Positions 1 to 64,000 of a stretch of 64,000 nucleotides of DNA are shown in pieces (the stretch's first letter is position 1; the number at the start of each line of letters is the position of its first letter). A program made the translations under genes and the position numbers. The stretch comes from Clostridia bacterium (GTDB lineage Bacteria > Bacillota > Clostridia > UMGS1883 > UMGS1540): the NCBI GenBank assembly GCA_045533905.1, contig JAZSIR010000001.1, positions 7,617 to 71,616 on the forward strand, written 5' to 3'. Under the pieces are notes generated by a model. That model ran no database searches and was not told the origin of the DNA. It saw only the letters and a program-made list of their open reading frames with translations.

Positions 1-2109
1 GGTGTTATGACAGCATCTATTCAGGCAGTTATGATGCCAAAGCTTGTTCCTGACGCAGAATATATGGAATTTAATTCGATATCAGATTTGATTGCAGCAC
101 TTAACAGTAACAAAATAGATGCTTTTGGCTGCGATGAATCCTTATATACATCAATGCTTTGGGAAGGTCAGGCAGTTGACCGCATTGATGAGCCTATTGA
201 TAAAAGTAATTATGGACTTATATTCCAAAAGGGCAAAAAACTTGAGCTTCAGAACGAGGTTAATGAGTTTATTGCCACGATAAGTGCAGACGGAACGCTT
301 AAAGCGTTGGAAGAAAAATGGTTTGGTGCGAAAGAACCGACAGAGTTTGCATCATATGAAAACTTAAATGGAACAAAGGGCACAATTACAGTTGCCACCA
401 ATTCTGCTTCCATGCCGTTTGTATATCGCAAAAATAATAAATTTGTCGGCTTTGATATTGAATTTATTACCGCCTTTGCCAAAGAATACGGCTATAATAT
501 TAAGTTTGAAGATACAGAATTTGCAGCTATTCTCAGCGGTGTTGGGTCAGGAAGATATGACCTTGGTATATCGGGCATTACCATAACCGATGAAAGAAAA
601 GAAAGTATGGACTTTTCTGATGTTTACCACGTAGAAGATCTTGCTGTAATTATAAGAAGAGAAGCAGGTGCAGATGAACTTTCGCAGTTTAACAGCGCAA
701 CACTCGGTGTTGTTACAGGCTCACTATACGGTGGATATTCTAAAGAGCAGTTCCCGGGCGCAAGCATCAAAGAGTTTAACAACTTCTCTGATGTTCTTGT
801 TGCCTTAAAGCAAGGCAAAGTTGACGGGATTATGCTTGATAAACCAAACTTTAACTCCGTTGCACGAACAGACAAGAGCCTTAAATGTATCATAGTTCCC
901 GCATATTCTGTGGAAATCGGTTTCGGATTCCAGAAAAATGACGGTGGCGATGCACTTCAGGCACAGATGAACGAGTTTTTGGCAAAGCTTGATAGCGATG
1001 GTACAACAGAGAAGCTCATAGATAAATGGTATGGCGAAACAGAGCCGGAAGAGACTATTGCATTAGAAGAACTTAAGGCAAACGAAAAGACACTTAATGT
1101 ATCTATCGACACAACAAGAAAGCCTTTTGTATATATGTATAAAGGAAAACCTGTGGGATTTGAAATTGAAGTCCTTTATATGTTCTGTAAGGAATATGGC
1201 TACAATGTAAATATCTCGGATGTTTCCTTTGCATCAGGACTTGCAGGCTTGGCAAGTGAAAAATATGACCTTGTTTGTGGCGGACTTTATATGACGCCTG
1301 AAAGAAAAGAAAGTGTAAACTTCTCCAATCCTTATATGAACGCAGAAGTTGTTATGGCAAAATGCGAAAGGTCAGGATTTGATAACTTTATGTTATCCAT
1401 TAAGGAGAGCTTTGAAAAAACCTTTGTAAGAGAGCAAAGATGGAAGCTGATTGTAGAGGGTATTTGCACCACAATGATTATAAGCTTGTTCTCCGCTTTG
1501 GGCGGAACACTACTTGGCTTTGCGCTTTATATGGCGGCACGCAGCAAGAAGAAGTGGCTCTCTAAACTTGCTAAAGGAATAGCAAAAGTGTATTCCACAA
1601 TTATTGCAGGCACACCTACGCTCGTTGTACTTATGCTTTTGTTCTATGTGGTATTCACTTCTCCCGATATGAGTGGAATTGTAGTTGCAATCGTCGGCTT
1701 TATACTGACCTTCGGCTCATTTGTTTACGATAATCTTGCATTAACCGTGTCAGGCGTTGACAACGGACAACTTGAAGCTGCATATGCTCTCGGCTATTCA
1801 AGAAACAGAACATTTTTCAGAATCATTCTGCCGCAGGCAATGAAGATGTTTGTGCCAAGTTATTCGGGCGAAATTGTAAACCTCATAAAAGCAACATCCG
1901 TTGTTGGTTATATAGCAGTAAACGACTTAACCAAAATGGGAGATATTATCAGAGGTAATACATACGAAGCTTTCTTCCCGCTTATTGCAGTTGCAGTAAT
2001 TTACTTTGCAATCACATGGGTTATAGCAGGACTTCTCGGAATTTTAAGAAAGAAAACCGAACCAAAAAGAAGAAAGAATAAAAACATATTAAAGGGGGTT
2101 GTAAGATGA
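1..2109 (+). CDS. Polar amino acid ABC transporter, fused substrate-binding domains plus permease (His/Glu/Gln/Arg/opine family). Probably 5'-truncated by the window edge, because the N-terminus begins inside an SBP domain with no signal peptide.
   Basis: ORF 7..2109 shows repeated SBP_bac_3-like segments (GFDIEF..KEYGYN.., DLGISGITITDERKESMDFS) followed by a C-terminal permease with the EAA-like motif (ALGYSRNRTFFRIILPQA). The stop overlaps the next gene start (ATGA). Confidence 0.8.
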   Translation, partial: GVMTASIQAVMMPKLVPDAEYMEFNSISDLIAALNSNKIDAFGCDESLYTSMLWEGQAVDRIDEPIDKSNYGLIFQKGKKLELQNEVNEFIATISADGTLKALEEKWFGAKEPTEFASYENLNGTKGTITVATNSASMPFVYRKNNKFVGFDIEFITAFAKEYGYNIKFEDTEFAAILSGVGSGRYDLGISGITITDERKESMDFSDVYHVEDLAVIIRREAGADELSQFNSATLGVVTGSLYGGYSKEQFPGASIKEFNNFSDVLVALKQGKVDGIMLDKPNFNSVARTDKSLKCIIVPAYSVEIGFGFQKNDGGDALQAQMNEFLAKLDSDGTTEKLIDKWYGETEPEETIALEELKANEKTLNVSIDTTRKPFVYMYKGKPVGFEIEVLYMFCKEYGYNVNISDVSFASGLAGLASEKYDLVCGGLYMTPERKESVNFSNPYMNAEVVMAKCERSGFDNFMLSIKESFEKTFVREQRWKLIVEGICTTMIISLFSALGGTLLGFALYMAARSKKKWLSKLAKGIAKVYSTIIAGTPTLVVLMLLFYVVFTSPDMSGIVVAIVGFILTFGSFVYDNLALTVSGVDNGQLEAAYALGYSRNRTFFRIILPQAMKMFVPSYSGEIVNLIKATSVVGYIAVNDLTKMGDIIRGNTYEAFFPLIAVAVIYFAITWVIAGLLGILRKKTEPKRRKNKNILKGVVR

Positions 2110-3197
2110 TTAAGATAAATCACTTAAAGAAAGAATATGCAAATGTTACTCCCTTAAAGGATGTAAATGTTCATATTCATAAGGGCGATGTCATTTCTAT
2201 TATTGGTCCTTCAGGCACCGGTAAATCAACCCTTATCAGATGTATCAATATGCTTGAAACTCCCACTTCCGGCGATATTTTCGTTAACGGTGAACGAATT
2301 ACCGACAAAAAATGTAACATAAACAAAATCCGTCAGAAGATGGGTATGGTGTTCCAATCCTTCAATTTGTTTAACCACATGAACATTATTGAAAACATTA
2401 TGGCAGCACCTATGGACTTACTTAAAAAATCAAAGCAGGATGCTTATGACGACGGTATGGAGCTTCTTCGCACAGTTGGTCTTGCAGATAAAGCCTTTAA
2501 CTATCCCGATGAGCTTTCAGGCGGTCAGAAACAGCGTGTTGCCATAGCAAGAGCACTCGCAATGGAACCCGAAATAATACTCCTTGATGAGCCGACATCG
2601 GCGCTCGATCCCACAATGGTCGGTGAAGTTCAGGCGGTAATTAAAGACCTTGCAAAAAAAGGCTTAACTTTAATGATAGTAACTCACGAAATGCGATTTG
2701 CAAGAGAAATTGCAAACAGAGTTTTCTATATGGATGAAGGCGGTGTTTATGAAGACGGAACACCTGAAGAAATCTTCGATAATCCAAAGCGAGAAAAGAC
2801 AATCAGATTTATTAAGCACCTTAAAGTATTTGAAAATCTTATCACCTCAAAGGATTTCGACTTTATAGGCTTTAATACATCTTTAGAAGAATTCGGCAGA
2901 CGAAATCAGGTTCCGCAGGAAACCATTTACCGCGCACAGTCGGTATTTGAAGAACTTGTTGTGCAATGTCTTCTTCCAAAGCTTGAGGAAGAGTTTACTC
3001 TAAGTATTGCCTTTGAATATTCTCAAGATGAAGAAACACTTTCGATGATTATGAAATATGACGGAGAACATTTCGATGTACGAAATACACCTAATGTTAT
3101 TTCGTTTGCTATTGCTGAAAATGCATCAGAAAGCATTGATTATACTGAGTGTAACGACGGTAATTTTACAAACCTCGTGACGGTGAAAATCAAATAA
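2106..3197 (+). CDS. Polar amino acid ABC transporter ATP-binding protein (GlnQ-like) with a C-terminal extension of about 120 aa that resembles a degenerate RsbW/SpoIIAB (GHKL) anti-sigma-factor domain.
   Basis: Walker A GPSGTGKST, signature LSGGQKQR and Walker B ILLDEPTSALD are present. The C-terminal block ESIDYTECNDGNFTNLVTVKIK aligns with DDIAYEYKDGHNILKIKK of the RsbW-like kinase at 13992..14402, and MIMKYDGEHFD aligns with its G1-box region. Confidence 0.85.
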   Translation: MIKINHLKKEYANVTPLKDVNVHIHKGDVISIIGPSGTGKSTLIRCINMLETPTSGDIFVNGERITDKKCNINKIRQKMGMVFQSFNLFNHMNIIENIMAAPMDLLKKSKQDAYDDGMELLRTVGLADKAFNYPDELSGGQKQRVAIARALAMEPEIILLDEPTSALDPTMVGEVQAVIKDLAKKGLTLMIVTHEMRFAREIANRVFYMDEGGVYEDGTPEEIFDNPKREKTIRFIKHLKVFENLITSKDFDFIGFNTSLEEFGRRNQVPQETIYRAQSVFEELVVQCLLPKLEEEFTLSIAFEYSQDEETLSMIMKYDGEHFDVRNTPNVISFAIAENASESIDYTECNDGNFTNLVTVKIK

Positions 3198-3209
3198 CGA
3201 GGTGATAAA

Positions 3210-4781
3210 TTGGAACAGTATAATTTTTCAAACAGCAATATTGACCTTGCCTGTGAGGATGTTGGCGTTTTTCTGACATCGGTCGGAGTGGAAAAACGCG
3301 AAGTTTTGCGAAACAAACTCACCCTTGAGGAAATACTCCTTGAATACCAAGCAAAGTTTGGTGAAGAAGCGAACTTTAAGGTAAGATGCGTAAACCGCTT
3401 TATGACCATCAAGGTTGAGTTAATTGTTTCGGGACGGGTTTACAATCCGCTTGAAAAGAACGAGGAAGAAAACATCATACATGGAATTTTGGCAGGTATC
3501 GGTCTTGCCCCCTCATACGGATACAGAAACGGAAAGAATTATATCATTTTCACTCCCAAGAAAAAACCGTTGTCAAGCACGGTTAAAATGGGTGTGGCGA
3601 TTGGACTTTCGCTCATTTGCGGTTTTTTCCTTAATCTTCTGCCCGATTCAGTTAGAGCAGGTGCAAGCAAATATGTACTTTCGCCTGTGACCGATGCGTT
3701 TATGGGATTGATTTCGGCTGTATCGATTCCGCTGATTTTCTTGTCTGTCCTTGGTAGCATCTGCTCTATGGGCAACATGGAAACTCTCGGCAAAATTGGA
3801 AAAAAGACCATTAAAACTATTCTCCTGTATTTGACGGCGTTCAGTATACTTATGACAGCACTTGGAAGCTTGTTCTTTCACGTACAGTGGGGTGGCGGAG
3901 GAGCATCAGGTTTCTCACAGGTTTTCGATTTGATTTATAACATCATTCCATCGAATATGTTTGAACCTTTTATAACGGGAAATACTCTGCAGCTTATCTT
4001 CATTTCCATTATAGTTGGACTTGCAATGCTTGTCCTTTCGACAAGAGTGAACGGTGTTTTCAAACTTGTCGAACAGTTGGGCGCGATTGTGCAAACAATT
4101 ATGTCAGGACTTTCATCTATGCTGCCGATTTTGATTTTTGTACTCTTTACGGGAATGATATCCGGCGGAGAGTTCGGAACTCTGCTTGATTCTTGGAAGA
4201 TTATTGCAGTTTTCCTGTTGCTCGTTATGGTTTACTATGCAACAACTGTTTTGTACATTGCATTTAATAAAAAAATTTCGCCGGCTTTGCTATTAAAAAA
4301 GACATGGAAGACGCTTATTATTGCTCTTACAACTGCATCTTCTGCTGCGGCATTCCAAAAAAATATTCGCGATTCAAACAAAAAGTTTGGTATTGACAAA
4401 CGTCTCGCGGAATTTGGGGCATCCTTGGGACAAGTGTTGTTCAGCCCTGCTGATGTTGCTATTCTCATTGCAATGGAGGTTGGGTTTGCGGAAATGTATG
4501 GCATTGCGATCACTCCGCAGTTTTTAATCATTGCGTTGATCACGAACCTACTTTTGTCATTTTCCATTCCTCCCGTACCCGGAGGCTCTGTGATGGGATA
4601 CACTATTGCATTCACACAGCTTGGTATTCCTTTGGAGGTTATGGGTGTTGTTCTTGCCTTGGATGCGATCATTGATTTTCCGGCAACAGCGTGCAACATT
4701 TCGGGATGGCAGCTTACAATGATTGAGGTTGCTGACTCGCTCGATATGCTCGATAAAGAAACACTTTGCAAAAAGAGATGA
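3210..4781 (+). CDS. DAACS (sodium:dicarboxylate/amino acid symporter) family transporter with an N-terminal extension of about 120 aa that is homologous to an RsbW/SpoIIAB-like domain. Paralog 1 of a tandem pair.
   Basis: About 400 aa polytopic membrane core. The C-terminal motif VLALDAIIDFPATACNISGWQL matches the SDF-family 'GxDRxLDMxRTxVNVTGD' region. N-terminal blocks IDLACEDVGVFL, IKVELIVSGRVYNPLEKNEEE and HGILAGIGLAPSYGYRNGKNYIIFTPKKK parallel IDIAIDELFGNI, VVITFIDNGVPYDPLAKAEPD and GGLGIYMV..YEYKDGHNILKIKK of the kinase at 13992. Confidence 0.6.
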   Translation: MEQYNFSNSNIDLACEDVGVFLTSVGVEKREVLRNKLTLEEILLEYQAKFGEEANFKVRCVNRFMTIKVELIVSGRVYNPLEKNEEENIIHGILAGIGLAPSYGYRNGKNYIIFTPKKKPLSSTVKMGVAIGLSLICGFFLNLLPDSVRAGASKYVLSPVTDAFMGLISAVSIPLIFLSVLGSICSMGNMETLGKIGKKTIKTILLYLTAFSILMTALGSLFFHVQWGGGGASGFSQVFDLIYNIIPSNMFEPFITGNTLQLIFISIIVGLAMLVLSTRVNGVFKLVEQLGAIVQTIMSGLSSMLPILIFVLFTGMISGGEFGTLLDSWKIIAVFLLLVMVYYATTVLYIAFNKKISPALLLKKTWKTLIIALTTASSAAAFQKNIRDSNKKFGIDKRLAEFGASLGQVLFSPADVAILIAMEVGFAEMYGIAITPQFLIIALITNLLLSFSIPPVPGGSVMGYTIAFTQLGIPLEVMGVVLALDAIIDFPATACNISGWQLTMIEVADSLDMLDKETLCKKR

Positions 4782-4790
4782 GGTGGTTAA

Positions 4791-6365
4791 TTGGAACAGT
4801 ATAATTTTTCAAACAGCAATATTGACCTTGCCTGTGAAGAAGTCGGTGAGTTTCTTTCCAAAGTCGGTGTAGAACGACGCGAGGCTCTCCGAACAAAGCT
4901 CACATTTGAGGAAGTATTGCTTGAATACCAATCCAAGTTCGGAGAGGAAGCCACCTTCAAGGTGAGACTTCTGAAACGCTTGTCCTCTATAAAGGTCGAG
5001 ATCATCGTAGAAGGAGAATCCTACAACGCTCTTGTCAAAAACAGCGACGAGGGTGACGTGATACAAGGTCTGCTTGCAGGTATCGGTCTTGCTCCTACTT
5101 GGAATTACAAGAACGGTAAAAATTACATCGTATTTATACCAAAGAAAAAACCGCTGTCCGGCACGGCCAAAATGGTCGGTGCAATCGGACTTGCGGTGAT
5201 TTGCGGAATTATCTTAAATCTCTTGCCAGACGGAATCAGAGCAGGCGCAAACGATTATGTGCTAACACCCGTAACGAATGCGTTTGTGGGACTTATCTCA
5301 GCAGTATCAGGGCCGCTGATCTTCCTATCGGTTCTCGGCAGTATCTGCTCCATGGGCAATATGGAAACCCTCGGCAAGATCGGAAGTAAGACGATTAAGG
5401 TTATCCTTCTTTATATGACGGTAATCGCAGTATTGATGACCGCATTCGGCTGCCTGTTTTATCACATTGAAATGGGTGGCGGAGGGACATCGAGCTTCTC
5501 GCAGATTCTCGATTTGATCTATGACATCATTCCGTCAAATCTGTTTGAACCCTTTGTAACCGGAAATGCTTTGCAGCTGATCTTCATTTCCATCATGGTC
5601 GGACTTGCAATGCTTGTCCTATCGTCGAGAGTCAGTGGCGTGTTCAAGCTCGTGGAACAGCTCAGCTCCATCGTGCAAACGATTATGTCGGGGCTGTCCT
5701 CAATGCTTCCGATTCTGATATTTGTTCTCTTTACGGGAATGATTTCAAGCGGTAACCTTGGTGCAATTCTCGATTCTTGGAAGATGATATTAGTCATCGT
5801 GCTAATGATTGTAGTTTACTACGTACTGAATCTTCTGCGAATCTCCCTTATGAAAAAGATACCGCCGGCTTTGCTGATGAAGAAAGCGTGGCAGACACTT
5901 CTCATTGCACTTACCACCGCATCCTCGGCTGCCGCGTTCGGTACGAACACCCGTGATGCAAACAAAAAGCTTGGTATTGACAAAAAGCTTGTTGAGTTCG
6001 CAACTCCCATCGGTCAGGTATTGTTTATGCCCGGATATGTCGCCATGCTTTTTTGTATGGAAATGGGCTTTGCGGAATCCTACGGTCTTCCGATTACTCT
6101 ACCGTGGATATTTATCGCTCTTATCACAAATCTTTTGTTATCATTTGCAGTCCCGCCCGTGCCCGGTGGTGCAATGATGGGATTTACGATTGCTTTTACA
6201 CAACTCGGCATTCCTATGGAGGTTATGGGTATTGCGTTGGCGGTGAACGCTATCATTGATTTCCCCTGTACAGCCTGCAATGTTTCAGGATGGCAGCTTA
6301 CTCTTATTGATGTTGCTGACTCACTTAATATGTTGGATAAAGAATCATTACATAAAAATAATTAA
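4791..6365 (+). CDS. DAACS family transporter with the same RsbW-like N-terminal domain. Paralog 2, about 70-75% identical to the preceding gene.
   Basis: Same architecture and motifs as 3210..4781 (IKVEIIVEGESYNALVKNSDE; VNAIIDFPCTACNVSGWQL). Tandem duplication with a 9-nt spacer. Confidence 0.6.
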   Translation: MEQYNFSNSNIDLACEEVGEFLSKVGVERREALRTKLTFEEVLLEYQSKFGEEATFKVRLLKRLSSIKVEIIVEGESYNALVKNSDEGDVIQGLLAGIGLAPTWNYKNGKNYIVFIPKKKPLSGTAKMVGAIGLAVICGIILNLLPDGIRAGANDYVLTPVTNAFVGLISAVSGPLIFLSVLGSICSMGNMETLGKIGSKTIKVILLYMTVIAVLMTAFGCLFYHIEMGGGGTSSFSQILDLIYDIIPSNLFEPFVTGNALQLIFISIMVGLAMLVLSSRVSGVFKLVEQLSSIVQTIMSGLSSMLPILIFVLFTGMISSGNLGAILDSWKMILVIVLMIVVYYVLNLLRISLMKKIPPALLMKKAWQTLLIALTTASSAAAFGTNTRDANKKLGIDKKLVEFATPIGQVLFMPGYVAMLFCMEMGFAESYGLPITLPWIFIALITNLLLSFAVPPVPGGAMMGFTIAFTQLGIPMEVMGIALAVNAIIDFPCTACNVSGWQLTLIDVADSLNMLDKESLHKNN

Positions 6366-6384
6366 AAGAAAGAGGTAGATTACT

Positions 6385-6681
6385 ATGACTATCGAAAAAA
6401 ACTTAAACGGAACCGAACTGACAGTTGCCATTGTTGGCAGACTTGACACAACAACCGCACCTGAACTTGAAGCATCTTTAAAAGAAAGCTTTACTGGTGT
6501 AGAAAAACTTGTGCTTGATTTTGCTTCACTTGAGTATCTTTCTTCTGCAGGACTTCGTGTTCTTCTGGCGGCTCAGAAGGCAATGAACAAGCAGGGCGAA
6601 ATGATTATTAAGAATGTAAACGAAACCATCAATGAAATCTTTGAAGTAACGGGATTTATTGATATTTTGACAATCGAATAA
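6385..6681 (+). CDS. STAS-domain anti-sigma-factor antagonist (SpoIIAA/RsbV-like), copy 1.
   Basis: 98 aa. Carries the conserved phosphorylatable-serine context LEYLSSAGLRVLL. The C-terminal 48 aa are nearly identical to the paralog at 11805..12101. Confidence 0.8.
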   Translation: MTIEKNLNGTELTVAIVGRLDTTTAPELEASLKESFTGVEKLVLDFASLEYLSSAGLRVLLAAQKAMNKQGEMIIKNVNETINEIFEVTGFIDILTIE

Positions 6682-6701
6682 TTGCTTAGGGAGGGCTTTG
6701 T

Positions 6702-7595
6702 ATGCCGAATTACGATTTTTTGCTTGAGCATAAGCTGAAGGAACTGAATAGTGAGTTTGCATATCGGCATACCTGCTGTATGTCACTTTTTGAGCAAATG
6801 CTGAAAAGGTTTCTCGCCGTATTCCCAACATTTACCGATCATACACTCCTACATACTTTGAGTGTGACAAACATATCAAACCAACTGCTTCGTGAAAATG
6901 TTATGAAATTAAATGCAAGCGAGATATACATATATCTTATGGCGTGTGCTTTGCATGATATTGGAATGGGTGTTTCGGACAAGGACATTGGCTCATTTAT
7001 TGATGCATCCGGTCTCAGAGGATATGTAAACGAACATCCTGAAATATCTAAGCCTAATTTGATACGCAAATTTCACAACGATTTTTCAGCACAGTTTGTA
7101 AAAAAGTATTGGGAGATACTTGAGATACCAAATAAGCGGTATGCTGATGCGATTGCTGAGGTCGGACGAGGGCACAGAAAGACGGATTTGATGGATGAAG
7201 CACTTTATCCTACAGATTACGAACTTGGTGACGGAAGCAAAGCGAATCTTGCCTTGCTTGCGGCACTTATACGACTTTGCGATGAGCTTGATATAGCATC
7301 GGACAGAAACCCTGATTTGCTGTATGATACCGAAACTATGGAGGGTATGAGCGAGAAGGATGTATTTGAGTTTTCCAAGCACGAGGCTATCCATACGCTA
7401 AAGTTTAGTGAGGATAATATTGTGGTTATTGCTGACACAGATAAACCGGATATTGCCGATGGAGTTATAGAGGCGATCCGTACTGTTAAAGAAACTCTTG
7501 AATATTGTCTTTCTGTAATCAGCAAACGTAGTGATTTTCAAATTGATTGCGAAACAATAAAACTGATATTAAATGATAAAGAAGTAGAGGTGTAA
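6702..7595 (+). CDS. HD-domain metal-dependent phosphohydrolase.
   Basis: H..HD..H..D motif series (LHTLSV, ALHDIGMG, GRGHRKTD, LCDELD). Sits between STAS1 and deoD. Confidence 0.6.
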   Translation: MPNYDFLLEHKLKELNSEFAYRHTCCMSLFEQMLKRFLAVFPTFTDHTLLHTLSVTNISNQLLRENVMKLNASEIYIYLMACALHDIGMGVSDKDIGSFIDASGLRGYVNEHPEISKPNLIRKFHNDFSAQFVKKYWEILEIPNKRYADAIAEVGRGHRKTDLMDEALYPTDYELGDGSKANLALLAALIRLCDELDIASDRNPDLLYDTETMEGMSEKDVFEFSKHEAIHTLKFSEDNIVVIADTDKPDIADGVIEAIRTVKETLEYCLSVISKRSDFQIDCETIKLILNDKEVEV

Positions 7596-7599
7596 AAAT

Positions 7600-8313
7600 A
7601 TGGCAACTGCACATATAAATGCAAAACCGGAGGATTTCGCAAAAACGGTGCTTATGCCCGGCGATCCTCTCCGCGCAAAGCTGATCGCGGAAAAATATCT
7701 TGAAAACGCTGTACTTGTAAATAATGTCAGAGGCGTTCAGGGCTATACGGGTACATATAAGGGCAAACGAGTGTCCGTTATGGCGAGTGGTATGGGAATG
7801 CCGTCAATGGGTATTTATTCTTATGAGCTTTACAAGTTTTTCGGAGTAGAAAACATTATTCGTATTGGTTCAGCAGGTGCTCTTAATACCGATATTTATG
7901 TTCGTGATGTTGTAATCGGTATGGGTTGTTCTACTGATTCCAATTTTGCGGCAAATTACAAGCTTCCCGGAACTTTTGCTCCACTTTGCAGCTACAAACT
8001 GATGGACGCTTGTGTTGAAAGTGCAAAAGAAATGGGTGTAACATATCACGTGGGCAACCTTCTTTCGTCAGATATTTTCTATGGTGATGACGAAACGGCA
8101 AACGACGCCTGGGCAAAGATGGGTGTTATGGCAATAGAGATGGAGGGTGCGGCACTTTATATGAATGCTGCGCGTCTTGGCAAAAACGCCCTTGTTATTT
8201 GTACCGTATCCAATCACATAATCACGGGCGAGGAAACTACTGCTGAGGAAAGACAGAATTCCTTTGGTGAAATGATTACATTGGCACTTGAAACCGCCTT
8301 GAAGTTAGACTGA
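7600..8313 (+). CDS. deoD: Purine nucleoside phosphorylase, DeoD-type.
   Basis: Canonical DeoD N-terminus (MATAHINAKPEDFAKTVLMPGDPLRAKLIAEKYLEN..VRGVQGYTGTYKGKRVSVMASGMGMPS), about 237 aa. Confidence 0.9.
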   Translation: MATAHINAKPEDFAKTVLMPGDPLRAKLIAEKYLENAVLVNNVRGVQGYTGTYKGKRVSVMASGMGMPSMGIYSYELYKFFGVENIIRIGSAGALNTDIYVRDVVIGMGCSTDSNFAANYKLPGTFAPLCSYKLMDACVESAKEMGVTYHVGNLLSSDIFYGDDETANDAWAKMGVMAIEMEGAALYMNAARLGKNALVICTVSNHIITGEETTAEERQNSFGEMITLALETALKLD

Positions 8314-8327
8314 CGGAGGGGGTACTG

Positions 8328-8966
8328 ATGGTAGAAATATTGAAGGGACTTGGCATCACCGTTTTTCTGACTGTTGCATGCTTTATAACAGCATCCTTGA
8401 TTGGAGCATTAACTTGTGCCGGCTTTTGCTCTAAAAACAAAATAGTCAGAACGGTATGCAAGATTTATAATGGCTTGGTGATTAAGATTCCTCCGCTCGT
8501 TATGTTAATGCTTTTCGCATTAGTCGTTATGGGCGACCGTAATAAAGGAACTATATTTATTGCTTTTGTAGGACTGTCTCTTTTTGTTGCAGCAAATCTT
8601 ACCGGTGTTTTCTGTGGCGGTGTTTTTTCCGTTGCAAATGGAGAAATTGAAGCGGCTCGCACGTTGGGAATGAACAAGATTCAAACATTTTTTCATGTTA
8701 TGTTACCTCAGATAATTGAAAACATTGTTCCGGTATATATGTCAATGTTTGTGATGTGTATGCAGATTACAAGTGTGGCATCCGTTATTGGAGTAGGTGA
8801 ATTTCTTAGCGTAACCGATGGTATTTCCGATGCTGTAATTGGAATTGTGATTTCGATTTCAGGTTATTTTGTTATTGGAACACTCGGTGATTTCGTTATC
8901 ACCCGTATAGGAAAGATAAAACATATTAAAGCAAAGGATTATCCTGGAAAGGCGGAGGTGAGATAA
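8328..8966 (+). CDS. Polar amino acid ABC transporter permease.
   Basis: 212-aa polytopic protein with the EAA-loop-like motif EAARTLGMNKIQTFFHVMLPQ. Immediately upstream of the ATPase gene. Confidence 0.8.
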   Translation: MVEILKGLGITVFLTVACFITASLIGALTCAGFCSKNKIVRTVCKIYNGLVIKIPPLVMLMLFALVVMGDRNKGTIFIAFVGLSLFVAANLTGVFCGGVFSVANGEIEAARTLGMNKIQTFFHVMLPQIIENIVPVYMSMFVMCMQITSVASVIGVGEFLSVTDGISDAVIGIVISISGYFVIGTLGDFVITRIGKIKHIKAKDYPGKAEVR

Positions 8967-8967
8967 G

Positions 8968-10059
8968 ATGAGTCTTGTAGAAATAAAAAATCTTACCAAG
9001 CGTTTCGGAGATAATCTTATTTGGGAGAATGTCAACGAATCTATCGAAAAAGGCGATGTGATAGTTATTGTCGGTAACTCGGGTTGCGGAAAGACAACTT
9101 TCCTTCGGTGTATCAATATGCTTGAAACACCTTCATCCGGTCAGATTTTCATTGATGGTGATGAAATAACTGCAGTCGGTGCTGATATTGATAAAATTCG
9201 CAGTAAAATGGGTATGGTGTATCAGAATTTCAATTTGTTCTCACATCTTACTGTACTTGAAAACATTATTAAGGCACCAATGGTGGTTAATAAGATTCCC
9301 AAGGAGCAGGCAATCAAGGAAGGTATGGAATATCTTCGTATGGTAGGTATGCAAGAGAAAGCAGATTTTATGCCCGATCAGCTTTCGGGCGGACAGAAAC
9401 AGCGTGTGGCAATTGCCCGTTGTCTTGCTATGAAGCCTGAAATCATTCTGTTTGACGAACCGACAAGCGCACTTGATCCTACAATGGTGGATGAGGTTCT
9501 TGCGGTTATTAGAAATCTTGCTAAGAGTGGGTTCACTTGTGTAATTGTAACCCACGAAATGGCATTTGCTAAAAGTGTGGCAAGTAAAATCATCTTCTTT
9601 GCTGACAGAGGAATTTATGAGGAGGCACCGCCTGTTGAGTTTTTTGAGCATCCCAAAAGAGAAAAAACAGTTGCCTTTGTTCGCAAACTCAAGACCTATA
9701 CCTACGAGTCTGAGGTTTGCAATATCGATCTTTATACACTTTTAGTTCAGGTCAACAATTATTGTAGTAAATATGCATTTCCGCTTAAATCTGCAAACCG
9801 TTTTCAATTAGTAGTGGAAGAACTTTTAACCTGTTTGCAAAGTATTGGCGGAGATGGCGAGATGAACTTGACTGTGGCGTATGAAGATACCACAGGCAAA
9901 AAAGAAATTATTTTGCGCGAAAAAGTGTGTAAGGGAAATATACTTGATGCGGAGCAGATGGACGAACTGAGTCTGATGCTTATTAAGAACTGTGCATCCG
10001 ATATTAAGCACTGCGTTGAAAACGGATATAATGTATTAACAATTGAAATAAAAGAATAG
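8968..10059 (+). CDS. Polar amino acid ABC transporter ATP-binding protein with a degenerate RsbW-like C-terminal domain. Paralog of 2106..3197.
   Basis: Walker A GNSGCGKTT, signature LSGGQKQR and Walker B ILFDEPTSALD. The C-terminal FQLVVEELLTCLQS, EMNLTVAYEDTTGKKEIILREKVCKGNILD and DIKHCVENGYNVLTIEIK align to the N-box, G1 and C-terminal regions of the kinase at 13992. Confidence 0.85.
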   Translation: MSLVEIKNLTKRFGDNLIWENVNESIEKGDVIVIVGNSGCGKTTFLRCINMLETPSSGQIFIDGDEITAVGADIDKIRSKMGMVYQNFNLFSHLTVLENIIKAPMVVNKIPKEQAIKEGMEYLRMVGMQEKADFMPDQLSGGQKQRVAIARCLAMKPEIILFDEPTSALDPTMVDEVLAVIRNLAKSGFTCVIVTHEMAFAKSVASKIIFFADRGIYEEAPPVEFFEHPKREKTVAFVRKLKTYTYESEVCNIDLYTLLVQVNNYCSKYAFPLKSANRFQLVVEELLTCLQSIGGDGEMNLTVAYEDTTGKKEIILREKVCKGNILDAEQMDELSLMLIKNCASDIKHCVENGYNVLTIEIKE

Positions 10060-10082
10060 AATTTTCGGCAAGTGAGGTTTTT

Positions 10083-11771
10083 ATGAAACGATTGTTGTAT
10101 GGCGGTACGGTTGTTAATGTGTTCACAGGCGAGCTTGAGCAAACGAACGTGCTGATAGAAAAAGATAAAATTGTAGGTGTTGGTGCATATTCTCCCGATG
10201 ATGCGGATATGACCGAGGATATTACAGGAAAGTACATATGCCCCGGATTTATTGACGGTCATATTCACATTGAAAGCACGATGTTGACACCCTCAGAGCT
10301 TGCAAGACTGTGTATGCCTCACGGAACTACCGCAATCGTTGCCGATCCTCACGAGATTGCCAATGTATGCGGTATGGATGGCATCAAATATATGATGGAA
10401 GCAAGTAGCGGTATCCCTCTCTCGGTTTATTTTACATTGCCTTCCTGCGTTCCCGCAACACCGTTTGATGAATCGGGTGCGGTGCTTGAGGCGGACGATA
10501 TCAGACCACTGTACGAAAACAAGCGAGTTGTAGGACTTGCCGAAATGATGAACTATCCCGGAGTTCTCCTTGGAACGAGCGATGTGTATAACAAAATCGG
10601 TGATGCAATAGAACACGGAAAAGTCATTGATGGCCACGCCCCCTTCTTGTCAGGAAAAGAACTTGATAAATACATTTGTGCAGGTATTACGAGTGACCAC
10701 GAGTGCTCGGATGTGGGTGAAGCGATAGAAAAAATCAGAAAAGGTCAATGGGTGATGATTCGCCAAGGAACGGCTGCTCGTAACCTTGCAGAGCTATTGC
10801 CATTGTTTGATGATGCTTATAGCCATAGATGCGTTCTTGTCACCGATGACCGTCATCCCGCAGACCTTATAAGAGACGGACATATTGATAATATCATCCG
10901 TCTTGCCGCCCGAGGCGGGAAATCAGTTATTACGGCAATTAAAATGGCTACGATACAGGCAGCTCAGTGCTTCGGTTTGCGATTCGTTGGGGCTGTTGCT
11001 CCCGGTTACCGTGCAGATCTTCTTGTACTAAACGACCTTAATGCAGTTGATATTGAAGACGTTTATTCAAAGGGAGAAAAGGTTGTAGAGCGAGGGCAAA
11101 TGAAAGCGTTTGACCGTCCCAAAATTGACGGGGGGTTGTGCGAAACAGTACATAACTCGTTCCATACAAAAGAATTGACGATTGCTGATTTTCACATTGA
11201 AGAAAATAGCAACAAATGTCGAGTGATAGAGATTATTCCCGGTCAGCTTCTCACGGGGGAACAAGTGTGTGAGATTGATTGGAGCAAGAGGAACGGCATT
11301 GACACCACGAGAGACATTCTTAAACTCGCGGTTATTGAAAGACACAAAAACACAGGTCATATTGGACTTGGCTTTATTAAGGGTATTGGAATAAAAAATG
11401 GTGCTATTGCATCCTCCGTATCTCACGATTCACACAATATTATTGTGATTGGCTCAAATGACGAGAATATGGTGATTGCCGCAAATAACATCCGTAAGAA
11501 TGGTGGTAATGTAGTTGTTTCTGCCGGAAAGATTATTGCCGACATGGCATTGCCGATAGCAGGTCTTATGACCAATCTTTCAGGCGAGGAAATTGCCCTT
11601 GCCAATGAAAATGTACGCAAAGCCGTGTATGAGCTTGGCGTGTCGAGGAATATCGAACCTTTTATGAATATGGCGTTTGTGAGTCTGCCTGTAATTCCGT
11701 CACTCAAAATGACGACGCAGGGGCTTGTGAACGTAGATAAACAAGAAAGAATATCGCTTTACTGCGATTAA
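10083..11771 (+). CDS. ade: Adenine deaminase.
   Basis: 562 aa of the amidohydrolase family. N-terminus (LLYGGTVVNVFTG..ICPGFIDGHIHIESTMLTPSE) is typical of Ade. Confidence 0.85.
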   Translation: MKRLLYGGTVVNVFTGELEQTNVLIEKDKIVGVGAYSPDDADMTEDITGKYICPGFIDGHIHIESTMLTPSELARLCMPHGTTAIVADPHEIANVCGMDGIKYMMEASSGIPLSVYFTLPSCVPATPFDESGAVLEADDIRPLYENKRVVGLAEMMNYPGVLLGTSDVYNKIGDAIEHGKVIDGHAPFLSGKELDKYICAGITSDHECSDVGEAIEKIRKGQWVMIRQGTAARNLAELLPLFDDAYSHRCVLVTDDRHPADLIRDGHIDNIIRLAARGGKSVITAIKMATIQAAQCFGLRFVGAVAPGYRADLLVLNDLNAVDIEDVYSKGEKVVERGQMKAFDRPKIDGGLCETVHNSFHTKELTIADFHIEENSNKCRVIEIIPGQLLTGEQVCEIDWSKRNGIDTTRDILKLAVIERHKNTGHIGLGFIKGIGIKNGAIASSVSHDSHNIIVIGSNDENMVIAANNIRKNGGNVVVSAGKIIADMALPIAGLMTNLSGEEIALANENVRKAVYELGVSRNIEPFMNMAFVSLPVIPSLKMTTQGLVNVDKQERISLYCD

Positions 11772-11804
11772 AAATAATAATAATTTAGAAAGAGGTAATT
11801 TATA

Positions 11805-12101
11805 ATGACTATCGAAAAGAACTTAAGCGGTACAGAACTTAATGTAAAGGTGTCAGGCAGACTTGACACAACAACCGCACCGGAACTTGAAGCAGAAGTT
11901 ATGGGCGCAATCTCAGGTGTAACAAAACTTGTACTTAACTTTGAAGCACTTGAGTACCTTTCATCTGCAGGACTCAGAGTACTGCTTCAGGTACAAAAGA
12001 TAATGAACAAGCAGGGTGAGATGATTATTAAGAACGTAAACGAAACAATCAATGAGATTTTTGAAGTAACAGGATTCATTGATATTCTGACGATTGAATA
12101 A
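11805..12101 (+). CDS. STAS-domain anti-sigma-factor antagonist, copy 2.
   Basis: 98 aa. LEYLSSAGLRVLL. Paralog of 6385..6681. Confidence 0.8.
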   Translation: MTIEKNLSGTELNVKVSGRLDTTTAPELEAEVMGAISGVTKLVLNFEALEYLSSAGLRVLLQVQKIMNKQGEMIIKNVNETINEIFEVTGFIDILTIE

Positions 12102-12144
12102 GGTGAACTCCAATGAACCAAACAAGTATTGGAGGGATATACCT

Positions 12145-13995
12145 ATGAAACCAAAAAAGCAAACAAGCATTTCCTACAACTTCCTAAAATGGCTCTTATT
12201 CTTGATGCTCGTCGCCTTTATTGCCACAACCGTGTTCCTGTGGGTATTCCAAACACGACTCGCAAACAACAATGCCGACAATCTCTTGCGGTTGAACATC
12301 ACTGATGTCAAGGCAGACATAAAAGACGCCACCAACGACCATATGCTTGAGATCGTTCGCAACATATCGGCAGAGCTTGACGATATAGATGCAGATACCG
12401 CATCAGAAGAAGAAATGAGTGCACGAATTGCGGAAATGCTCACACGGTACGATGTAACGGAGATTGATATTATCAACAGTAAAGGTATCATCGTGGCGTG
12501 TAATATCGAATCTTTCGTCGGCTTCGATATGGCATCGGGCGAGCAATCCAAAGAGTTCTTGGTGTTGCTCGAAGGCGAAAAGGAAATGGTGCAGGAATTT
12601 CAAGCTCAGTCCTATGACAGCTCCATTGAGCGTAAGTATGCAGGCGCATCGCTTACAAACGGCGGTCTTGTGCAGATTGGTTATGACTACGCGCATTTGC
12701 AGGCGAGCGTTGACCACGAGGTTGTTTCGCTCACCCGTAACCGTCACGTGGGCAACAACGGACGAGTTCTGATTGTTGACCAAGATAAAAACATTGTCAG
12801 CAATGTCAAAGGAATTGACCGTAAAAAACTTGATTTAGAAGCGTTCGGAATAAAACCCGGCTCTGTTCAATCAGGACAACGTGTTACCGCAAACGTAGAG
12901 GGTGTTGATTTCTACTGTATGGCAGAAATGGCCGAAGGCTACTACATTATATCCGCAATACCGGTTAAAGAAGTAACCATCACACGAAATATGGTTGTCA
13001 TTATGGCAGTTGCGGTTGAAATGCTGATATTTATTGCCCTGACGCTTCTTGTCTATCTTTTGATAAAGAAACAGATCGTCGTCAGCGTGAACCGTATCAA
13101 CCATTCGCTATCGGAGATCACAAACGGAAACCTTGATGTTACGATGGACGTGCGTAACAATTTGGAATTTGACTCACTTTCCAACGACATCAACGCAACG
13201 GTAGATACTTTGAAGCGGTACATCAAGGATGCAGAAGAACGCATCGACGCAGAGCTTGCCTTTGCAAAAGCCATTCAGCACTCGGCGTTGCCGTCTGTAT
13301 TCCCGCCTTATCCGAATAGAAAAGAGTTCGAGATCTTCGCCACGATGCACACGGCAAAAGAGGTTGGCGGTGATTTCTACGATTTCTATTTTGTAGACGA
13401 AGATAACCTTGCGTTCTTGATAGCAGACGTATCCGGCAAGGGTGTCCCTGCGGCAATGTTTATGATGCAATCCAAGACCATCATCAAGAGCTGTGCCGAG
13501 TCGGGCATGAGCGTTGAGCAGGTATTCACCGTTGCCAACGAAAAGCTCTGCGAGGGCAATGATGCAGGTATGTTCGTTACCGCCTGGATGGGTATTCTGA
13601 ATACCAAAACCGGCAAGGTACTCTTTGCCAATGCCGGACATAACCCGCCTCTTGTCAAACACGCAGACGGTACATACGAATATCTCAAATCCCGTGCAGG
13701 TTTTGTGCTTGCAGGTATGGAGGGTGTTCGCTACCGCAAGAATGAAGTTGAGCTTGCACCCGGTGATGCGATTTATCTCTACACCGACGGTGTTACCGAA
13801 GCAACCGATCTGAACACCGAGCTTTACGGAGAAGATCGTCTGCATATCGTTCTTGAAAAATACAAAGATGCAGCACCGCAAGTGATCTGTGATGAAGTCA
13901 AAAAGGATGTAGACGCCTTCGTCGGGGAAGCTCCGCAGTTTGATGACATTACAATGCTTGCGCTGAAATACTACGGGAAGGAGGATGCACAATGA
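12145..13995 (+). CDS. Membrane sensor PP2C phosphatase (SpoIIE/RsbU family) with TM, a periplasmic dCache-like domain, a second TM and a HAMP domain.
   Basis: Start chosen at MKPKKQ, which has a GGAGGGA RBS. The ORF track begins earlier, at 12094. TM1 is FLKWLLFLMLVAFIATTVFLWVF, followed by about 270 aa extracytoplasmic, then TM2 and a HAMP-like linker. The PP2C core is GGDFYDF..FLIADVSGKGVPAAMFMM..DGVTEA. The stop overlaps the next start. Confidence 0.75.
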   Translation: MKPKKQTSISYNFLKWLLFLMLVAFIATTVFLWVFQTRLANNNADNLLRLNITDVKADIKDATNDHMLEIVRNISAELDDIDADTASEEEMSARIAEMLTRYDVTEIDIINSKGIIVACNIESFVGFDMASGEQSKEFLVLLEGEKEMVQEFQAQSYDSSIERKYAGASLTNGGLVQIGYDYAHLQASVDHEVVSLTRNRHVGNNGRVLIVDQDKNIVSNVKGIDRKKLDLEAFGIKPGSVQSGQRVTANVEGVDFYCMAEMAEGYYIISAIPVKEVTITRNMVVIMAVAVEMLIFIALTLLVYLLIKKQIVVSVNRINHSLSEITNGNLDVTMDVRNNLEFDSLSNDINATVDTLKRYIKDAEERIDAELAFAKAIQHSALPSVFPPYPNRKEFEIFATMHTAKEVGGDFYDFYFVDEDNLAFLIADVSGKGVPAAMFMMQSKTIIKSCAESGMSVEQVFTVANEKLCEGNDAGMFVTAWMGILNTKTGKVLFANAGHNPPLVKHADGTYEYLKSRAGFVLAGMEGVRYRKNEVELAPGDAIYLYTDGVTEATDLNTELYGEDRLHIVLEKYKDAAPQVICDEVKKDVDAFVGEAPQFDDITMLALKYYGKEDAQ

Positions 13996-14402
13996 AAGAA
14001 CTAACCATTGCCGCAACAGTAGAAAACATTGAAACTGTAACGGACTTCGTAAACGAACAGCTTGAAGCGTTTGATTGCCCTATGAAAGCACAGATGCAGA
14101 TCGACATTGCCATCGACGAGCTTTTCGGCAACATTGCGCACTATGCGTACAATCCCGATGTAGGAGAAGCGACCGTTCGCGTGGAGGTTACCGAAGATCC
14201 TCTTGCCGTGGTAATCACCTTTATTGATAACGGCGTACCTTACGATCCTCTTGCAAAAGCCGAGCCCGACACAACGCTTTCCGCAGAGGAAAGAGACATC
14301 GGTGGTCTTGGCATCTATATGGTGAAGAAGTCTATGGACGACATTGCCTATGAATACAAAGACGGACACAACATTTTGAAAATCAAGAAGAATTTGAATT
14401 AA
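13992..14402 (+). CDS. Anti-sigma regulatory factor / serine protein kinase (RsbW/SpoIIAB-like, GHKL ATPase).
   Basis: 136 aa. N-box DELFGNIAHYAY, G1 FIDNGVPYDP and G2 GGLGIYMV are all intact. Translationally coupled to the phosphatase (ATGA). Confidence 0.75.
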   Translation: MKELTIAATVENIETVTDFVNEQLEAFDCPMKAQMQIDIAIDELFGNIAHYAYNPDVGEATVRVEVTEDPLAVVITFIDNGVPYDPLAKAEPDTTLSAEERDIGGLGIYMVKKSMDDIAYEYKDGHNILKIKKNLN

Positions 14403-14415
14403 AGGATTATTGCAA

Positions 14416-16602
14416 ATGAAGAACTTAAACAAAAAACTTTTGACCTTCGGTATAGTTTTGTGTATGCTTCTCTCGTGTTTTTCGGGAGTGGTATTTGCAA
14501 AGGATATCGAAACAATCGTTATTCTTTATGAAAACGATGTTCATTGTGCAGTAGAGGGTTATTCTAAACTTGCAGCAATGAAAAATGAATTATCAGAAGA
14601 TTATGAATATGTAGGCGTTGTATCCTCCGGCGACTTTGTTCAGGGCGGAACTCTTGGTGCAGTTTCTCGTGGTGAATACATAGTAAGCCTTATGAACCTT
14701 GTGGGATATGATGCCGTAACACTTGGTAATCACGAATTTGATTATAAGCTCCCACGCCTTGATGAACTTGCAGAATTGATGAACACCGAACCTATCTCTT
14801 GTAACTTTCAAAAGATAGGTGAAACTGAATCATATTTTGAGCCGTATTCCATCGTAACCTACGGTGATGTGGATATAGCATATATCGGTATCACAACACC
14901 ATCTACATTGTCCTCATCGTCACCTGCACAGTTTAAGGGTGAAAATGGTGAGTATATTTACACATTCAATGTAGATACCCTTTACGATGTGGTACAGGCA
15001 AGTATTGATTCTGCAAAGGAAGATGGTGCTGATTACATAATCGCCCTTTCTCATATTGGATATGAAGAAGATGAGCAGTATGAGGATGTTGTTGACTTAA
15101 TTGAAAACACATACGGATTTGATGTTGTTCTTGATGCTCATTCTCACTCTGTTATTGAAAATATGAAGCTGACCGATGAGGGCGGAAATGAGGTTGTTCT
15201 TACCTCAACAGGCACAAAGTTTGAAAATATCGGCAAGCTTACAATTTCAGGCGGTGAGATAACAACAGAGCTTATAGAAACTGAGAACTACACAAACACA
15301 GATACAACCGTTGATGCAAAACTTGCGGAAATAAACGAAGCATATTCTGCTCTCGGTAATCGCAAGATTGGTGAAAGCGAAATAGAGCTTATCACGAACG
15401 ATGCGGACGGAAACCGCCTTGTTAGGACAACAGAAACCAATCTCGGCAATTTGTGTGCAGATGCAATTAAAACAGTAACGAAAGCTGATATTGCCTATGT
15501 AAACGGCGGCGGAATCCGTGCACCGATTGAAATTGGCGAAGTATCGTTCAATGACATTTTTAGTGTTTTTCCATTTAACAATCAGATTGTTGTAGCAGAA
15601 ATGACAGGTCAGAAAATACGCGATATGCTTGAAATGTCACTTATGAATTATCCGGCAGAAGATGGCTCTTTCCCTCATGTTGCAGGACTAACATTTTCGG
15701 TTAATAAATCCATTCCAACATCTGTTAAAACAGACGAAAACACAGTTTTTACAGGCGTTGACGGTGAGTATAGAGTTTATGATATTAAAGTATTAAATGA
15801 AGACACAGGCGAATACGAGCCTATTAAACTCGACGGAACATACTCCTTTGCAAGCTTCAACTACTTTGTTTTAGACCAAGGCGGCGGTATGAGTATGTTT
15901 GACGGTGTAAAAATATTAAAGAATGACGGAATGCTTGATGTTGAAGCGTTAGAAACATACATCACAGAAAACCTTGGCGGTGTTATCGGCGAAGAATATG
16001 CAGAGGTAGATAACAGAATCAACTTTACAGACGGTGAAGATGCACTTAATAAGTTCACCGATTTGTCCGATGATGCTTGGTATAGTGATTCTGCAAAGTA
16101 TGTTTTGGAAAACGGTCTTATGAAAGGCGTAACAGATACCACCTTTGCACCAAACGAAAACTTAACAAGAGCAATGCTTGTTACAGTTCTTTACCGTGCA
16201 GAAAATGAACCTGCCACAAACCGCAGCATTCCTTTCTCTGATGTTGATACGGGTGCTTACTATGCAAGTGCAGTTTCTTGGGCAAAGCAGAACGGTATTG
16301 TAAACGGTGTAACAGAAACAGAATTTGCACCGAATGACAATATCACCCGTGAACAGATTGCGGCAATTATGCACAGATACGCACAGTACAAGGGTTATGA
16401 TGTCAGCGTAGGAGAAAACACAAATATTCTTTCCTATGACGATTTTGACAGCATTTCCGAGTATGCAATAGCTTCTATGCAGTACGCTTGCGGCAGCGGC
16501 TTGATTAAGGGTAAATCAGAAAGCACCCCCAATCCGCTTGATAATGCTACAAGAGCAGAAATAGCAGCAATACTTCACAGATTTATTGAAGTGAATAAGT
16601 AA
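14416..16602 (+). CDS. Cell-surface 5'-nucleotidase / bifunctional metallophosphatase with C-terminal SLH domains.
   Basis: Signal peptide, then a calcineurin-like N-domain (ILYENDVHC..GDFVQG..GNHEFD) and a 5'-nucleotidase C-domain. Three SLH-like repeats follow at the C-terminus (FTDLSDDAWYSDSAKYV..; FSDVDTGAYYASAVSWA..). The ORF track starts at a TTG at 14410; the ATG at 14416 is preferred. Confidence 0.8.
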   Translation: MKNLNKKLLTFGIVLCMLLSCFSGVVFAKDIETIVILYENDVHCAVEGYSKLAAMKNELSEDYEYVGVVSSGDFVQGGTLGAVSRGEYIVSLMNLVGYDAVTLGNHEFDYKLPRLDELAELMNTEPISCNFQKIGETESYFEPYSIVTYGDVDIAYIGITTPSTLSSSSPAQFKGENGEYIYTFNVDTLYDVVQASIDSAKEDGADYIIALSHIGYEEDEQYEDVVDLIENTYGFDVVLDAHSHSVIENMKLTDEGGNEVVLTSTGTKFENIGKLTISGGEITTELIETENYTNTDTTVDAKLAEINEAYSALGNRKIGESEIELITNDADGNRLVRTTETNLGNLCADAIKTVTKADIAYVNGGGIRAPIEIGEVSFNDIFSVFPFNNQIVVAEMTGQKIRDMLEMSLMNYPAEDGSFPHVAGLTFSVNKSIPTSVKTDENTVFTGVDGEYRVYDIKVLNEDTGEYEPIKLDGTYSFASFNYFVLDQGGGMSMFDGVKILKNDGMLDVEALETYITENLGGVIGEEYAEVDNRINFTDGEDALNKFTDLSDDAWYSDSAKYVLENGLMKGVTDTTFAPNENLTRAMLVTVLYRAENEPATNRSIPFSDVDTGAYYASAVSWAKQNGIVNGVTETEFAPNDNITREQIAAIMHRYAQYKGYDVSVGENTNILSYDDFDSISEYAIASMQYACGSGLIKGKSESTPNPLDNATRAEIAAILHRFIEVNK

Positions 16603-16620
16603 ATAGCAAAATGGCACTAA

Positions 16621-16650
16621 GGAGTGAGTCGAAAGGCTCACTCCTTTTAC
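16621..16650 (+). terminator. Rho-independent terminator ending the 16.6-kb plus-strand gene block.
   Basis: Stem ggagtgag/ctcactcc with an 8-nt loop, followed by TTTT. Confidence 0.7.
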
Positions 16651-16784
16651 ATACCCTCATATTAAAATATGGTCCACATTAATCAAAGAAAAGGACTTTG
16701 AAAAAACTTCGTAGACTTATGTCATCTTCTGTGGTATGTTTGTGTTGCCGAAAAGGTAAATACAAATTTAGGAGATGAAATTTT

Positions 16785-17339
16785 ATGAAGAAAAAAGTAT
16801 TATGTACGGCATTGGCAGTGACTATGTTGCTAACAACAACTGCATCGGCAACTGCAAAACCTTGGTGGCTCAGTAAATACCGAGTAACTTTCGACAATGA
16901 ACTTGGAATCGTAGGAAATGTAACCTTAACCTTCGCCTCAGACGGCGGTAGCTTTATCAGGCCAATAACCAAAAGATATGGCGAGAGCATCAGTCTTGAA
17001 AGTTATGTACCAACAAAATACGGTTACACATTCAAAGGATGGTTCACAGATCCAAGAACAAAGCAAAATCAGGTAACAACATTCAAATTCACAAAGCCTG
17101 ATGTGCTTTACGCTAAGTGGCAGCCTAACCCACAGGAGCCTATAAATCCGAATGACGAAATCATAGCAAAAGATACCTGCTACCTCACGGACGAAGAAAC
17201 AAAAATACGAAATGAAATTATAGAAGAAAAGAATAAGACATACATCGAAGGCTTCGGTTATGTAGCTCCAAGTAAAACAAAAACAATCATCGTAGACTCA
17301 GGCGGTGATATAAATAAAATGGTCGGCACAATGGAATAA
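16785..17339 (+). CDS. Secreted hypothetical protein with a Listeria-Bacteroides-type repeat.
   Basis: Signal peptide MKKKVLCTALAVTMLLTTTASA. The YGYTFKGWFTDP motif is typical of the Flg_new/List_Bact repeat. AT-rich context. Confidence 0.5.
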   Translation: MKKKVLCTALAVTMLLTTTASATAKPWWLSKYRVTFDNELGIVGNVTLTFASDGGSFIRPITKRYGESISLESYVPTKYGYTFKGWFTDPRTKQNQVTTFKFTKPDVLYAKWQPNPQEPINPNDEIIAKDTCYLTDEETKIRNEIIEEKNKTYIEGFGYVAPSKTKTIIVDSGGDINKMVGTME

Positions 17340-17355
17340 AAAGAATAACTTAAAT

Positions 17356-17396
17356 GGCGGTATGCTCGAGATTACCTCGAACATACCGCCGTTTTG
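17356..17396. terminator. Hairpin terminator between convergent genes.
   Basis: ggcggtatg ... cataccgcc stem followed by TTTT. Confidence 0.6.
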
Positions 17397-17400
17397 TATC

Positions 17401-18486
17401 TTATATTTCTTTCAGTAGCCTGATGGCTTCATCAAGTGAAATTTCTCCGGACTCGCCACGATCTTTAATATCCATAGCCAATGTACTCTGTTCAAGCCAC
17501 TTGGAATAATCCAATCCGCTTGATTTTCGCTTAGCCAATCGATCGTAAGTTCTGTCATATTCTTTTTTTATTGGAGACCTGAATTCATCTGAGTTTTCTT
17601 TTTTGTGAGCACCTACCTTGCTGCATGTCCTGCCTTTCGGATCGTTAGGAGCCACTCTGTTGCAATAGTGGGTATCATGACCTGTTGGCAAAAGAAAAAA
17701 ACGTTTGCAATTATGACATCTTTTCGGTGAGTGTTTAACATTTAATCCTCTGAACAGGTCTGAATTTAAAAAGCCGCCAATAGACCTGAAAATGACTCTT
17801 TCTGCCAATATATAATTTTCTTTGCAATCAGGATCAGGACAAGTGACATATTCAATATTTGCCGGCATTTCTGCTTTAAATGTAATTGCAGGATATTTCG
17901 GGATAAGAGATTCAAGATTTTGCTGTAATTCGCTATTATTCAGAAACTGATATATTGCGTGTGCAAAATGTGCAGGGGTTCTTGCAGTAACATTTTCTAT
18001 ATATAAATCAACAAATGCAGATGCATATATTTTAAAAATCAGTATTTCATCATTGATTGATAACAAGCCTACTAAAATTCTGTTTAATATGCTTCTGCTC
18101 TCGCTTTTGGGATGGGTTTCATATATTTCCCTGAACTCCGATATATATCTTCTTTTATCAAATTCAAAGCGGTCATATAAAGGCAGGCTAAGGATAACAT
18201 CTAATGCCTTGCTTAGATATGGAGCAAAGCCATCAAAACTGCATGATGATATAATCATTAAATTTGATTCGTATTCCCCATATAGTTTTTCTAGAAACGC
18301 TTTCCTTAAATTTGATAATACTGTTTTCAAATTATCAAGCTGTTCGTCAGATAGCTCCAGAATTTCAGTTGAAATCTGACCAAGCGAGACCTTTTCTTTT
18401 CCGATAATGACATAATCTTTATAAAATTGTGCCGTTATATATCCAAAATCAAATGGTTTTTCATCTAAACTTTTTATACTTGCCAT
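17401..18486 (-). CDS. Hypothetical protein with a Cys/His-rich, probably Zn-binding, C-terminal region. Island-encoded.
   Basis: The ORF track gives 17401..18507. Start chosen at MASIK, which has a GGAAGTGAG RBS. The C-terminal motif cluster is CPDPDC..CHNCKRF..HDTHYCNRV..C. The region is very AT-rich. Confidence 0.5.
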   Translation of the reverse strand: MASIKSLDEKPFDFGYITAQFYKDYVIIGKEKVSLGQISTEILELSDEQLDNLKTVLSNLRKAFLEKLYGEYESNLMIISSCSFDGFAPYLSKALDVILSLPLYDRFEFDKRRYISEFREIYETHPKSESRSILNRILVGLLSINDEILIFKIYASAFVDLYIENVTARTPAHFAHAIYQFLNNSELQQNLESLIPKYPAITFKAEMPANIEYVTCPDPDCKENYILAERVIFRSIGGFLNSDLFRGLNVKHSPKRCHNCKRFFLLPTGHDTHYCNRVAPNDPKGRTCSKVGAHKKENSDEFRSPIKKEYDRTYDRLAKRKSSGLDYSKWLEQSTLAMDIKDRGESGEISLDEAIRLLKEI

Positions 18487-18549
18487 ATACTCACTTCCAC
18501 GATACATATTTTATAATTCCACTACTTTTGAAAATGGCGGCAAAATCGA

Positions 18550-18578
18550 TTGACGCACATCTTGCGATATGTTAGAAT
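18550..18578 (+). promoter_or_regulatory. Sigma-70-like promoter for the recombinase operon.
   Basis: TTGACG, then 17 nt, then TAGAAT. About 240 nt of leader follow before the first ORF. Confidence 0.5.
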
Positions 18579-18794
18579 AGCCACACAACAAATTATACAC
18601 GATACAAATAAAAATGTCAATCGTGGAAATTGAACCTTGAAAACTTAATAGCCGAACCGCAAGGGATACATTCTCGGGGAAGTGTCGCCACGATATGAGC
18701 GCACCAAGAGATGAAAATACGATGTCGGTGTCAAACAAGGCAGGAGGTCAGGAACTGTAGCGGAAGTCGGTGCTAAAATAATTATATGAAGGGA

Positions 18795-18959
18795 ATGATG
18801 TTTATGAAATCTATGAATATAGAGATAGAAAAGGCTGTTGCCAAGGCTATGATTTTAAACCTGTTAAAAGCAAACCTTATAAGCGATGAGGAAGCAAACA
18901 AGCTGATAGATAAAGCCTTTGATGCATTAAGCGAGCCTTTAATAGAAAACTCAGCATAA
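18795..18959 (+). CDS. Small hypothetical protein of 54 aa upstream of the recombinase genes.
   Basis: MMFMKSMNIEIEKAVAKAMILNLLKANLISDEEANKLIDKAFDALSEPLIENSA. It is below the ORF-track size cutoff, and the call rests on an open frame only. Confidence 0.3.
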   Translation: MMFMKSMNIEIEKAVAKAMILNLLKANLISDEEANKLIDKAFDALSEPLIENSA

Positions 18960-19051
18960 TCTTTTAGTTTTTGTTTAATATTTGTCTGGATATATTAAGT
19001 TATTTGTGGTATTGTTGTCTTGAAAAAAATATGGAAAGGAGTGTGAGGCTG

Positions 19052-20593
19052 ATGTCAGAAGTAATTGTTATCCAAGGAAATCATACAAAAAACGAACCTG
19101 TGTTAAAGCGAGTATCCGCTTATGCCAGAGTAAGCTCTGCTTCAGACGAACAGCAATACTCCTTCCATAATCAGGTTCAGCACTTTACAAGCTTGATACA
19201 GGGAAATCCCGATTGGAAATATGTAGACATATATGCCGATGAAGGTGTAACCGGCACAAGAGAGGACAAACGCAGTGAATTCAACCGAATGATAAGAGAT
19301 GCCGAGGATGGACTGATGGACATTATCATTACAAAATCAGTCTCACGCTTCGGCAGAAATGTTTCAGAGTGCCTAAGAACAGTAAAACATCTCAAGGATA
19401 TTGGAGTTACCGTGATATTCGAAGAGGAAGGTCTTGATTCGGGAAAGCCTGCTGACTTTACAATGATATCTGTAAAAGCAGCAATGGCAGAACAGGAATC
19501 AATCTCTACTGCTGAGAACGGCAGAATGGCAAACCGCCAGAGAATGAAGATGGGTACATTTGTTCAAAGCAATCCTCCAATCGGTTATACATTAAACGGC
19601 ACGGAATTCGAGGTTAACGAGGAACAAGCCGATGTTATCAAACGAATATTTGCCGAATACCTGTCAGGAAGTGGTACAAGCAAAATTGCCGATGGGCTTA
19701 TGAAAGATAAAATTCCCAATAAGTATGGCAAGGTGCATTGGACACCGCAAAGTGTCAGCTATATCATAAATAACCCAAGATACAAAGGCGGTGCCCTGTT
19801 CCAGAAATCCTTTAAGACAGGATTTCCGTATAAGAAAAAGAAGAACACAGGCGAACTGCCGATGTATTATGCAGAGGATGCCAATATCCCCATAGTAAGT
19901 GCAGAAGACTTTGACAAAGCAGCCGAGCTTATGCAGACAAGGCGTGAAAAGCATGCCCAGGAAAACAACGAGAATGCAAGTATCTTTGCAAAGAAGATAT
20001 ATTGCAGGCACTGCGGTTCCACTTATCGATATAAAAATGGTACAGATACATGGGTATGCAGAACACACGATAAAGGCACAGACAAATGTCAGGCAATGCC
20101 TGTAAGCGAAGAAATGCTTAAAAAGGCATTTGTTCAAATGTATAATAAGCTGAAAGCAAATTATGAGCATATCCTTCTCCCGTTCTTAACACAGGTAGAG
20201 GCTATGAAGATAAACAAGGCAGAGCAAGATAGAATTGCTGATATCAACATGCAAATAGCACAGAATACAGAGCAGGTTTTATCGCTCCGAAGACTAAAGA
20301 GTCAGGAGCTGATAGAGCCTGCTTTCTATATTCAGGAGCTTAACCGCTTTGATAAGCAAACAATGGAACTTCGGAAAAAGAAAAATGCCATACTGCACAA
20401 CAACCGATATGATGACATTATCTCAAAGACCAGAAAAATCATAAGAGAAATGGAATCGGCTTGTGCAATAGGCAAATTCGATGCTGATAGCTTCAAAAAT
20501 CTTGTAAGCAGAATTGAAGCAGATAATGAAATAATAACCTTTATCCTCATAAACGGAATGGGGCTTGAGGTTAGCAAAAAGGAGGTGTTATAA
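19052..20593 (+). CDS. Large serine recombinase (resolvase catalytic domain, recombinase domain, zinc ribbon, coiled coil).
   Basis: Catalytic motif AYARVSSASDEQ and the resolvase core (DVYADEGVTGT..SRFGRN). The ORF track begins at 18971. A start at 19052 (MSEVIV) or 19031 is likelier; the upstream extension is AT-rich and lacks an RBS. Confidence 0.85.
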   Translation: MSEVIVIQGNHTKNEPVLKRVSAYARVSSASDEQQYSFHNQVQHFTSLIQGNPDWKYVDIYADEGVTGTREDKRSEFNRMIRDAEDGLMDIIITKSVSRFGRNVSECLRTVKHLKDIGVTVIFEEEGLDSGKPADFTMISVKAAMAEQESISTAENGRMANRQRMKMGTFVQSNPPIGYTLNGTEFEVNEEQADVIKRIFAEYLSGSGTSKIADGLMKDKIPNKYGKVHWTPQSVSYIINNPRYKGGALFQKSFKTGFPYKKKKNTGELPMYYAEDANIPIVSAEDFDKAAELMQTRREKHAQENNENASIFAKKIYCRHCGSTYRYKNGTDTWVCRTHDKGTDKCQAMPVSEEMLKKAFVQMYNKLKANYEHILLPFLTQVEAMKINKAEQDRIADINMQIAQNTEQVLSLRRLKSQELIEPAFYIQELNRFDKQTMELRKKKNAILHNNRYDDIISKTRKIIREMESACAIGKFDADSFKNLVSRIEADNEIITFILINGMGLEVSKKEVL

Positions 20594-21457
20594 ATGGCAA
20601 ACCGTTACCTTGCATTCGGCTACAAAATAGCTGACGGCAAACTTTGTGTTGAAGAAACTGAGGCAGAACTTGTAAAGGCGACCTTTACACTGTATGCGGC
20701 AGGAAAATCCTACAGCCAAATTGCTGAAAGATTTACCTTAAGCGGAATCAGATACAACATTGATTTTGACAAATGGAATAAAAATATGGTAAAGCGGATA
20801 ATTGAAAACGATAAATATATCGGCAGGAACGGTTATCCGCAAATCATAGAAGAAAAGCTCTATAACAAGGCGAACAAGACAAGAATTTCAAAAGTCATAA
20901 ATAAACCGCCTGAAAAAGCAGAGCTTGACAACTTCCTTCGGTCTCATTCGGAATGCCCGGTTTGCAGCTCCCCGATAAAAAGGCAGAATCAATGCTACGG
21001 CGAGAATAGGTCTGTGGCATATAAATGTACCAATTCTGTATGCCCGGCGAAATCTGTTAAAGAGAATCGACTTGTAAATCTCATAACGGAATTGCTTAAC
21101 GAAATTGCAAATGATTTAAGTCTTGCAGATGAACCTGTTATAACCGCAATTCCCGATGATGAACTGACAGACGATATGGCAAACGATATCTACATAAAAA
21201 TGCTGACGGAATACGATAAGGATGAAGTGCTTGCAGACATATATGAGCTTGCAAAATTCAAATTCCGAAACAGTATCAAAACAGATATGAGTGCAGTTAC
21301 AGAAAGAATAAAAAAAGAGCTTTGCAAGTATGGGATACTTACAGAGCCTCATCTTCCGCTTATGCAGAAAATTATATCAAAATTCTATGTAGGCGGTCAG
21401 GAAGAGCTTTCTATACTGCTTACCAATGGAAAATTAATAACAAGGAGTGTGAATTAA
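20594..21457 (+). CDS. Recombinase-domain / zinc-ribbon protein that lacks the N-terminal serine-recombinase catalytic domain.
   Basis: Recombinase-domain signature (YLAFGYKIADGKLCVEETEAELVKATFTLYAAGKSYSQIAE) and a Cys ribbon (CPVCSSP..C..CTNSVCPAK). It has its own AAGGAGGTG RBS and is not a frameshifted continuation of the upstream gene. Confidence 0.7.
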   Translation: MANRYLAFGYKIADGKLCVEETEAELVKATFTLYAAGKSYSQIAERFTLSGIRYNIDFDKWNKNMVKRIIENDKYIGRNGYPQIIEEKLYNKANKTRISKVINKPPEKAELDNFLRSHSECPVCSSPIKRQNQCYGENRSVAYKCTNSVCPAKSVKENRLVNLITELLNEIANDLSLADEPVITAIPDDELTDDMANDIYIKMLTEYDKDEVLADIYELAKFKFRNSIKTDMSAVTERIKKELCKYGILTEPHLPLMQKIISKFYVGGQEELSILLTNGKLITRSVN

Positions 21458-21459
21458 AG

Positions 21460-23064
21460 ATGGCAAATGTAATCGAAATACCTGCAACAAAATCATATTT
21501 CGGGCATAGTGCAAAGCGAGTCCTGAATGTGGGTGCTTATGCGAGAGTCAGCACCGAGGCGGAGCAACAAGCAAAAAGCTTTGAAACTCAGGTTGAACAC
21601 TATACCAAACTGATCAAAGAAACTACCGGTTGGAAATTTGTAGATGTATATGGCGATGAAGGTATCAGCGGAACCTCTATATACAACCGACCAGAGTTTC
21701 AGAGAATGATGAATGATTGCAGAAAAGGCAGGCTGGACTTAATAATAATTAAATCAGTATCAAGATTCGGCAGAAATTCCGCCGAGAGCTTACAATGTAT
21801 CAGAGAACTTAAGGATTTAGGTGTCGGAGTAATATTTGAAAAGGAAGGTATCAATACCCTCAACTATACGACCGAGATGTTCATTGCACTGCATACCATA
21901 TTCGCTCAATCCGAAAGTGAGTCGATGAGTGAAAATATAAAAATGGGCAGAAGTTACAGATACCGTGAGGGTAAGTGCTGCTATAACTTTAACGGAGTAT
22001 ACGGCTTCAGTCAGGACGATGAAAAAAACATATCAGTGGAAATCGGCAAAGCAATCAATGTCAGGTTCATCTTCGACTGCTTCATAAAAGGTATGAGCAT
22101 AGAACAAATTGTCAATGCACTTGCCGAAAGAGAAATCCCCTCTCCGAGAGGTAAAGAAAGATGGTCGCCCGGCTCAGTGGAAAGAATACTTAAGAATGAA
22201 AAATATGCAGGTGATGTTCTGACCTCAAAGACATTAACTCTTGATCCAATCTCAAAGAAAAAGGTAAAGAACACAGGTCAGGCTCCGCAGTATTATATCA
22301 GAGACCATCATCCGCCAATCGTAGAACGAGAACTGTTCGACAGTGTACAAGAGGAAATTAGCCGACGTGGATGTATCAAAAAGTTTGATAAAAAACAAAG
22401 CTATGGAAAATACAGCGGGAAATTTCCTTACAATGACTTAATATTCTGTGGTGAGTGCGGTGCCAAATACAGACGAACAGAATGGAAAACCCGTAGCGGT
22501 GATAAGAAATATGTGTGGCGATGCCTGAACAGAATTCAGAACGGACAAGATTGCTGTAAGAATTCTCCTTCCATCAACAATAACTTTATGAATGAGGTTA
22601 CGCTCGAAGCTATCAATGCGATATACACAAGTAGAAAAAGAGTAAAGGACATATTAAAAAGCTCAATCGCCTCTCTACTCGGGGATACCGAACAGCCAAA
22701 GATAAGTGCAAATATGGAAAAGCTTAATCTAATGAGCGACAGAATGCGTGAGGCTATATACCAAAATGCTAACGGTGAAATATCAACGGACGAGCTTGAC
22801 AGAATATGTCTGGAAGTAAAGATGGAATCGCAAAGACTGCGTCAAGAGAATAAGGAATATGAGATGGAGAGAAAGATGAAATCAACCGAGTCATCTAAGC
22901 TGAAGCTTATCTTCAAAGCCATTGATGGTATGGAAGATAAGGTGAGCGAGATTGATACACCTCTCATTCGAAGCATCATCGAAAGATACGAGGTTGTGTC
23001 AAAGAAAAAGATGATCATATGGTTCATCGGCGACATACCTTATGAGGTTGACCTACCGAAATAA
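21460..23064 (+). CDS. Large serine recombinase.
   Basis: AYARVSTEAEQQ, then VYGDEGISGT..SRFGRN, plus the recombinase domain and zinc ribbon. The start at 21460 follows an AAGGAG RBS. The ORF track's 21322 start overlaps the upstream gene. Confidence 0.85.
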   Translation: MANVIEIPATKSYFGHSAKRVLNVGAYARVSTEAEQQAKSFETQVEHYTKLIKETTGWKFVDVYGDEGISGTSIYNRPEFQRMMNDCRKGRLDLIIIKSVSRFGRNSAESLQCIRELKDLGVGVIFEKEGINTLNYTTEMFIALHTIFAQSESESMSENIKMGRSYRYREGKCCYNFNGVYGFSQDDEKNISVEIGKAINVRFIFDCFIKGMSIEQIVNALAEREIPSPRGKERWSPGSVERILKNEKYAGDVLTSKTLTLDPISKKKVKNTGQAPQYYIRDHHPPIVERELFDSVQEEISRRGCIKKFDKKQSYGKYSGKFPYNDLIFCGECGAKYRRTEWKTRSGDKKYVWRCLNRIQNGQDCCKNSPSINNNFMNEVTLEAINAIYTSRKRVKDILKSSIASLLGDTEQPKISANMEKLNLMSDRMREAIYQNANGEISTDELDRICLEVKMESQRLRQENKEYEMERKMKSTESSKLKLIFKAIDGMEDKVSEIDTPLIRSIIERYEVVSKKKMIIWFIGDIPYEVDLPK

Positions 23065-23074
23065 CGGCAGGTCC

Positions 23075-23106
23075 TTTTTACAAGAAATTTTCAAAAAGGC
23101 CTTGTA
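23075..23106. repeat. Imperfect inverted repeat downstream of the last recombinase gene. Candidate recombinase binding or att site.
   Basis: tttacaag..(16 nt)..cttgtaaa. A further cttgtaaa-like copy and a 10-bp perfect palindrome (gaataaatct / agatttattc) lie at about 23127-23155. Confidence 0.35.
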
Positions 23107-23246
23107 AAAAATATAGTTTTATGGTAGAATAAATCTTGTAAAAGAGATTTATTCTGCCTTTGGAATTGATAAGGGTAAAACCTTGAAACCCGCTTGAAAT
23201 CAAGCAAAAATTAATGTGGCAGTAAAATCATATCGTTCTTACACGT

Positions 23247-23280
23247 CGGAGCAAAGTACGCTTTGCTCCGTTTTTCTTTT
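23247..23280 (+). terminator. Rho-independent terminator.
   Basis: ggagcaaag-tacg-ctttgctcc stem followed by TTTTTCTTTT. Confidence 0.65.
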
Positions 23281-23432
23281 ATAAGAAAAACATTCGCCTA
23301 CTTCCTCTCCCCTCCTTTTCGCAAAAGGTCACGTTCAAGTCGGCTATTCGCTTGTAAACGCGCTCATAACGCCTTTTTTCACTACCAACCTTTTGCGAGT
23401 GTGCCTTCGGCACGATCTGTATTGTTATGTAT

Positions 23433-23470
23433 AAAAAGGGCAGATTTTATAGAAATCTGCCCTTTTTCTT
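23433..23470. terminator. Bidirectional hairpin terminator at the 3' end of the polyvalent-protein gene.
   Basis: A-run, then gggcagattt-tata-gaaatctgccc, then T-run. Confidence 0.6.
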
Positions 23471-23509
23471 ATTTTTCTATTTGCTTTTTCACAAGGCTTT
23501 CGTCCCATC
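23469..23509. repeat. Direct repeat copy A. Duplicate of the 3' end of the acyl-CoA synthetase gene.
   Basis: About 87% identical over about 40 nt to 27576-27616. Both copies encode ESLVKKQIEK-stop, and all four differences are synonymous. Confidence 0.7.
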
Positions 23510-26500
23510 CATATTCTTTAATATATGTATCTGCCTCTTTTAGGGCCTTTTTGTCTGTGTAGGCATCATACGAGAAGATACCGTCCTCGACCATTTTCTC
23601 AATCGTCGGTAGCGCTTCGTCAGGGGTTGCCTTGGCTTCAAGGATTGTGCGAACGGTCTGCGATACTTTCTTGTTTTTTCCTGTTTTCTGAGGCACTTGT
23701 ATGTCTCTGTGCGGTTTTTCTCCGCTTGGGATTGCGCCGTACCTTTCTATAAGCTCGTTGTAAAGTTCAGTACTTACGTGCCCTTTCTCTACATACTTTG
23801 CCAACTTGCGTTTGGCGGCCTCGTCCCCTTTTTGCAAGCCTTGAATGGTGGCAACATATTCCCTCTCCGAGAGCATGCCTTTGAGAGAAAAATCACTCTT
23901 GACTTTTTGTTCGGGATGTGCTACACTCTTGTTAAGGTCAGCACTTGTGTGCCCTGCCTCAGCATCTGTATTGATGCTTGCAGGGAAAGTGTTGGCCGTT
24001 TCTTTTTCCCAAACCCTGTGCACCCAGAATTTGTTTTTCTGCGGTGATTTTTTAATATCTAGGCGGATGGTAACGTCTTTTCCGTCGACCTCCAGCGTAT
24101 GCTCGATGTACGCAAATTTTTTATTATCGCTGTTTCCGTATTGGTTTTGAACATTATCAGCAACAAGACGTCCTTTCTCGATGATTTCTGGTAATCTCCT
24201 TATCGTAGCAAGCTTTGTAATTTTCTTATTCTTACCGAGACGTGCATAATTTTTCAAATTAAATGTCTCGTCGATTCCGCTTTTATTTGTTTCAATAATC
24301 ATACCGGAATCTTCGTTGACGTCTACTCTTTTTCGCTTCTCGGTATCTGTAAAAAAGTTTTCCCCGAGAAGAGTTTTTAGCACTTGTCTTTGCACGTGAA
24401 TGTAATCCCCAGGCGCGTCAATCCCAAAACTTTCAAAGGTGCTTTTAACAAACTCGTCCGAATAGTTGCTCTCACGCCTCGCGGGGACGCTTTCAACCGC
24501 TTTTATATAGTCGGAGTCTTTGAGAGAAAAATCACTCTTGACAATTTTTTGGGGGTGTGATATATTATCCCTAGAGTAGTTCTCTTTAACGTCTTGGACG
24601 TACGCCTTGCGGATTTCATGCAAATCAGCGAGATATTGAGAACTACTCTGTTTTTTATGTATAGCATCAATCAAGCCATACAGGTTTGGAATACTATCTA
24701 TCCCCGTTTTTACCATTTGCTTGTTAATAAGAAGTTTTTCTCTGTTATATTCCGTTGTTATTGCTTCGACATAATAAATCACATCACCCGGCATTACTTT
24801 TACATAAATCAAACCCGGATCACCATTTGCGTTTGTTTTGTAAAATACTTTATCGTAATTTTCAACAATATACGGAATTAGCTCAACATCTGCTTCGGTA
24901 ACAGGGTATTTTTCATTTGTTTTTTTGCCGTGGGAGTTCTTGATATGCCGAATATCATTATCGCGCAACGCATGAGAATAACCCGATATATCCACATCAG
25001 AAGATACTTCATTTATCAAATCCCTTCCAACCTTTAGGAATTTAATGTAAGATTTTTCATTATCGTTTAGATAGGCTTTTTCTATGTACCGGTTGATGTC
25101 AGATTGCGTAACCTCAAAATCAAACACTTTATCCGCATATCCTAATGTCTTCAAGGAAAAGTCCACACCGCCCTCTGGAGCGGTGTTCTTTTGTCCGTCT
25201 ATTCTCTTGAGTGAATAGCTCTTTTCTTCCGATTCTCTGAAGAGATTTTCGAGGACATTTCTAAAAGCTCGGCTTCCGTTGCGTTGGGATTGTCTCGGCA
25301 AAACTCCAACATTTTGATTGTGTCTTCCGCCTCCCAGGTTTCGAAGATTATTTTGACTACTGTTGACATTTTGCAACCAACTTCCTTGAGATACCCTTTG
25401 AGCAAAACTTGGTTTTCCGTTAATACCCTTGCCATCTTCTTCGTCCTCCAATAAATCAATTAAAATATCTAATTCAAAGCTTCCGTCATCGCCTTTTCTT
25501 TCGTAGAGGATTGTAGGATGTTCTGGGGTTTCCGTGCTGTATATGGCAAACAAAGCTTCTCCGTCAATTCTGCCTTTATACCAACATCCAACCGTATCTG
25601 CGATTCTTTTAGGTTCGTGATTCTCAACCTGCCGAATCCAGTCTTCCAGCATTTTGAACTGCGTTGCGTTCAAATCTGTGCGCCATTTTAACGAATAGCT
25701 TGTATTTCCATTATACTCCGCTCCCATGTTTTTTTCAAGAGTATCGGAGGAATTCTCTTTTTTGAGAGAAATTTCATTCTTGACAGAATTTGAATTTTGT
25801 GGTATATTGTCATTAGAAACACTATCCCGTGTAGCCTGTCTTTCGGCAGGCAATCTGGTCATTCTTTCGAGAAGACCAATCTCGGCGGTAGTGTTTTCTT
25901 CAATCCCAACAATATCGTATAGGTATTTGTTGCCATCAGAAGCATTCCTAATCAACAGCTCGACATCAAAAGCTCGTACCTTTGTTATCTTTCCTCGATT
26001 ATCTTTTATCGGGAAAGCAAAGGAATTAGCATAACGATACATACCATACTTCGCATCCTTATTATGTGTGTGCTGCGTCTTTTCCCACCTGCGATTCGTA
26101 GCTGTTTCTATCAATTCTCCAAAGCCGTCAACAGCTTTATTTTTACCTCTTGCGGCGGTGCGATTAACCCTACGGAGAAAAGTGGTGTACTTCGAATGCG
26201 TGTACTCTTGCGGCAAATCCTCGCCAATGTAGACCTTCTGCCCACTTTCTATAATCGTATAAACTTCGCCTATATGTTGTGCAATGTAGCCTGCAACAGC
26301 TTGATGGCTGTTTAATTGCTTGTTGGTCAGTCCACTTTCTTCAATCCATACAAAGCTCTTGCCATCAACATTTTTCAAGCTAAAGTCTACGCCGTCCTCT
26401 GTGTCGGTGTTTTTTTGTGCCTCTGCGGTCTGTTTAGTATGAGCCTTTGCTTCCACCGCCTTTTTGTTTTCCACAGCCTTTGCGACAGCAGTCTCAAACA

Positions 26501-27566
26501 TATCGCGAAGACTTGTGATTTCGTCAAGCTTTGGCTGAATCTTTGCTTTTTCTTTGGCGCTCTTGCCTGCAAGAAAATCACGAATTTTCCTAATCATCTC
26601 GGCAAGATACTCAATGTACTTCCGCAAGCCTTGCTTTGCCTTTTCGTCCGTGCCGTTGATGATGCTGTCAATAGCCTTATGGAATCGCGCCTCATCGTTG
26701 CCGTAAAGGTAGAGAATGTTGTTTGCAGAAACTTCTTCCATTGCCTTTGCAAGAGATATTTCCTCGCCCTGTGCGGCGTATGCACTTCGTTTTTGGTCTG
26801 CAACGGTAAATATAGACGGCTCATTGCCGGCAATGTGATTATACATCGCATACACAAACGCGCTGCCTTCTTCAGGGGCAAGGTCGACAACTCTATGCAG
26901 CGCTATTTCGTGCGCCGCATGGAAGACAATAGATACCTTCTGCCCGCCCACTTCTCTTTCAAAATCGAAGTCAATAGGCACTTCCCCCGTTTGCCTGTTG
27001 TACTCGGCGTTGCCTTTTAGGCCCTTTGCCATATACGCCTTTACGCCAAGTCCTTCTGCTAAAAGATTGAGCGTTGCAACCTCGCTTTGTTTAACATCGC
27101 TCGGCAGGTTTTCCGCAAGAACGCCGCTTTCCATATTTACAACTGCATTTCTAAACCTTTCTTTGGCGGCGAGGTCTTCCATTTTTCTGTCCATCTGCCC
27201 TGCCGTGAACGCATCTTCTTGTGCTTTGGATATAAATACGTCCTTGCCTTTTTTAACATTCAAGTCCGGTTGCTTAAAGCCTGTCATGTACGATGCCTTG
27301 ACCTCTTCCAGCACTTTGTTAAAGGTTGCCCCGTCTGCATTCGAATAATTGGCCACAAGTTTCGCCCCTTCCTCGCCAAACCCCGTGACCTTTCTTACCT
27401 CGTCGGCGGTTATCTCCACGCCGTTCTCGGTGAGGACATCTAGTGTTTCGCTGCTTACGATTCCTCTTCTGCGGTTTTCAAGAAGGGTGTAACCGTCTAC
27501 TCGATTTTTTCTACCGCGCCCATTGCCTTCCTTATACGCAAAAAGGCTGTGAAACCTAGGTTTCAC
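23469..27566 (-). CDS. Giant multi-module protein of the 'polyvalent protein' type found in conjugative elements and phages, with repeated module-boundary motifs and nuclease/toxin-like modules.
   Basis: 1365 aa with a GTG start. The D/Y-FSLK motif recurs four to six times (VDFSLKNVDG, VDFSLKTLGY, SDFSLKDSDY, SDFSLKGMLS, YSLKWRTD, YSLKRIDG). Between the recurrences are segments such as HALRDNDIRHIKNSHGK..VIYYVEAITTEY, with a small RNase/RelE-like flavour. No similarity to housekeeping families. It ends with the same 9 aa (SLVKKQIEK) as the adjacent synthetase. Confidence 0.55.
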   Translation of the reverse strand: MKPRFHSLFAYKEGNGRGRKNRVDGYTLLENRRRGIVSSETLDVLTENGVEITADEVRKVTGFGEEGAKLVANYSNADGATFNKVLEEVKASYMTGFKQPDLNVKKGKDVFISKAQEDAFTAGQMDRKMEDLAAKERFRNAVVNMESGVLAENLPSDVKQSEVATLNLLAEGLGVKAYMAKGLKGNAEYNRQTGEVPIDFDFEREVGGQKVSIVFHAAHEIALHRVVDLAPEEGSAFVYAMYNHIAGNEPSIFTVADQKRSAYAAQGEEISLAKAMEEVSANNILYLYGNDEARFHKAIDSIINGTDEKAKQGLRKYIEYLAEMIRKIRDFLAGKSAKEKAKIQPKLDEITSLRDMFETAVAKAVENKKAVEAKAHTKQTAEAQKNTDTEDGVDFSLKNVDGKSFVWIEESGLTNKQLNSHQAVAGYIAQHIGEVYTIIESGQKVYIGEDLPQEYTHSKYTTFLRRVNRTAARGKNKAVDGFGELIETATNRRWEKTQHTHNKDAKYGMYRYANSFAFPIKDNRGKITKVRAFDVELLIRNASDGNKYLYDIVGIEENTTAEIGLLERMTRLPAERQATRDSVSNDNIPQNSNSVKNEISLKKENSSDTLEKNMGAEYNGNTSYSLKWRTDLNATQFKMLEDWIRQVENHEPKRIADTVGCWYKGRIDGEALFAIYSTETPEHPTILYERKGDDGSFELDILIDLLEDEEDGKGINGKPSFAQRVSQGSWLQNVNSSQNNLRNLGGGRHNQNVGVLPRQSQRNGSRAFRNVLENLFRESEEKSYSLKRIDGQKNTAPEGGVDFSLKTLGYADKVFDFEVTQSDINRYIEKAYLNDNEKSYIKFLKVGRDLINEVSSDVDISGYSHALRDNDIRHIKNSHGKKTNEKYPVTEADVELIPYIVENYDKVFYKTNANGDPGLIYVKVMPGDVIYYVEAITTEYNREKLLINKQMVKTGIDSIPNLYGLIDAIHKKQSSSQYLADLHEIRKAYVQDVKENYSRDNISHPQKIVKSDFSLKDSDYIKAVESVPARRESNYSDEFVKSTFESFGIDAPGDYIHVQRQVLKTLLGENFFTDTEKRKRVDVNEDSGMIIETNKSGIDETFNLKNYARLGKNKKITKLATIRRLPEIIEKGRLVADNVQNQYGNSDNKKFAYIEHTLEVDGKDVTIRLDIKKSPQKNKFWVHRVWEKETANTFPASINTDAEAGHTSADLNKSVAHPEQKVKSDFSLKGMLSEREYVATIQGLQKGDEAAKRKLAKYVEKGHVSTELYNELIERYGAIPSGEKPHRDIQVPQKTGKNKKVSQTVRTILEAKATPDEALPTIEKMVEDGIFSYDAYTDKKALKEADTYIKEYGWDESLVKKQIEK
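27548..27565. repeat. Perfect 18-bp palindrome gtgaaacc-TA-ggtttcac at the island/synthetase junction, overlapping the polyvalent gene start.
   Basis: Self-complementary with a central TA dinucleotide. It encodes MKPRFH on both strands. Confidence 0.6.
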
Positions 27567-27575
27567 ATCCTTTTC

Positions 27576-27616
27576 TTATTTCTCGATTTGCTTTTTTACG
27601 AGGCTTTCGCCGCAGT
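27576..27616. repeat. Direct repeat copy B. The actual 3' end of the acyl-CoA synthetase gene.
   Basis: See copy A. Confidence 0.7.
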
Positions 27617-29204
27617 ATTTTTCGCGGAGTTTCGGTTTTTCGATTTTGCCGGTGGGGTTGCGCGGTACATCGGCGAAGATGATGCGGCGCGGTCTTTTAT
27701 ATCGTGGAAGTGCCTGACAAAACGCTTCGATATCTGCTTCCGTGCAGGTGCTGCCGGGCTGCAGTTCGATAATGGCCGCGGCAATCTCGCCGAGTCTGTC
27801 ATCCGGAAGGCCGATAACGCCCACGTCCTTAATCTCGCGGTTTGTGCGGAGAAAATCTTCAATCTGCACAGGGTAGAGGTTTTCGCCGCCTGTGATGATA
27901 ACGTCTTTTTTGCGGTCTACGAGGAAAATGAAGCCATCCGCATCTTCCATGGCCATATCGCCTGTGTAGAGCCAGCCGTCGTGCAGTACCGCATTTGTGG
28001 CCACCTCATCGCGATAATAGCATTTCATAACGCCGGGGCCTTTTACTGCAAGTTCCCCCACTTCGCCACGAGAAACGGTGCTTCCGTTTTCGTCAATAAT
28101 CTTCGTTTCCCAAAGATGACCGGCAATACCGATGGCGCCCACCTTATGTATATTCTCTACGCCAAGATGTACACAGCCGGGGCCGATAGATTCGGAAAGC
28201 CCGTAATTGGTATCATATGCGTGATTCGGGAAACGCTCACGCCAGCGCTTTATAAGGCTCGGCGGTACCGGCTGTGCGCCGATATGCATGAGCCGCCAAG
28301 AAGCAAGGTCATATTCTTCTATATTGACATCGCCGCGGTCAATCGCATCGAGAATATCCTGCGCCCACGGCACGAGAAGCCATACGATAGATGCCTTTTC
28401 CTCGGAAGCGGCTTTTAAAATCCACTCCGGCTTTACGCCGCGAAGAAGCACTGCTTTGCCGCCGACCAGAAAGCTTCCGAACCAATGCATCTTCGCGCCG
28501 GTATGATACAGCGGCGGAATGCAGAGGAACACATCGTCCTTCGTTTGCCCGTGGTGTTTATTTTCCGTAATGCACGAGGATATGAGGCTTCTGTGTGCAT
28601 GCAAAATAGCCTTGGGGAAGCCTGTGGTGCCGGAAGAAAAGTAGATGGCCGCATCGTCCTCTTCCGAAAGCGGTGCATCCGTAAAGTCTGCACACATTTC
28701 GGGGAGGCGCCCGTTATAATCTACGGCAAAATCGGGTGTATCCTCACCCACAAAGATATATTGTTTCACGCCGGGCATATCGCCCTTGGCCGCGGTTACG
28801 CGTTCTGTAAACTCAGGGCCAAAGATCAAAACATCCACCTCAGCAAGACCCGAGCAATAGGAAATTTCATCTGCTGCATAGCGGAAATTCATAGGCACGG
28901 CCAGTGCGCCCGTTTTGAGAATACCAAAATAGATGGGAAGCCACTCGAGGCAGTTCATAAGAAGGATTGCAACCTTATCCCCCTTCTTGATGCCAAGCGC
29001 TGTGAGCATATTGGCAAAGCGGCAGGCGCTTTCGTCAAACTCGCGCCATGTGATTTCGCGGCGCCCTGCATTTTTTGCGGCCGCTTCCACTAGCTCAAAA
29101 TCGCGCCAAGCCTGCTTTTCACGCACCTCGGGGCTGATTTCTACAAGCGCCGCACAGCTACCGTACTTCCTTGCATTTTCTCTTAAAACCTCAGTAATAA
29201 CCAT
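27576..29204 (-). CDS. AMP-dependent acyl-CoA synthetase / long-chain fatty-acid-CoA ligase.
   Basis: AMP-binding motif YFSSGTTGFPKAILHAH, then YHTGAKMHWF, then GWLYTGD..VDRKKD. Start placed at the ATG with a GGAAGGA RBS (MVITEV); the ORF track begins 8 codons earlier. Confidence 0.8.
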   Translation of the reverse strand: MVITEVLRENARKYGSCAALVEISPEVREKQAWRDFELVEAAAKNAGRREITWREFDESACRFANMLTALGIKKGDKVAILLMNCLEWLPIYFGILKTGALAVPMNFRYAADEISYCSGLAEVDVLIFGPEFTERVTAAKGDMPGVKQYIFVGEDTPDFAVDYNGRLPEMCADFTDAPLSEEDDAAIYFSSGTTGFPKAILHAHRSLISSCITENKHHGQTKDDVFLCIPPLYHTGAKMHWFGSFLVGGKAVLLRGVKPEWILKAASEEKASIVWLLVPWAQDILDAIDRGDVNIEEYDLASWRLMHIGAQPVPPSLIKRWRERFPNHAYDTNYGLSESIGPGCVHLGVENIHKVGAIGIAGHLWETKIIDENGSTVSRGEVGELAVKGPGVMKCYYRDEVATNAVLHDGWLYTGDMAMEDADGFIFLVDRKKDVIITGGENLYPVQIEDFLRTNREIKDVGVIGLPDDRLGEIAAAIIELQPGSTCTEADIEAFCQALPRYKRPRRIIFADVPRNPTGKIEKPKLREKYCGESLVKKQIEK

Positions 29205-29348
29205 GTATACCGTCCTTCCGTACTGCATAATGTACTATTTATACAGTATACCGCAAAAAAAGGAGTTTGTAAATACCCAAAATTTCTTTTCGCATACTTT
29301 TTCTGTTTGTGCACAAGATAAGAAAAGTATATAAAAAGGAGAACCCCA

Positions 29349-30596
29349 ATGTCTCTCATCCGCATCCGTCCCACGGGGCCGCTTTCGGGCACTGTGCGCA
29401 TTGCCGGTGCCAAAAATGCGGCGCTCCCTATCCTTGCCGCAACGCTTTTAGCCTCTTCCCCCTGCACGCTCTATGAAATCCCGCCGCTCTCCGATGTGTA
29501 CAATATGCTGGAAATTATCAAAAAACTCGGCGCGGTATGTTTGCCTTCTTCAAAAGGGCTTCACATTGACACGCGCGGCGTGCAAAACCTCGAAGCCGCC
29601 TACACGGATACAAGCCGCCTTCGTGCCTCTTTTCTCATTGCGGGGCCGCTTCTTGCCAAGTACGGCCGCTTCAAAATTGCGCTTCCCGGCGGCTGTAAAA
29701 TCGGCACGCGCCCTATCGACCTCCATCTGAAAGGCTTTGCCGCGATGGGCGCGCAGCTTACACATACACACGGCTATATAGAAGCAGAAGCTGCCCGGCT
29801 TCGGGGCGCAAATATATATCTGGACTTCCCGAGTGTTGGGGCAACGGAAAACATCATGCTGGCCGCGTGCCTCGCTGACGGGCAGACCGTAATTGAAAAC
29901 GCGGCAGTGGAGCCGGAAATCACCGACCTTGCAACCTTTCTGTCCCGTATGGGTGCAGAGGTGCGCGGTGCCGGCACGGATACTGTCAAGATATGGGGAA
30001 AGCCTTCTCTGCACGCCGCCGAGCACACCATCATTCCCGACAGGATTGAGGCCGGCACCTTTATGGTGGCCGCGGCCATTACGGGAGGGCGGGTGGAACT
30101 TCGAAACATTGTGCCCGAGCATATAAAGCCGCTTTCGGCAAAGCTTCGTGAAATGGGCGTGCGGATTACGGAAAGTGAGACCTCCGCCCTTATAGAGGCC
30201 GGTGCGGAGCTTATACCCACCGATATCAAAACGCTTCCCTTCCCCGGTTTCCCCACGGACATGCAGTCCCAGCTTTGTGCGCTTATGAGTGTGGCGCAGG
30301 GCACGGGCATTATCACGGAAACGGTTTTTGAAAATCGTTTCATGCACGTAAACGAGCTTCGGCGTATGGGCGCCGACATTACTATTGAAGGGCGCGCCGC
30401 CATCGTGAAAGGAAGGGCGCATCTTATGGGTACGCGCGTGGCCGCCCCAGACCTTCGTGCCGGTGCGGCGCTTGTGCTTGCGGGCCTTGTGGCCGACGGC
30501 GAAACAGAAATCGAAGGTGCAGAATATATTGCGCGGGGGTACGCGCATTTCCCTGAGAAGCTCCGTGCGCTTGGAGCAGATATGCAGGCAAGATAA
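29349..30596 (+). CDS. murA: UDP-N-acetylglucosamine 1-carboxyvinyltransferase.
   Basis: 415-aa EPSP-synthase-fold protein with N-terminus LIRIRPTGPLSGTVRIAGAKNAALPILAATLL and a C-terminal D..RAGAALVLAGL region. Confidence 0.9.
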   Translation: MSLIRIRPTGPLSGTVRIAGAKNAALPILAATLLASSPCTLYEIPPLSDVYNMLEIIKKLGAVCLPSSKGLHIDTRGVQNLEAAYTDTSRLRASFLIAGPLLAKYGRFKIALPGGCKIGTRPIDLHLKGFAAMGAQLTHTHGYIEAEAARLRGANIYLDFPSVGATENIMLAACLADGQTVIENAAVEPEITDLATFLSRMGAEVRGAGTDTVKIWGKPSLHAAEHTIIPDRIEAGTFMVAAAITGGRVELRNIVPEHIKPLSAKLREMGVRITESETSALIEAGAELIPTDIKTLPFPGFPTDMQSQLCALMSVAQGTGIITETVFENRFMHVNELRRMGADITIEGRAAIVKGRAHLMGTRVAAPDLRAGAALVLAGLVADGETEIEGAEYIARGYAHFPEKLRALGADMQAR

Positions 30597-30630
30597 AAGA
30601 GACATACCAAACGGTATGTCTCTTTTTTAC
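30597..30630. terminator. Bidirectional rho-independent terminator.
   Basis: agagacatacc-aaac-ggtatgtctct stem followed by TTTTTT. Confidence 0.75.
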
Positions 30631-31115
30631 GCGGTTTTATGAAAGTGCTTACAAATTTTTCTTCCAAGCGTTACAAGTGTAATGCTGAAAAGCGCGCCTG
30701 CCGTATCGATGCAGACATCAAAAAATTCACAGCTTCGGCCTTTGACAAAGTTCTGGTGTACCTCATCACTCACCGCATACAAAACACAGATGAGAAGTGC
30801 CCAAAGCCACACGCCTTTTTTGTTCCGGAAGGAAATGGCGGTGCAGAGGGCAAAAATACCCAGTACAAAATAAAGACAGAAGTGCGCCGTTTTTCGCACG
30901 ATGCGCGTCATAAGTGACTGCGTTTTCGGCTTGTTTGTGTCGAGCTTCGGGAATACCTTTTTCACCACCGCTTCCACCTTCTTTTGTACGGCGCCGCTTA
31001 CGGCAGATGACTTTTTCGCCGGCTGTGCGGAAAAGAAAAAAATCACGCCCATCCAGAGGCACAAAAGCACGAGGCTCAGTATTCTTTTAAACACCAGAAG
31101 TTCTCCTTTCCACAA
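30627..31115 (-). CDS. VanZ-like family membrane protein.
   Basis: Motifs KTAHFCLYFVLG and DEVHQNFVKGRS. Four TM segments. Confidence 0.55.
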   Translation of the reverse strand: MWKGELLVFKRILSLVLLCLWMGVIFFFSAQPAKKSSAVSGAVQKKVEAVVKKVFPKLDTNKPKTQSLMTRIVRKTAHFCLYFVLGIFALCTAISFRNKKGVWLWALLICVLYAVSDEVHQNFVKGRSCEFFDVCIDTAGALFSITLVTLGRKICKHFHKTA

Positions 31116-31154
31116 ATGACATTGGCGGGGCGTTTTTGCCCCGCCAAGCCTTTC

Positions 31155-34079
31155 CTAGTAACGGAAAATGATAATTGCCTTTACATTGTAGGAACCTGTG
31201 TAGTAGACCAGAATCTGCGATGCAGAATCTGCATTGTTTGTAATTGAATACGGCTGAATGTTGCCCTCAAGGCTTACATCCATCTGTACCTTCATATCGT
31301 CCTTCACGGCCGTATAGTCATACAGGAACACTTTGGCATTCTTGACATTATCAAAGAGGAACTCGTCTACTCTCTGGATACCGCCTTCGTCCTCTTTGAT
31401 GGTCGGAACCAGCGACAGGGACATCTGCCCGTTTTCTTCCTTTTCGAAGCCCATCGCCGTGCCGAACAAGAAGCCGCCTGCTGTCGCAGAATCTAACACT
31501 GTATCTACTTTGAAGATTCGTGCCTCTTTTGCGGCTTTTGCCACCTCTTCAAGTTCGCCACGAAGCGGCGTGGAAACCTCAACGCCATCGCAGTTGAACA
31601 CGGTTGCTTTCGTTGTGCCAAAATCTATGAGCTGCTGCGTATCGCTGACTTCGCCATCTGCGACTGCATACCGGAACATATCGCCTTGCTGATACTTACC
31701 GCGGAGCATTTCCTCTTTGGTGCTGCGGACATCCACTGCCGAACCGCCGGGGAATGTAAGACCTGAAACCCTATCCATAATTTCTGCAGTTTCATCGTCA
31801 CGCACGCTGGAAACCTCTGTTGCAATCATAATGGGCGATTTCGTGTTAATAGCTGCGCTACCCGCAAAAATACCGCCCGAGTAGGAAATGGCATACTTTG
31901 CGATTTTCGTACTGCCGACATTAAACGCTTCCATCTGATATTTCGTATTGCTCGTAAAGGAATTCCGGATGAAATATTTGGAGGTGTCTGTAACATCCAT
32001 CGGGATTTCCAGAACCTTGGTGGAAGAGTTTGCAATAAAGGCTACCTTCCCCTGCCCGTTTTCAAAACGGCCACTCGTGGTGTGCTTCAGTACATTTTCT
32101 CCATCCTGCTCTACCGTGTTATCCTGCGGATAGGAAACATCCAGAGAAAGGTCGGAGGAATTCTTCTTATTGAGAATCGTATCAATCGTGTCAATCTTTC
32201 CTGCAGAAGTTTTACTGTAACGAATCATCTGCGAATACGGCGTGACCATAATGCCGGCTTCCGCTTTTCCCTCGTTGTAAATGGTGGCCGCATCTTCCAG
32301 AGCCTTTAAGGCATCTGCAGGTTCGCGATACAGCTCGCCGTCAATCGTTACAGGGTCAGCAAGTACCATCGTCTGGCGCTTGGTTGTGCCCGTGATACCG
32401 TAGAAGGTAGCATATACGCTTCCGCTTTTGCCGGCTTCCTTATCCGCATCAATGAGAAATGCAAGATACGTTGTACTTTGCGCTGTGGACACGGTTGCCG
32501 CAGCGATTTTGCCTTCCATATCAAGGTATACGGAAACCTGTTCGCCAAGCTTCATTTCCGGCTTTGTGCCCGTATAGCGGGCATAGTTATCAGCAATAGC
32601 ATAATAGGCATTTCCGATTTTTCTTCTGCCGTCTCCGTCGACTTCCGTGATTTTGCCGGTGACTTTTTTCGTGGAAACAACGCCATTCCAAATGCCCTTG
32701 CCTTCTGCCGTGGGCTTGGAGCGCATAACGCTAATAACATTCCACTGAGAGAGCGAATTAATGATAGCTTCGGGCGTATCGGTGTTTCCCTGCTTTGTCA
32801 GCGAAAAATGTACGCCGGAATTTTTATAAGGGATCTCGAGTGTGCCCGCGTTGTACTTTCCGTACACCTTCGGCGGGTTCATATTCTTATCCGCGCTGTT
32901 CACTACGAAGTTTTCGTACTCGGTTACGAAGGCTACTTCGGCATCGCCGTCACCATCGTTACAAATAAGTTCCACGATTGCGGAGCCAAGGTCACCGAAG
33001 TCATCCGTATCATACGTAGCATCGTGCTTGCCGTTATAAATAACCTCTACATCTTCAATCCCCATTTTCTGGGCTCGTCCGCCTTTTTCGGCATAGTAGG
33101 TGACGATTCCGTCAGAAACGGTCTCGATCATATCCGATGTGAGCCTTACCTCTTCCGTTTTGGTTATGGTAATCTGGGATATTTCAAGGGTATCATCCAT
33201 GCCCGGTTCTACATAAGCACTGATTTTTCTGCCGAGGATGGACATTGTATCATACCCTTCGGGTACATTATAAAGTTTTTCTTCGCCTTTGACTTCTACC
33301 AGAATGCGATCTTTGGCAAGGCTTGTATCCCCGCCGTAAATACCGGTCTGCGGTACGCCCGTAACAATACCGGTGATCTGTTCTTTGCCTTGGAACTTAT
33401 CGAGGGCTGTCTGCGAGTCCGAAATAATATTGCCATCGGCATCTGTTTCTATAATTTCAACGCGCAGGCAGTTGTTTGTGAGAATCGCAACTGTGCCACG
33501 GGAGGCATAGTCCTCCACATTATTGACGGAAGCGTTCTTCAGAATGCCCTGTTCAGCCGCCACGGCCATATAGCCCGAATACCACGGGGCGCCCGGTGCC
33601 GTGCGGCGTTGTGCCATATCTCCATAACCCAGGGAGCAGACAAGCATCTTTACGATTTCCGTATATCTGACGGGTGCATCCGGTTGGAATGTGCCGTCGG
33701 TATAGCCGTTTACAATCTTCTGGTCTGCCGCAAGCTTAATGTACTTTTTGGCCCAGTGCGCTGCATCGTCCACATCCGGGAATCCGGAGGGAACTGTATC
33801 GAATGCAATGCTCTCCTGCCCGAGGAAAGAAATGATGATTTTGGAAACCTCGCCGCGCGTAATGGTGTTATCCGCGCGGAAGGTACCATCCTCGTACCCG
33901 TTGATAATGCCGAGCTTGACAAGCTCTGTAACAGCCTTTCCCACCGTGCTGCCGGCATCAATGTCTGTAAGATTTACCGCGCCCGTCGCCGTTTCTTCCG
34001 CAAAAACACCGAGAGGCACAAGCGAAAACAGCATCAAAACGCTCATAAGTGCCGCTAAAATTCTTTTTCGAATCTGCAT
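31155..34079 (-). CDS. S-layer-homology (SLH) domain surface protein of 974 aa.
   Basis: Signal peptide, then three N-terminal SLH repeats (FTDIDAGSTVGKAVTELVKLGIINGYEDGTFRADNTITRGEVSKI; FPDVDDAAHWAKKYIKLAA..), then a large beta-rich region. Confidence 0.7.
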   Translation of the reverse strand: MQIRKRILAALMSVLMLFSLVPLGVFAEETATGAVNLTDIDAGSTVGKAVTELVKLGIINGYEDGTFRADNTITRGEVSKIIISFLGQESIAFDTVPSGFPDVDDAAHWAKKYIKLAADQKIVNGYTDGTFQPDAPVRYTEIVKMLVCSLGYGDMAQRRTAPGAPWYSGYMAVAAEQGILKNASVNNVEDYASRGTVAILTNNCLRVEIIETDADGNIISDSQTALDKFQGKEQITGIVTGVPQTGIYGGDTSLAKDRILVEVKGEEKLYNVPEGYDTMSILGRKISAYVEPGMDDTLEISQITITKTEEVRLTSDMIETVSDGIVTYYAEKGGRAQKMGIEDVEVIYNGKHDATYDTDDFGDLGSAIVELICNDGDGDAEVAFVTEYENFVVNSADKNMNPPKVYGKYNAGTLEIPYKNSGVHFSLTKQGNTDTPEAIINSLSQWNVISVMRSKPTAEGKGIWNGVVSTKKVTGKITEVDGDGRRKIGNAYYAIADNYARYTGTKPEMKLGEQVSVYLDMEGKIAAATVSTAQSTTYLAFLIDADKEAGKSGSVYATFYGITGTTKRQTMVLADPVTIDGELYREPADALKALEDAATIYNEGKAEAGIMVTPYSQMIRYSKTSAGKIDTIDTILNKKNSSDLSLDVSYPQDNTVEQDGENVLKHTTSGRFENGQGKVAFIANSSTKVLEIPMDVTDTSKYFIRNSFTSNTKYQMEAFNVGSTKIAKYAISYSGGIFAGSAAINTKSPIMIATEVSSVRDDETAEIMDRVSGLTFPGGSAVDVRSTKEEMLRGKYQQGDMFRYAVADGEVSDTQQLIDFGTTKATVFNCDGVEVSTPLRGELEEVAKAAKEARIFKVDTVLDSATAGGFLFGTAMGFEKEENGQMSLSLVPTIKEDEGGIQRVDEFLFDNVKNAKVFLYDYTAVKDDMKVQMDVSLEGNIQPYSITNNADSASQILVYYTGSYNVKAIIIFRY

Positions 34080-34162
34080 AGGAAGTTCCTCCTTTTCCTG
34101 CTTTAAGCGTATTTCTATTGTACCATTTTATCCCCCGAAAAGTCAACAACTATTTCGAAGTA

Positions 34163-34945
34163 TTATTCTTCCACGTTTGCCTTTTTCCGTGCGCGATAGA
34201 GGAATATGCCGCCTATCACAAGGACGAGTGAAAAAACCTGCGAAATGCGGAGATTTCCGAGCCAGAGGCTGTCCGCCCGCAGTCCTTCAATGAAGAAGCG
34301 CCCAATCCCGTAGCCGACCATATAAAGACTTGCGGCGCGCCCTTCGAAGCCACGCTTTTTCCGCGTAAACCACAAAAAGAGGAAAAGAGCAAGATTCCAA
34401 AGGGATTCATACAAAAATGTAGGATGTACCGCTTTGCCGTCTACAAGCATACGCCACGGAAGATTCGTAATTTCGCCGTATGCTTCGGCGTTGACGAAAT
34501 TCCCCCATCTGCCGATGCACTGCCCGATAAGGAATCCGTATGCACCGATATCGAGAAATTTCCAGACCGGCAGTTTATGTTTTTTCGTATAGCAAATGCC
34601 TGCAAGTAAGGCCCCGATGACACCGCCGTAAATGGCGATGCCGCCCTCCCATATGTAAAACACAGACAAAAGGTTGTCCTTATACTCCGAAAAAGAAAAG
34701 AGAACGTAATAAAGGCGGGCGCCCACAATGGCCGCAGGAAGCCCCCACAAAACCATATTATAAAGATGGTCGGGGTCCTCACCGAGACGCTTTGTTTCTC
34801 TTGTCCCGATCAAAAGTGCCGCAATAATGCCGAGCATAATAATAAGCGCATACCAGCGGATGCCCCCGCTTCCAAACGGAAGCGGTATGGCAATCTCATG
34901 TAGTGTGAAGGAAAGGCCGAGGCCCGGGAATGCTATCTTATTCAT
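34163..34945 (-). CDS. lgt: Prolipoprotein diacylglyceryl transferase.
   Basis: Lgt signature YGGVIGA and GRWGNFVNAEAYG. 260 aa. Confidence 0.9.
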   Translation of the reverse strand: MNKIAFPGLGLSFTLHEIAIPLPFGSGGIRWYALIIMLGIIAALLIGTRETKRLGEDPDHLYNMVLWGLPAAIVGARLYYVLFSFSEYKDNLLSVFYIWEGGIAIYGGVIGALLAGICYTKKHKLPVWKFLDIGAYGFLIGQCIGRWGNFVNAEAYGEITNLPWRMLVDGKAVHPTFLYESLWNLALFLFLWFTRKKRGFEGRAASLYMVGYGIGRFFIEGLRADSLWLGNLRISQVFSLVLVIGGIFLYRARKKANVEE

Positions 34946-36209
34946 TTTCTTCCCCTCCCTTTTTCGGTTTTACAACGGAAAGGACGCATTTTGAAGCTGC
35001 AAGTCCGCCGCCGAGTGCCGCGGTTACATCTGAAAGCGTAAGCGCGCGCAAAACATCAGGGTAAGAGAGAAAATCGCCGCCGCGAAAGGCCATCGGCACA
35101 AAATTGTGCGCAATTTTCTCGGTGCTGTCCATCATACGGATCACGGTGCCCAAAGCGTTCTTTCTTGCTCTTTCAAATTCCGCCTCTCCGATGCCTTCTC
35201 TGCGCACCTTTTCCACGCGGTCTAAAATCCTGTCACGAACAACACGCGGGTTTTCGCTTTCCCCTTCTATTGCCAAAAATGCATACCCGCGCCCTGCGCT
35301 ATAGCCGCAGGAAACATCTTCGCCGATGAGGCCTTCGCCGTAAAGCTCTTTGAAAAGAGAGGTGCTTTTGCCGAAAAGGATGGACCCGAGCACTTCATAC
35401 ACGGCATCTGCAAAAACGGGGTCTTCCATAGGTTTCTCCTTAAAGCATACGGAAAACATCGGGCGCGAAACCATAAATTCGGCTTCCACTTCCGCTTTTA
35501 CAATTTCCTCGCCTTCTTCCGGAAGGCTCCACTCAAGAGCTGGCGAGCGTCTTTCTGCCGCCGTCTCCTCTACAACCTTCTGCACTTTTTCCGGTTCTAC
35601 ATCACCCGCAACGAATAAAATCATATTTTCGGGTGCATAGAACGCGTTATAGCACTGATACAAAAGTGTTTTATCGATTTTGGCGATGGATTCCTGATCG
35701 CCTGCAATATCAATCCGAATGGGATGGGTGCTGTACATTGCGCGAAGTGCCGAGAAAAAGCAGTTCCACGCCGGATCATCGCGGTACATATCAATTTCCT
35801 GCCCGATGATACCCTTTTCCTTTTCTACATTTTCTTCCGTAAAATACGGATTTTGCACAAACCGAATCAGAACCGAAAGTGCCTCGTACACATTCGAGGT
35901 GGCGGAGAAGAGATATCCCGTCATATCAAACGACGTGTATGCATTGGCAGAGGCGCCAAGTGCCGAGAATTTCTCAAATACATTCCCCTCTTCCTCTTCA
36001 AAGAGCTTATGCTCCAGAAAATGTGCTACACCGTCCGGCACGCGGATTTTTACGCTGTCCGCCGTAAAGGCAGTGTTGACAGAGCCGAAATCTGCCGCAA
36101 AAAGAGCAAAGCTCTTTCCAAATCCTTTTTTGGGAAGCACAAAGACGCGAAGACCGCTTTTATGCTTGAAATCATACAGTGTTTCACCGATGGAAGGATA
36201 TGTTTTCAT
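34938..36209 (-). CDS. M16-family zinc peptidase (pitrilysin-like), catalytic subunit.
   Basis: Inverted zinc motif HFLEH..E (GVAHFLEHKLFEEEE). Paired with the downstream M16 partner gene. Confidence 0.75.
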   Translation of the reverse strand: MKTYPSIGETLYDFKHKSGLRVFVLPKKGFGKSFALFAADFGSVNTAFTADSVKIRVPDGVAHFLEHKLFEEEEGNVFEKFSALGASANAYTSFDMTGYLFSATSNVYEALSVLIRFVQNPYFTEENVEKEKGIIGQEIDMYRDDPAWNCFFSALRAMYSTHPIRIDIAGDQESIAKIDKTLLYQCYNAFYAPENMILFVAGDVEPEKVQKVVEETAAERRSPALEWSLPEEGEEIVKAEVEAEFMVSRPMFSVCFKEKPMEDPVFADAVYEVLGSILFGKSTSLFKELYGEGLIGEDVSCGYSAGRGYAFLAIEGESENPRVVRDRILDRVEKVRREGIGEAEFERARKNALGTVIRMMDSTEKIAHNFVPMAFRGGDFLSYPDVLRALTLSDVTAALGGGLAASKCVLSVVKPKKGGEENE

Positions 36210-37492
36210 ACTTCTTTCCCTCCTTTTCCGTTTAAGAAGTAAACCGTATCCATAAAAATGCGCCCGGCAACTGCCGCAACGTCTTCCTTTCTGACTGCCA
36301 GAATCTTATCAATGACGCGGTCAATTTCTATAATATCACCAAACGGGAGCTGACGGCGGTGGTATCCCATAAGCTGGGAGGGCGAATCCTTGCAGGCGCG
36401 AAGATCCGAGATGGCACCCTGCACCGCGCCCGAAAATTCCGCATCGGTAATATTTCCCTTTCGGATTTCCGCTTCTTCCGCGCGGATAGCTTCCAGCGCC
36501 ACGGCGTACTTCGAAAAAGAAATGCCCGACTGCACAAACATAAGCCCCTTGGCGCGTTCAAGCCCCGAGGATGCATAATAGCAAAGGCTCATCTTCTCGC
36601 GCACGTTATTGAAAAGCTTTGAGGCGGTGCCGCCGCCGAACACGCGGTTATACAGCATCAGGGCATACATGTCGTCCGAAGAAGGGTCCACATCCACACG
36701 GTAGCCGATAACGAGTTTTCCCTGGAGAACCGCTTCCTTGTCCTCCACATAGCGGACTTCGTCTGCAGTCTTTCGCAGTGCTCCCGGGTATTCTGCGCTT
36801 CGCGCACCCAGCTTTTCGGCAAGGCGTTCTGCGCCACTGCGAGCCGCCGCTTCCTCAAAATTGCCGGACACAAAAATATCTACGCGAGCCGAAGAGAGCA
36901 TCTCGCGGTATATCTGATAAGCGCTTTCAGGGGTGATGCGCGGCAGGTCCTCCTCCCGCCCGTCAGCACGGATAGCATACGGCTCCCCTTTACACATTTC
37001 CTCGGCGCAGCGAACGAGGGCATACCGTCTTTTATCGTTCACAATGCCACGAATATCTTCCAAAAGCGCCTCTTTTTCACGGGTTAACACTGCCGCATCA
37101 AACCCCTCGCCTTCGGTGCGGGGGGAAAGAATGATATCGGAAAGCAGGTTTTGCATCTTTTCAAAAAGCGGTTCGCCTGCATAGGCATCGGCGATGGAAT
37201 CGGCTACAAAATACACCGTCTGCATTTCGCCCGATTTTTCTACGCCTGTATGCAGTTTCGTACCGTACAGCTCCTCGAGGTACAGATGAAGCGCCGACCG
37301 ATCAGAAAATTTCGAGTTGCCCGCCGTCAGCATTTTCGGCAAAAGTGCAAGCGCGGTTGCCTTTTCTTCTGCGAGCGGCATATGAAAATAGATGCCGATA
37401 ACACTGTTTTTGAACTTTTTGTCCGGCAGCATACAAAGCGTTATTCCGTTTTTAAGTGTTCGTTTTTGTATATCCACAGAGCTTCCTCCCAT
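36206..37492 (-). CDS. M16-family peptidase partner subunit, non-catalytic (no HxxEH).
   Basis: Homologous N-domain (TLKNGITLCMLPDKKFKNSVIGIYF versus SGLRVFVLPKKGFGKSFALFA of the neighbour). The start is uncertain (ATG 37492 or GTG 37477), and either overlaps the 3' end of cca. Confidence 0.65.
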   Translation of the reverse strand: MGGSSVDIQKRTLKNGITLCMLPDKKFKNSVIGIYFHMPLAEEKATALALLPKMLTAGNSKFSDRSALHLYLEELYGTKLHTGVEKSGEMQTVYFVADSIADAYAGEPLFEKMQNLLSDIILSPRTEGEGFDAAVLTREKEALLEDIRGIVNDKRRYALVRCAEEMCKGEPYAIRADGREEDLPRITPESAYQIYREMLSSARVDIFVSGNFEEAAARSGAERLAEKLGARSAEYPGALRKTADEVRYVEDKEAVLQGKLVIGYRVDVDPSSDDMYALMLYNRVFGGGTASKLFNNVREKMSLCYYASSGLERAKGLMFVQSGISFSKYAVALEAIRAEEAEIRKGNITDAEFSGAVQGAISDLRACKDSPSQLMGYHRRQLPFGDIIEIDRVIDKILAVRKEDVAAVAGRIFMDTVYFLNGKGGKEV

Positions 37493-38613
37493 AAAATTTC
37501 TTTCTTAGTATTTGCAGGGTTCTTGATGGCATACATAAAAAGTTTTCCGAGTGCCTCGCCGATTTCCCTGCCGGAAAAACCGATTTCCGCAAGGTCCCTG
37601 CCTGAAATTGGAAGTTCCGCCATATGCATTAAAGTGCCGTTTTCCTTTGCGCATATCCATTCTTTCTCAGCCGCCGCGTCCTGCAAAAAATCAAAAAGCT
37701 CTTCCGCGGACGAATGTTTAAGAGACGCGACATCAAAAACTATGCTTTCGCCCCTTTTATAGGCAGAAAGCTCCTCTGCGGAAAGAACGAGTGCACGCGG
37801 GGCATGCAAAGACCGCAGTGTTTCCGCGGCATCCTCGTCCAGAAGGTGCGCCCATTTTGCCGAAAGCGTGCGACACGCCGCAACCTTCTGAAATGTCGAT
37901 GCAGAAAGCGAGGCCTTTGGCACAGTGACGCGAAAGACGACCTCAGCCGCCGAAAGCGCCGAAAAATTGGCATACGTAAGGAGCTTTGTAAGTTCGGCAA
38001 AAATCCGCTCGCGGCTTATATCCTGCAGCGTAGCCGCCATTTCCCTGGCCGCTTTTTCCGTTTCTTCTTCCACAGAAAACGAAAGCTGCGCCGCAAAGCG
38101 AAAAAGGCGCAGGATGCGAAGGGCATCCTCTCCAAACCGCTGGCGCGGATCCCCCACCGTGCGAAGAAGCTTCTTTTCAAGGTCGGCTTCTCCTGAAAAC
38201 GGGTCATACACCCCGCTTTCAGGGCTATACGCTATGGCGTTTACGGTGAAATCCCGCCTTTTTAGATCTTCGTCAATCTCCGAAAGAAAATCCACGCTGT
38301 CCGGCCTTCTTTTATCGGTGTATGCACCGTCTTTCCGAAAGGTGGTAACTTCTATCGCACCCTCATCGGTTACAACTGTTACTGTGCCGTGCAAAAGCCC
38401 GGTATCATAGGTGTGCGGAAAAAGGCGCTTTACTTCCTCCGGCCGTGCGGAGGTGGCCACATCATAGTCGTGCGGCGTGCGGGACAAAAGAAGGTCCCTT
38501 ACACATCCGCCTACCGCATAGGCACGAAAACCCGCGTCCGTAAGTGTTTTACATATTGCTTCCACGTGCCGGGGCAGTGGCAAGTATCTCATCTTTTCTT
38601 TCATATTTTTCAA
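37441..38613 (-). CDS. cca: CCA-adding tRNA nucleotidyltransferase / poly(A) polymerase family protein.
   Basis: Nucleotidyltransferase motif YAVGGCVRDLLL..DYDVAT, then the RRDFTVNA head domain. Confidence 0.8.
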   Translation of the reverse strand: MKNMKEKMRYLPLPRHVEAICKTLTDAGFRAYAVGGCVRDLLLSRTPHDYDVATSARPEEVKRLFPHTYDTGLLHGTVTVVTDEGAIEVTTFRKDGAYTDKRRPDSVDFLSEIDEDLKRRDFTVNAIAYSPESGVYDPFSGEADLEKKLLRTVGDPRQRFGEDALRILRLFRFAAQLSFSVEEETEKAAREMAATLQDISRERIFAELTKLLTYANFSALSAAEVVFRVTVPKASLSASTFQKVAACRTLSAKWAHLLDEDAAETLRSLHAPRALVLSAEELSAYKRGESIVFDVASLKHSSAEELFDFLQDAAAEKEWICAKENGTLMHMAELPISGRDLAEIGFSGREIGEALGKLFMYAIKNPANTKKEILWEEALWIYKNEHLKTE

Positions 38614-39694
38614 AAATAAAATCTCCCAGACGCTTCATAGGGTTTCGCTCGCTTATGGTGCGAATCCCCTCCCGAAGGTTTTCACGCCGCCAATCATTCT
38701 GCAAAAACTGGTATACTGCCTCCTCAATCGGGCAAGTACTCGAAACAGCCATCGCAAGGCCGTTATTGACAAGGAACTCGCGATTTCTGTCCTCATGCCC
38801 CGGAATCGGGTTCATCAGAATGGTCGGCACCCCTTTGACAAGGCTTTCCGAAAGCGTAATCCCGCCCGGCTTTGTAATCATAAGGTCAGCCGCATCCATC
38901 ATCACATCCACATTGTCTACATACTCGTAAGCATACAAAGTATGCGCCGTTTTCAGCCGGTCGATATCGCGCTTCGCTTTCCTGTTTTTGCCGCAGACAC
39001 AAAGAAGCTGAAAATCATCCTGTATCTTATCAATCTGGCGTATGCTCTTTGTCATATTGCCGTAGCCCATACTGCCCATCATCACCAAAATCGTGGTTTT
39101 ATTCTCGATGCCGAGCGCCGCACGTGCCTCCGCTTTGGAAACGGACGTGGTGAATTTTTCCCGCACGGGAATCCCAAACGGCAAAATCTTATACTCCGAA
39201 ATTCCCTTCCGGATGCACTGGTAATTCAGGAGGGATGATGCGGTCACATAATAGTCAAGCCTTGTATTCTCCCAGTACGGATGCATCGTGAAGTCTGTTA
39301 CGATACCGAAGGTGGGGATTTCCCCGAGTTCTGCTTCCAGATATGTCAGATGGAGCGCCGCAAAAAGATGTGTGGTAATAATCACATCAGGCGAGAAGGA
39401 TTCGATATGACGAAGAAGCTTCTGCCCCACAACACTGTTGGCAATGCGGCTTAAGGGAATACCGTGGTGCTCGCTCTTTTCTGCAAGGCGGTACGCTCTT
39501 CTGTACATACCGGTTGCATACTGCGTGCCCACAAGATATCCCTTTTCAAGAGAATCGCTGAGAAGCGGGTTTGTTGCCTTATAGGCATCCAGCACGCGGC
39601 ACTCATGCCCGCGGGTTTCGAAATACTCGGAGATGGCCATTGCAGTCTGCGTATGACCCTGACCGGTTGAAATTGTTAAAACTAAAATTTTCAA
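38549..39694 (-). CDS. MGDG-synthase-family glycosyltransferase (diacylglycerol glycosyltransferase, UgtP/MurG-like GT28).
   Basis: N-terminus MKILVLTISTGQGHTQTA and C-terminal GT-B domain (GGITLSESLVKGVPTIL). Its 3' end overlaps the annotated cca start by about 45-65 nt. Confidence 0.65.
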   Translation of the reverse strand: MKILVLTISTGQGHTQTAMAISEYFETRGHECRVLDAYKATNPLLSDSLEKGYLVGTQYATGMYRRAYRLAEKSEHHGIPLSRIANSVVGQKLLRHIESFSPDVIITTHLFAALHLTYLEAELGEIPTFGIVTDFTMHPYWENTRLDYYVTASSLLNYQCIRKGISEYKILPFGIPVREKFTTSVSKAEARAALGIENKTTILVMMGSMGYGNMTKSIRQIDKIQDDFQLLCVCGKNRKAKRDIDRLKTAHTLYAYEYVDNVDVMMDAADLMITKPGGITLSESLVKGVPTILMNPIPGHEDRNREFLVNNGLAMAVSSTCPIEEAVYQFLQNDWRRENLREGIRTISERNPMKRLGDFIFEKYERKDEILATAPARGSNM

Positions 39695-39804
39695 AACACT
39701 TCCGCCTTTCCTGTGTCACCAAAAAAGTGGCGTTTACATACTATACTATTGAAACAGCGGTGTGCTGTTTTACAGTACTATCAATATTTAAGGAGGACTT
39801 ACAC

Positions 39805-39954
39805 ATGGGTTTATTTGGTGGATGTGGCAACAACAACGGTAATTCCTGTCTCTGGATTATCATCATTCTGATCCTCATCTTCTGCTGCGGCTGCGGCTCG
39901 AACAATCTCGTAGGTGGCTGCCAGAGCAACTGCGGCAACGGTTGCTGCGACTAA
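39805..39954 (+). CDS. YjcZ-like tiny Cys/Gly/Asn-rich transmembrane peptide (49 aa), first of a tandem pair.
   Basis: MGLFGGCGNNNGNSCLWIIIILILIFCCGCGSNNLVGGCQSNCGNGCCD. AAGGAGGA RBS 8 nt upstream. Architecture is a Gly/Cys-rich N-terminus, a hydrophobic core and a Cys-rich tail, like the 'tiny_TM_bacill'/YjcZ sporulation peptides. Confidence 0.5.
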   Translation: MGLFGGCGNNNGNSCLWIIIILILIFCCGCGSNNLVGGCQSNCGNGCCD

Positions 39955-39989
39955 GAGAATCTCTATCTAGCTTTCAGAAAGGAGTATAC

Positions 39990-40118
39990 ATGATGAACTG
40001 CGGTCTTTCTTGCGGAAACAACAGCAATAACTGCTGTGAATGGATTTGGTGGATTCTTATCATCTATGTTTTCTTGAACTGCTTCTGCGGCGGTTGTAAC
40101 AACCAGAGCTGCTGCTAA
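39990..40118 (+). CDS. YjcZ-like tiny Cys-rich transmembrane peptide (42 aa), second of the pair.
   Basis: MMNCGLSCGNNSNNCCEWIWWILIIYVFLNCFCGGCNNQSCC. AAAGGAG RBS. Confidence 0.5.
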   Translation: MMNCGLSCGNNSNNCCEWIWWILIIYVFLNCFCGGCNNQSCC

Positions 40119-40169
40119 ATCCGAAAGGGCACTGCATCGGGCGAAGTTTCGCCCGATGTAGCCTTCCCG

Positions 40170-40745
40170 CTATTTTTCAAGATATGCGCGAAACTTTGCC
40201 AGCGCTCGCGAGCGGTGGCTGATTTCATTTTTTATTTCGGGCGAAAGTTCCCCGAAGGTTTTGCCGTATTCCGGAATGTAAAATACGGGGTCATACCCAA
40301 AGCCGTTCGTGCCGTGCGGTGAAAACGAGATTACACCGCGACATTCGCCGCGAAAGACCTTTTCCTCCCCTTCGGGCGTGACATAGGCGATAACAGATAC
40401 GAATGCCGCCCCACGTGCTGCTTCGGGAATTTCCTGCATGGCGAGAAGAAGCTTCTCCACATTTTTTTCGTCTGTGGCGTCTTCCCCCGCATACCGTGCC
40501 GAATAAATGCCGGGCGCGCCGGAAAGGGCATCTACCGCAAGCCCCGAATCATCCGCAATCGCGGCTTTTCCCGTAGCGTGCATCACAGCGCGCGCCTTAA
40601 TCAGCGCATTTTCCTCAAAGCTTGCACCATCTTCTATTATTTCTTCCGTAAATCCTGCTTCCCGCATAGTAATAAGTTCATAGGAAGGCAGAATTTTGCG
40701 GAATTCTTTCATTTTACCCATATTTCCTGTTGCAACCACCAGCAT
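40170..40745 (-). CDS. rdgB: Non-canonical purine NTP pyrophosphatase (XTP/dITP diphosphatase, Ham1/RdgB).
   Basis: Ham1 signature (ATGNMGKMKEF..KARAV..ADDSGLAVDALSGAPGIYSARYAG..FGYDPVF). Confidence 0.85.
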   Translation of the reverse strand: MLVVATGNMGKMKEFRKILPSYELITMREAGFTEEIIEDGASFEENALIKARAVMHATGKAAIADDSGLAVDALSGAPGIYSARYAGEDATDEKNVEKLLLAMQEIPEAARGAAFVSVIAYVTPEGEEKVFRGECRGVISFSPHGTNGFGYDPVFYIPEYGKTFGELSPEIKNEISHRSRALAKFRAYLEK

Positions 40746-40916
40746 TTTCGTTTCTCCTTTTGGGGCTATCGGATAATCGGCAGAAATTTTCTTGCGATTT
40801 CCTCTACGCCGTAAGTATTCGGATGCACCTCGTCTGCAGAGATAAAGGACATATCCCCAAGAACAAAGCGCCCGTTTATGTAGGTCACATTTTATAGTGC
40901 ATTCCTTTTCCCCAAT

Positions 40917-41402
40917 TTATTTTTCTTCCGCCACAACAAACAAAGTCGAGTATTCTTCCACATCATAGTCGCCCGCGGCGCGAAAATCCATAAATTCTTT
41001 TTTGAGGCAGTATTCGCCGGGCGAAAGTTTGCCGTACAGATACTCCCAGTCTACCGAAAACTCGGTAGTTTCATTTTTCCGGATGATATAGGCCATTGCA
41101 TTCCACGTGTAATTTTCGATAATTGTGCTGACCGGTTCCCAGTCTTCGCCCTTTTTTTCAAAAAGCACAAAGTCCGCCCCTGTCTGAAGCTGGCCCGTAG
41201 GTTTGCCGCCTTTCTGTGTCACACGGATTTTTATACCGCCGGCGGTTACATTTTCTGCCGAAAGCGTAAGACCCCAGTCATATGTCTTCGATTCTTCTAC
41301 ATATACGGAAGTGGGGCCCTCTGCCCCGCCGATAGGGCTCTCGCCCGCGCAGCCCGAAAGAAGGCAAAGCGCCGAAAGCAGTATGAGAGATATTCGTTTC
41401 AT
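40917..41402 (-). CDS. Putative lipoprotein.
   Basis: Start chosen at MKRISLILLSALCLLSGCAG (lipobox LSGC) with an AAAGGAAG RBS. The ORF-track extension to 41600 has no signal peptide and runs antisense into the next gene. Confidence 0.5.
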   Translation of the reverse strand: MKRISLILLSALCLLSGCAGESPIGGAEGPTSVYVEESKTYDWGLTLSAENVTAGGIKIRVTQKGGKPTGQLQTGADFVLFEKKGEDWEPVSTIIENYTWNAMAYIIRKNETTEFSVDWEYLYGKLSPGEYCLKKEFMDFRAAGDYDVEEYSTLFVVAEEK

Positions 41403-41428
41403 ATTTTCTTCCTTTCCCCAAAGTGCTC

Positions 41429-42373
41429 CTACAGTAAGCCCAGAAAGCTTAAAAGGAACGTCCAGCCGAACAGGGTGATAAGGCACAGCGCTGAAGAAAT
41501 AACTACCAGGTGCGCCGCCAGCTGCTCGTCCCCACCCGTTTGCTGCGCCATCGTAAAGGACGACACGGCAACAGGTGCACCAAAGGTAATGAGCACACAA
41601 ACGAGTGCTTCACCACGGATGCCGAGGCAGGCGGCCGCGGAAAGTGCCAGAAGCGGAATCCATATGAGCTTTGCACTGACGGTAACCGTGATTTCTTTTA
41701 TACATTTCCGTATCGACTGATATTCAAACTCCGCGCCGAGCGCGATGAGTGCAAGCGGCGTTGCCACCGCGGCAACATCCTTTACTGAACTTTCGAGTAG
41801 CGAAGGCAATCGAAGATCCAAAAGCAAAAAGCCAACACCGAAAAGGCATGCTATAATTAAGGGGTTTTTGAAAATTTCCTTGACCATATGCATAGTGGAA
41901 GGGCGACCCTCGCCGTTTCCGAACCAGGTGAGCGCAAAGATGGCCAGAATATTAAAAATCGGCACGACCACGCTTACCATGAGAGATGCCACGCCGCCCG
42001 CCCCGCTTCCATAGAGGTATCCCACGAAAGGAAGCCCCAAAAGTGCGAAGTTCGAGCGAAAGGTTCCCTGCAGTATTACGCCCCTTTTTGCATTTTCCTT
42101 TGCGGTGCACATTGCCACCGCATACCCGAGGGCGAAATTTATAAGAATTGCGATAATGGTGAAGAGAACGAGCTTTCCATCAAAGATACTGCCAAGGTCC
42201 GTTTTATACAGATTATAAAATAAAAGCACAGGCAAAAAGACTTTGAAAACCATTTTATTCATCGTATCAAAGCCTCTTTTATCGGTAAGCTTTATCTTTT
42301 TCAGAAAATAGCCGATAAGCATCAGCACAAAGAGAGGCGCCACGGCATTATATGACAGCTGTAAGCTTTCCAA
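41429..42373 (-). CDS. AEC (auxin efflux carrier) family transporter.
   Basis: Ten-TM membrane-transport (Mem_trans) pattern. Probable TTG start with a GGAGGA RBS (ESLQLSYNAVAPLF...). The ORF track extends to 42436. Confidence 0.65.
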   Translation of the reverse strand: MESLQLSYNAVAPLFVLMLIGYFLKKIKLTDKRGFDTMNKMVFKVFLPVLLFYNLYKTDLGSIFDGKLVLFTIIAILINFALGYAVAMCTAKENAKRGVILQGTFRSNFALLGLPFVGYLYGSGAGGVASLMVSVVVPIFNILAIFALTWFGNGEGRPSTMHMVKEIFKNPLIIACLFGVGFLLLDLRLPSLLESSVKDVAAVATPLALIALGAEFEYQSIRKCIKEITVTVSAKLIWIPLLALSAAACLGIRGEALVCVLITFGAPVAVSSFTMAQQTGGDEQLAAHLVVISSALCLITLFGWTFLLSFLGLL

Positions 42374-42395
42374 TTGTTTTCCTCCGTACGCTTTT

Positions 42396-43064
42396 TTAGA
42401 TCTTATAGGCCTTTTCGGTAGGAATGGCGAACACAATGCCGTTTGCTTCTGAAGTAAGGCCGAACGCCCCGTTTACATCCTGCATAATCCGGCGGCTTGT
42501 TTCAAGCGGTGCAAGGATACAAAGGATTTCGCGCTCACCCTCGATATTTGTTTTGCCCATTGCGGCAAACTGCTCAACCTCGGCAAGGCGCCCTTTGATG
42601 ATCGTGCCGCCGGTGGCACCTGCTTTTCTTGCAGTATGCATTACGTCCTCGGCGTAGCCTTCATTTACAGATATGAAAATCAAATTGTTATGATGCTCGT
42701 TTTTCATTGCGCCATCTCCTTTTTCTGCGTTTACATCGTTATTGAAGCCGAGCACCTCCGTGAGAAGTCTGCTCGCGGCGGAAACCCCCAGAATAATCAT
42801 AAGACCGCCGTATTTTGAGTGGCTCTCAAAGGCCGTGCCGAAATTCGCCATCATCGTTTTGACAACACCCTCCGCGCCGAGGCTTATGATGATATCTTTA
42901 TCGTGTGAACCAAGGCCGAAGATGTCCATCATTTCCGTAGGTGCCGTGCCGAGGCCGACCGATTGGAAATTGATACGGATATCGTTCTTTTCGAGTTCTT
43001 TTATCAGTTTTTGTCCTTTATCCCGTTCTACAATGGATAAAAGGAACATCGGTTTTTTGCTCAT
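42396..43064 (-). CDS. P-II (GlnB)-like protein with two tandem P-II-fold domains.
   Basis: Two halves of about 105 aa each with a beta-alpha-beta pattern and a Gly-rich loop (GRLAEVEQFAAMGKTNIEGEREILCILAP). Coupled by ATGA to the upstream DUF1538 gene. Confidence 0.45.
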   Translation of the reverse strand: MSKKPMFLLSIVERDKGQKLIKELEKNDIRINFQSVGLGTAPTEMMDIFGLGSHDKDIIISLGAEGVVKTMMANFGTAFESHSKYGGLMIILGVSAASRLLTEVLGFNNDVNAEKGDGAMKNEHHNNLIFISVNEGYAEDVMHTARKAGATGGTIIKGRLAEVEQFAAMGKTNIEGEREILCILAPLETSRRIMQDVNGAFGLTSEANGIVFAIPTEKAYKI

Positions 43065-44584
43065 ACGCTCTCCTCCTCATCAAAGAACAGAATATCATCC
43101 TCGAGCATACTGATTTCGGTGTGAAGCCTCTGCAGCATGCGGGCACGTCTTCTCCTTTCAAAAAGGCCTAATGTCTGAATCGTGATGAGCGGTGTCATCG
43201 CAATCATCGCTACAATGCCGAAGGCATCCATCATCACATTGCCTCCGATGGCCTCGCAGGCACCCATTGCAAACGGAAGCATAAAGGTCGATGTCATCGG
43301 ACCGCTCGCAACGCCGCCCGAGTCAAACGCGATGCCGGTATAGATGTGCGGCACGAAAAAGCTGATGACAATGGATATGGCATATCCCAAAATCAAAAAC
43401 GGCATAATCGGCATCCCCGTAAGAACACGGAGCATAGAGATGCCCACAGAAATCGAAACGCCGACGGAAAGCGCCGTTGCTACGGCTTTCTGGGAAATAG
43501 CGCCGTTTGTAATTTCGCTGACCTGTCTTTTTAAGGAGTGCACCGCAGGCTCTGCAGAAACCACGAAGTAGCCCATCACCATACCGACGGGAATAAGCAT
43601 CGCGCGAAAGGAACCCCCGGCAAGCTTTGCGCCGATAAGGCGGCCTGCGGGCATAAAGCCGACGTTGGCGCCCGTCAAAAAAAGTACAAGCCCTATATAG
43701 GTGTATACAAAACCGACGGACATTTTGAGAACATTATGAATATGGAATCTCCTTGTGATAAGCTGAAAGACAAGAAAGACCAAAACAATCGGCACAAACG
43801 CCATCAAAACCTCTTTTGCATATTTCGGGAGCCAGTGTGCAAACTCGCCGAAAGCTTCCGTAGTTGTGGTAATTTCCGTCATCGTATAGGTCGAGGTGGC
43901 AGCGTGGGGCCTGAAGAAAATGCTAAGAAGAAGCACCGACAAGATGGGACCGATACTGCAAAGTGCTACAAGACCGAAGCTGTTTTCGCCGCTATGCTTA
44001 CCACCCTTGACAGAGGCAAGACCTGCACCGAGCGCCATAATAAAGGGCACCGTGATGGGTCCGGTGGTAACGCCGCCCGAATCAAAGGCTGTAGGTACAA
44101 ATTCGGCCGGTGCAAAGAAGGAAAGGCCGATAATTAAGATGTAGAAAATAAGCAAAAGTGTGCGAAGTGGGATATTCTTTTTGTTCCGGACAAGCGTGAT
44201 ACTGAGAAAAACACCGACGCCGATACCGACACAGTTTATAAGAAGTGCATTCGGAATGGTAGGCACCTGCTCGGCAAGCACCTGCAGATCCGGTTCCGAC
44301 ACGGTAATCAGAAAGCCGAGAACGCCGCAGATAATAAGCGGCAGCAAAATTTTGCTGTTTTTATTGAGAGACTTCCCGATGCCATCGCCAAGCGGTTCCA
44401 TCGATATGCCGGAACCTACCGTAAAAAAGCCCATTCCGAGGATCAGAAGAATTGTGCCGAATAAAAACAGAACGAGCACCCCGGCATCGAGCGTTACTGC
44501 GGTGACAGACAGAATTAAAACAATAATCGCAATCGGCAAAACCGAGGAAAGCGATTCTTTGGCAGATGCATAAATATGTGACAT
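43061..44584 (-). CDS. DUF1538-family membrane protein with two internal repeats.
   Basis: Polytopic, with the repeated segment GVTTGPITVPFIMALG / GVASGPMTSTFMLPFAMG. Start at MSHIYA, which has an AAGGAG RBS; the ORF-track start at 44743 lies in AT-rich promoter DNA. Confidence 0.6.
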   Translation of the reverse strand: MSHIYASAKESLSSVLPIAIIVLILSVTAVTLDAGVLVLFLFGTILLILGMGFFTVGSGISMEPLGDGIGKSLNKNSKILLPLIICGVLGFLITVSEPDLQVLAEQVPTIPNALLINCVGIGVGVFLSITLVRNKKNIPLRTLLLIFYILIIGLSFFAPAEFVPTAFDSGGVTTGPITVPFIMALGAGLASVKGGKHSGENSFGLVALCSIGPILSVLLLSIFFRPHAATSTYTMTEITTTTEAFGEFAHWLPKYAKEVLMAFVPIVLVFLVFQLITRRFHIHNVLKMSVGFVYTYIGLVLFLTGANVGFMPAGRLIGAKLAGGSFRAMLIPVGMVMGYFVVSAEPAVHSLKRQVSEITNGAISQKAVATALSVGVSISVGISMLRVLTGMPIMPFLILGYAISIVISFFVPHIYTGIAFDSGGVASGPMTSTFMLPFAMGACEAIGGNVMMDAFGIVAMIAMTPLITIQTLGLFERRRRARMLQRLHTEISMLEDDILFFDEEESV

Positions 44585-44730
44585 GCAAACGACTCCTTGC
44601 CCTAAACCCACACGGATTTTTCTATGTATATCCTGACGGTTTTCTGCAAATTCACAGTTATAGTTTATTATACCATATTCTTCTCTTTTTTGCAATTTTT
44701 TTGAAAAAAATAAAAAATTAAAAAAAAGAC

Positions 44731-44759
44731 TTGTATATTTCAAAAAGTTATGCTATAAT
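44731..44759 (+). promoter_or_regulatory. Extended -10 sigma-70 promoter for rpmB.
   Basis: TTGTAT, then 17 nt, then TGcTATAAT, inside a poly-A/T UP-like tract. Confidence 0.55.
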
Positions 44760-44803
44760 GTATCTGTTTCAGTATGGAAACGAACCGAAGGAGGTGTATA
44801 TAT

Positions 44804-44989
44804 ATGGCAAAGTGTGATATCTGCGGAAAGGGCGTTTCGTTTGGCATTCAGGTCAGCCACTCGCACAGAAGAGCAAATAAGATGTGGAAATCGAACATCA
44901 GAACAGTTAAGGCTATCGTTGGTGGTACGCCGAAAACGGTGCATGTTTGTTCCCGTTGTCTGCGCTCGGGTCTTGTGACACGCGCTTAA
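44804..44989 (+). CDS. rpmB: 50S ribosomal protein L28.
   Basis: MAKCDICGKGVSFGIQVSHSHRRANKMWKSNIRTVKAIVGGTPKTVHVCSRCLRSG. GAAGGAGG RBS. Confidence 0.85.
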   Translation: MAKCDICGKGVSFGIQVSHSHRRANKMWKSNIRTVKAIVGGTPKTVHVCSRCLRSGLVTRA

Positions 44990-45002
44990 TTCGTTTGGTT
45001 TG

Positions 45003-45040
45003 AGAAGAAGATATTTCCTCGCGAATATCTTCTTTTTTCA
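45003..45040 (+). terminator. Rho-independent terminator of rpmB.
   Basis: agaagatatt..aatatcttct stem followed by TTTTTT. Confidence 0.65.
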
Positions 45041-45067
45041 TTTAGAGAGAAACATAGAAAGGACTTT

Positions 45068-45958
45068 TTGAAAGTGAAAAGAAAACGTCGCTGGGGTGAC
45101 CGCAAAGACGGGAGACGCCTTCGTACTCTCCCCCCGATGTCTATGGTTTCCCCCTATATTATGAAAACACGCGCAGGCGCGCAAAATAAAGTGCATTATA
45201 CGTTGGATATTGCAAAGGTAGAAGACTATATCCGTAAAAAACGTGCCGAAGGGCTTAAGAGTTTTGGCGTTCTGCACGTACTCGTAGCCGCCTATGTGCG
45301 GACCGTGGCCGCAAGGCCCGCTATCAACCGCTTTATCTCCGGGCAGAAGATTTTTGCCCGCCACGACATTGAAACGGTGATGGCGATTAAAATGTCGATG
45401 ACGCTCGATGCGCCCGACACGATGATTAAGCTGAAGTTTGCACCGTCGGCAACGGCGGACGATGTATACCATGCTTTTGTAAAGGAAATTGATGCAAACC
45501 GTGGTGAAGGTGCTGCGGAGGAAAGCGATTTTGATAAGCTCGCACGTATTCTCCGCTACATCCCGGGGCTTCTTCTTCGCTTTACGGTTTCGATTCTGAC
45601 CTTCCTCGATTACTTCGGACATCTGCCGCGGTTTTTGACGAATTTAAGCCCGTTCCATGGCTCGATGGTCATTACCTCTATGGGGTCACTTGGTATTCCG
45701 CCGATTTACCATCATCTGTATGACTTTGGCAACGTACCGATTTTCATCGCGTACGGCGCAAAGAAAAAGATGATTGTACCGCAAAGAGGCACGTGCGAGC
45801 CGGAGTACAAGAAGTTTCTGGACTTTACGGTGACTACGGACGAGCGCATTTGTGACGGATACTATTTCGCCTCTGCCCTAAAGTATCTGTGCAGCATTCT
45901 CGAAAATCCGGATGTTTTAGACACGCCCCCGGAAAAGGTTATTGAAGATATTGAATAG
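45068..45958 (+). CDS. CoA-dependent acyltransferase-fold protein (2-oxoacid dehydrogenase E2 catalytic-domain-like / CAT-like).
   Basis: 296 aa. The SMGSLGIPPIYHHL..DHR-like core resembles the E2/CAT catalytic histidine region. Uncertain. Confidence 0.4.
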   Translation: MKVKRKRRWGDRKDGRRLRTLPPMSMVSPYIMKTRAGAQNKVHYTLDIAKVEDYIRKKRAEGLKSFGVLHVLVAAYVRTVAARPAINRFISGQKIFARHDIETVMAIKMSMTLDAPDTMIKLKFAPSATADDVYHAFVKEIDANRGEGAAEESDFDKLARILRYIPGLLLRFTVSILTFLDYFGHLPRFLTNLSPFHGSMVITSMGSLGIPPIYHHLYDFGNVPIFIAYGAKKKMIVPQRGTCEPEYKKFLDFTVTTDERICDGYYFASALKYLCSILENPDVLDTPPEKVIEDIE

Positions 45959-45967
45959 ACAAGATAA

Positions 45968-46000
45968 GGGACTGAAAACCTCGGTTTTCAGTCCCTTTTG
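45968..46000. terminator. Bidirectional terminator hairpin.
   Basis: Perfect 13-bp stem gggactgaaaacc / ggttttcagtccc followed by TTTT. Confidence 0.75.
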
Positions 46001-46002
46001 TA

Positions 46003-47913
46003 TTATACAATGCGGCGGAATTGTTTCTCTATTTCCTTTTTTGTGAGTGACAGAATAATCGGTCTCCCGTGCGGGCAGGTGGCAATGCCTTCCAGAAGAA
46101 GTGCCTTCTTCACAAGAACCTCCTGCTCCTTTTCGGAAAGGTACCGGCCGCCTTTTAAGGCCGCCTTGCAGGCGATGCTCTCGAGAGCTTCCATCTCGGC
46201 AGTGGTCTTGGTGTCCCGTCTTGCGGAAAGTCTGTCGATAATTTCCAGAAATGCGGCGGAGACATCGGTATCGGAAAGTGCCGTGGGCACCATACTGATT
46301 TTGACAATCCCCGTGCCGAACTCCTCGGCATCAAAGCCGATTTTCTGCACAAGTGCTTCGTTTTCAAGAAATACAGACATTTCGCTCGGCGAAAGCCGCA
46401 CATTCGTAGGCATCAGAAGCATCTGGCTGTCCACGCCCTTACCCTTTATATCTTCAAGGAGGGCATTATATAAGATACGCTCGTGCGCTGCGTGCTGATC
46501 AACTAAAATGAGCTTTCCTTCTGCTTCGGCCACGATATAGGTATCAAATGCCTGCCCCAAAATGCGCACAAACGGCTCCGGCTCGGGTGCGGGCACAGCT
46601 TCGGCTTTACCTTCGACTGTAGATTCCGGTACGCGTGCGGGCGCAGGTGTTACCGCAGTTTCCTTCTTCTCAGGAAACTCCGGAAGCGGAACTTCCACGG
46701 AAATACGCGGTGCAGAGCACATCTCTTCTCTTTCTCCGGCATAGGAATATGCGGGCGGCGGCGTCACGGTCACCGTGCGCGGCGACTCTCTCTTTTCCGG
46801 CGTTTCTGGCGTGGCAGCACGCGGCTTTGTGGGCGCTGAAGGCGGTACGACTTCGGTCTGCACCGGAGAAGCCGTCTCCCTCTTCGGCGGAGGCGTCGTT
46901 TCTATATGCAGCGTGCGCGTATCGCGGATCGCATAGAGCGAATTTTTCGTACCCCAGTAAATCACATCAAAAATGGGCTTGTCATTTGCAAACTTGATTT
47001 CCGCTTTCGAAGGATGTACATTCACATCACAAAGTGCAGGGTCAATATTGATATGTAAAACGGCCACAGGGAATCTTCCTGTCATAATCTGACCGCGGTA
47101 TGCCTCCATAAGCGCTATGGAGAAGCTTTTATGCATAACACTTCTGCCGTTGACAAAGAAAATCTGAAACGTGCGGTTCGGCCTTGTCAGCTCACTTTTG
47201 CCAATGAGCCCCGTAATCTGCACGCCGTCCTGCGCATAGGAGACGGGAAGCATTGCCTCGGCATAGTCACGCCCGAAAAGCGCCAGAACTGCATTTTGTA
47301 GCTCGCCGTCACCGGGCGTGAAAAAGATTTCTTTGCCGTTTACAATAAAGCGAAAGGAAATATCCGGGCGTGCGAGGGCGATTTTACGGACAATCTCCTC
47401 CGCATAGCCTGCTTCAACACTGTCTTTTTTCAGAAACTTCATTCTTGCCGGCGTATTAAAGAATAAATCACGAACAACAACGCTTGTGCCGTCGGGACAG
47501 CCGCAAGGCTCGAGCAGCGGCTCGCCGCCACCTCGTACGGCGGCGCGCGTTCCCATTGCATCCTCGCGGCGCTTTGTTATGATTTCCACTTCCGCCACAG
47601 CCGCGATACTGTAAAGAGCCTCCCCGCGAAAGCCGAGTGTTACGATGCTTTCGAGATCCTCTTCCGTTTCTATCTTACTCGTTGCATGGCGCAAAAACGC
47701 CGTGGGTACATCCTCTTCGGCCATACCGCGGCCGTTATCGGTGACCCGCATATATGTAATGCCGCCACGGCGCAGCTCCACGGTAATATGGCTCGCCAAA
47801 GCGTCAATTGCATTTTCCACAAGTTCTTTTATAACAGATGCCGGGCGTTCTACCACCTCGCCCGCAGCAATAAGCGCCGCAACTTCAGGCGCCAGTTTTC
47901 TGATTTCTGCCAT
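46003..47913 (-). CDS. mutL: DNA mismatch repair protein MutL.
   Basis: GHKL N-terminus (IKELVENAIDALA..VTDNGRGM) and a C-terminal dimerization domain. 636 aa. Confidence 0.9.
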   Translation of the reverse strand: MAEIRKLAPEVAALIAAGEVVERPASVIKELVENAIDALASHITVELRRGGITYMRVTDNGRGMAEEDVPTAFLRHATSKIETEEDLESIVTLGFRGEALYSIAAVAEVEIITKRREDAMGTRAAVRGGGEPLLEPCGCPDGTSVVVRDLFFNTPARMKFLKKDSVEAGYAEEIVRKIALARPDISFRFIVNGKEIFFTPGDGELQNAVLALFGRDYAEAMLPVSYAQDGVQITGLIGKSELTRPNRTFQIFFVNGRSVMHKSFSIALMEAYRGQIMTGRFPVAVLHINIDPALCDVNVHPSKAEIKFANDKPIFDVIYWGTKNSLYAIRDTRTLHIETTPPPKRETASPVQTEVVPPSAPTKPRAATPETPEKRESPRTVTVTPPPAYSYAGEREEMCSAPRISVEVPLPEFPEKKETAVTPAPARVPESTVEGKAEAVPAPEPEPFVRILGQAFDTYIVAEAEGKLILVDQHAAHERILYNALLEDIKGKGVDSQMLLMPTNVRLSPSEMSVFLENEALVQKIGFDAEEFGTGIVKISMVPTALSDTDVSAAFLEIIDRLSARRDTKTTAEMEALESIACKAALKGGRYLSEKEQEVLVKKALLLEGIATCPHGRPIILSLTKKEIEKQFRRIV

Positions 47914-48001
47914 ACTGTTTCCTCGCTTTTCTCTCGTTCTCTCCGTGCCCGCTAGAACAAAAAGGCAAATGAAAACTCATTTGCCTTTTTGTTTTGGCAG
48001 A

Positions 48002-48277
48002 TTACTCTGCGTCGTCTTGTTGCAGAAGCGTTTCTTCGTACTTACGAAGAATGGCACTCTGAAGAAGCTCTCGCATTTCGGCATTGATCGGGTGCGCAAC
48101 GTCCTTAAAAACACCCTCAGGCGTTTTTCTGCTAGGCATTGCTATGAACAGCTTGTCTTGACCTTCAATTACTTTGATGTCATGGATTACGATAGCGTTA
48201 TCGAAGGTTACAGAAACAACCGCCTTCATTTTGCCCTCTGCCGTCATCCGCCTGACGCGGATATCCGTGATGTCCAT
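48002..48277 (-). CDS. spoVG: Septation protein SpoVG.
   Basis: [56 protein letters not shown]. Confidence 0.9.
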
Positions 48278-48454
48278 GAATGCATCTCCTCCCGTTTATG
48301 TAGGTCAGAAGCGTCTCTAACCCCGCTTATTTACTATTTTATCAAATAAAAAATAAAATTTCAACAAAAATTACAATTTTATTGTATTTTTTTTATTTTT
48401 TAGTGTATAATATATATAATAGTATATTCTGATTTGGGAAAGGACAACATCGAA

Positions 48455-49825
48455 ATGGCATTTTTATTATCTTCCTTACCGCACGGCGCACATATTCATT
48501 TTATCGGCATAGGCGGCATCAGTATGAGCGGCCTCGCCGACATACTAATAGACCGAGGCTTTCGCGTAAGCGGTTCTGATGTGCGCGAATCCCGCCTTAC
48601 GGAGCATCTCCGTACGCGCGGTGCCACCGTGTACATAGGCCAACGTGCAGAAAACATCCAAAATCCGGATGCCGTTGTATACTCGGCAGCCATAAAGCCG
48701 GATAACGAGGAATTTCGCGCGGCCGAGGAATGCGGCGCGCCTTTGTTTGACCGTGCAACGCTGATGGGCGCGATCATGAAGCTTTATAAATACCCCGTAG
48801 CAATTGCGGGCACACACGGCAAAACCACAACCACCTCCATGATGACGCATATTGCACTCGCAGCTGACCTTGACCCCACCATTTCCCTTGGCGGGGAGCT
48901 TTCTGCCATCGGCGGCAACATCCGCGTTGGCGGCGGCGAGCATTTTATTTGCGAGGCTTGTGAATACCACCAGAGCTTTCTGCGGTTTTTTCCGCTTGTA
49001 AGTATTATTTTAAATGTAGAAGAGGATCATCTCGATTACTTTAGAGATCTTGACCATATTATGGATACTTTCCGCGGTCTCGCGGATTTAACGCCGCCGG
49101 AAGGGGCCGTAATCATCAATGCCGATGACGAAAACACCTGTACAGCAGTGTCGGAAAGTTCTGCCCGCATTATCACCGCTTCTGTACGGGACAAGTCAAA
49201 AGACTTTGTGGCCGTAGATATCGAAACGGATGAAGCCGGCTTCCCCGCCTTCTCCGTTTTAGAGTATGGAGAGAATCTCGGGCGCATTACGCTCTCCGTT
49301 TTCGGTATGCATAATGTATCAAATGCTCTTTGCACCGTGGCCGCTGCGCGTTTTCTCGGTATTCCGTTCTCGGCCATTTCGAAAGGGCTTGCTGCCTTCA
49401 CAGGTGTTGGCCGCCGATTTGAAATCAAGGGCACGAAAGACGGCGTTATGGTGGTAGATGATTATGCGCATCACCCCACAGAAATTGCCGCTACACTTCG
49501 CGTAGCGCAGGAGACCGCAAAAGGGCGCGTGTGGTGCATTTTTCAGCCGCACACCTATACGAGGACCAAAACACTGTTTGACGACTTTAAAACGGTATTT
49601 TCAAACACAGGCGTACTTATGTTAGACATTTATGCCGCCCGTGAAAAGGATACGGGACTTGTAAGCGCAAAAGAGCTTGCGGATGCAACGCCGGGCGCTA
49701 TGTACCTTCCCTCCTTTGAGGCGTGCGCCGCATACCTTCTTGAAAATGTCAGAGAGGGAGATATGGTGCTGACGATGGGCGCGGGCGATGTATACCGCAT
49801 CGGCGAAATGTTTTTAAAAAAATGA
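48455..49825 (+). CDS. murC: UDP-N-acetylmuramate--L-alanine ligase.
   Basis: HIHFIGIGGISMSGLA and GTHGKTTTTSM motifs. The start at 48455 follows an AAAGGA RBS; the ORF track starts at 48434. Confidence 0.9.
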   Translation: MAFLLSSLPHGAHIHFIGIGGISMSGLADILIDRGFRVSGSDVRESRLTEHLRTRGATVYIGQRAENIQNPDAVVYSAAIKPDNEEFRAAEECGAPLFDRATLMGAIMKLYKYPVAIAGTHGKTTTTSMMTHIALAADLDPTISLGGELSAIGGNIRVGGGEHFICEACEYHQSFLRFFPLVSIILNVEEDHLDYFRDLDHIMDTFRGLADLTPPEGAVIINADDENTCTAVSESSARIITASVRDKSKDFVAVDIETDEAGFPAFSVLEYGENLGRITLSVFGMHNVSNALCTVAAARFLGIPFSAISKGLAAFTGVGRRFEIKGTKDGVMVVDDYAHHPTEIAATLRVAQETAKGRVWCIFQPHTYTRTKTLFDDFKTVFSNTGVLMLDIYAAREKDTGLVSAKELADATPGAMYLPSFEACAAYLLENVREGDMVLTMGAGDVYRIGEMFLKK

Positions 49826-49835
49826 ACAGATATAC

Positions 49836-49870
49836 AAAAAGGCTTTAGCAAATAGCTAAAGCCTTTTTTC
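49836..49870. terminator. Bidirectional terminator.
   Basis: A-run, then ggctttagc-aaat-agctaaagcc, then TTTTTT. Confidence 0.7.
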
Positions 49871-51202
49871 TTATTGCTCCGGCATTTTCATAATGCCAAA
49901 TTCGTCTTTGAGCCAGAGAAGTACTTCTCCATCGAGGGATGCCAGGCCTAAATTGAACTGACCTTTCAGTGTTGTATCCTTTCGGATGGTTTCGTACAGA
50001 CCCTTTGCAATATCCACCTGTGCTTTGATTTCAGGTGTTTTAAACATAAACTGCCTGTCAATGATAGCCTTATCTTCATACGTTAATACATCTATAATGC
50101 AGTCATGAATCGTTGTGATTAAGAGATACGGCTCAACGCCGGAAAACTCATTGAGATGTGCACTTATGTCGTCACGCACAAATCTGAGCTGGTCGGCCAT
50201 CGCCTTGTTTTCGAGCGCGTAGTTCGGCGTGGGCGTCGGTTTCGGCGTAGCCGTTGCAGTGGGCTTCGGAGAAGCGGTTGCAGTAGGTTTCGGCGTAGCT
50301 GTTGCAGTAGGCTTCGGAGAAGCGGTTGCGGTAGGCTTCGGAGAAGCGGTTGCGGTAGCACTCGGGCTCGTAGTTGCCGTGGGTGCAGGGCTTGCCGTGG
50401 GCGCAGGAGAAGCCGAAGGGCTCTGTGTGGGAACCGGTGTGGCTGTAGGTGTGGGCGTTGTGCCGCCGACAACATTGTTGCCGCCGCCTCCACCGCCGCC
50501 TCCACCGCCGCCACCGCCGCCTCCGCCGCCGGAGGAGCTTGTGGGTTTGGGTGTAGGCGTGGGAACTACAGGCACATAGAGATTTGCAAACATCTGGCAA
50601 AACTCAGCTCTTGTTATGTTTTGCGTAGCACGGAAGGTGTTCCCCGCTTCCAGCGAAACGAATGCATTTCCAAGCGCGGCCTGTACATACGGAACGGCCC
50701 ACTCGGAAACCACGTCACTGATTTCGGTTTTAATCCCCAAGTCAAAAAGAGCTGCCGTGCGGCAAAGGATAGCGCACGCTTGTTCTCTTGTTACCATATT
50801 CTGGCCGCGGAAGGTGCCGTCCTCATACCCTACGATGTAGCCGGCCTTCTTGGCAATCAGTACATAGTCATAATACCAGTCCTCAGCCGTTACATCCGAA
50901 AAACCGGTAGCGTCTTTTTCAGTGTAGGCGAAAATGGCATTTACAATCTTGGAAAGCTCTGCACGTGTGATGGGAGCATCCGGTCGGAATGTACCGTCGC
51001 CATATCCAAGCAAAATGCCGCCGTCGGCAAGCTTGTAGATGGCTTTTCCTGCATCTGTGTTCTTATCTACATCCGTAAACACAATGGGAGTTTTCGTCTC
51101 CGCCGAGCGTGCGGAAAGCTCTGTTGCAGAAACGGATGCAAGTGTGGCGAACACTGTCATGGCAATTGCCAGAAACAATGCGCCTTTTCTTGAAGGTTTC
51201 AT
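49871..51202 (-). CDS. SLH-domain surface protein with a poly-Gly tract and Pro/Thr/Ala-rich 8-aa repeats.
   Basis: Signal peptide and SLH repeats (FTDVDKNTDAGKAIYKLADGGILLGY; FSDVTAEDWYYDYVLIAKKAG). It then has a run of 17 Gly and five copies of PTATA(S/T)PK before a C-terminal globular domain. Confidence 0.7.
   Translation of the reverse strand: MKPSRKGALFLAIAMTVFATLASVSATELSARSAETKTPIVFTDVDKNTDAGKAIYKLADGGILLGYGDGTFRPDAPITRAELSKIVNAIFAYTEKDATGFSDVTAEDWYYDYVLIAKKAGYIVGYEDGTFRGQNMVTREQACAILCRTAALFDLGIKTEISDVVSEWAVPYVQAALGNAFVSLEAGNTFRATQNITRAEFCQMFANLYVPVVPTPTPKPTSSSGGGGGGGGGGGGGGGGGNNVVGGTTPTPTATPVPTQSPSASPAPTASPAPTATTSPSATATASPKPTATASPKPTATATPKPTATASPKPTATATPKPTPTPNYALENKAMADQLRFVRDDISAHLNEFSGVEPYLLITTIHDCIIDVLTYEDKAIIDRQFMFKTPEIKAQVDIAKGLYETIRKDTTLKGQFNLGLASLDGEVLLWLKDEFGIMKMPEQ
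50225..50350. repeat. Tandem 24-nt coding repeat (PTATASPK/PTATATPK, five copies).
   Basis: Near-identical 24-mers (ggcttcggagaagcggttgcggta...). Confidence 0.7.
50456..50533. repeat. GGN-codon simple-sequence tract encoding 17 consecutive Gly.
   Basis: ccgccgcctccaccgccgcctccaccgccgccaccgccgcctccgccgcc on the plus strand. Confidence 0.7.
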
Positions 51203-51262
51203 TTTGTTCCCTCCTTGTTCTGAAAATCCGCCACGGCCACACGGCTGTGGCGGATTTTTTGA

Positions 51263-54200
51263 TTAAAATTCAAGTTTTCTCGTGATGCGAAGTGTGATAT
51301 TTGCGAAATTTACGCGAAAATCATCTCTTGTAGCGATGTCATCCGCGGTCTCCGGTACGCGGAAGGGTTCCACACCTTCCTCTGCGATGAGGCAAAGAAG
51401 ATCGTATACAGAATCCACAGTGCCTGTCACTCTACCCGAATTCTTGATTTCATCCATGCGGTCGGCCAGTGTGCCGAATCCGCCGCGGCCGGCAAAGAGT
51501 TCACCAAGCGATGTGCTTTCGAACTTGTTGACTGCTGTGCGGAGCTTGCCGGAATCAATCAGCTTCTTGAGAGCTTCCTGCGTCTTTGCTTCGAACTGAT
51601 AGAAGAGCGTATAGAGAGAATCCATTGTGATAACCGGTTCTTCCTGCCCTACAATCCAGTCGGTAAGCTTCTGTACCTTTTCGTTATTTTCAATGTCACC
51701 CGAGAGGATCAGTTCATCCACGCGCGAGCCGAGATAACGTTCTACGAGTCCCTGCAATTTTGCGCGGTTCTTAGAAAGCAGATCGGAAATCTGGCTTACC
51801 TGCGAAATGAGCGAATCTATGCGACCGGGAAGCGTTCCGTCGTTTTCGAAGGCTTCTAAAAGCTCACGGATCTTTGCATATGCCGCATCGGCTTTATCAA
51901 AGAGCGCGCTGTAAACCGCCGCAAACTCTGTCGGCGTTACGTTGTTATCATCACCGTACCAGGTGAGTGCATCGTCCGCAACAAGGAATGTTGCATAGAT
52001 GTAATCGTAATAATCCATAACATCCTTTACCGTGTAGCCTGTGAGCGTTTCGCTCCGGAGCGCCGGGTTATATGTGAGAAGGCTGTCAACAATGCTCGTT
52101 TCCACCAGATACTTAAGGTAAATGTTTTCATCGTAGCGAACACCGAGATCCCGGATCTTCTCTTCAGCCTTTGCCTGCGCCTTTTCATAGATCGGCACTA
52201 CGATTTCATTGATTACGTCGATTTTCCATGTAAGCGAGGTTGTGTACTTCGCCGGAGCACCGGTATTTCTTGCTCTGTCAATAGCGGCTTCGAGACCATC
52301 GCAGTACTCGTCACGGATTTCAGTGAAGAAGCCGTTGATGCGGTCCTTGCCGAGGATGTTGACCATCTTCGAAAGGATTGCATTATCCGTCTGCTCCAGT
52401 GCGGAATCGAGAGAGAGCGAACGGATGGCACCGGCAATGGCAATGACCATCGAAAGATTACCGCTGTTGATTTCAAATTCTTTCTTTGTTAGAAGACTTG
52501 TTAAAAGTGTATCGTACTCTGTAGTCTGGCTGATCTCGGTGTAAACGCTGTCTGCAAATGCAATCTTATCTTCAAGACGGCTAATGTACGCCTTCACAAG
52601 CGTCTCGTTAATTACGGAAGACAAATCGAATGTAGCGAGCACTTCTGTGATCAGCGCGCGGTTATCATGAATAAATTCTGCCGTAATATTGTCGATAAAT
52701 CCACCGACTTCTGTTGCAATTTCCGCGGGCGTTGCATCCTCGTTGATATAGGTCGTAGCCATAGATTCGAGCGTGGAAGCCTGCGCCGGATCTGCAATAA
52801 AGGTCTCCAGTTCTGCACGAATAAGTGTGACGTTTGCGGAGTCTGCCCCGAGGAACTTTGCGGTGTATCTGTTGAGATCGGACAGCGAGATCGTGCCAAC
52901 ACTGGTAACGAGCAGCCCCTCTACCATGGTTCTGTTTTCCGCTACCGCGGTTGCCATGTAGCCGGTGATTGCAGTGTTCGACATCGTGGGAATGTACGCC
53001 GCAAGTTTTGTCTTTAACGTTTCCTTTGCGTTCGGAACCGTATTGAACATGCTTGTGAGATTTGTAGCAATCTGTTCCTTTGTAAGGCCGCCTACATATG
53101 TCTTAATCAGGGCCTTCATTTCTGCGCCTTCACAATTTCCGGCGATGAAGGAAGACATTGTGGCCGTGCTTACTTTCCCATCCGTTACGGCATCAATCAA
53201 GGCCTTTTCCACGTCTCCGTAGACGGTGCTGCCTGCTGCCTGCACCATAGGAACGAGCTTTGAAATCAAGAGGCTGTAATTGGCATCCTGTTTTACAATG
53301 CCTTCGGCCATTGCGCGGTTTGTCGATACAAATTCGCGAATAACCGCAGCAATATCGTCCTGCTTGGTTTCGTCATGGAGCATTACGTTCTTGAGCGTTT
53401 CAAGATGTCCCTTAATGGTATAAATTTCATCTGTGCTTTCTACGTTAGTAGCTTTTACAATTTCGCCAACGCATGTAATAAGGATTTCTTCAATAACAGA
53501 TGCTACATTCGCGTTGAGAGAAGAATCTTCCGTGAGATACTTTTCTACGTATTCCACCATCTTAGCTTCAATAATGCTGTTAATCTTAGCATCGGTAATG
53601 GTGTTACCGGCGGCCAAAGCATCGAGCATTTCTACCTTGTAGGCGTCGAATTCGCTTCTTGCTGTTGCGAGGATTTCGTCGCGTGCGGCAGAATTGGTAT
53701 ACAGGTCATCCTTAAACATCTGCTGGTTTGCGCCTGCGTAATTCGTGGAGCCGTAAATAGCTGCAATCCCCGGGTTTGTAGCATACATTTCGTCATACAA
53801 ATCCGAAAGCATAGCTTCTACTTCTGTCTGCGTGATAAAGCCTTCAAAGGCACTCGCATCTACCCCACTCTGGCCGCAGATGTAGGCGTACAATGCAGAC
53901 TCATTCGGAACCACAGCGCTGAATGTGATGGAATTTAAAACTTCTGTACGCATCGCGCCACGGATATCTGTCGGTTCCTGACCGGGAAGCGGCTTGGAAA
54001 TCAAGAGTTTGAAGTTTGTGTCAGCCTTTACACGGTTTAAAATGTTCGTTTTAAACGCGGTGTTGCCGGCAAGGAGTGCTTCGATATCCGTCTTTATATC
54101 GCCGTGATGGAGGTTATCAACCACATGGTCATGGAAAATTGTGGAATGCAGAAGTGCATCAATAAATGCATCATTGGCAACAACTGCATCGATAAGTGCA

Positions 54201-57200
54201 TCGCGAAATGCCGTGTTTGCCAGGACCTTATCGATAAAGGTGTCTGCAAGAAGCATTGTGGCGATCATGTCCTTTACAGTGGTTTCCTGCAAAATGGTCG
54301 AGAGCGAGCTGCTCATCAAAATCGCTTTGCGAACATTGGTACCTGTAGATGTAGTGGTATCCAAAATAGCTGCTTTGACTTCTGTCAACACCGTGTTCAT
54401 CATAACTGAGCTTGTGCTCTTAAGGTCGGCGCAAATTACGTTTACAAGTTCGTCGCTTCCTTTAATATAGGTTACAACAGCGTCGCTTGCCGTTCCCGCG
54501 GCAAGGTCACCAATAAGTGCTTCCGCAATGGTCGTCTTAATCGTGCCATTTTCGCGAATCTCCGCAATAACAAAGTCACGCAGGGGGTCTTCCGGCGCTG
54601 TGTTCGAAAGCGAGGTAATCAGTGTATTTACAAAGCGCTTCTGCAAATCGCTTCCTTCTGTTTTGAGAAGACCGTCAAGATAGGTAAGCGCGGAAGTTTT
54701 GAGCGCGGATTGTTTCTCTACATCCTGCAAATCTGCGAGAAGTTGATTTACAATTCTTGTGCGGAATTCCCCGTTGGTTGTCAGGTAATTTACAACGAAC
54801 GAAAGCATCTTCGAAGGCGTTGCCGTAAGGTCTGTTACAATGTAATTTACAATCTGCGGCTTGAACTCTTCTGTTTTTACGAGGTTTGCAAGTTCTTCAT
54901 CCGTCATCGCGCCAATGAGACCGGATACATCGATCGTGCCCGCGAGATCCGCTACGTCAATCATGCTGAAGAGGTTATCAAGCTTTGCCTCGTCACTTAC
55001 AGTATCGCGGACAAACTGGCGAACCATGCTGTCAGCCGTGTTTCTCTTTACAAAGGTAGAAATCGGCAAGGAAATCTCCGAAACCTTGATGTTCAAATCT
55101 TCGTCGATAAGACCTGCGTTCGAAAGCTTTTCGATAAGCTGCACCTTTGTTTCATCGTACCGCGGAATCATATCGAGCGTAATGGCCTTTTCAAGCTGCT
55201 GTCTGCCGGCTTTCGCCATATCCTTGACGGAATTCATTGCGCGCGTGCTTGCATTGTAAAACGCCTGCACGTAGAGCGGCTCGGGCATGTCGCGGATAAG
55301 CGCTGTGATAGCTATACTATCGAGAAGAATGTATACATTGGTATCTTCTGTAAGAACGACCTCTGTAGTGAAGGGTACGAGTGTATTTGTATCATCTACA
55401 TACCAAAGAGAACCCTCTGTCTTGTGTGTGTATTCGTTGCCGGCGTATACAGAGGCGAGGCTCGCAGTCTCAGAATACCCTGTCTTATAAAACTGCGTCA
55501 TATCCGGAAGGTCTGCTTCCGAAAGTGTGCCGCCTACATAGGTACCGGAAGTTTTTACATTCAGAATTTCGTTGTAGCCGCGGAAGAACTTAACGACTAC
55601 CGGAGGCTTCGGTACGAAGTTCGGGAAAAGTTCAATTACATCCGGTGTTTCGTCTGTAACTTCAAAGCCCGTAAACTCTGTGCCGTCCGCAAGAATCCAG
55701 CCGCCCATCATCTGGGAAGGATCGCTTACGACTACCTTGTCGAAGTCTGCAAGCGGCGTAATGCTTGCATTTAAGATGGTGTATTCCGTAGTCGGTACAT
55801 AGCCATCTACGAAAGTGGCGTTATAGTGCACCGTGTATGTGATAATTTCAAAGTCTGCATATACATCGACTGTCGTGCCCATACCGGCTGCGACGGCGAG
55901 TGTGGCATCATACGGAACGTAACTTACGTTGCCGCCGTTTTCGACGCGCATAAACCAACCGAGGAAGGTATAACCGGTGCGGTGTACCTTATCAAGTTCC
56001 GGGAAGGTGTAGGCTGTTTCAATGTCGAAGTCCACGCCCGGCGTAAAGCCCGTGACAAAGTCGGTAAAGGCTGTACCGTCCATATTCTTAAAGACAACTC
56101 TGTACGGAATCTTTTCCCATACTGCACGAAGCGTAATGCCTTCGGCCACGGTCATATCAGCAGTAACTGCAAGCTCGGTGACATCCGCGCCCGAAGCATC
56201 CTTCCAGCCGAGGAATCTCCAGCCGAGTCTTTCAATATTTTCATCTGCCGGCAAAACTGTGGTGCCCTGATTCAGAATTGTAAAGTTTGCAGGGGCGGTA
56301 TATCCGTCCTTATAATAGGCAAACGGCGTGGTGCCGTCCGCATCCATAAAGTGAATCGGATATGTGTTCAGGGTATAATTGGAATATACCTTCATGCCGG
56401 AGGTAAGAACTGTGCCCGCGAGAACAGCTGTGCCATCTTCATATTTCCAATTGAAGGTATACCCGAGGGTATCCGCAAAGGTCAGACTTTCAATTACGCT
56501 GCCCTTGGCTACCTTCTTTTCCACATCGTCCACATAGATGGTAATCGGCCCGTCAATCCAGACTGCCTTTAAGGTAAGCCCTTCTGTCGTAGTCAGATCT
56601 TCTGTAACGGCAAGCGCAGTTACTGGCGTACCCGAAAGTGTCTGCCAGCCGTCAAGTGCAAAGCCATCTCTCTCCACATTGTCATTTTGGGGAAGAACAA
56701 TCGTGCTCTGATTTTCTACCGTGAAGCTTACGGGAGCGGTGTATCCGTCCTTATAGTAGGCAAACGGCGTTGCACCGTCCGCATCTACAAAATGCAGCGG
56801 ATACACATTCAGTGCATAGTTTGTGAAAATCTTCATACCGGCGGTGAGAACGGTTTCCGGGAGAACGGGGTCCCCGTTTTCATATTTCCAGCTGAAGGTG
56901 TAACCGAGTCTGTCTTCATACGAAATGCTTTCAATCTTGCTGCCTGCGCGGACGGCTTTGGTTACGTTATCTACATAAATGGTAATCCAGGAAGAACCGG
57001 CACCGCCTGAGCCGGGCTTTGCAAGGAAGCTTGCGCGTGTTTTCTCTAAAAGACCGGTAAATACGGCTTCATCGCGGTAATTCATAAAGGGCGTTACGCC
57101 GTTTACGTTGTTTACCACAACATTTTCGCCTAAAGTTGTATTCTGAATCGTAATGGTACCACCGCGGGCTAAAAGGCGCTTTTCCACCTTGATGCCTTTG

Positions 57201-57943
57201 AGAAGGACATCTTCATCCATCGCGCCGTCACCGATCACAAGGTCACTTGTAACAGAAAGGCCTTCGAGGGTTACATTGCCGGTGCGGAGCACCACAATGC
57301 CTGCAAGGTCTTCTTTATATGTACCTTCTTCTGTGATGTAGGTACGAATGGCATTGTGCATAAACTGAGCAAATTCCTCGCGCGTGATGAGAGCGCCGGG
57401 ATTTACATTGCCGAGATCGTCCCCGTTTACATAGCCGCGGGAAACAAGAGCAGCCATACCGTCCTTCGCCCAATCGGAAATCTTGGCGTTATCGCCGAAC
57501 TTTGCAAGACTTTCGTGATTCGTGCTTTCCAGAACGAGGACACGGGATACTGCCGTGAACACTTCTTCTCTGGTAATATTATGGTCAGGATGCATCAGGG
57601 TCGCGCTGACGCCCTGCATAGCCCCCATCTTGACTACCTTTGCAATATAGTCATAATACCAGGCTGCGCGGCTCACATCCGAATACCCGGAAATATCTGC
57701 ACGCGTTTCCGCCCCGAAGGCACGGACTATAATCGCGGCAAATTCTGCTCTTGTGAGCTTGCCTGTCGGTCTGATTTCTCCGTTCTCATAGCCATTCAAA
57801 AGGCCATTGTCGACGGCTGCCGTCATAGCCTCTTTTGACCAGCCGGTCGGAAAATCCACAAACGTTGCCGCCTGGACAAAGCTTGCGGGGATGAGCGATA
57901 ACAAAAGTACTGTCGCTACCACTAAACTAATAAGTCGCTTCAT
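51263..57943 (-). CDS. Giant SLH-domain surface protein of 2226 aa, with SLH repeats, List_Bact-type beta repeats and a long alpha-helical region.
   Basis: Signal peptide MKRLISLVVATVLLLSLIPASFVQA and three SLH repeats. Internal repeats of about 110 aa occur two to three times (GYTFSWKYENGDPVL.. / GYTFNWKYEDGTAVL.. / GYTFLGWF..). The helical region is more than 1000 aa. Confidence 0.75.
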   Translation of the reverse strand: MKRLISLVVATVLLLSLIPASFVQAATFVDFPTGWSKEAMTAAVDNGLLNGYENGEIRPTGKLTRAEFAAIIVRAFGAETRADISGYSDVSRAAWYYDYIAKVVKMGAMQGVSATLMHPDHNITREEVFTAVSRVLVLESTNHESLAKFGDNAKISDWAKDGMAALVSRGYVNGDDLGNVNPGALITREEFAQFMHNAIRTYITEEGTYKEDLAGIVVLRTGNVTLEGLSVTSDLVIGDGAMDEDVLLKGIKVEKRLLARGGTITIQNTTLGENVVVNNVNGVTPFMNYRDEAVFTGLLEKTRASFLAKPGSGGAGSSWITIYVDNVTKAVRAGSKIESISYEDRLGYTFSWKYENGDPVLPETVLTAGMKIFTNYALNVYPLHFVDADGATPFAYYKDGYTAPVSFTVENQSTIVLPQNDNVERDGFALDGWQTLSGTPVTALAVTEDLTTTEGLTLKAVWIDGPITIYVDDVEKKVAKGSVIESLTFADTLGYTFNWKYEDGTAVLAGTVLTSGMKVYSNYTLNTYPIHFMDADGTTPFAYYKDGYTAPANFTILNQGTTVLPADENIERLGWRFLGWKDASGADVTELAVTADMTVAEGITLRAVWEKIPYRVVFKNMDGTAFTDFVTGFTPGVDFDIETAYTFPELDKVHRTGYTFLGWFMRVENGGNVSYVPYDATLAVAAGMGTTVDVYADFEIITYTVHYNATFVDGYVPTTEYTILNASITPLADFDKVVVSDPSQMMGGWILADGTEFTGFEVTDETPDVIELFPNFVPKPPVVVKFFRGYNEILNVKTSGTYVGGTLSEADLPDMTQFYKTGYSETASLASVYAGNEYTHKTEGSLWYVDDTNTLVPFTTEVVLTEDTNVYILLDSIAITALIRDMPEPLYVQAFYNASTRAMNSVKDMAKAGRQQLEKAITLDMIPRYDETKVQLIEKLSNAGLIDEDLNIKVSEISLPISTFVKRNTADSMVRQFVRDTVSDEAKLDNLFSMIDVADLAGTIDVSGLIGAMTDEELANLVKTEEFKPQIVNYIVTDLTATPSKMLSFVVNYLTTNGEFRTRIVNQLLADLQDVEKQSALKTSALTYLDGLLKTEGSDLQKRFVNTLITSLSNTAPEDPLRDFVIAEIRENGTIKTTIAEALIGDLAAGTASDAVVTYIKGSDELVNVICADLKSTSSVMMNTVLTEVKAAILDTTTSTGTNVRKAILMSSSLSTILQETTVKDMIATMLLADTFIDKVLANTAFRDALIDAVVANDAFIDALLHSTIFHDHVVDNLHHGDIKTDIEALLAGNTAFKTNILNRVKADTNFKLLISKPLPGQEPTDIRGAMRTEVLNSITFSAVVPNESALYAYICGQSGVDASAFEGFITQTEVEAMLSDLYDEMYATNPGIAAIYGSTNYAGANQQMFKDDLYTNSAARDEILATARSEFDAYKVEMLDALAAGNTITDAKINSIIEAKMVEYVEKYLTEDSSLNANVASVIEEILITCVGEIVKATNVESTDEIYTIKGHLETLKNVMLHDETKQDDIAAVIREFVSTNRAMAEGIVKQDANYSLLISKLVPMVQAAGSTVYGDVEKALIDAVTDGKVSTATMSSFIAGNCEGAEMKALIKTYVGGLTKEQIATNLTSMFNTVPNAKETLKTKLAAYIPTMSNTAITGYMATAVAENRTMVEGLLVTSVGTISLSDLNRYTAKFLGADSANVTLIRAELETFIADPAQASTLESMATTYINEDATPAEIATEVGGFIDNITAEFIHDNRALITEVLATFDLSSVINETLVKAYISRLEDKIAFADSVYTEISQTTEYDTLLTSLLTKKEFEINSGNLSMVIAIAGAIRSLSLDSALEQTDNAILSKMVNILGKDRINGFFTEIRDEYCDGLEAAIDRARNTGAPAKYTTSLTWKIDVINEIVVPIYEKAQAKAEEKIRDLGVRYDENIYLKYLVETSIVDSLLTYNPALRSETLTGYTVKDVMDYYDYIYATFLVADDALTWYGDDNNVTPTEFAAVYSALFDKADAAYAKIRELLEAFENDGTLPGRIDSLISQVSQISDLLSKNRAKLQGLVERYLGSRVDELILSGDIENNEKVQKLTDWIVGQEEPVITMDSLYTLFYQFEAKTQEALKKLIDSGKLRTAVNKFESTSLGELFAGRGGFGTLADRMDEIKNSGRVTGTVDSVYDLLCLIAEEGVEPFRVPETADDIATRDDFRVNFANITLRITRKLEF

Positions 57944-57957
57944 TGTGTTCTCCCTTC

Positions 57958-58668
57958 CTAATCCATATATCGGTTAATAAAATATGCTTTCTTTGCTTTT
58001 TTCTCATTCAGATATGCACTTTCAAGCTTATCTGCAATGCTTTCATCCTGTCCGCTTTTCTTTGCAGCCTCGCGTACCTCTTCCAAAATGGCATATACCA
58101 CAGCGTCACATTCATTTTCCCATGCTACCACCTGCGAGAGATACTGGTTCAAAAGCCTTTGCTTTGCACCTTTTTTCTCCTCCGGCGACATCGCAATGTA
58201 AAGACCTCTTACCTGTGCCTCTACCCCATCGAGTTTGCCGAGATACATATTCTTCTGTACATACAGCTTCGCGATGGCTTCGGAAACTGTCTTGTCCATC
58301 ACACTCGGCGTCGGCGATGCGGTCACACCCGGTGTTGGATCCGGCCCCTCCTCTTTCGGTTCCTCCTTGGAGGTGAGCCGGTTTACAATTTCCTCTTCCG
58401 TCATCGTGCCTTCCTCCAGCGCCTTTTGCTCTTCTGGCGTAAGGTCACGTACCACGATTTCTTTGCTGTCTATATATTCCTGCAGGTCCTCTTTTGCACC
58501 CTCCAGCTGACGGTCTATATCCTCCTGCGAATACCGGAGCGCATCGAAAAATGCCTCAATGCTGTTCCGGTTTTGATACAGAATCCCCAGAAGAATAAGG
58601 AGTACGACCAGCAGAATGCACAGTACAATTTTCAGAGCTTTTTTCATACTTTTCTCCTTTTTGGACAC
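57958..58668 (-). CDS. Membrane-anchored hypothetical protein, co-oriented upstream of the giant SLH gene.
   Basis: A single N-terminal TM (ALKIVLCILLVVLLILLGILY) is followed by a charged coiled-coil-like ectodomain. 15-nt gap to the next gene. Confidence 0.5.
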   Translation of the reverse strand: MSKKEKSMKKALKIVLCILLVVLLILLGILYQNRNSIEAFFDALRYSQEDIDRQLEGAKEDLQEYIDSKEIVVRDLTPEEQKALEEGTMTEEEIVNRLTSKEEPKEEGPDPTPGVTASPTPSVMDKTVSEAIAKLYVQKNMYLGKLDGVEAQVRGLYIAMSPEEKKGAKQRLLNQYLSQVVAWENECDAVVYAILEEVREAAKKSGQDESIADKLESAYLNEKKAKKAYFINRYMD

Positions 58669-58762
58669 ACCACTCCACTATTTAAATGTATTCCAATATA
58701 TTATACAAGGTTTCCATTCAAAAGTCAAGAATAATTCTACGAATTTACGCTTTTTTTATGTT

Positions 58763-58818
58763 CAAAAAAAAGCAAATCCCTTTCCCGGAAATCCGGGCGG
58801 GATTTGCTTGTTTTTTTT
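58763..58818. terminator. Bidirectional terminator (nested hairpin).
   Basis: A8, then gcaaatccc..cccggaaatccggg..gggatttgc, then T8. Confidence 0.65.
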
Positions 58819-58827
58819 GTATTTTTC

Positions 58828-60060
58828 TTAATCCGTAAGGTTATCAAAATAGCCCTGTACCAAAACAATCGGCGTGCCCTTATCGCCCGAGCCGCTCGTA
58901 AGGTCGCACAAGGAACCGATAAGGTCTGTAAGGCGACGCGGCGTAGTCCCCTGCGAGGCCATATTCCCGACAAGGTCGCCATCTTTTTTACGGATAGCAT
59001 CGGCGATGGCATCGTTTAAGGCCTTGCCGGAAAGATTTGCAAAATCATTGTCGGCAAGATACTTGAGCTTCAGCTCGTTCGGCGTACCTTCAAGCCCCTT
59101 TGTATAGGCGGGCGACACAACCGGGTCGGCAAGCTCCCAGATTTTTCCGATCGGATCACGGAATGCACCGTCCCCGTACACCATAACCTCTACACGCTTG
59201 CCGCTTGCGGCATACAGCTTTTCCTGGATAGTGTCTACAAGAGCAAAGCACTCCTGCGGGAAGAGCTTTACTGTGTCTTCCGTGGATTTATTCGAGCCTA
59301 AAAGCCCGTATCTTTCGTTAAAGCCGCTGCCGTCTACGGAAGTGTTCATAATTTCATCCAGGCCCAGAACCCGTTTGGCGCCTGCCGCAAGGAGGATGCG
59401 CTTTGTGCGGGCACGGGAGTGAATGTCGCAGTTTAAAACTGTATCGGTATAGCGAAGGATTACACGCGGGTCATTGGCCAGAAGGATTTCCACCTCGGCG
59501 CCGCACGCGCGGATGAGGTCTCCGTAGTAGCGGACATAATCCACACCCGTGAAAGGATGGGGATTTTCGCCAAAGAGCTCTCTGTATTTTTCTTCAGTCA
59601 GAACATCCGAATAGGGATTAATGCCGGCTTCATCAAGCTGGTCAAGCGAAACGAGTGCATTGCCGACCTCGTCGCTCGGATAGTTGAGCATCAGCACAAT
59701 CTTCTTTGCGCCCTTTGCAATGCCGCGAAGGCAGATGGCGAAACGGTTACGGCTGAGAATCGGGAAGATAACGCCAATGGTTTCACCGCCGAGCTTTGTC
59801 TTTACATCCTTTGCGATCGCTTCCACGGAAGCATAATTGCCCTGCGCGCGGGCTACGACGGATTCGGTTACGGCAACCACATCACGGTCACGAAGAGCAA
59901 AGCCTTCGGATTCAGCCGCTTCCAAAACGCTATTTACAACGATAGAGGCAATATCATCACCCTCGCGGATAATCGGGCAACGGACACCTCTTGAAACTGT
60001 ACCAATTTTTCTTTCCATAAAAAATCCCTCCGACTTCTTGACATTTCTGTCTACGCTCAT
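58828..60060 (-). CDS. CofE-like (F420-0:gamma-glutamyl ligase family) protein of unknown role.
   Basis: 410 aa. The N-terminal half (GTVSRGVRCPIIREGDDIASIV..VVAVTESVVARAQG) resembles the CofE/FbiB fold. Low certainty. Confidence 0.4.
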   Translation of the reverse strand: MSVDRNVKKSEGFFMERKIGTVSRGVRCPIIREGDDIASIVVNSVLEAAESEGFALRDRDVVAVTESVVARAQGNYASVEAIAKDVKTKLGGETIGVIFPILSRNRFAICLRGIAKGAKKIVLMLNYPSDEVGNALVSLDQLDEAGINPYSDVLTEEKYRELFGENPHPFTGVDYVRYYGDLIRACGAEVEILLANDPRVILRYTDTVLNCDIHSRARTKRILLAAGAKRVLGLDEIMNTSVDGSGFNERYGLLGSNKSTEDTVKLFPQECFALVDTIQEKLYAASGKRVEVMVYGDGAFRDPIGKIWELADPVVSPAYTKGLEGTPNELKLKYLADNDFANLSGKALNDAIADAIRKKDGDLVGNMASQGTTPRRLTDLIGSLCDLTSGSGDKGTPIVLVQGYFDNLTD

Positions 60061-60124
60061 TATAATACAAATATAGCTATTAGTAAAGCAGATAATTTTT
60101 AGAACAGTGATAAGGAGAGCTTAT

Positions 60125-61000
60125 ATGAAAGCAAAGCCGGATGCCTACCGCATTTTTTATGAAACGGCGCGTTTTTCTTCCTTTTCTGCCGCCGCAGAGC
60201 ATTTATACATCTCGCAGTCTGCCATTTCGCAGTGTATCCGTAATCTGGAAAAGGATTTGCAGACGCAGCTTTTTGTGCGCTCAAGGCGCGGTGCCGTACT
60301 CACGGCGGAGGGACAGCTTCTTTTTGAGAAGGTAGAAAGCGCGATGCAGGCGCTCGACCAGGGCGAGATGCTTCTGGCGCGCCGCCGCCATCTGGAAAGC
60401 GGCTCGCTTGTGATTGCGGCCGCCGATACAATTACAAGTCATTATCTCCTCCCCTATCTCGAAAAATTCCACGCGGCGTACCCGGGGATTCGCATTGAAA
60501 TGGCAAACTCCTATTCCTCCCACATGCTGCAGCTTGTAAAAGAAGGTGCGGCTGAGCTTGCTTTCGTGAACCTACCGGCTGAGGAGGAGGCGCTTTGCAT
60601 TGCCCCTTGTCTTGAAATCCATGATATTTTTGTTGCAGGTGCAGAATATGACGTGCAGGATAGCTATACCTGGGAAGAAATTGCGAAGGAGCCTCTTATT
60701 TTGCTCGAAACACATTCCTCTTCCCGCCGGTACCTTGACCATGCTTTTGCCCTTCAAAATATACCGCTCACGCCGCAAATTGAGGTGGCGGCACACGACC
60801 TTCTTATCCGTTTTGCCTCGATTCATTTAGGCGTTTCGTGTGTGGTGGAGGAATTTGCAAAAGAAAGCATCGCGCGAGGACTGATTCGTCCCTTGCCGCT
60901 CACGCCGCCCCTTGCTCCTCGTCATATCGGCTATGCACACCTTCGAAACACGCCGCTTTCCCCTGCCGCAAAGGCTTTTTTAAAGCTGATAAAAAAATAG
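60125..61000 (+). CDS. LysR-family transcriptional regulator.
   Basis: N-terminal wHTH (FYETARFSSFSAAAEHLYISQSAISQCIRNLEKDL..LFVRSRRG) and a LysR substrate-binding domain. Start at 60125 (RBS GGAGAG); divergent from the MATE gene. Confidence 0.8.
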   Translation: MKAKPDAYRIFYETARFSSFSAAAEHLYISQSAISQCIRNLEKDLQTQLFVRSRRGAVLTAEGQLLFEKVESAMQALDQGEMLLARRRHLESGSLVIAAADTITSHYLLPYLEKFHAAYPGIRIEMANSYSSHMLQLVKEGAAELAFVNLPAEEEALCIAPCLEIHDIFVAGAEYDVQDSYTWEEIAKEPLILLETHSSSRRYLDHAFALQNIPLTPQIEVAAHDLLIRFASIHLGVSCVVEEFAKESIARGLIRPLPLTPPLAPRHIGYAHLRNTPLSPAAKAFLKLIKK

Positions 61001-61033
61001 AAAAAGCGCCAAACTTTTGTTTGGCGCTTTTGA

Positions 61034-62398
61034 TTATGCCGCATACATTTTTTGGAATGCTTTTTTACGAACACAAAGGAAGCAAATGTAATGCACTATA
61101 ACAACAACCACCCAAGAAATCGGCCAACAGAGGAAAAGCATCTCTATAGTGTGGTGGAGAGGCAAAATGAGCGCAATCCACAAAAGACGCAGGCCGCAGG
61201 CACCCACGAGAGAGTTTACGGTGCTGAGGGTAGAATAGCCGAGACCGCGAAGCACGCCGCTCATGACCTCCATCATACCACACAGAAAATACGGAAGCCC
61301 CGTATAGATCATGCGAATAACACCGAAATCAATAGCCTCCGGCGAATCTGTGATGTAAATGCGAAGAAGCGGCCGCGCAAACAGGACGGTAATCGCACCG
61401 AGCAAGGCACCGACAACGCTTGTACACGCAAGAAGCGTGTACATGGATGTATATACGCGTTTTTCGTTTTTGGCGCCGTAGTTTTGGCCTACTGCCGTTA
61501 CGGTCGCCTGCGAGAAGGCGTTCATTGCCGTATACACAAACCCTTCAATGTTGGACCCTGCGGCGCCACCTGCAATGGCAGCCTTGCCGAAGGAGTTTAC
61601 GCCGGACTGAATCGTTACGTTCGCAACGGCAAACAGTGTGCTCTGAATCCCCGACGGCACCCCGATTTTGAGGATCTCCAAAATTTCCTCCTTATAGGCG
61701 CGGATTTTAGAAAGTGTGAGTCTGTACATACCGTTTGTATGAATAAGGGCATAAATAACGGCAAACGCAGAAAGGTAATTGGAAACGCCCGTAGCAATGG
61801 CAACGCCCACAACATCCATATGAAATACAATGACCAAAACGAGATTTAAAATTACATTTACGATGCCGGTGAGTGCCAATATGTAAAGGGGACGCTTGGT
61901 ATCACCCACCCCGCGAAGAACAGAAGCACCAAAGTTATAGACAAGCGTTCCGGGAAGACACAAAAAGATAATGCGTATATACAAAACTGCGCCGTCGAAA
62001 ACTCTTCCCTCGGGCGTACCCATAAGCCGAAGCATAGGGGCAGAAATCAAAAGACCTACCACAAGGGCAATCACGCCTACAGCAAGACTGAGGAATACTG
62101 TAGTATGTACAGCACGGCGAACGCCGGCCGCATCCTTCGCGCCATATTTTCTTGCCACAACAACGCCCGCTCCTATGGAAAGCCCGACGCAGAAATTGAG
62201 AACCAGTGTGTTTAGAGAGCTCGTGGCCCCTACCGATGCCATCGCATCACTTCCTGCAAAACGGCTGACCACAATAAGGTCTGCCGCATTATAGAGAAGC
62301 TGCAAAATGTTTCCCAAAATCAGGGGAATTACAAACCGAATTACATTTTCGAAAATAGAGCCCCGGGTCATATCGATTTCGCTTTTATGCTTTCGCAT
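61034..62398 (-). CDS. MATE-family efflux transporter.
   Basis: 12-TM protein with the MATE N-terminus (IRFVIPLILGNILQLLYNAADLIVVSRF). Start at MRKHK, which has a GGAGGGG RBS. Confidence 0.8.
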   Translation of the reverse strand: MRKHKSEIDMTRGSIFENVIRFVIPLILGNILQLLYNAADLIVVSRFAGSDAMASVGATSSLNTLVLNFCVGLSIGAGVVVARKYGAKDAAGVRRAVHTTVFLSLAVGVIALVVGLLISAPMLRLMGTPEGRVFDGAVLYIRIIFLCLPGTLVYNFGASVLRGVGDTKRPLYILALTGIVNVILNLVLVIVFHMDVVGVAIATGVSNYLSAFAVIYALIHTNGMYRLTLSKIRAYKEEILEILKIGVPSGIQSTLFAVANVTIQSGVNSFGKAAIAGGAAGSNIEGFVYTAMNAFSQATVTAVGQNYGAKNEKRVYTSMYTLLACTSVVGALLGAITVLFARPLLRIYITDSPEAIDFGVIRMIYTGLPYFLCGMMEVMSGVLRGLGYSTLSTVNSLVGACGLRLLWIALILPLHHTIEMLFLCWPISWVVVVIVHYICFLCVRKKAFQKMYAA

Positions 62399-62579
62399 CT
62401 TTTGCCCCTCCAAATTCGCTTGTTACACTTATTATACACCCCAAAATCAAATATGCAAGTGAAAACACGTAAAAAAACAATGAAAACTCGCATATTTTGC
62501 GACATCTCCTGCAAAAAGACCTTGCGACGCTTTTTAAAATATGATAAAATAAATGTATACCTAAGAAAGAGGGATAAAT

Positions 62580-63458
62580 ATGAAAGAGATACGGCTTTGC
62601 GAGGCATGTATGCATTGCCTGATTAAAAAATTTACCAAAGCATATCCGGATAGCATAGACGAGCGCACAAAGCTTTCGTATATACAGGGCGTACTCGCTT
62701 GTATCGCACGCGCCGATGTAGAAATGAGCGCGCCGGAGATTGTGCCGGAAATAGAAAAAGTCTGGGAAAAGCATTTTGGGCCGCAAAAGGAATTTGCAGA
62801 AATCAAGCGGCACTTTAATCTTTTGCTTCTCTCTATGGAAGATGCGCTTTGGAAGAAGATTTCCGAAAGTGACCGGCCCCTTCTCTCAGCTCTCCAGTAT
62901 GCGATGATGGGCAATTACATTGATTTCGGCGCTGTGGAAAACGTAACAGAAGAAGCCCTTCTGGGCTTTATGGAAGACGCGGAAAACATCGTGCCGGACA
63001 AGGCTGTTTTTGAAATGCTTTTGCACGATTTGGAAAATGGGAAAAAGCTTATTTATCTTACGGATAACTGCGGCGAAATTGTACTTGACAAGCTTTTTCT
63101 CCGCACCATTGTAGAGATATATCCGCATCTGGATGTAAAAGCGATTGTGCGCGGCTTCCCTGTTCTCAATGATGCCACGATGGAAGATGCCGAAATGATA
63201 GGTCTTTCGGATGTGGTGCCCGTTTTAGATAACGGCTCCCCCATTGCCGGCACGTGCCTCGGGAAAATTTCGAAAGAAGCGGAGAACGAGATTGAAGGTG
63301 CCGATATTATCCTTGCAAAGGGGCAGGGAAATTTCGAAACGCTTCTCCACTCGGGCAAAAATATATATTATATTTTTATGTGCAAATGTCTTTTGTTTGC
63401 CGAGAGATTTGGTGTGCCACAATATACGGGTATGCTCAAAAATGAGCGTCTTTTGTAA
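62580..63458 (+). CDS. DUF89 / ARMT1-like (damage-control phosphatase family) protein.
   Basis: YLTDNCGEIVLDKLF and GQGNFETL motifs resemble the DUF89 metal-binding core. Uncertain. Confidence 0.45.
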   Translation: MKEIRLCEACMHCLIKKFTKAYPDSIDERTKLSYIQGVLACIARADVEMSAPEIVPEIEKVWEKHFGPQKEFAEIKRHFNLLLLSMEDALWKKISESDRPLLSALQYAMMGNYIDFGAVENVTEEALLGFMEDAENIVPDKAVFEMLLHDLENGKKLIYLTDNCGEIVLDKLFLRTIVEIYPHLDVKAIVRGFPVLNDATMEDAEMIGLSDVVPVLDNGSPIAGTCLGKISKEAENEIEGADIILAKGQGNFETLLHSGKNIYYIFMCKCLLFAERFGVPQYTGMLKNERLL

Positions 63459-63472
63459 AAGGAGATGACGAT

Positions 63473-64000
63473 ATGCAGGAATATACTTGTGATGTTCTGA
63501 TTTTAGGCGGCGGGCCTGCTGGGTATACAGCTGCGCTCTATGCTGCAAGAGCCGGCCTTTCGGCCATCGTTGTGGAAAAAATGGCTGCCGGCGGGCAGAT
63601 GGCCATCACGCCCGAAATTGATAACTATCCCGGATTTGATGCGGGTATTTCCGGTTTTGAGCTCGGTATGCAGATGCAAAAAGGTGCCGAGCGGTTTGGT
63701 GCGCGCACGGTGCAGGGCGAGGTTCTTTCAATAGAACTTGAAAGCACTTTGAAGGTTGCCGAAACACGCACAGCCCGTTTTGAATCCAAAAGCGTAATTC
63801 TCGCCACGGGCGCAAGTCCCCGAAAGCTCGGCCTGCCGAATGAAGAAGCTCTTATCGGGCGTGGCGTGAGCTACTGCGCAAATTGCGATGGGATGTTCTA
63901 CCGCGACAAAACCGTTGTGATTGTAGGCGGCGGCAACACCGCAGCAGAGGATGCGCTCCTCCTTTCTAAAATTTGCAAAAAGGTCATCCTTGTGCACAGA
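63473..64000 (+). CDS. trxB: Thioredoxin-disulfide reductase, 3'-truncated by the window end.
   Basis: FAD motif DVLILGGGPAGYTAALYAAR, redox-active CANCDG, and the NADPH motif start VIVGGGNTAAEDA. Not in the ORF track because it has no in-window stop. Confidence 0.85.
   Translation, partial: MQEYTCDVLILGGGPAGYTAALYAARAGLSAIVVEKMAAGGQMAITPEIDNYPGFDAGISGFELGMQMQKGAERFGARTVQGEVLSIELESTLKVAETRTARFESKSVILATGASPRKLGLPNEEALIGRGVSYCANCDGMFYRDKTVVIVGGGNTAAEDALLLSKICKKVILVHR

Follow-up and report, generated by a model that had tools for sequence, protein, structure and literature searches.

Results

Two Copies of a Synthetase Terminus Bracket a Polyvalent-Protein ORF

The window, which is the whole stretch of 64,000 nucleotides (64 kb) analyzed here, contains a host acyl-CoA synthetase gene followed by a long open reading frame (ORF) for a polyvalent protein, and the end of the synthetase gene recurs at the end of that ORF. 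The features of this segment, in the direction in which both genes are read, are as follows:

27576..29228, minus strand: acyl-CoA synthetase (longest ORF), with AMP-binding and AMP-binding_C domains (Pfam); the host gene
27571..27614, minus strand: repeat copy B, the synthetase terminus (codons 27576-27608 followed by GAAAAGG), in an attL-like position
27540..27574, minus strand: terminator hairpin 1, an inverted repeat from the terminator scan with a T-run after it; contains GTG 27566
23469..27566, minus strand: polyvalent-protein ORF of 1365 codons, with PBECR3 and LPD3 domains (Pfam); runs into copy A
27497..27533, minus strand: probable native start of the polyvalent gene, with a ribosome-binding site (RBS), AAGGAAGG, at 27526-27533 and ATG at 27523, from homologue alignment
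23464..23507, minus strand: repeat copy A, a second synthetase terminus (codons 23469-23501 followed by GAAAAAGG), in an attR-like position
23433..23467, minus strand: terminator hairpin 2, an inverted repeat from the terminator scan, with the length and the AAAAAGG/CCTTTTT base of hairpin 1

The synthetase is 100% identical to a database protein (P0001) whose start lies eight codons later than that of the longest ORF, and the gene upstream of it is syntenic in three relatives (L001-L003). Its closest homologues (77-86% identity) terminate in ...YCGES[LVI]VKKQIEK; judged from these alignments, ESLVKKQIEK is the native C-terminus of the synthetase family.

Copies A and B lie 4107 nt apart (3 x 1369) and are identical at 38 of 44 positions. 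The next-best match to either copy on both strands of the 64 kb reaches 26/44, and a 24-mer with at most three mismatches did not occur in any of 100 shuffles, so that the repeat stands far above chance, a point on which the original prediction had been prepared to fall. That prediction had described 11 repeated codons with four synonymous and no non-synonymous changes. Ten codons (ESLVKKQIEK) and the TAA stop are indeed common to both copies, and all four differences within them are synonymous (CTC/CTT, GTA/GTG, ATC/ATA, and GAG/GAA), whereas the eleventh codon, GGC (Gly) versus GAC (Asp), differs non-synonymously. The probability that four random substitutions would all be synonymous is 0.0006-0.0016. 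Because none of the four alters the protein, the differences imply that both copies evolved as working ends of a synthetase gene. Codon usage gave no indication of which half of either copy came from the host, and the 64-kb window holds no third copy of the block.

The copies remain alike past the stop codon, through GAAAA(A)GG and into the AAAAAGG/CCTTTTT base of both terminator hairpins. Since the hairpin bases are part of the likeness, the duplicated block measures about 75 nt, rather than fading over about 45 nt as first described. Both hairpins are 35 nt long and stable (-17.8 kcal/mol, z-score -4.8, for hairpin 1; -20.3 kcal/mol, z-score -7.2, for hairpin 2), and their upper stems are unrelated. 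Copy A matches the synthetase end of one relative (L001) at 34 of 37 positions. The synonymous variants of copy B match a decayed synthetase terminus in another (L122) at 20 of 24, a score reached in 0 of 300 shuffles.

The Polyvalent ORF Appears Incomplete at Both Ends

A single ORF, with PBECR3 (1.3e-12) and LPD3 (6.4e-10) as its only domains, occupies the segment between the copies, and neither the ORF list nor the Pfam scan revealed an integrase, recombinase, excisionase, or transfer gene there. The ORF is mosaic in GC content and has 85 homologues, with ART-PolyVal, MuF_C, and LPD domains. In its combination of effector and LPD domains it belongs with the large multidomain proteins of phages and conjugative elements, of which it is an incomplete copy. 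Homology to these proteins extends right up to copy A, from which the ORF now takes its final residues and its stop codon; the ORF stops at GWDESL, whereas all long homologues go on, by hundreds of residues. The remainder of the gene was not found elsewhere in the 64-kb window, and the exact protein, the one member of its kind on one contig, had no second occurrence among 5.8 billion proteins.

At the other end, it is literally true, as had been pointed out, that the ORF lies in the frame of the synthetase and opens three codons past its TAA (GTG 27566). This GTG sits within terminator hairpin 1. The probable native RBS follows the hairpin after only about 11 nt, and the frame from its ATG at 27523 runs for eight codons before TAG 27497-27499 closes it. 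The residues of the ATG frame, A-M-G-A-V-E-K, are continued by N-R-V-D-G-Y in the frame of the ORF, with the frame lost at an A6 run (27505-27510); homologues read AAREAVERKNQVDGY (P0123) or AAREVVARKN (P0122, P0144, and P0124) at this point. An indel in the A-run has thus probably put the native ATG out of frame, and on this alignment the in-frame arrangement after the TAA is only an extension of the ORF through the synthetase terminator. The database call for this protein (P0121) begins at the GTG within the terminator, and this start is a warning for annotation.

Because the shared frame stems from the extension of an ORF across a stable terminator, with the native ATG in another frame, there is little to suggest the fusion or coupling design proposed earlier. 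Only the TAA interrupts the frame, and no recoding signal for a synthetase-polyvalent read-through product was identified. By comparison with its homologues the ORF is not an intact cassette gene; it is probably a pseudogene, or at best is weakly expressed by read-through of the terminator.

These properties bear on the possibility that the segment is an active minimal cassette, consisting of the polyvalent ORF and an att block of about 75 nt, moved in trans by a helper integrase and expressed by terminator read-through, stop-codon read-through, or translational coupling from the host gene. The unit is compact (block, 11 nt, RBS, ORF, block, with the ORF abutting the repeat exactly), the distance between its copies is divisible by three, no stop codon interrupts the ORF as far back as the TAA, and the scan found no promoter-like site between the terminator and the RBS. 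Against an active cassette stand the gene's own ATG, which is out of frame, the in-frame GTG buried in a hairpin of -17.8 kcal/mol, the end of the ORF at a point where all long homologues go on, and a protein with one member on one contig. We saw no helper integrase for this site in the window, where the nearby serine recombinases serve another site, and we regard an active cassette as quite unlikely. The intact single-gene cassette of the original prediction does not survive the truncated ORF, the frameshifted ATG, and the want of a recombinase between the copies.

Relatives Suggest Repeated Arrivals at the Synthetase End

Two relatives carry phage-type genes at the same place. In L114, whose synthetase is 79% identical, a different polyvalent gene (2197 aa) begins directly past the synthetase terminator, and its ORF also lies in the frame of the synthetase stop codon without an intervening stop. 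This second in-frame case speaks for a cassette, but with a probability of about 1 in 9 of arising by chance, two such cases are not significant. In L122, the decayed synthetase terminus occupies the same position as here, with a phage-type MuF-barnase/barstar pair on one side of it and the host block found here on the other. Together, to go by their sequences, L122 and L114 suggest that phage-type cargo has reached the synthetase end more than once.

Elsewhere, related polyvalent genes occur at other loci without any such repeat, which was to count against a single-gene mobile cassette by the original prediction's own terms and does so. The setting of the long homologues (P0130, P0124, and P0186) is prophage DNA that also encodes holin, lysin, repressor, and tyrosine integrase. 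The attP of one of these prophages (L133) is a mimic of a tRNA 3' end together with a terminator, the same design as the repeat block here. In relatives, solitary polyvalent remnants stand amid housekeeping genes, in one instance 78 nt from a tRNA-Met; they fit the account of Iyer et al. (2017, PMC5512222), in which hosts retain polyvalent genes from integrated elements.

Searches for the element itself and for its empty site were negative. We found no intact parent element with this attachment site, and IMG/VR held nothing encoding the synthetase terminus or carrying hairpin 1. Where prophages lie near synthetase homologues, their site is a neighboring tRNA-Ser rather than the end of the synthetase, and in 0 of 80 species representatives does a recombinase or polyvalent gene lie beside the synthetase. 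The suggested check for strains with the flank of copy A immediately behind the synthetase yielded none; the closest relatives have unrelated DNA downstream.

A Separate Serine-Recombinase Island Ends at a Neighboring tRNA-Asp Site

On its far side, copy A is contiguous with host DNA, beyond which lies a distinct island:

23244..23425, plus strand: host intergenic block that follows tRNA-Asp in a relative (L082), with the tRNA terminator (23247-23270) at its start
16645..23243, plus strand: serine-recombinase island, conserved backbone and right end (Pfam; matches to L125 and L115)
16785-17339: Flg_new, in the island (Pfam)
17401-18507, minus strand: DUF6076, in the island (Pfam)
18971-20593: rec1, serine recombinase, in the island
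20594-21457: rec2, serine recombinase, in the island
about 21460-23064: rec3, serine recombinase, in the island

The host block is homologous to positions 11058-11224 of L082, immediately after the tRNA-Asp CCA end, and to the flank in L122; the sequence that follows tRNA-Asp in L082 corresponds here to 23244-23415. Covarying helices are predicted in the block. The island is low in GC, at least 23 kb long, and ends (...ATCGTTCTTACA) at 23243, at the 3' (CCA) end of the tRNA-Asp and 225 bp from copy A. Nucleotide identity of its backbone is 92.7% to L125 and 82% to L115, both matches stop exactly at 23243, and the conserved end recurs in at least 20 contigs, each with different flanks. On these boundaries the island is a neighbor of the repeat-bracketed segment and not part of it.

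Could the neighboring large serine recombinases have made, or still move, the segment, as in an SCC-like composite in which a recombinase-less cassette sits beside a ccr-bearing one? Three such genes lie 400 bp from copy A, and tandem arrays of this kind are known for SCC and for ICE/CIME accretions (PMC5704250). The island end is retained 225 bp away from copy A in at least 20 contigs with differing flanks, its target here is the CCA end of the tRNA-Asp, its terminal sequence (...CGTTCTTACA) resembles neither edge of the repeat block, and the window lacks a third block copy; all of this makes the composite very improbable.

A misassembly we consider extremely unlikely. The window does come from a MAG-type contig (145,981 bp), GC content steps sharply from 40% to 50%, and contigs of related islands often break within recombinase genes. 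The GC step coincides, however, with a true island boundary at 23243, and both repeat copies lie on the same (host) side of it. A 44-nt repeat at 86% identity cannot mislead an assembler at k=141, and a random misjoin would not pair a gene with a synonymous-variant copy of its own terminus.

Discussion

On balance, though with no more than moderate confidence, we favor the view that the 4.1-kb segment derives by decay from an integrative element inserted site-specifically at the 3' end of the synthetase gene. A temperate phage is the most likely parent, with a conjugative or mobilizable element as the second candidate; besides a polyvalent-protein gene, it would have brought its own copy of the last ten or so codons of the target and of the target's terminator, as is common among gene-end-targeting elements. 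A site-specific integrase presumably carried out the integration. Because the element supplied a replacement terminus and terminator, the synthetase would have been left intact, with copy B and hairpin 1 on the attL-like side, while the second terminus, copy A with hairpin 2, would have moved to the attR-like far end and come to lie beside the old downstream flank and the tRNA-Asp. The two copies would then once have functioned as att sites. Loss of the integrase and of nearly everything else may have followed, leaving the polyvalent ORF ending in copy A; the interior could have been deleted at a short identity, GA(C)GAAAGCCTT, or alternatively removed by recombination between repeated modules of polyvalent genes. 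We infer this order of events from the present arrangement. Counting against a remnant are the unusual tidiness of its edges, which random deletions would rarely produce, the negative searches for a parent element, an empty site, and recombinase or polyvalent genes beside other synthetases, the tRNA-Ser site of the prophages near synthetase homologues, and the silence of codon usage on the origin of each half-copy.

Could the repeat have arisen without site-specific integration? A circular or transduced fragment carrying a foreign synthetase terminus might have entered by a single homologous (Campbell-type) crossover, or phage DNA might have replaced the body of an ancient synthetase paralogue or partial tandem duplicate. 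Divergence confined to synonymous changes is compatible with alleles or paralogues of an authentic synthetase end, copy A is close to the terminus found in another species (34/37, L001), other AMP-binding paralogues lie near the gene in relatives, and no integrase or parent element was found. As a RecA substrate, however, 75 nt at 86% identity, broken by a 21-nt unrelated stretch, is poor; the nearby paralogues are only 47-49% identical; no second synthetase body precedes copy A, up to which polyvalent homology extends; and L122 and L114 suggest repeated arrival of phage-type cargo at the site. We give such origins a modest minority chance.

Integration and decay, the reading we prefer, is best understood as a remnant of the cis-mobilizable type, in which attL- and attR-like copies of the target terminus appear to persist. 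CIMEs, cis-mobilizable elements, are decayed ICE or IME remnants that keep attL and attR, as do CIME19258/CIME302 at the 3' end of fda in Streptococcus thermophilus (PMC5704250). The segment shares with them the flanking att-like repeats of a target-gene 3' end (38/44 nt and a common terminator base, 4107 nt apart), the absence of integration and transfer genes between these, and a place at the terminus of an uninterrupted housekeeping gene. It differs in a parent that looks phage-like rather than ICE-like and in having no related intact element in tandem; the adjacent island here has another site and another recombinase type, and the surviving gene runs on into the displaced terminus. Also comparable are cryptic prophages decayed at attB sites in the 3' ends of genes or tRNAs, whose attP brings a substitute 3' end, given cargo homologues in tyrosine-integrase prophages and the attP design of L133; unlike them, the segment retains no integrase, repressor, or structural gene, and no phage with the attachment site was found.

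Staphylococcal SCC and SCCmec elements lie at the 3' end of rlmH (orfX) between direct repeats that include the gene's terminus, and recombinase-less pseudo-SCC units exist in their arrays. The original comparison with such 3'-end-targeting elements holds for the position at a conserved gene's end and for junction-type repeats that bring their own terminus. It does not extend to the recombinases: the unit has none of the ccr type, and the neighboring serine recombinases belong to an island with its own boundary and tRNA target. The repeat here is moreover longer (about 75 nt including the terminator) and diverged. The segment was not assigned to the SCC type, the target being an AMP-binding acyl-CoA synthetase, not rlmH, with no recombinase acting between the copies. 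Nor was it classed as an integron gene cassette: the window contains no tyrosine integrase or attI, and the hairpins are ordinary terminators with T-runs.

The ORF resembles the polyvalent proteins described by Iyer et al. (2017, PMC5512222) in its PBECR3 and LPD3 domains, modular mosaic build, and repeated linkers; unlike them, it ends early, in host-gene codons, and has a frameshifted start. Solitary chromosomal copies are regarded as captured from integrated elements (PMC5512222). Given the tidy edges of the unit and the unrelated in-frame ORF in L114, we keep alive a slim chance that polyvalent genes travel as integrase-less mini-cassettes, each a single ORF with a block of about 75 nt that mimics the final codons and terminator of a host gene, placed behind that gene by the integrase of a helper phage or ICE and expressed by read-through from it. 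Most likely, the locus is a familiar genomic scar, not a new kind of gene cassette.

Two by-products may prove more useful than the main finding: a widespread island that carries three serine-recombinase genes and stops sharply at a tRNA site, and a non-coding block with predicted covarying helices beyond tRNA-Asp. If the remnant reading is right, the segment is an ordinary but clean example of integrative-element decay: the target gene retains a functional end, and the displaced end persists as a fossil from which a leftover effector-type gene borrows its final codons, its stop codon, and its terminator. The synthetase gene would then probably offer an attachment site at its 3' end in a little-known group of Oscillospiraceae-like bacteria from gut or rumen.

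The Duplicated Block Comprises a Gene Terminus and Its Terminator

The analysis concerns two genes whose 3' ends share a direct repeat:

23469-27566, minus strand, large polyvalent ORF
27576-29228, minus strand, acyl-CoA synthetase ORF

The repeat occupies 23464-23507 (copy A, closing the polyvalent ORF) and 27571-27614 (copy B, the synthetase's own end), with 38 of 44 nucleotides identical and a spacing of 4107 nt between the copies. No other site in the window, on either strand, matches it at more than 26 of 44 positions, so the third copy that a tandem array would predict is absent, and a 24-mer from the repeat, allowing up to three mismatches, finds these two sites only (0 in 100 shuffles). 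A repeat of the synthetase terminus thus brackets the ORF, as originally predicted. Both copies encode ESLVKKQIEK followed by TAA, with four differences that are all synonymous, an outcome with a chance of about 0.001 for four random substitutions; the claim of synonymous-only differences holds over this stretch, the codon just before it being Gly in one copy and Asp in the other. Such divergence suggests that an element's copy would have descended from real synthetase ends. Codon usage was uninformative on host versus element halves of the two copies.

The terminus peptide is native to the synthetase, a protein with AMP-binding domains, since the C-termini of its nearest relatives (77-86% identity) all read YCGES[L/V/I]VK[K/R]QIEK. 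The window from 27.6 to 64 kb is ordinary chromosome (lgt, mutL, murC, SLH proteins and others). Similarity had been thought to fade over about 45 nt. It extends further: GAAAA(A)GG lies 3' of the stop in both copies, and each copy is followed by a 35-nt hairpin (hairpin 1, 27540-27574, after copy B; hairpin 2, 23433-23467, after copy A). The two hairpins share an AAAAAGG/CCTTTTT base, have unrelated upper stems, and fold as stable terminators (-17.8 and -20.3 kcal/mol, respectively). Because similarity runs past the stop into the hairpin base, the duplicated unit is best described as a gene terminus plus terminator of about 75 nt.

The Polyvalent ORF Is Open through the Terminator by Chance and Ends Prematurely

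The literal layout at the 5' end is as originally described, with a GTG three codons past the synthetase TAA and in the same frame. The window's polyvalent protein (P0121) was called from this GTG, which lies inside the synthetase terminator. A strong ribosome-binding site (AAGGAAGG) is found eleven nucleotides past hairpin 1, followed by an ATG at 27523, and there is no promoter-like site between terminator and ribosome-binding site. In the frame of this ATG the sequence is A-M-G-A-V-E-K, with a stop after eight codons; a shift of one base enters the long ORF, which goes on as K-N-R-V-D-G-Y. Homologues at that point have AAREAVERKNQVDGY or AAREVVARKN, and such a reading across both frames indicates that an indel in the A6 run at 27505-27510 cut the gene off from its own start, although this frame loss may be a homopolymer sequencing error instead of a real inactivating indel. 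The ORF therefore seems to open at the terminator GTG, in the synthetase frame, merely because no stop happens to intervene. With the ATG out of frame and a chance-open frame through the terminator, the design for a fusion or translational coupling read from the shared frame loses its main support. An active cassette, mobilised in trans and expressed by read-through, is improbable.

What does the ORF encode? Its PBECR3 and LPD3 domains mark it as a polyvalent protein as Iyer et al. 2017 (PMC5512222) use the term; the exact protein was unique in the protein collection searched, and PHROGs returned no match. The long homologues (2000-2400 aa) all carry the last domain seen in the window further, past GW-x-x-S-[LF], with DW...V.KG.VSK...MGWALYNNA and hundreds more residues. 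The window ORF instead changes at GWDESL to VKKQIEK and stop, which indicates that it is premature and runs into the copy of the synthetase terminus. The missing remainder, expected if the recombinase island described below had split the gene, was sought across the window and not found.

Polyvalent ORFs end or split repeatedly in one stretch of about 70 residues (...ATPDE...GW-x-x-S-L): in the window at 23502-23520, in proteins P0123 and P0127, in contig L133 at 7289/7290, exactly where the gene is split into two adjacent ORFs, and in contig L125 at about 12060, leaving a 749-aa fragment. It seems to be a boundary between modules at which genes readily break or recombine. The window gene also holds three 57-nt direct repeats (23880-23936, 24519-24575, and 25761-25817) that encode inter-domain linkers (...VK[SN][DE][FI]SLK). 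The antisense strand of two of them contains near-consensus sigma-70 promoters (TTGACA-17 nt-TATATT with an upstream TG), the third being weaker; these sites may be real antisense promoters, sites at which modules recombine and are shuffled, or accidents of encoding the linker peptide. GC content starts at 47-50% over the first 400 or so codons, drops to 35-44% in the central PBECR3 and LPD3 modules, and returns to 45-48% in the final domain, a mosaic consistent with module shuffling between sources.

The Neighbouring Serine Recombinases Belong to a Separate Island

Of three large serine-recombinase genes to the left of copy A, the central gene encodes no catalytic domain; DUF6076 and Flg_new genes lie farther left. 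Relatives of rec3, the recombinase nearest copy A, were found by protein search on many contigs at 83-97% identity, with the left side conserved and the right side different each time; a metagenome scan with rec3 gave only relatives at or below 44% identity. The conserved sequence ends in ...ATCGTTCTTACA, at window position 23243, and does so at the same position in at least 20 contigs, whose right flanks all differ and all start with a terminator hairpin. The 180 nt to the right of 23243 are homologous to DNA immediately 3' of the tRNA-Asp CCA end in contig L082 and, in contig L122, to the DNA flanking a related island; a tRNA scan of the window had no matches, so tRNA-Asp itself is absent from it. 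The fixed end and the tRNA-Asp flank show that the recombinase genes are part of an island in its own right, at least 23 kb long (window 1-23243, with the backbone at 16645-23243) and inserted at a tRNA-Asp 3' end.

Our initial model, in which copy A served as a recombinase att site, is ruled out by this end position. That the neighbouring recombinases had any part in the segment is very unlikely, as 225 bp separate the island end from copy A and the end sequence bears no relation to the repeat. Over 1-23.2 kb the GC content is about 40%, against about 50% beyond; this step is the true island boundary, which rules out a chimeric assembly as its cause. An assembly artefact is scarcely credible as an explanation of the segment.

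Island cargo varies, with nucleoside/purine-salvage-like genes in the window, glycosyltransferases in L115, and a MobL relaxase in L125. Next to the closest island relatives (L125-L128; 11784-14221 in L125; rec3 cluster at 97%), a truncated polyvalent gene with LPD3 has its 3' end about 190 bp away; their genomic context is unrelated to that of the window, and they form a second case of an island end beside a polyvalent remnant. The tRNA-Asp-downstream sequence is itself a conserved non-coding block of about 170 nt (window 23244-23425; L082 11058-11240; L122 11784-11975). On three sequences only, RNAalifold predicts a long-range helix of 10 bp (CGCAAAAGG...CCTTTTGCG) as well as inner helices, and compensatory changes occur at 18 pairs, making the block a candidate structured RNA; Rfam had no match in the window, this block included.

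The Synthetase End Has Different Neighbours in Relatives

Three contigs with synthetases 82-83% identical to ours (L001-L003) are syntenic with the window on the upstream side of the synthetase and lose this synteny exactly at its stop codon, and in the closest relative (L113, 86%) the order is synthetase, terminator, tRNA-Arg. Among 80 species representatives, not one carries a recombinase or polyvalent gene beside the synthetase. In contig L114 (synthetase 79%), a different polyvalent ORF of 2197 aa (ART-PolyVal, 11624-18250) directly follows the synthetase stop and terminator, in the synthetase frame with no stop between; the contig ends 99 bp later. L122 holds a decayed synthetase terminus with a MuF-barnase toxin/barstar pair on one side and the tRNA-Asp flank block on the other. 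It matches copy B at 20 of 24 positions (0 of 300 shuffles did as well), the alignment being too weak to define a common left boundary. Taken together, these arrangements suggest that the synthetase once faced tRNA-Asp and that phage-type cargo has reached its end more than once.

IMG/VR scans with the terminus peptide, hairpin 1, and the terminus plus GAAAA each gave no matches, and one with the polyvalent protein gave a single partial match; a phage database yielded one weak match and a plasmid database none. Synthetase homologues (about 69% identical) recur on viral contigs (L141, 8242-9561, and some 12 others like it in IMG/VR). We rejected these as carriers of an integration at the synthetase end, as the prophages, with tyrosine integrase and ImmA/HTH repressor genes, sit at tRNA-Ser two genes downstream instead. 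Across the species representatives, the IMG/VR scans, and the synthetase-bearing viral contigs we found neither a parent element nor an empty site, the direct junction of synthetase and copy-A flank that the original prediction proposed to look for.

A Model for the Origin of the Segment

We consider it somewhat probable that the 4.1-kb segment is a decayed remnant of an integrative element, retaining attL-like and attR-like copies of its target terminus. An element would have integrated at the synthetase 3' end, doubling the terminus and terminator, with copy A, which is contiguous with the host flank, as the displaced side. Its interior would later have been lost, either by deletion at a short identity, GA(C)GAAAGCCTT, which occurs both at the polyvalent domain boundary and in the terminus, or by recombination between repeated polyvalent modules, a route suggested by the three linker repeats and the mosaic GC profile. 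Weak points of this reading are the missing parent element and empty site, and edges tidier than random deletion predicts. A non-site-specific origin, by homologous single crossover or as an old duplicate, is unlikely. Of the predicted element at a gene 3' end, the trace survives as the duplicated terminus; a functional in-frame cassette and an SCC-like unit find no support.

Homologues of the polyvalent protein occur in both mobile and chromosomal settings. P0130, P0124, and P0186 are on prophage-like contigs with holin, lysin, ImmA/HTH repressor, and tyrosine-integrase genes, and in the L133 prophage a tRNA 3'-end mimic and then a terminator stand beside the integrase gene, the same design of target 3' end plus terminator as the block duplicated in the window. 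P0123 and P0122, which resemble the N-terminal module more closely, are solitary amid housekeeping genes, one of them 78 nt from tRNA-Met, and lack flanking repeats, an occurrence that the original prediction had named as counting against it; in L081, L082, L114, and L125, too, the solitary polyvalent genes have no repeats of an upstream-gene terminus around them. Solitary chromosomal polyvalent genes have been interpreted as captured from integrated elements (Iyer et al. 2017, PMC5512222). The layout in the window matches the definition of cis-mobilizable elements, CIMEs (PMC5704250), and the segment fits best within an already known kind, the decayed remnant of an integrative element.
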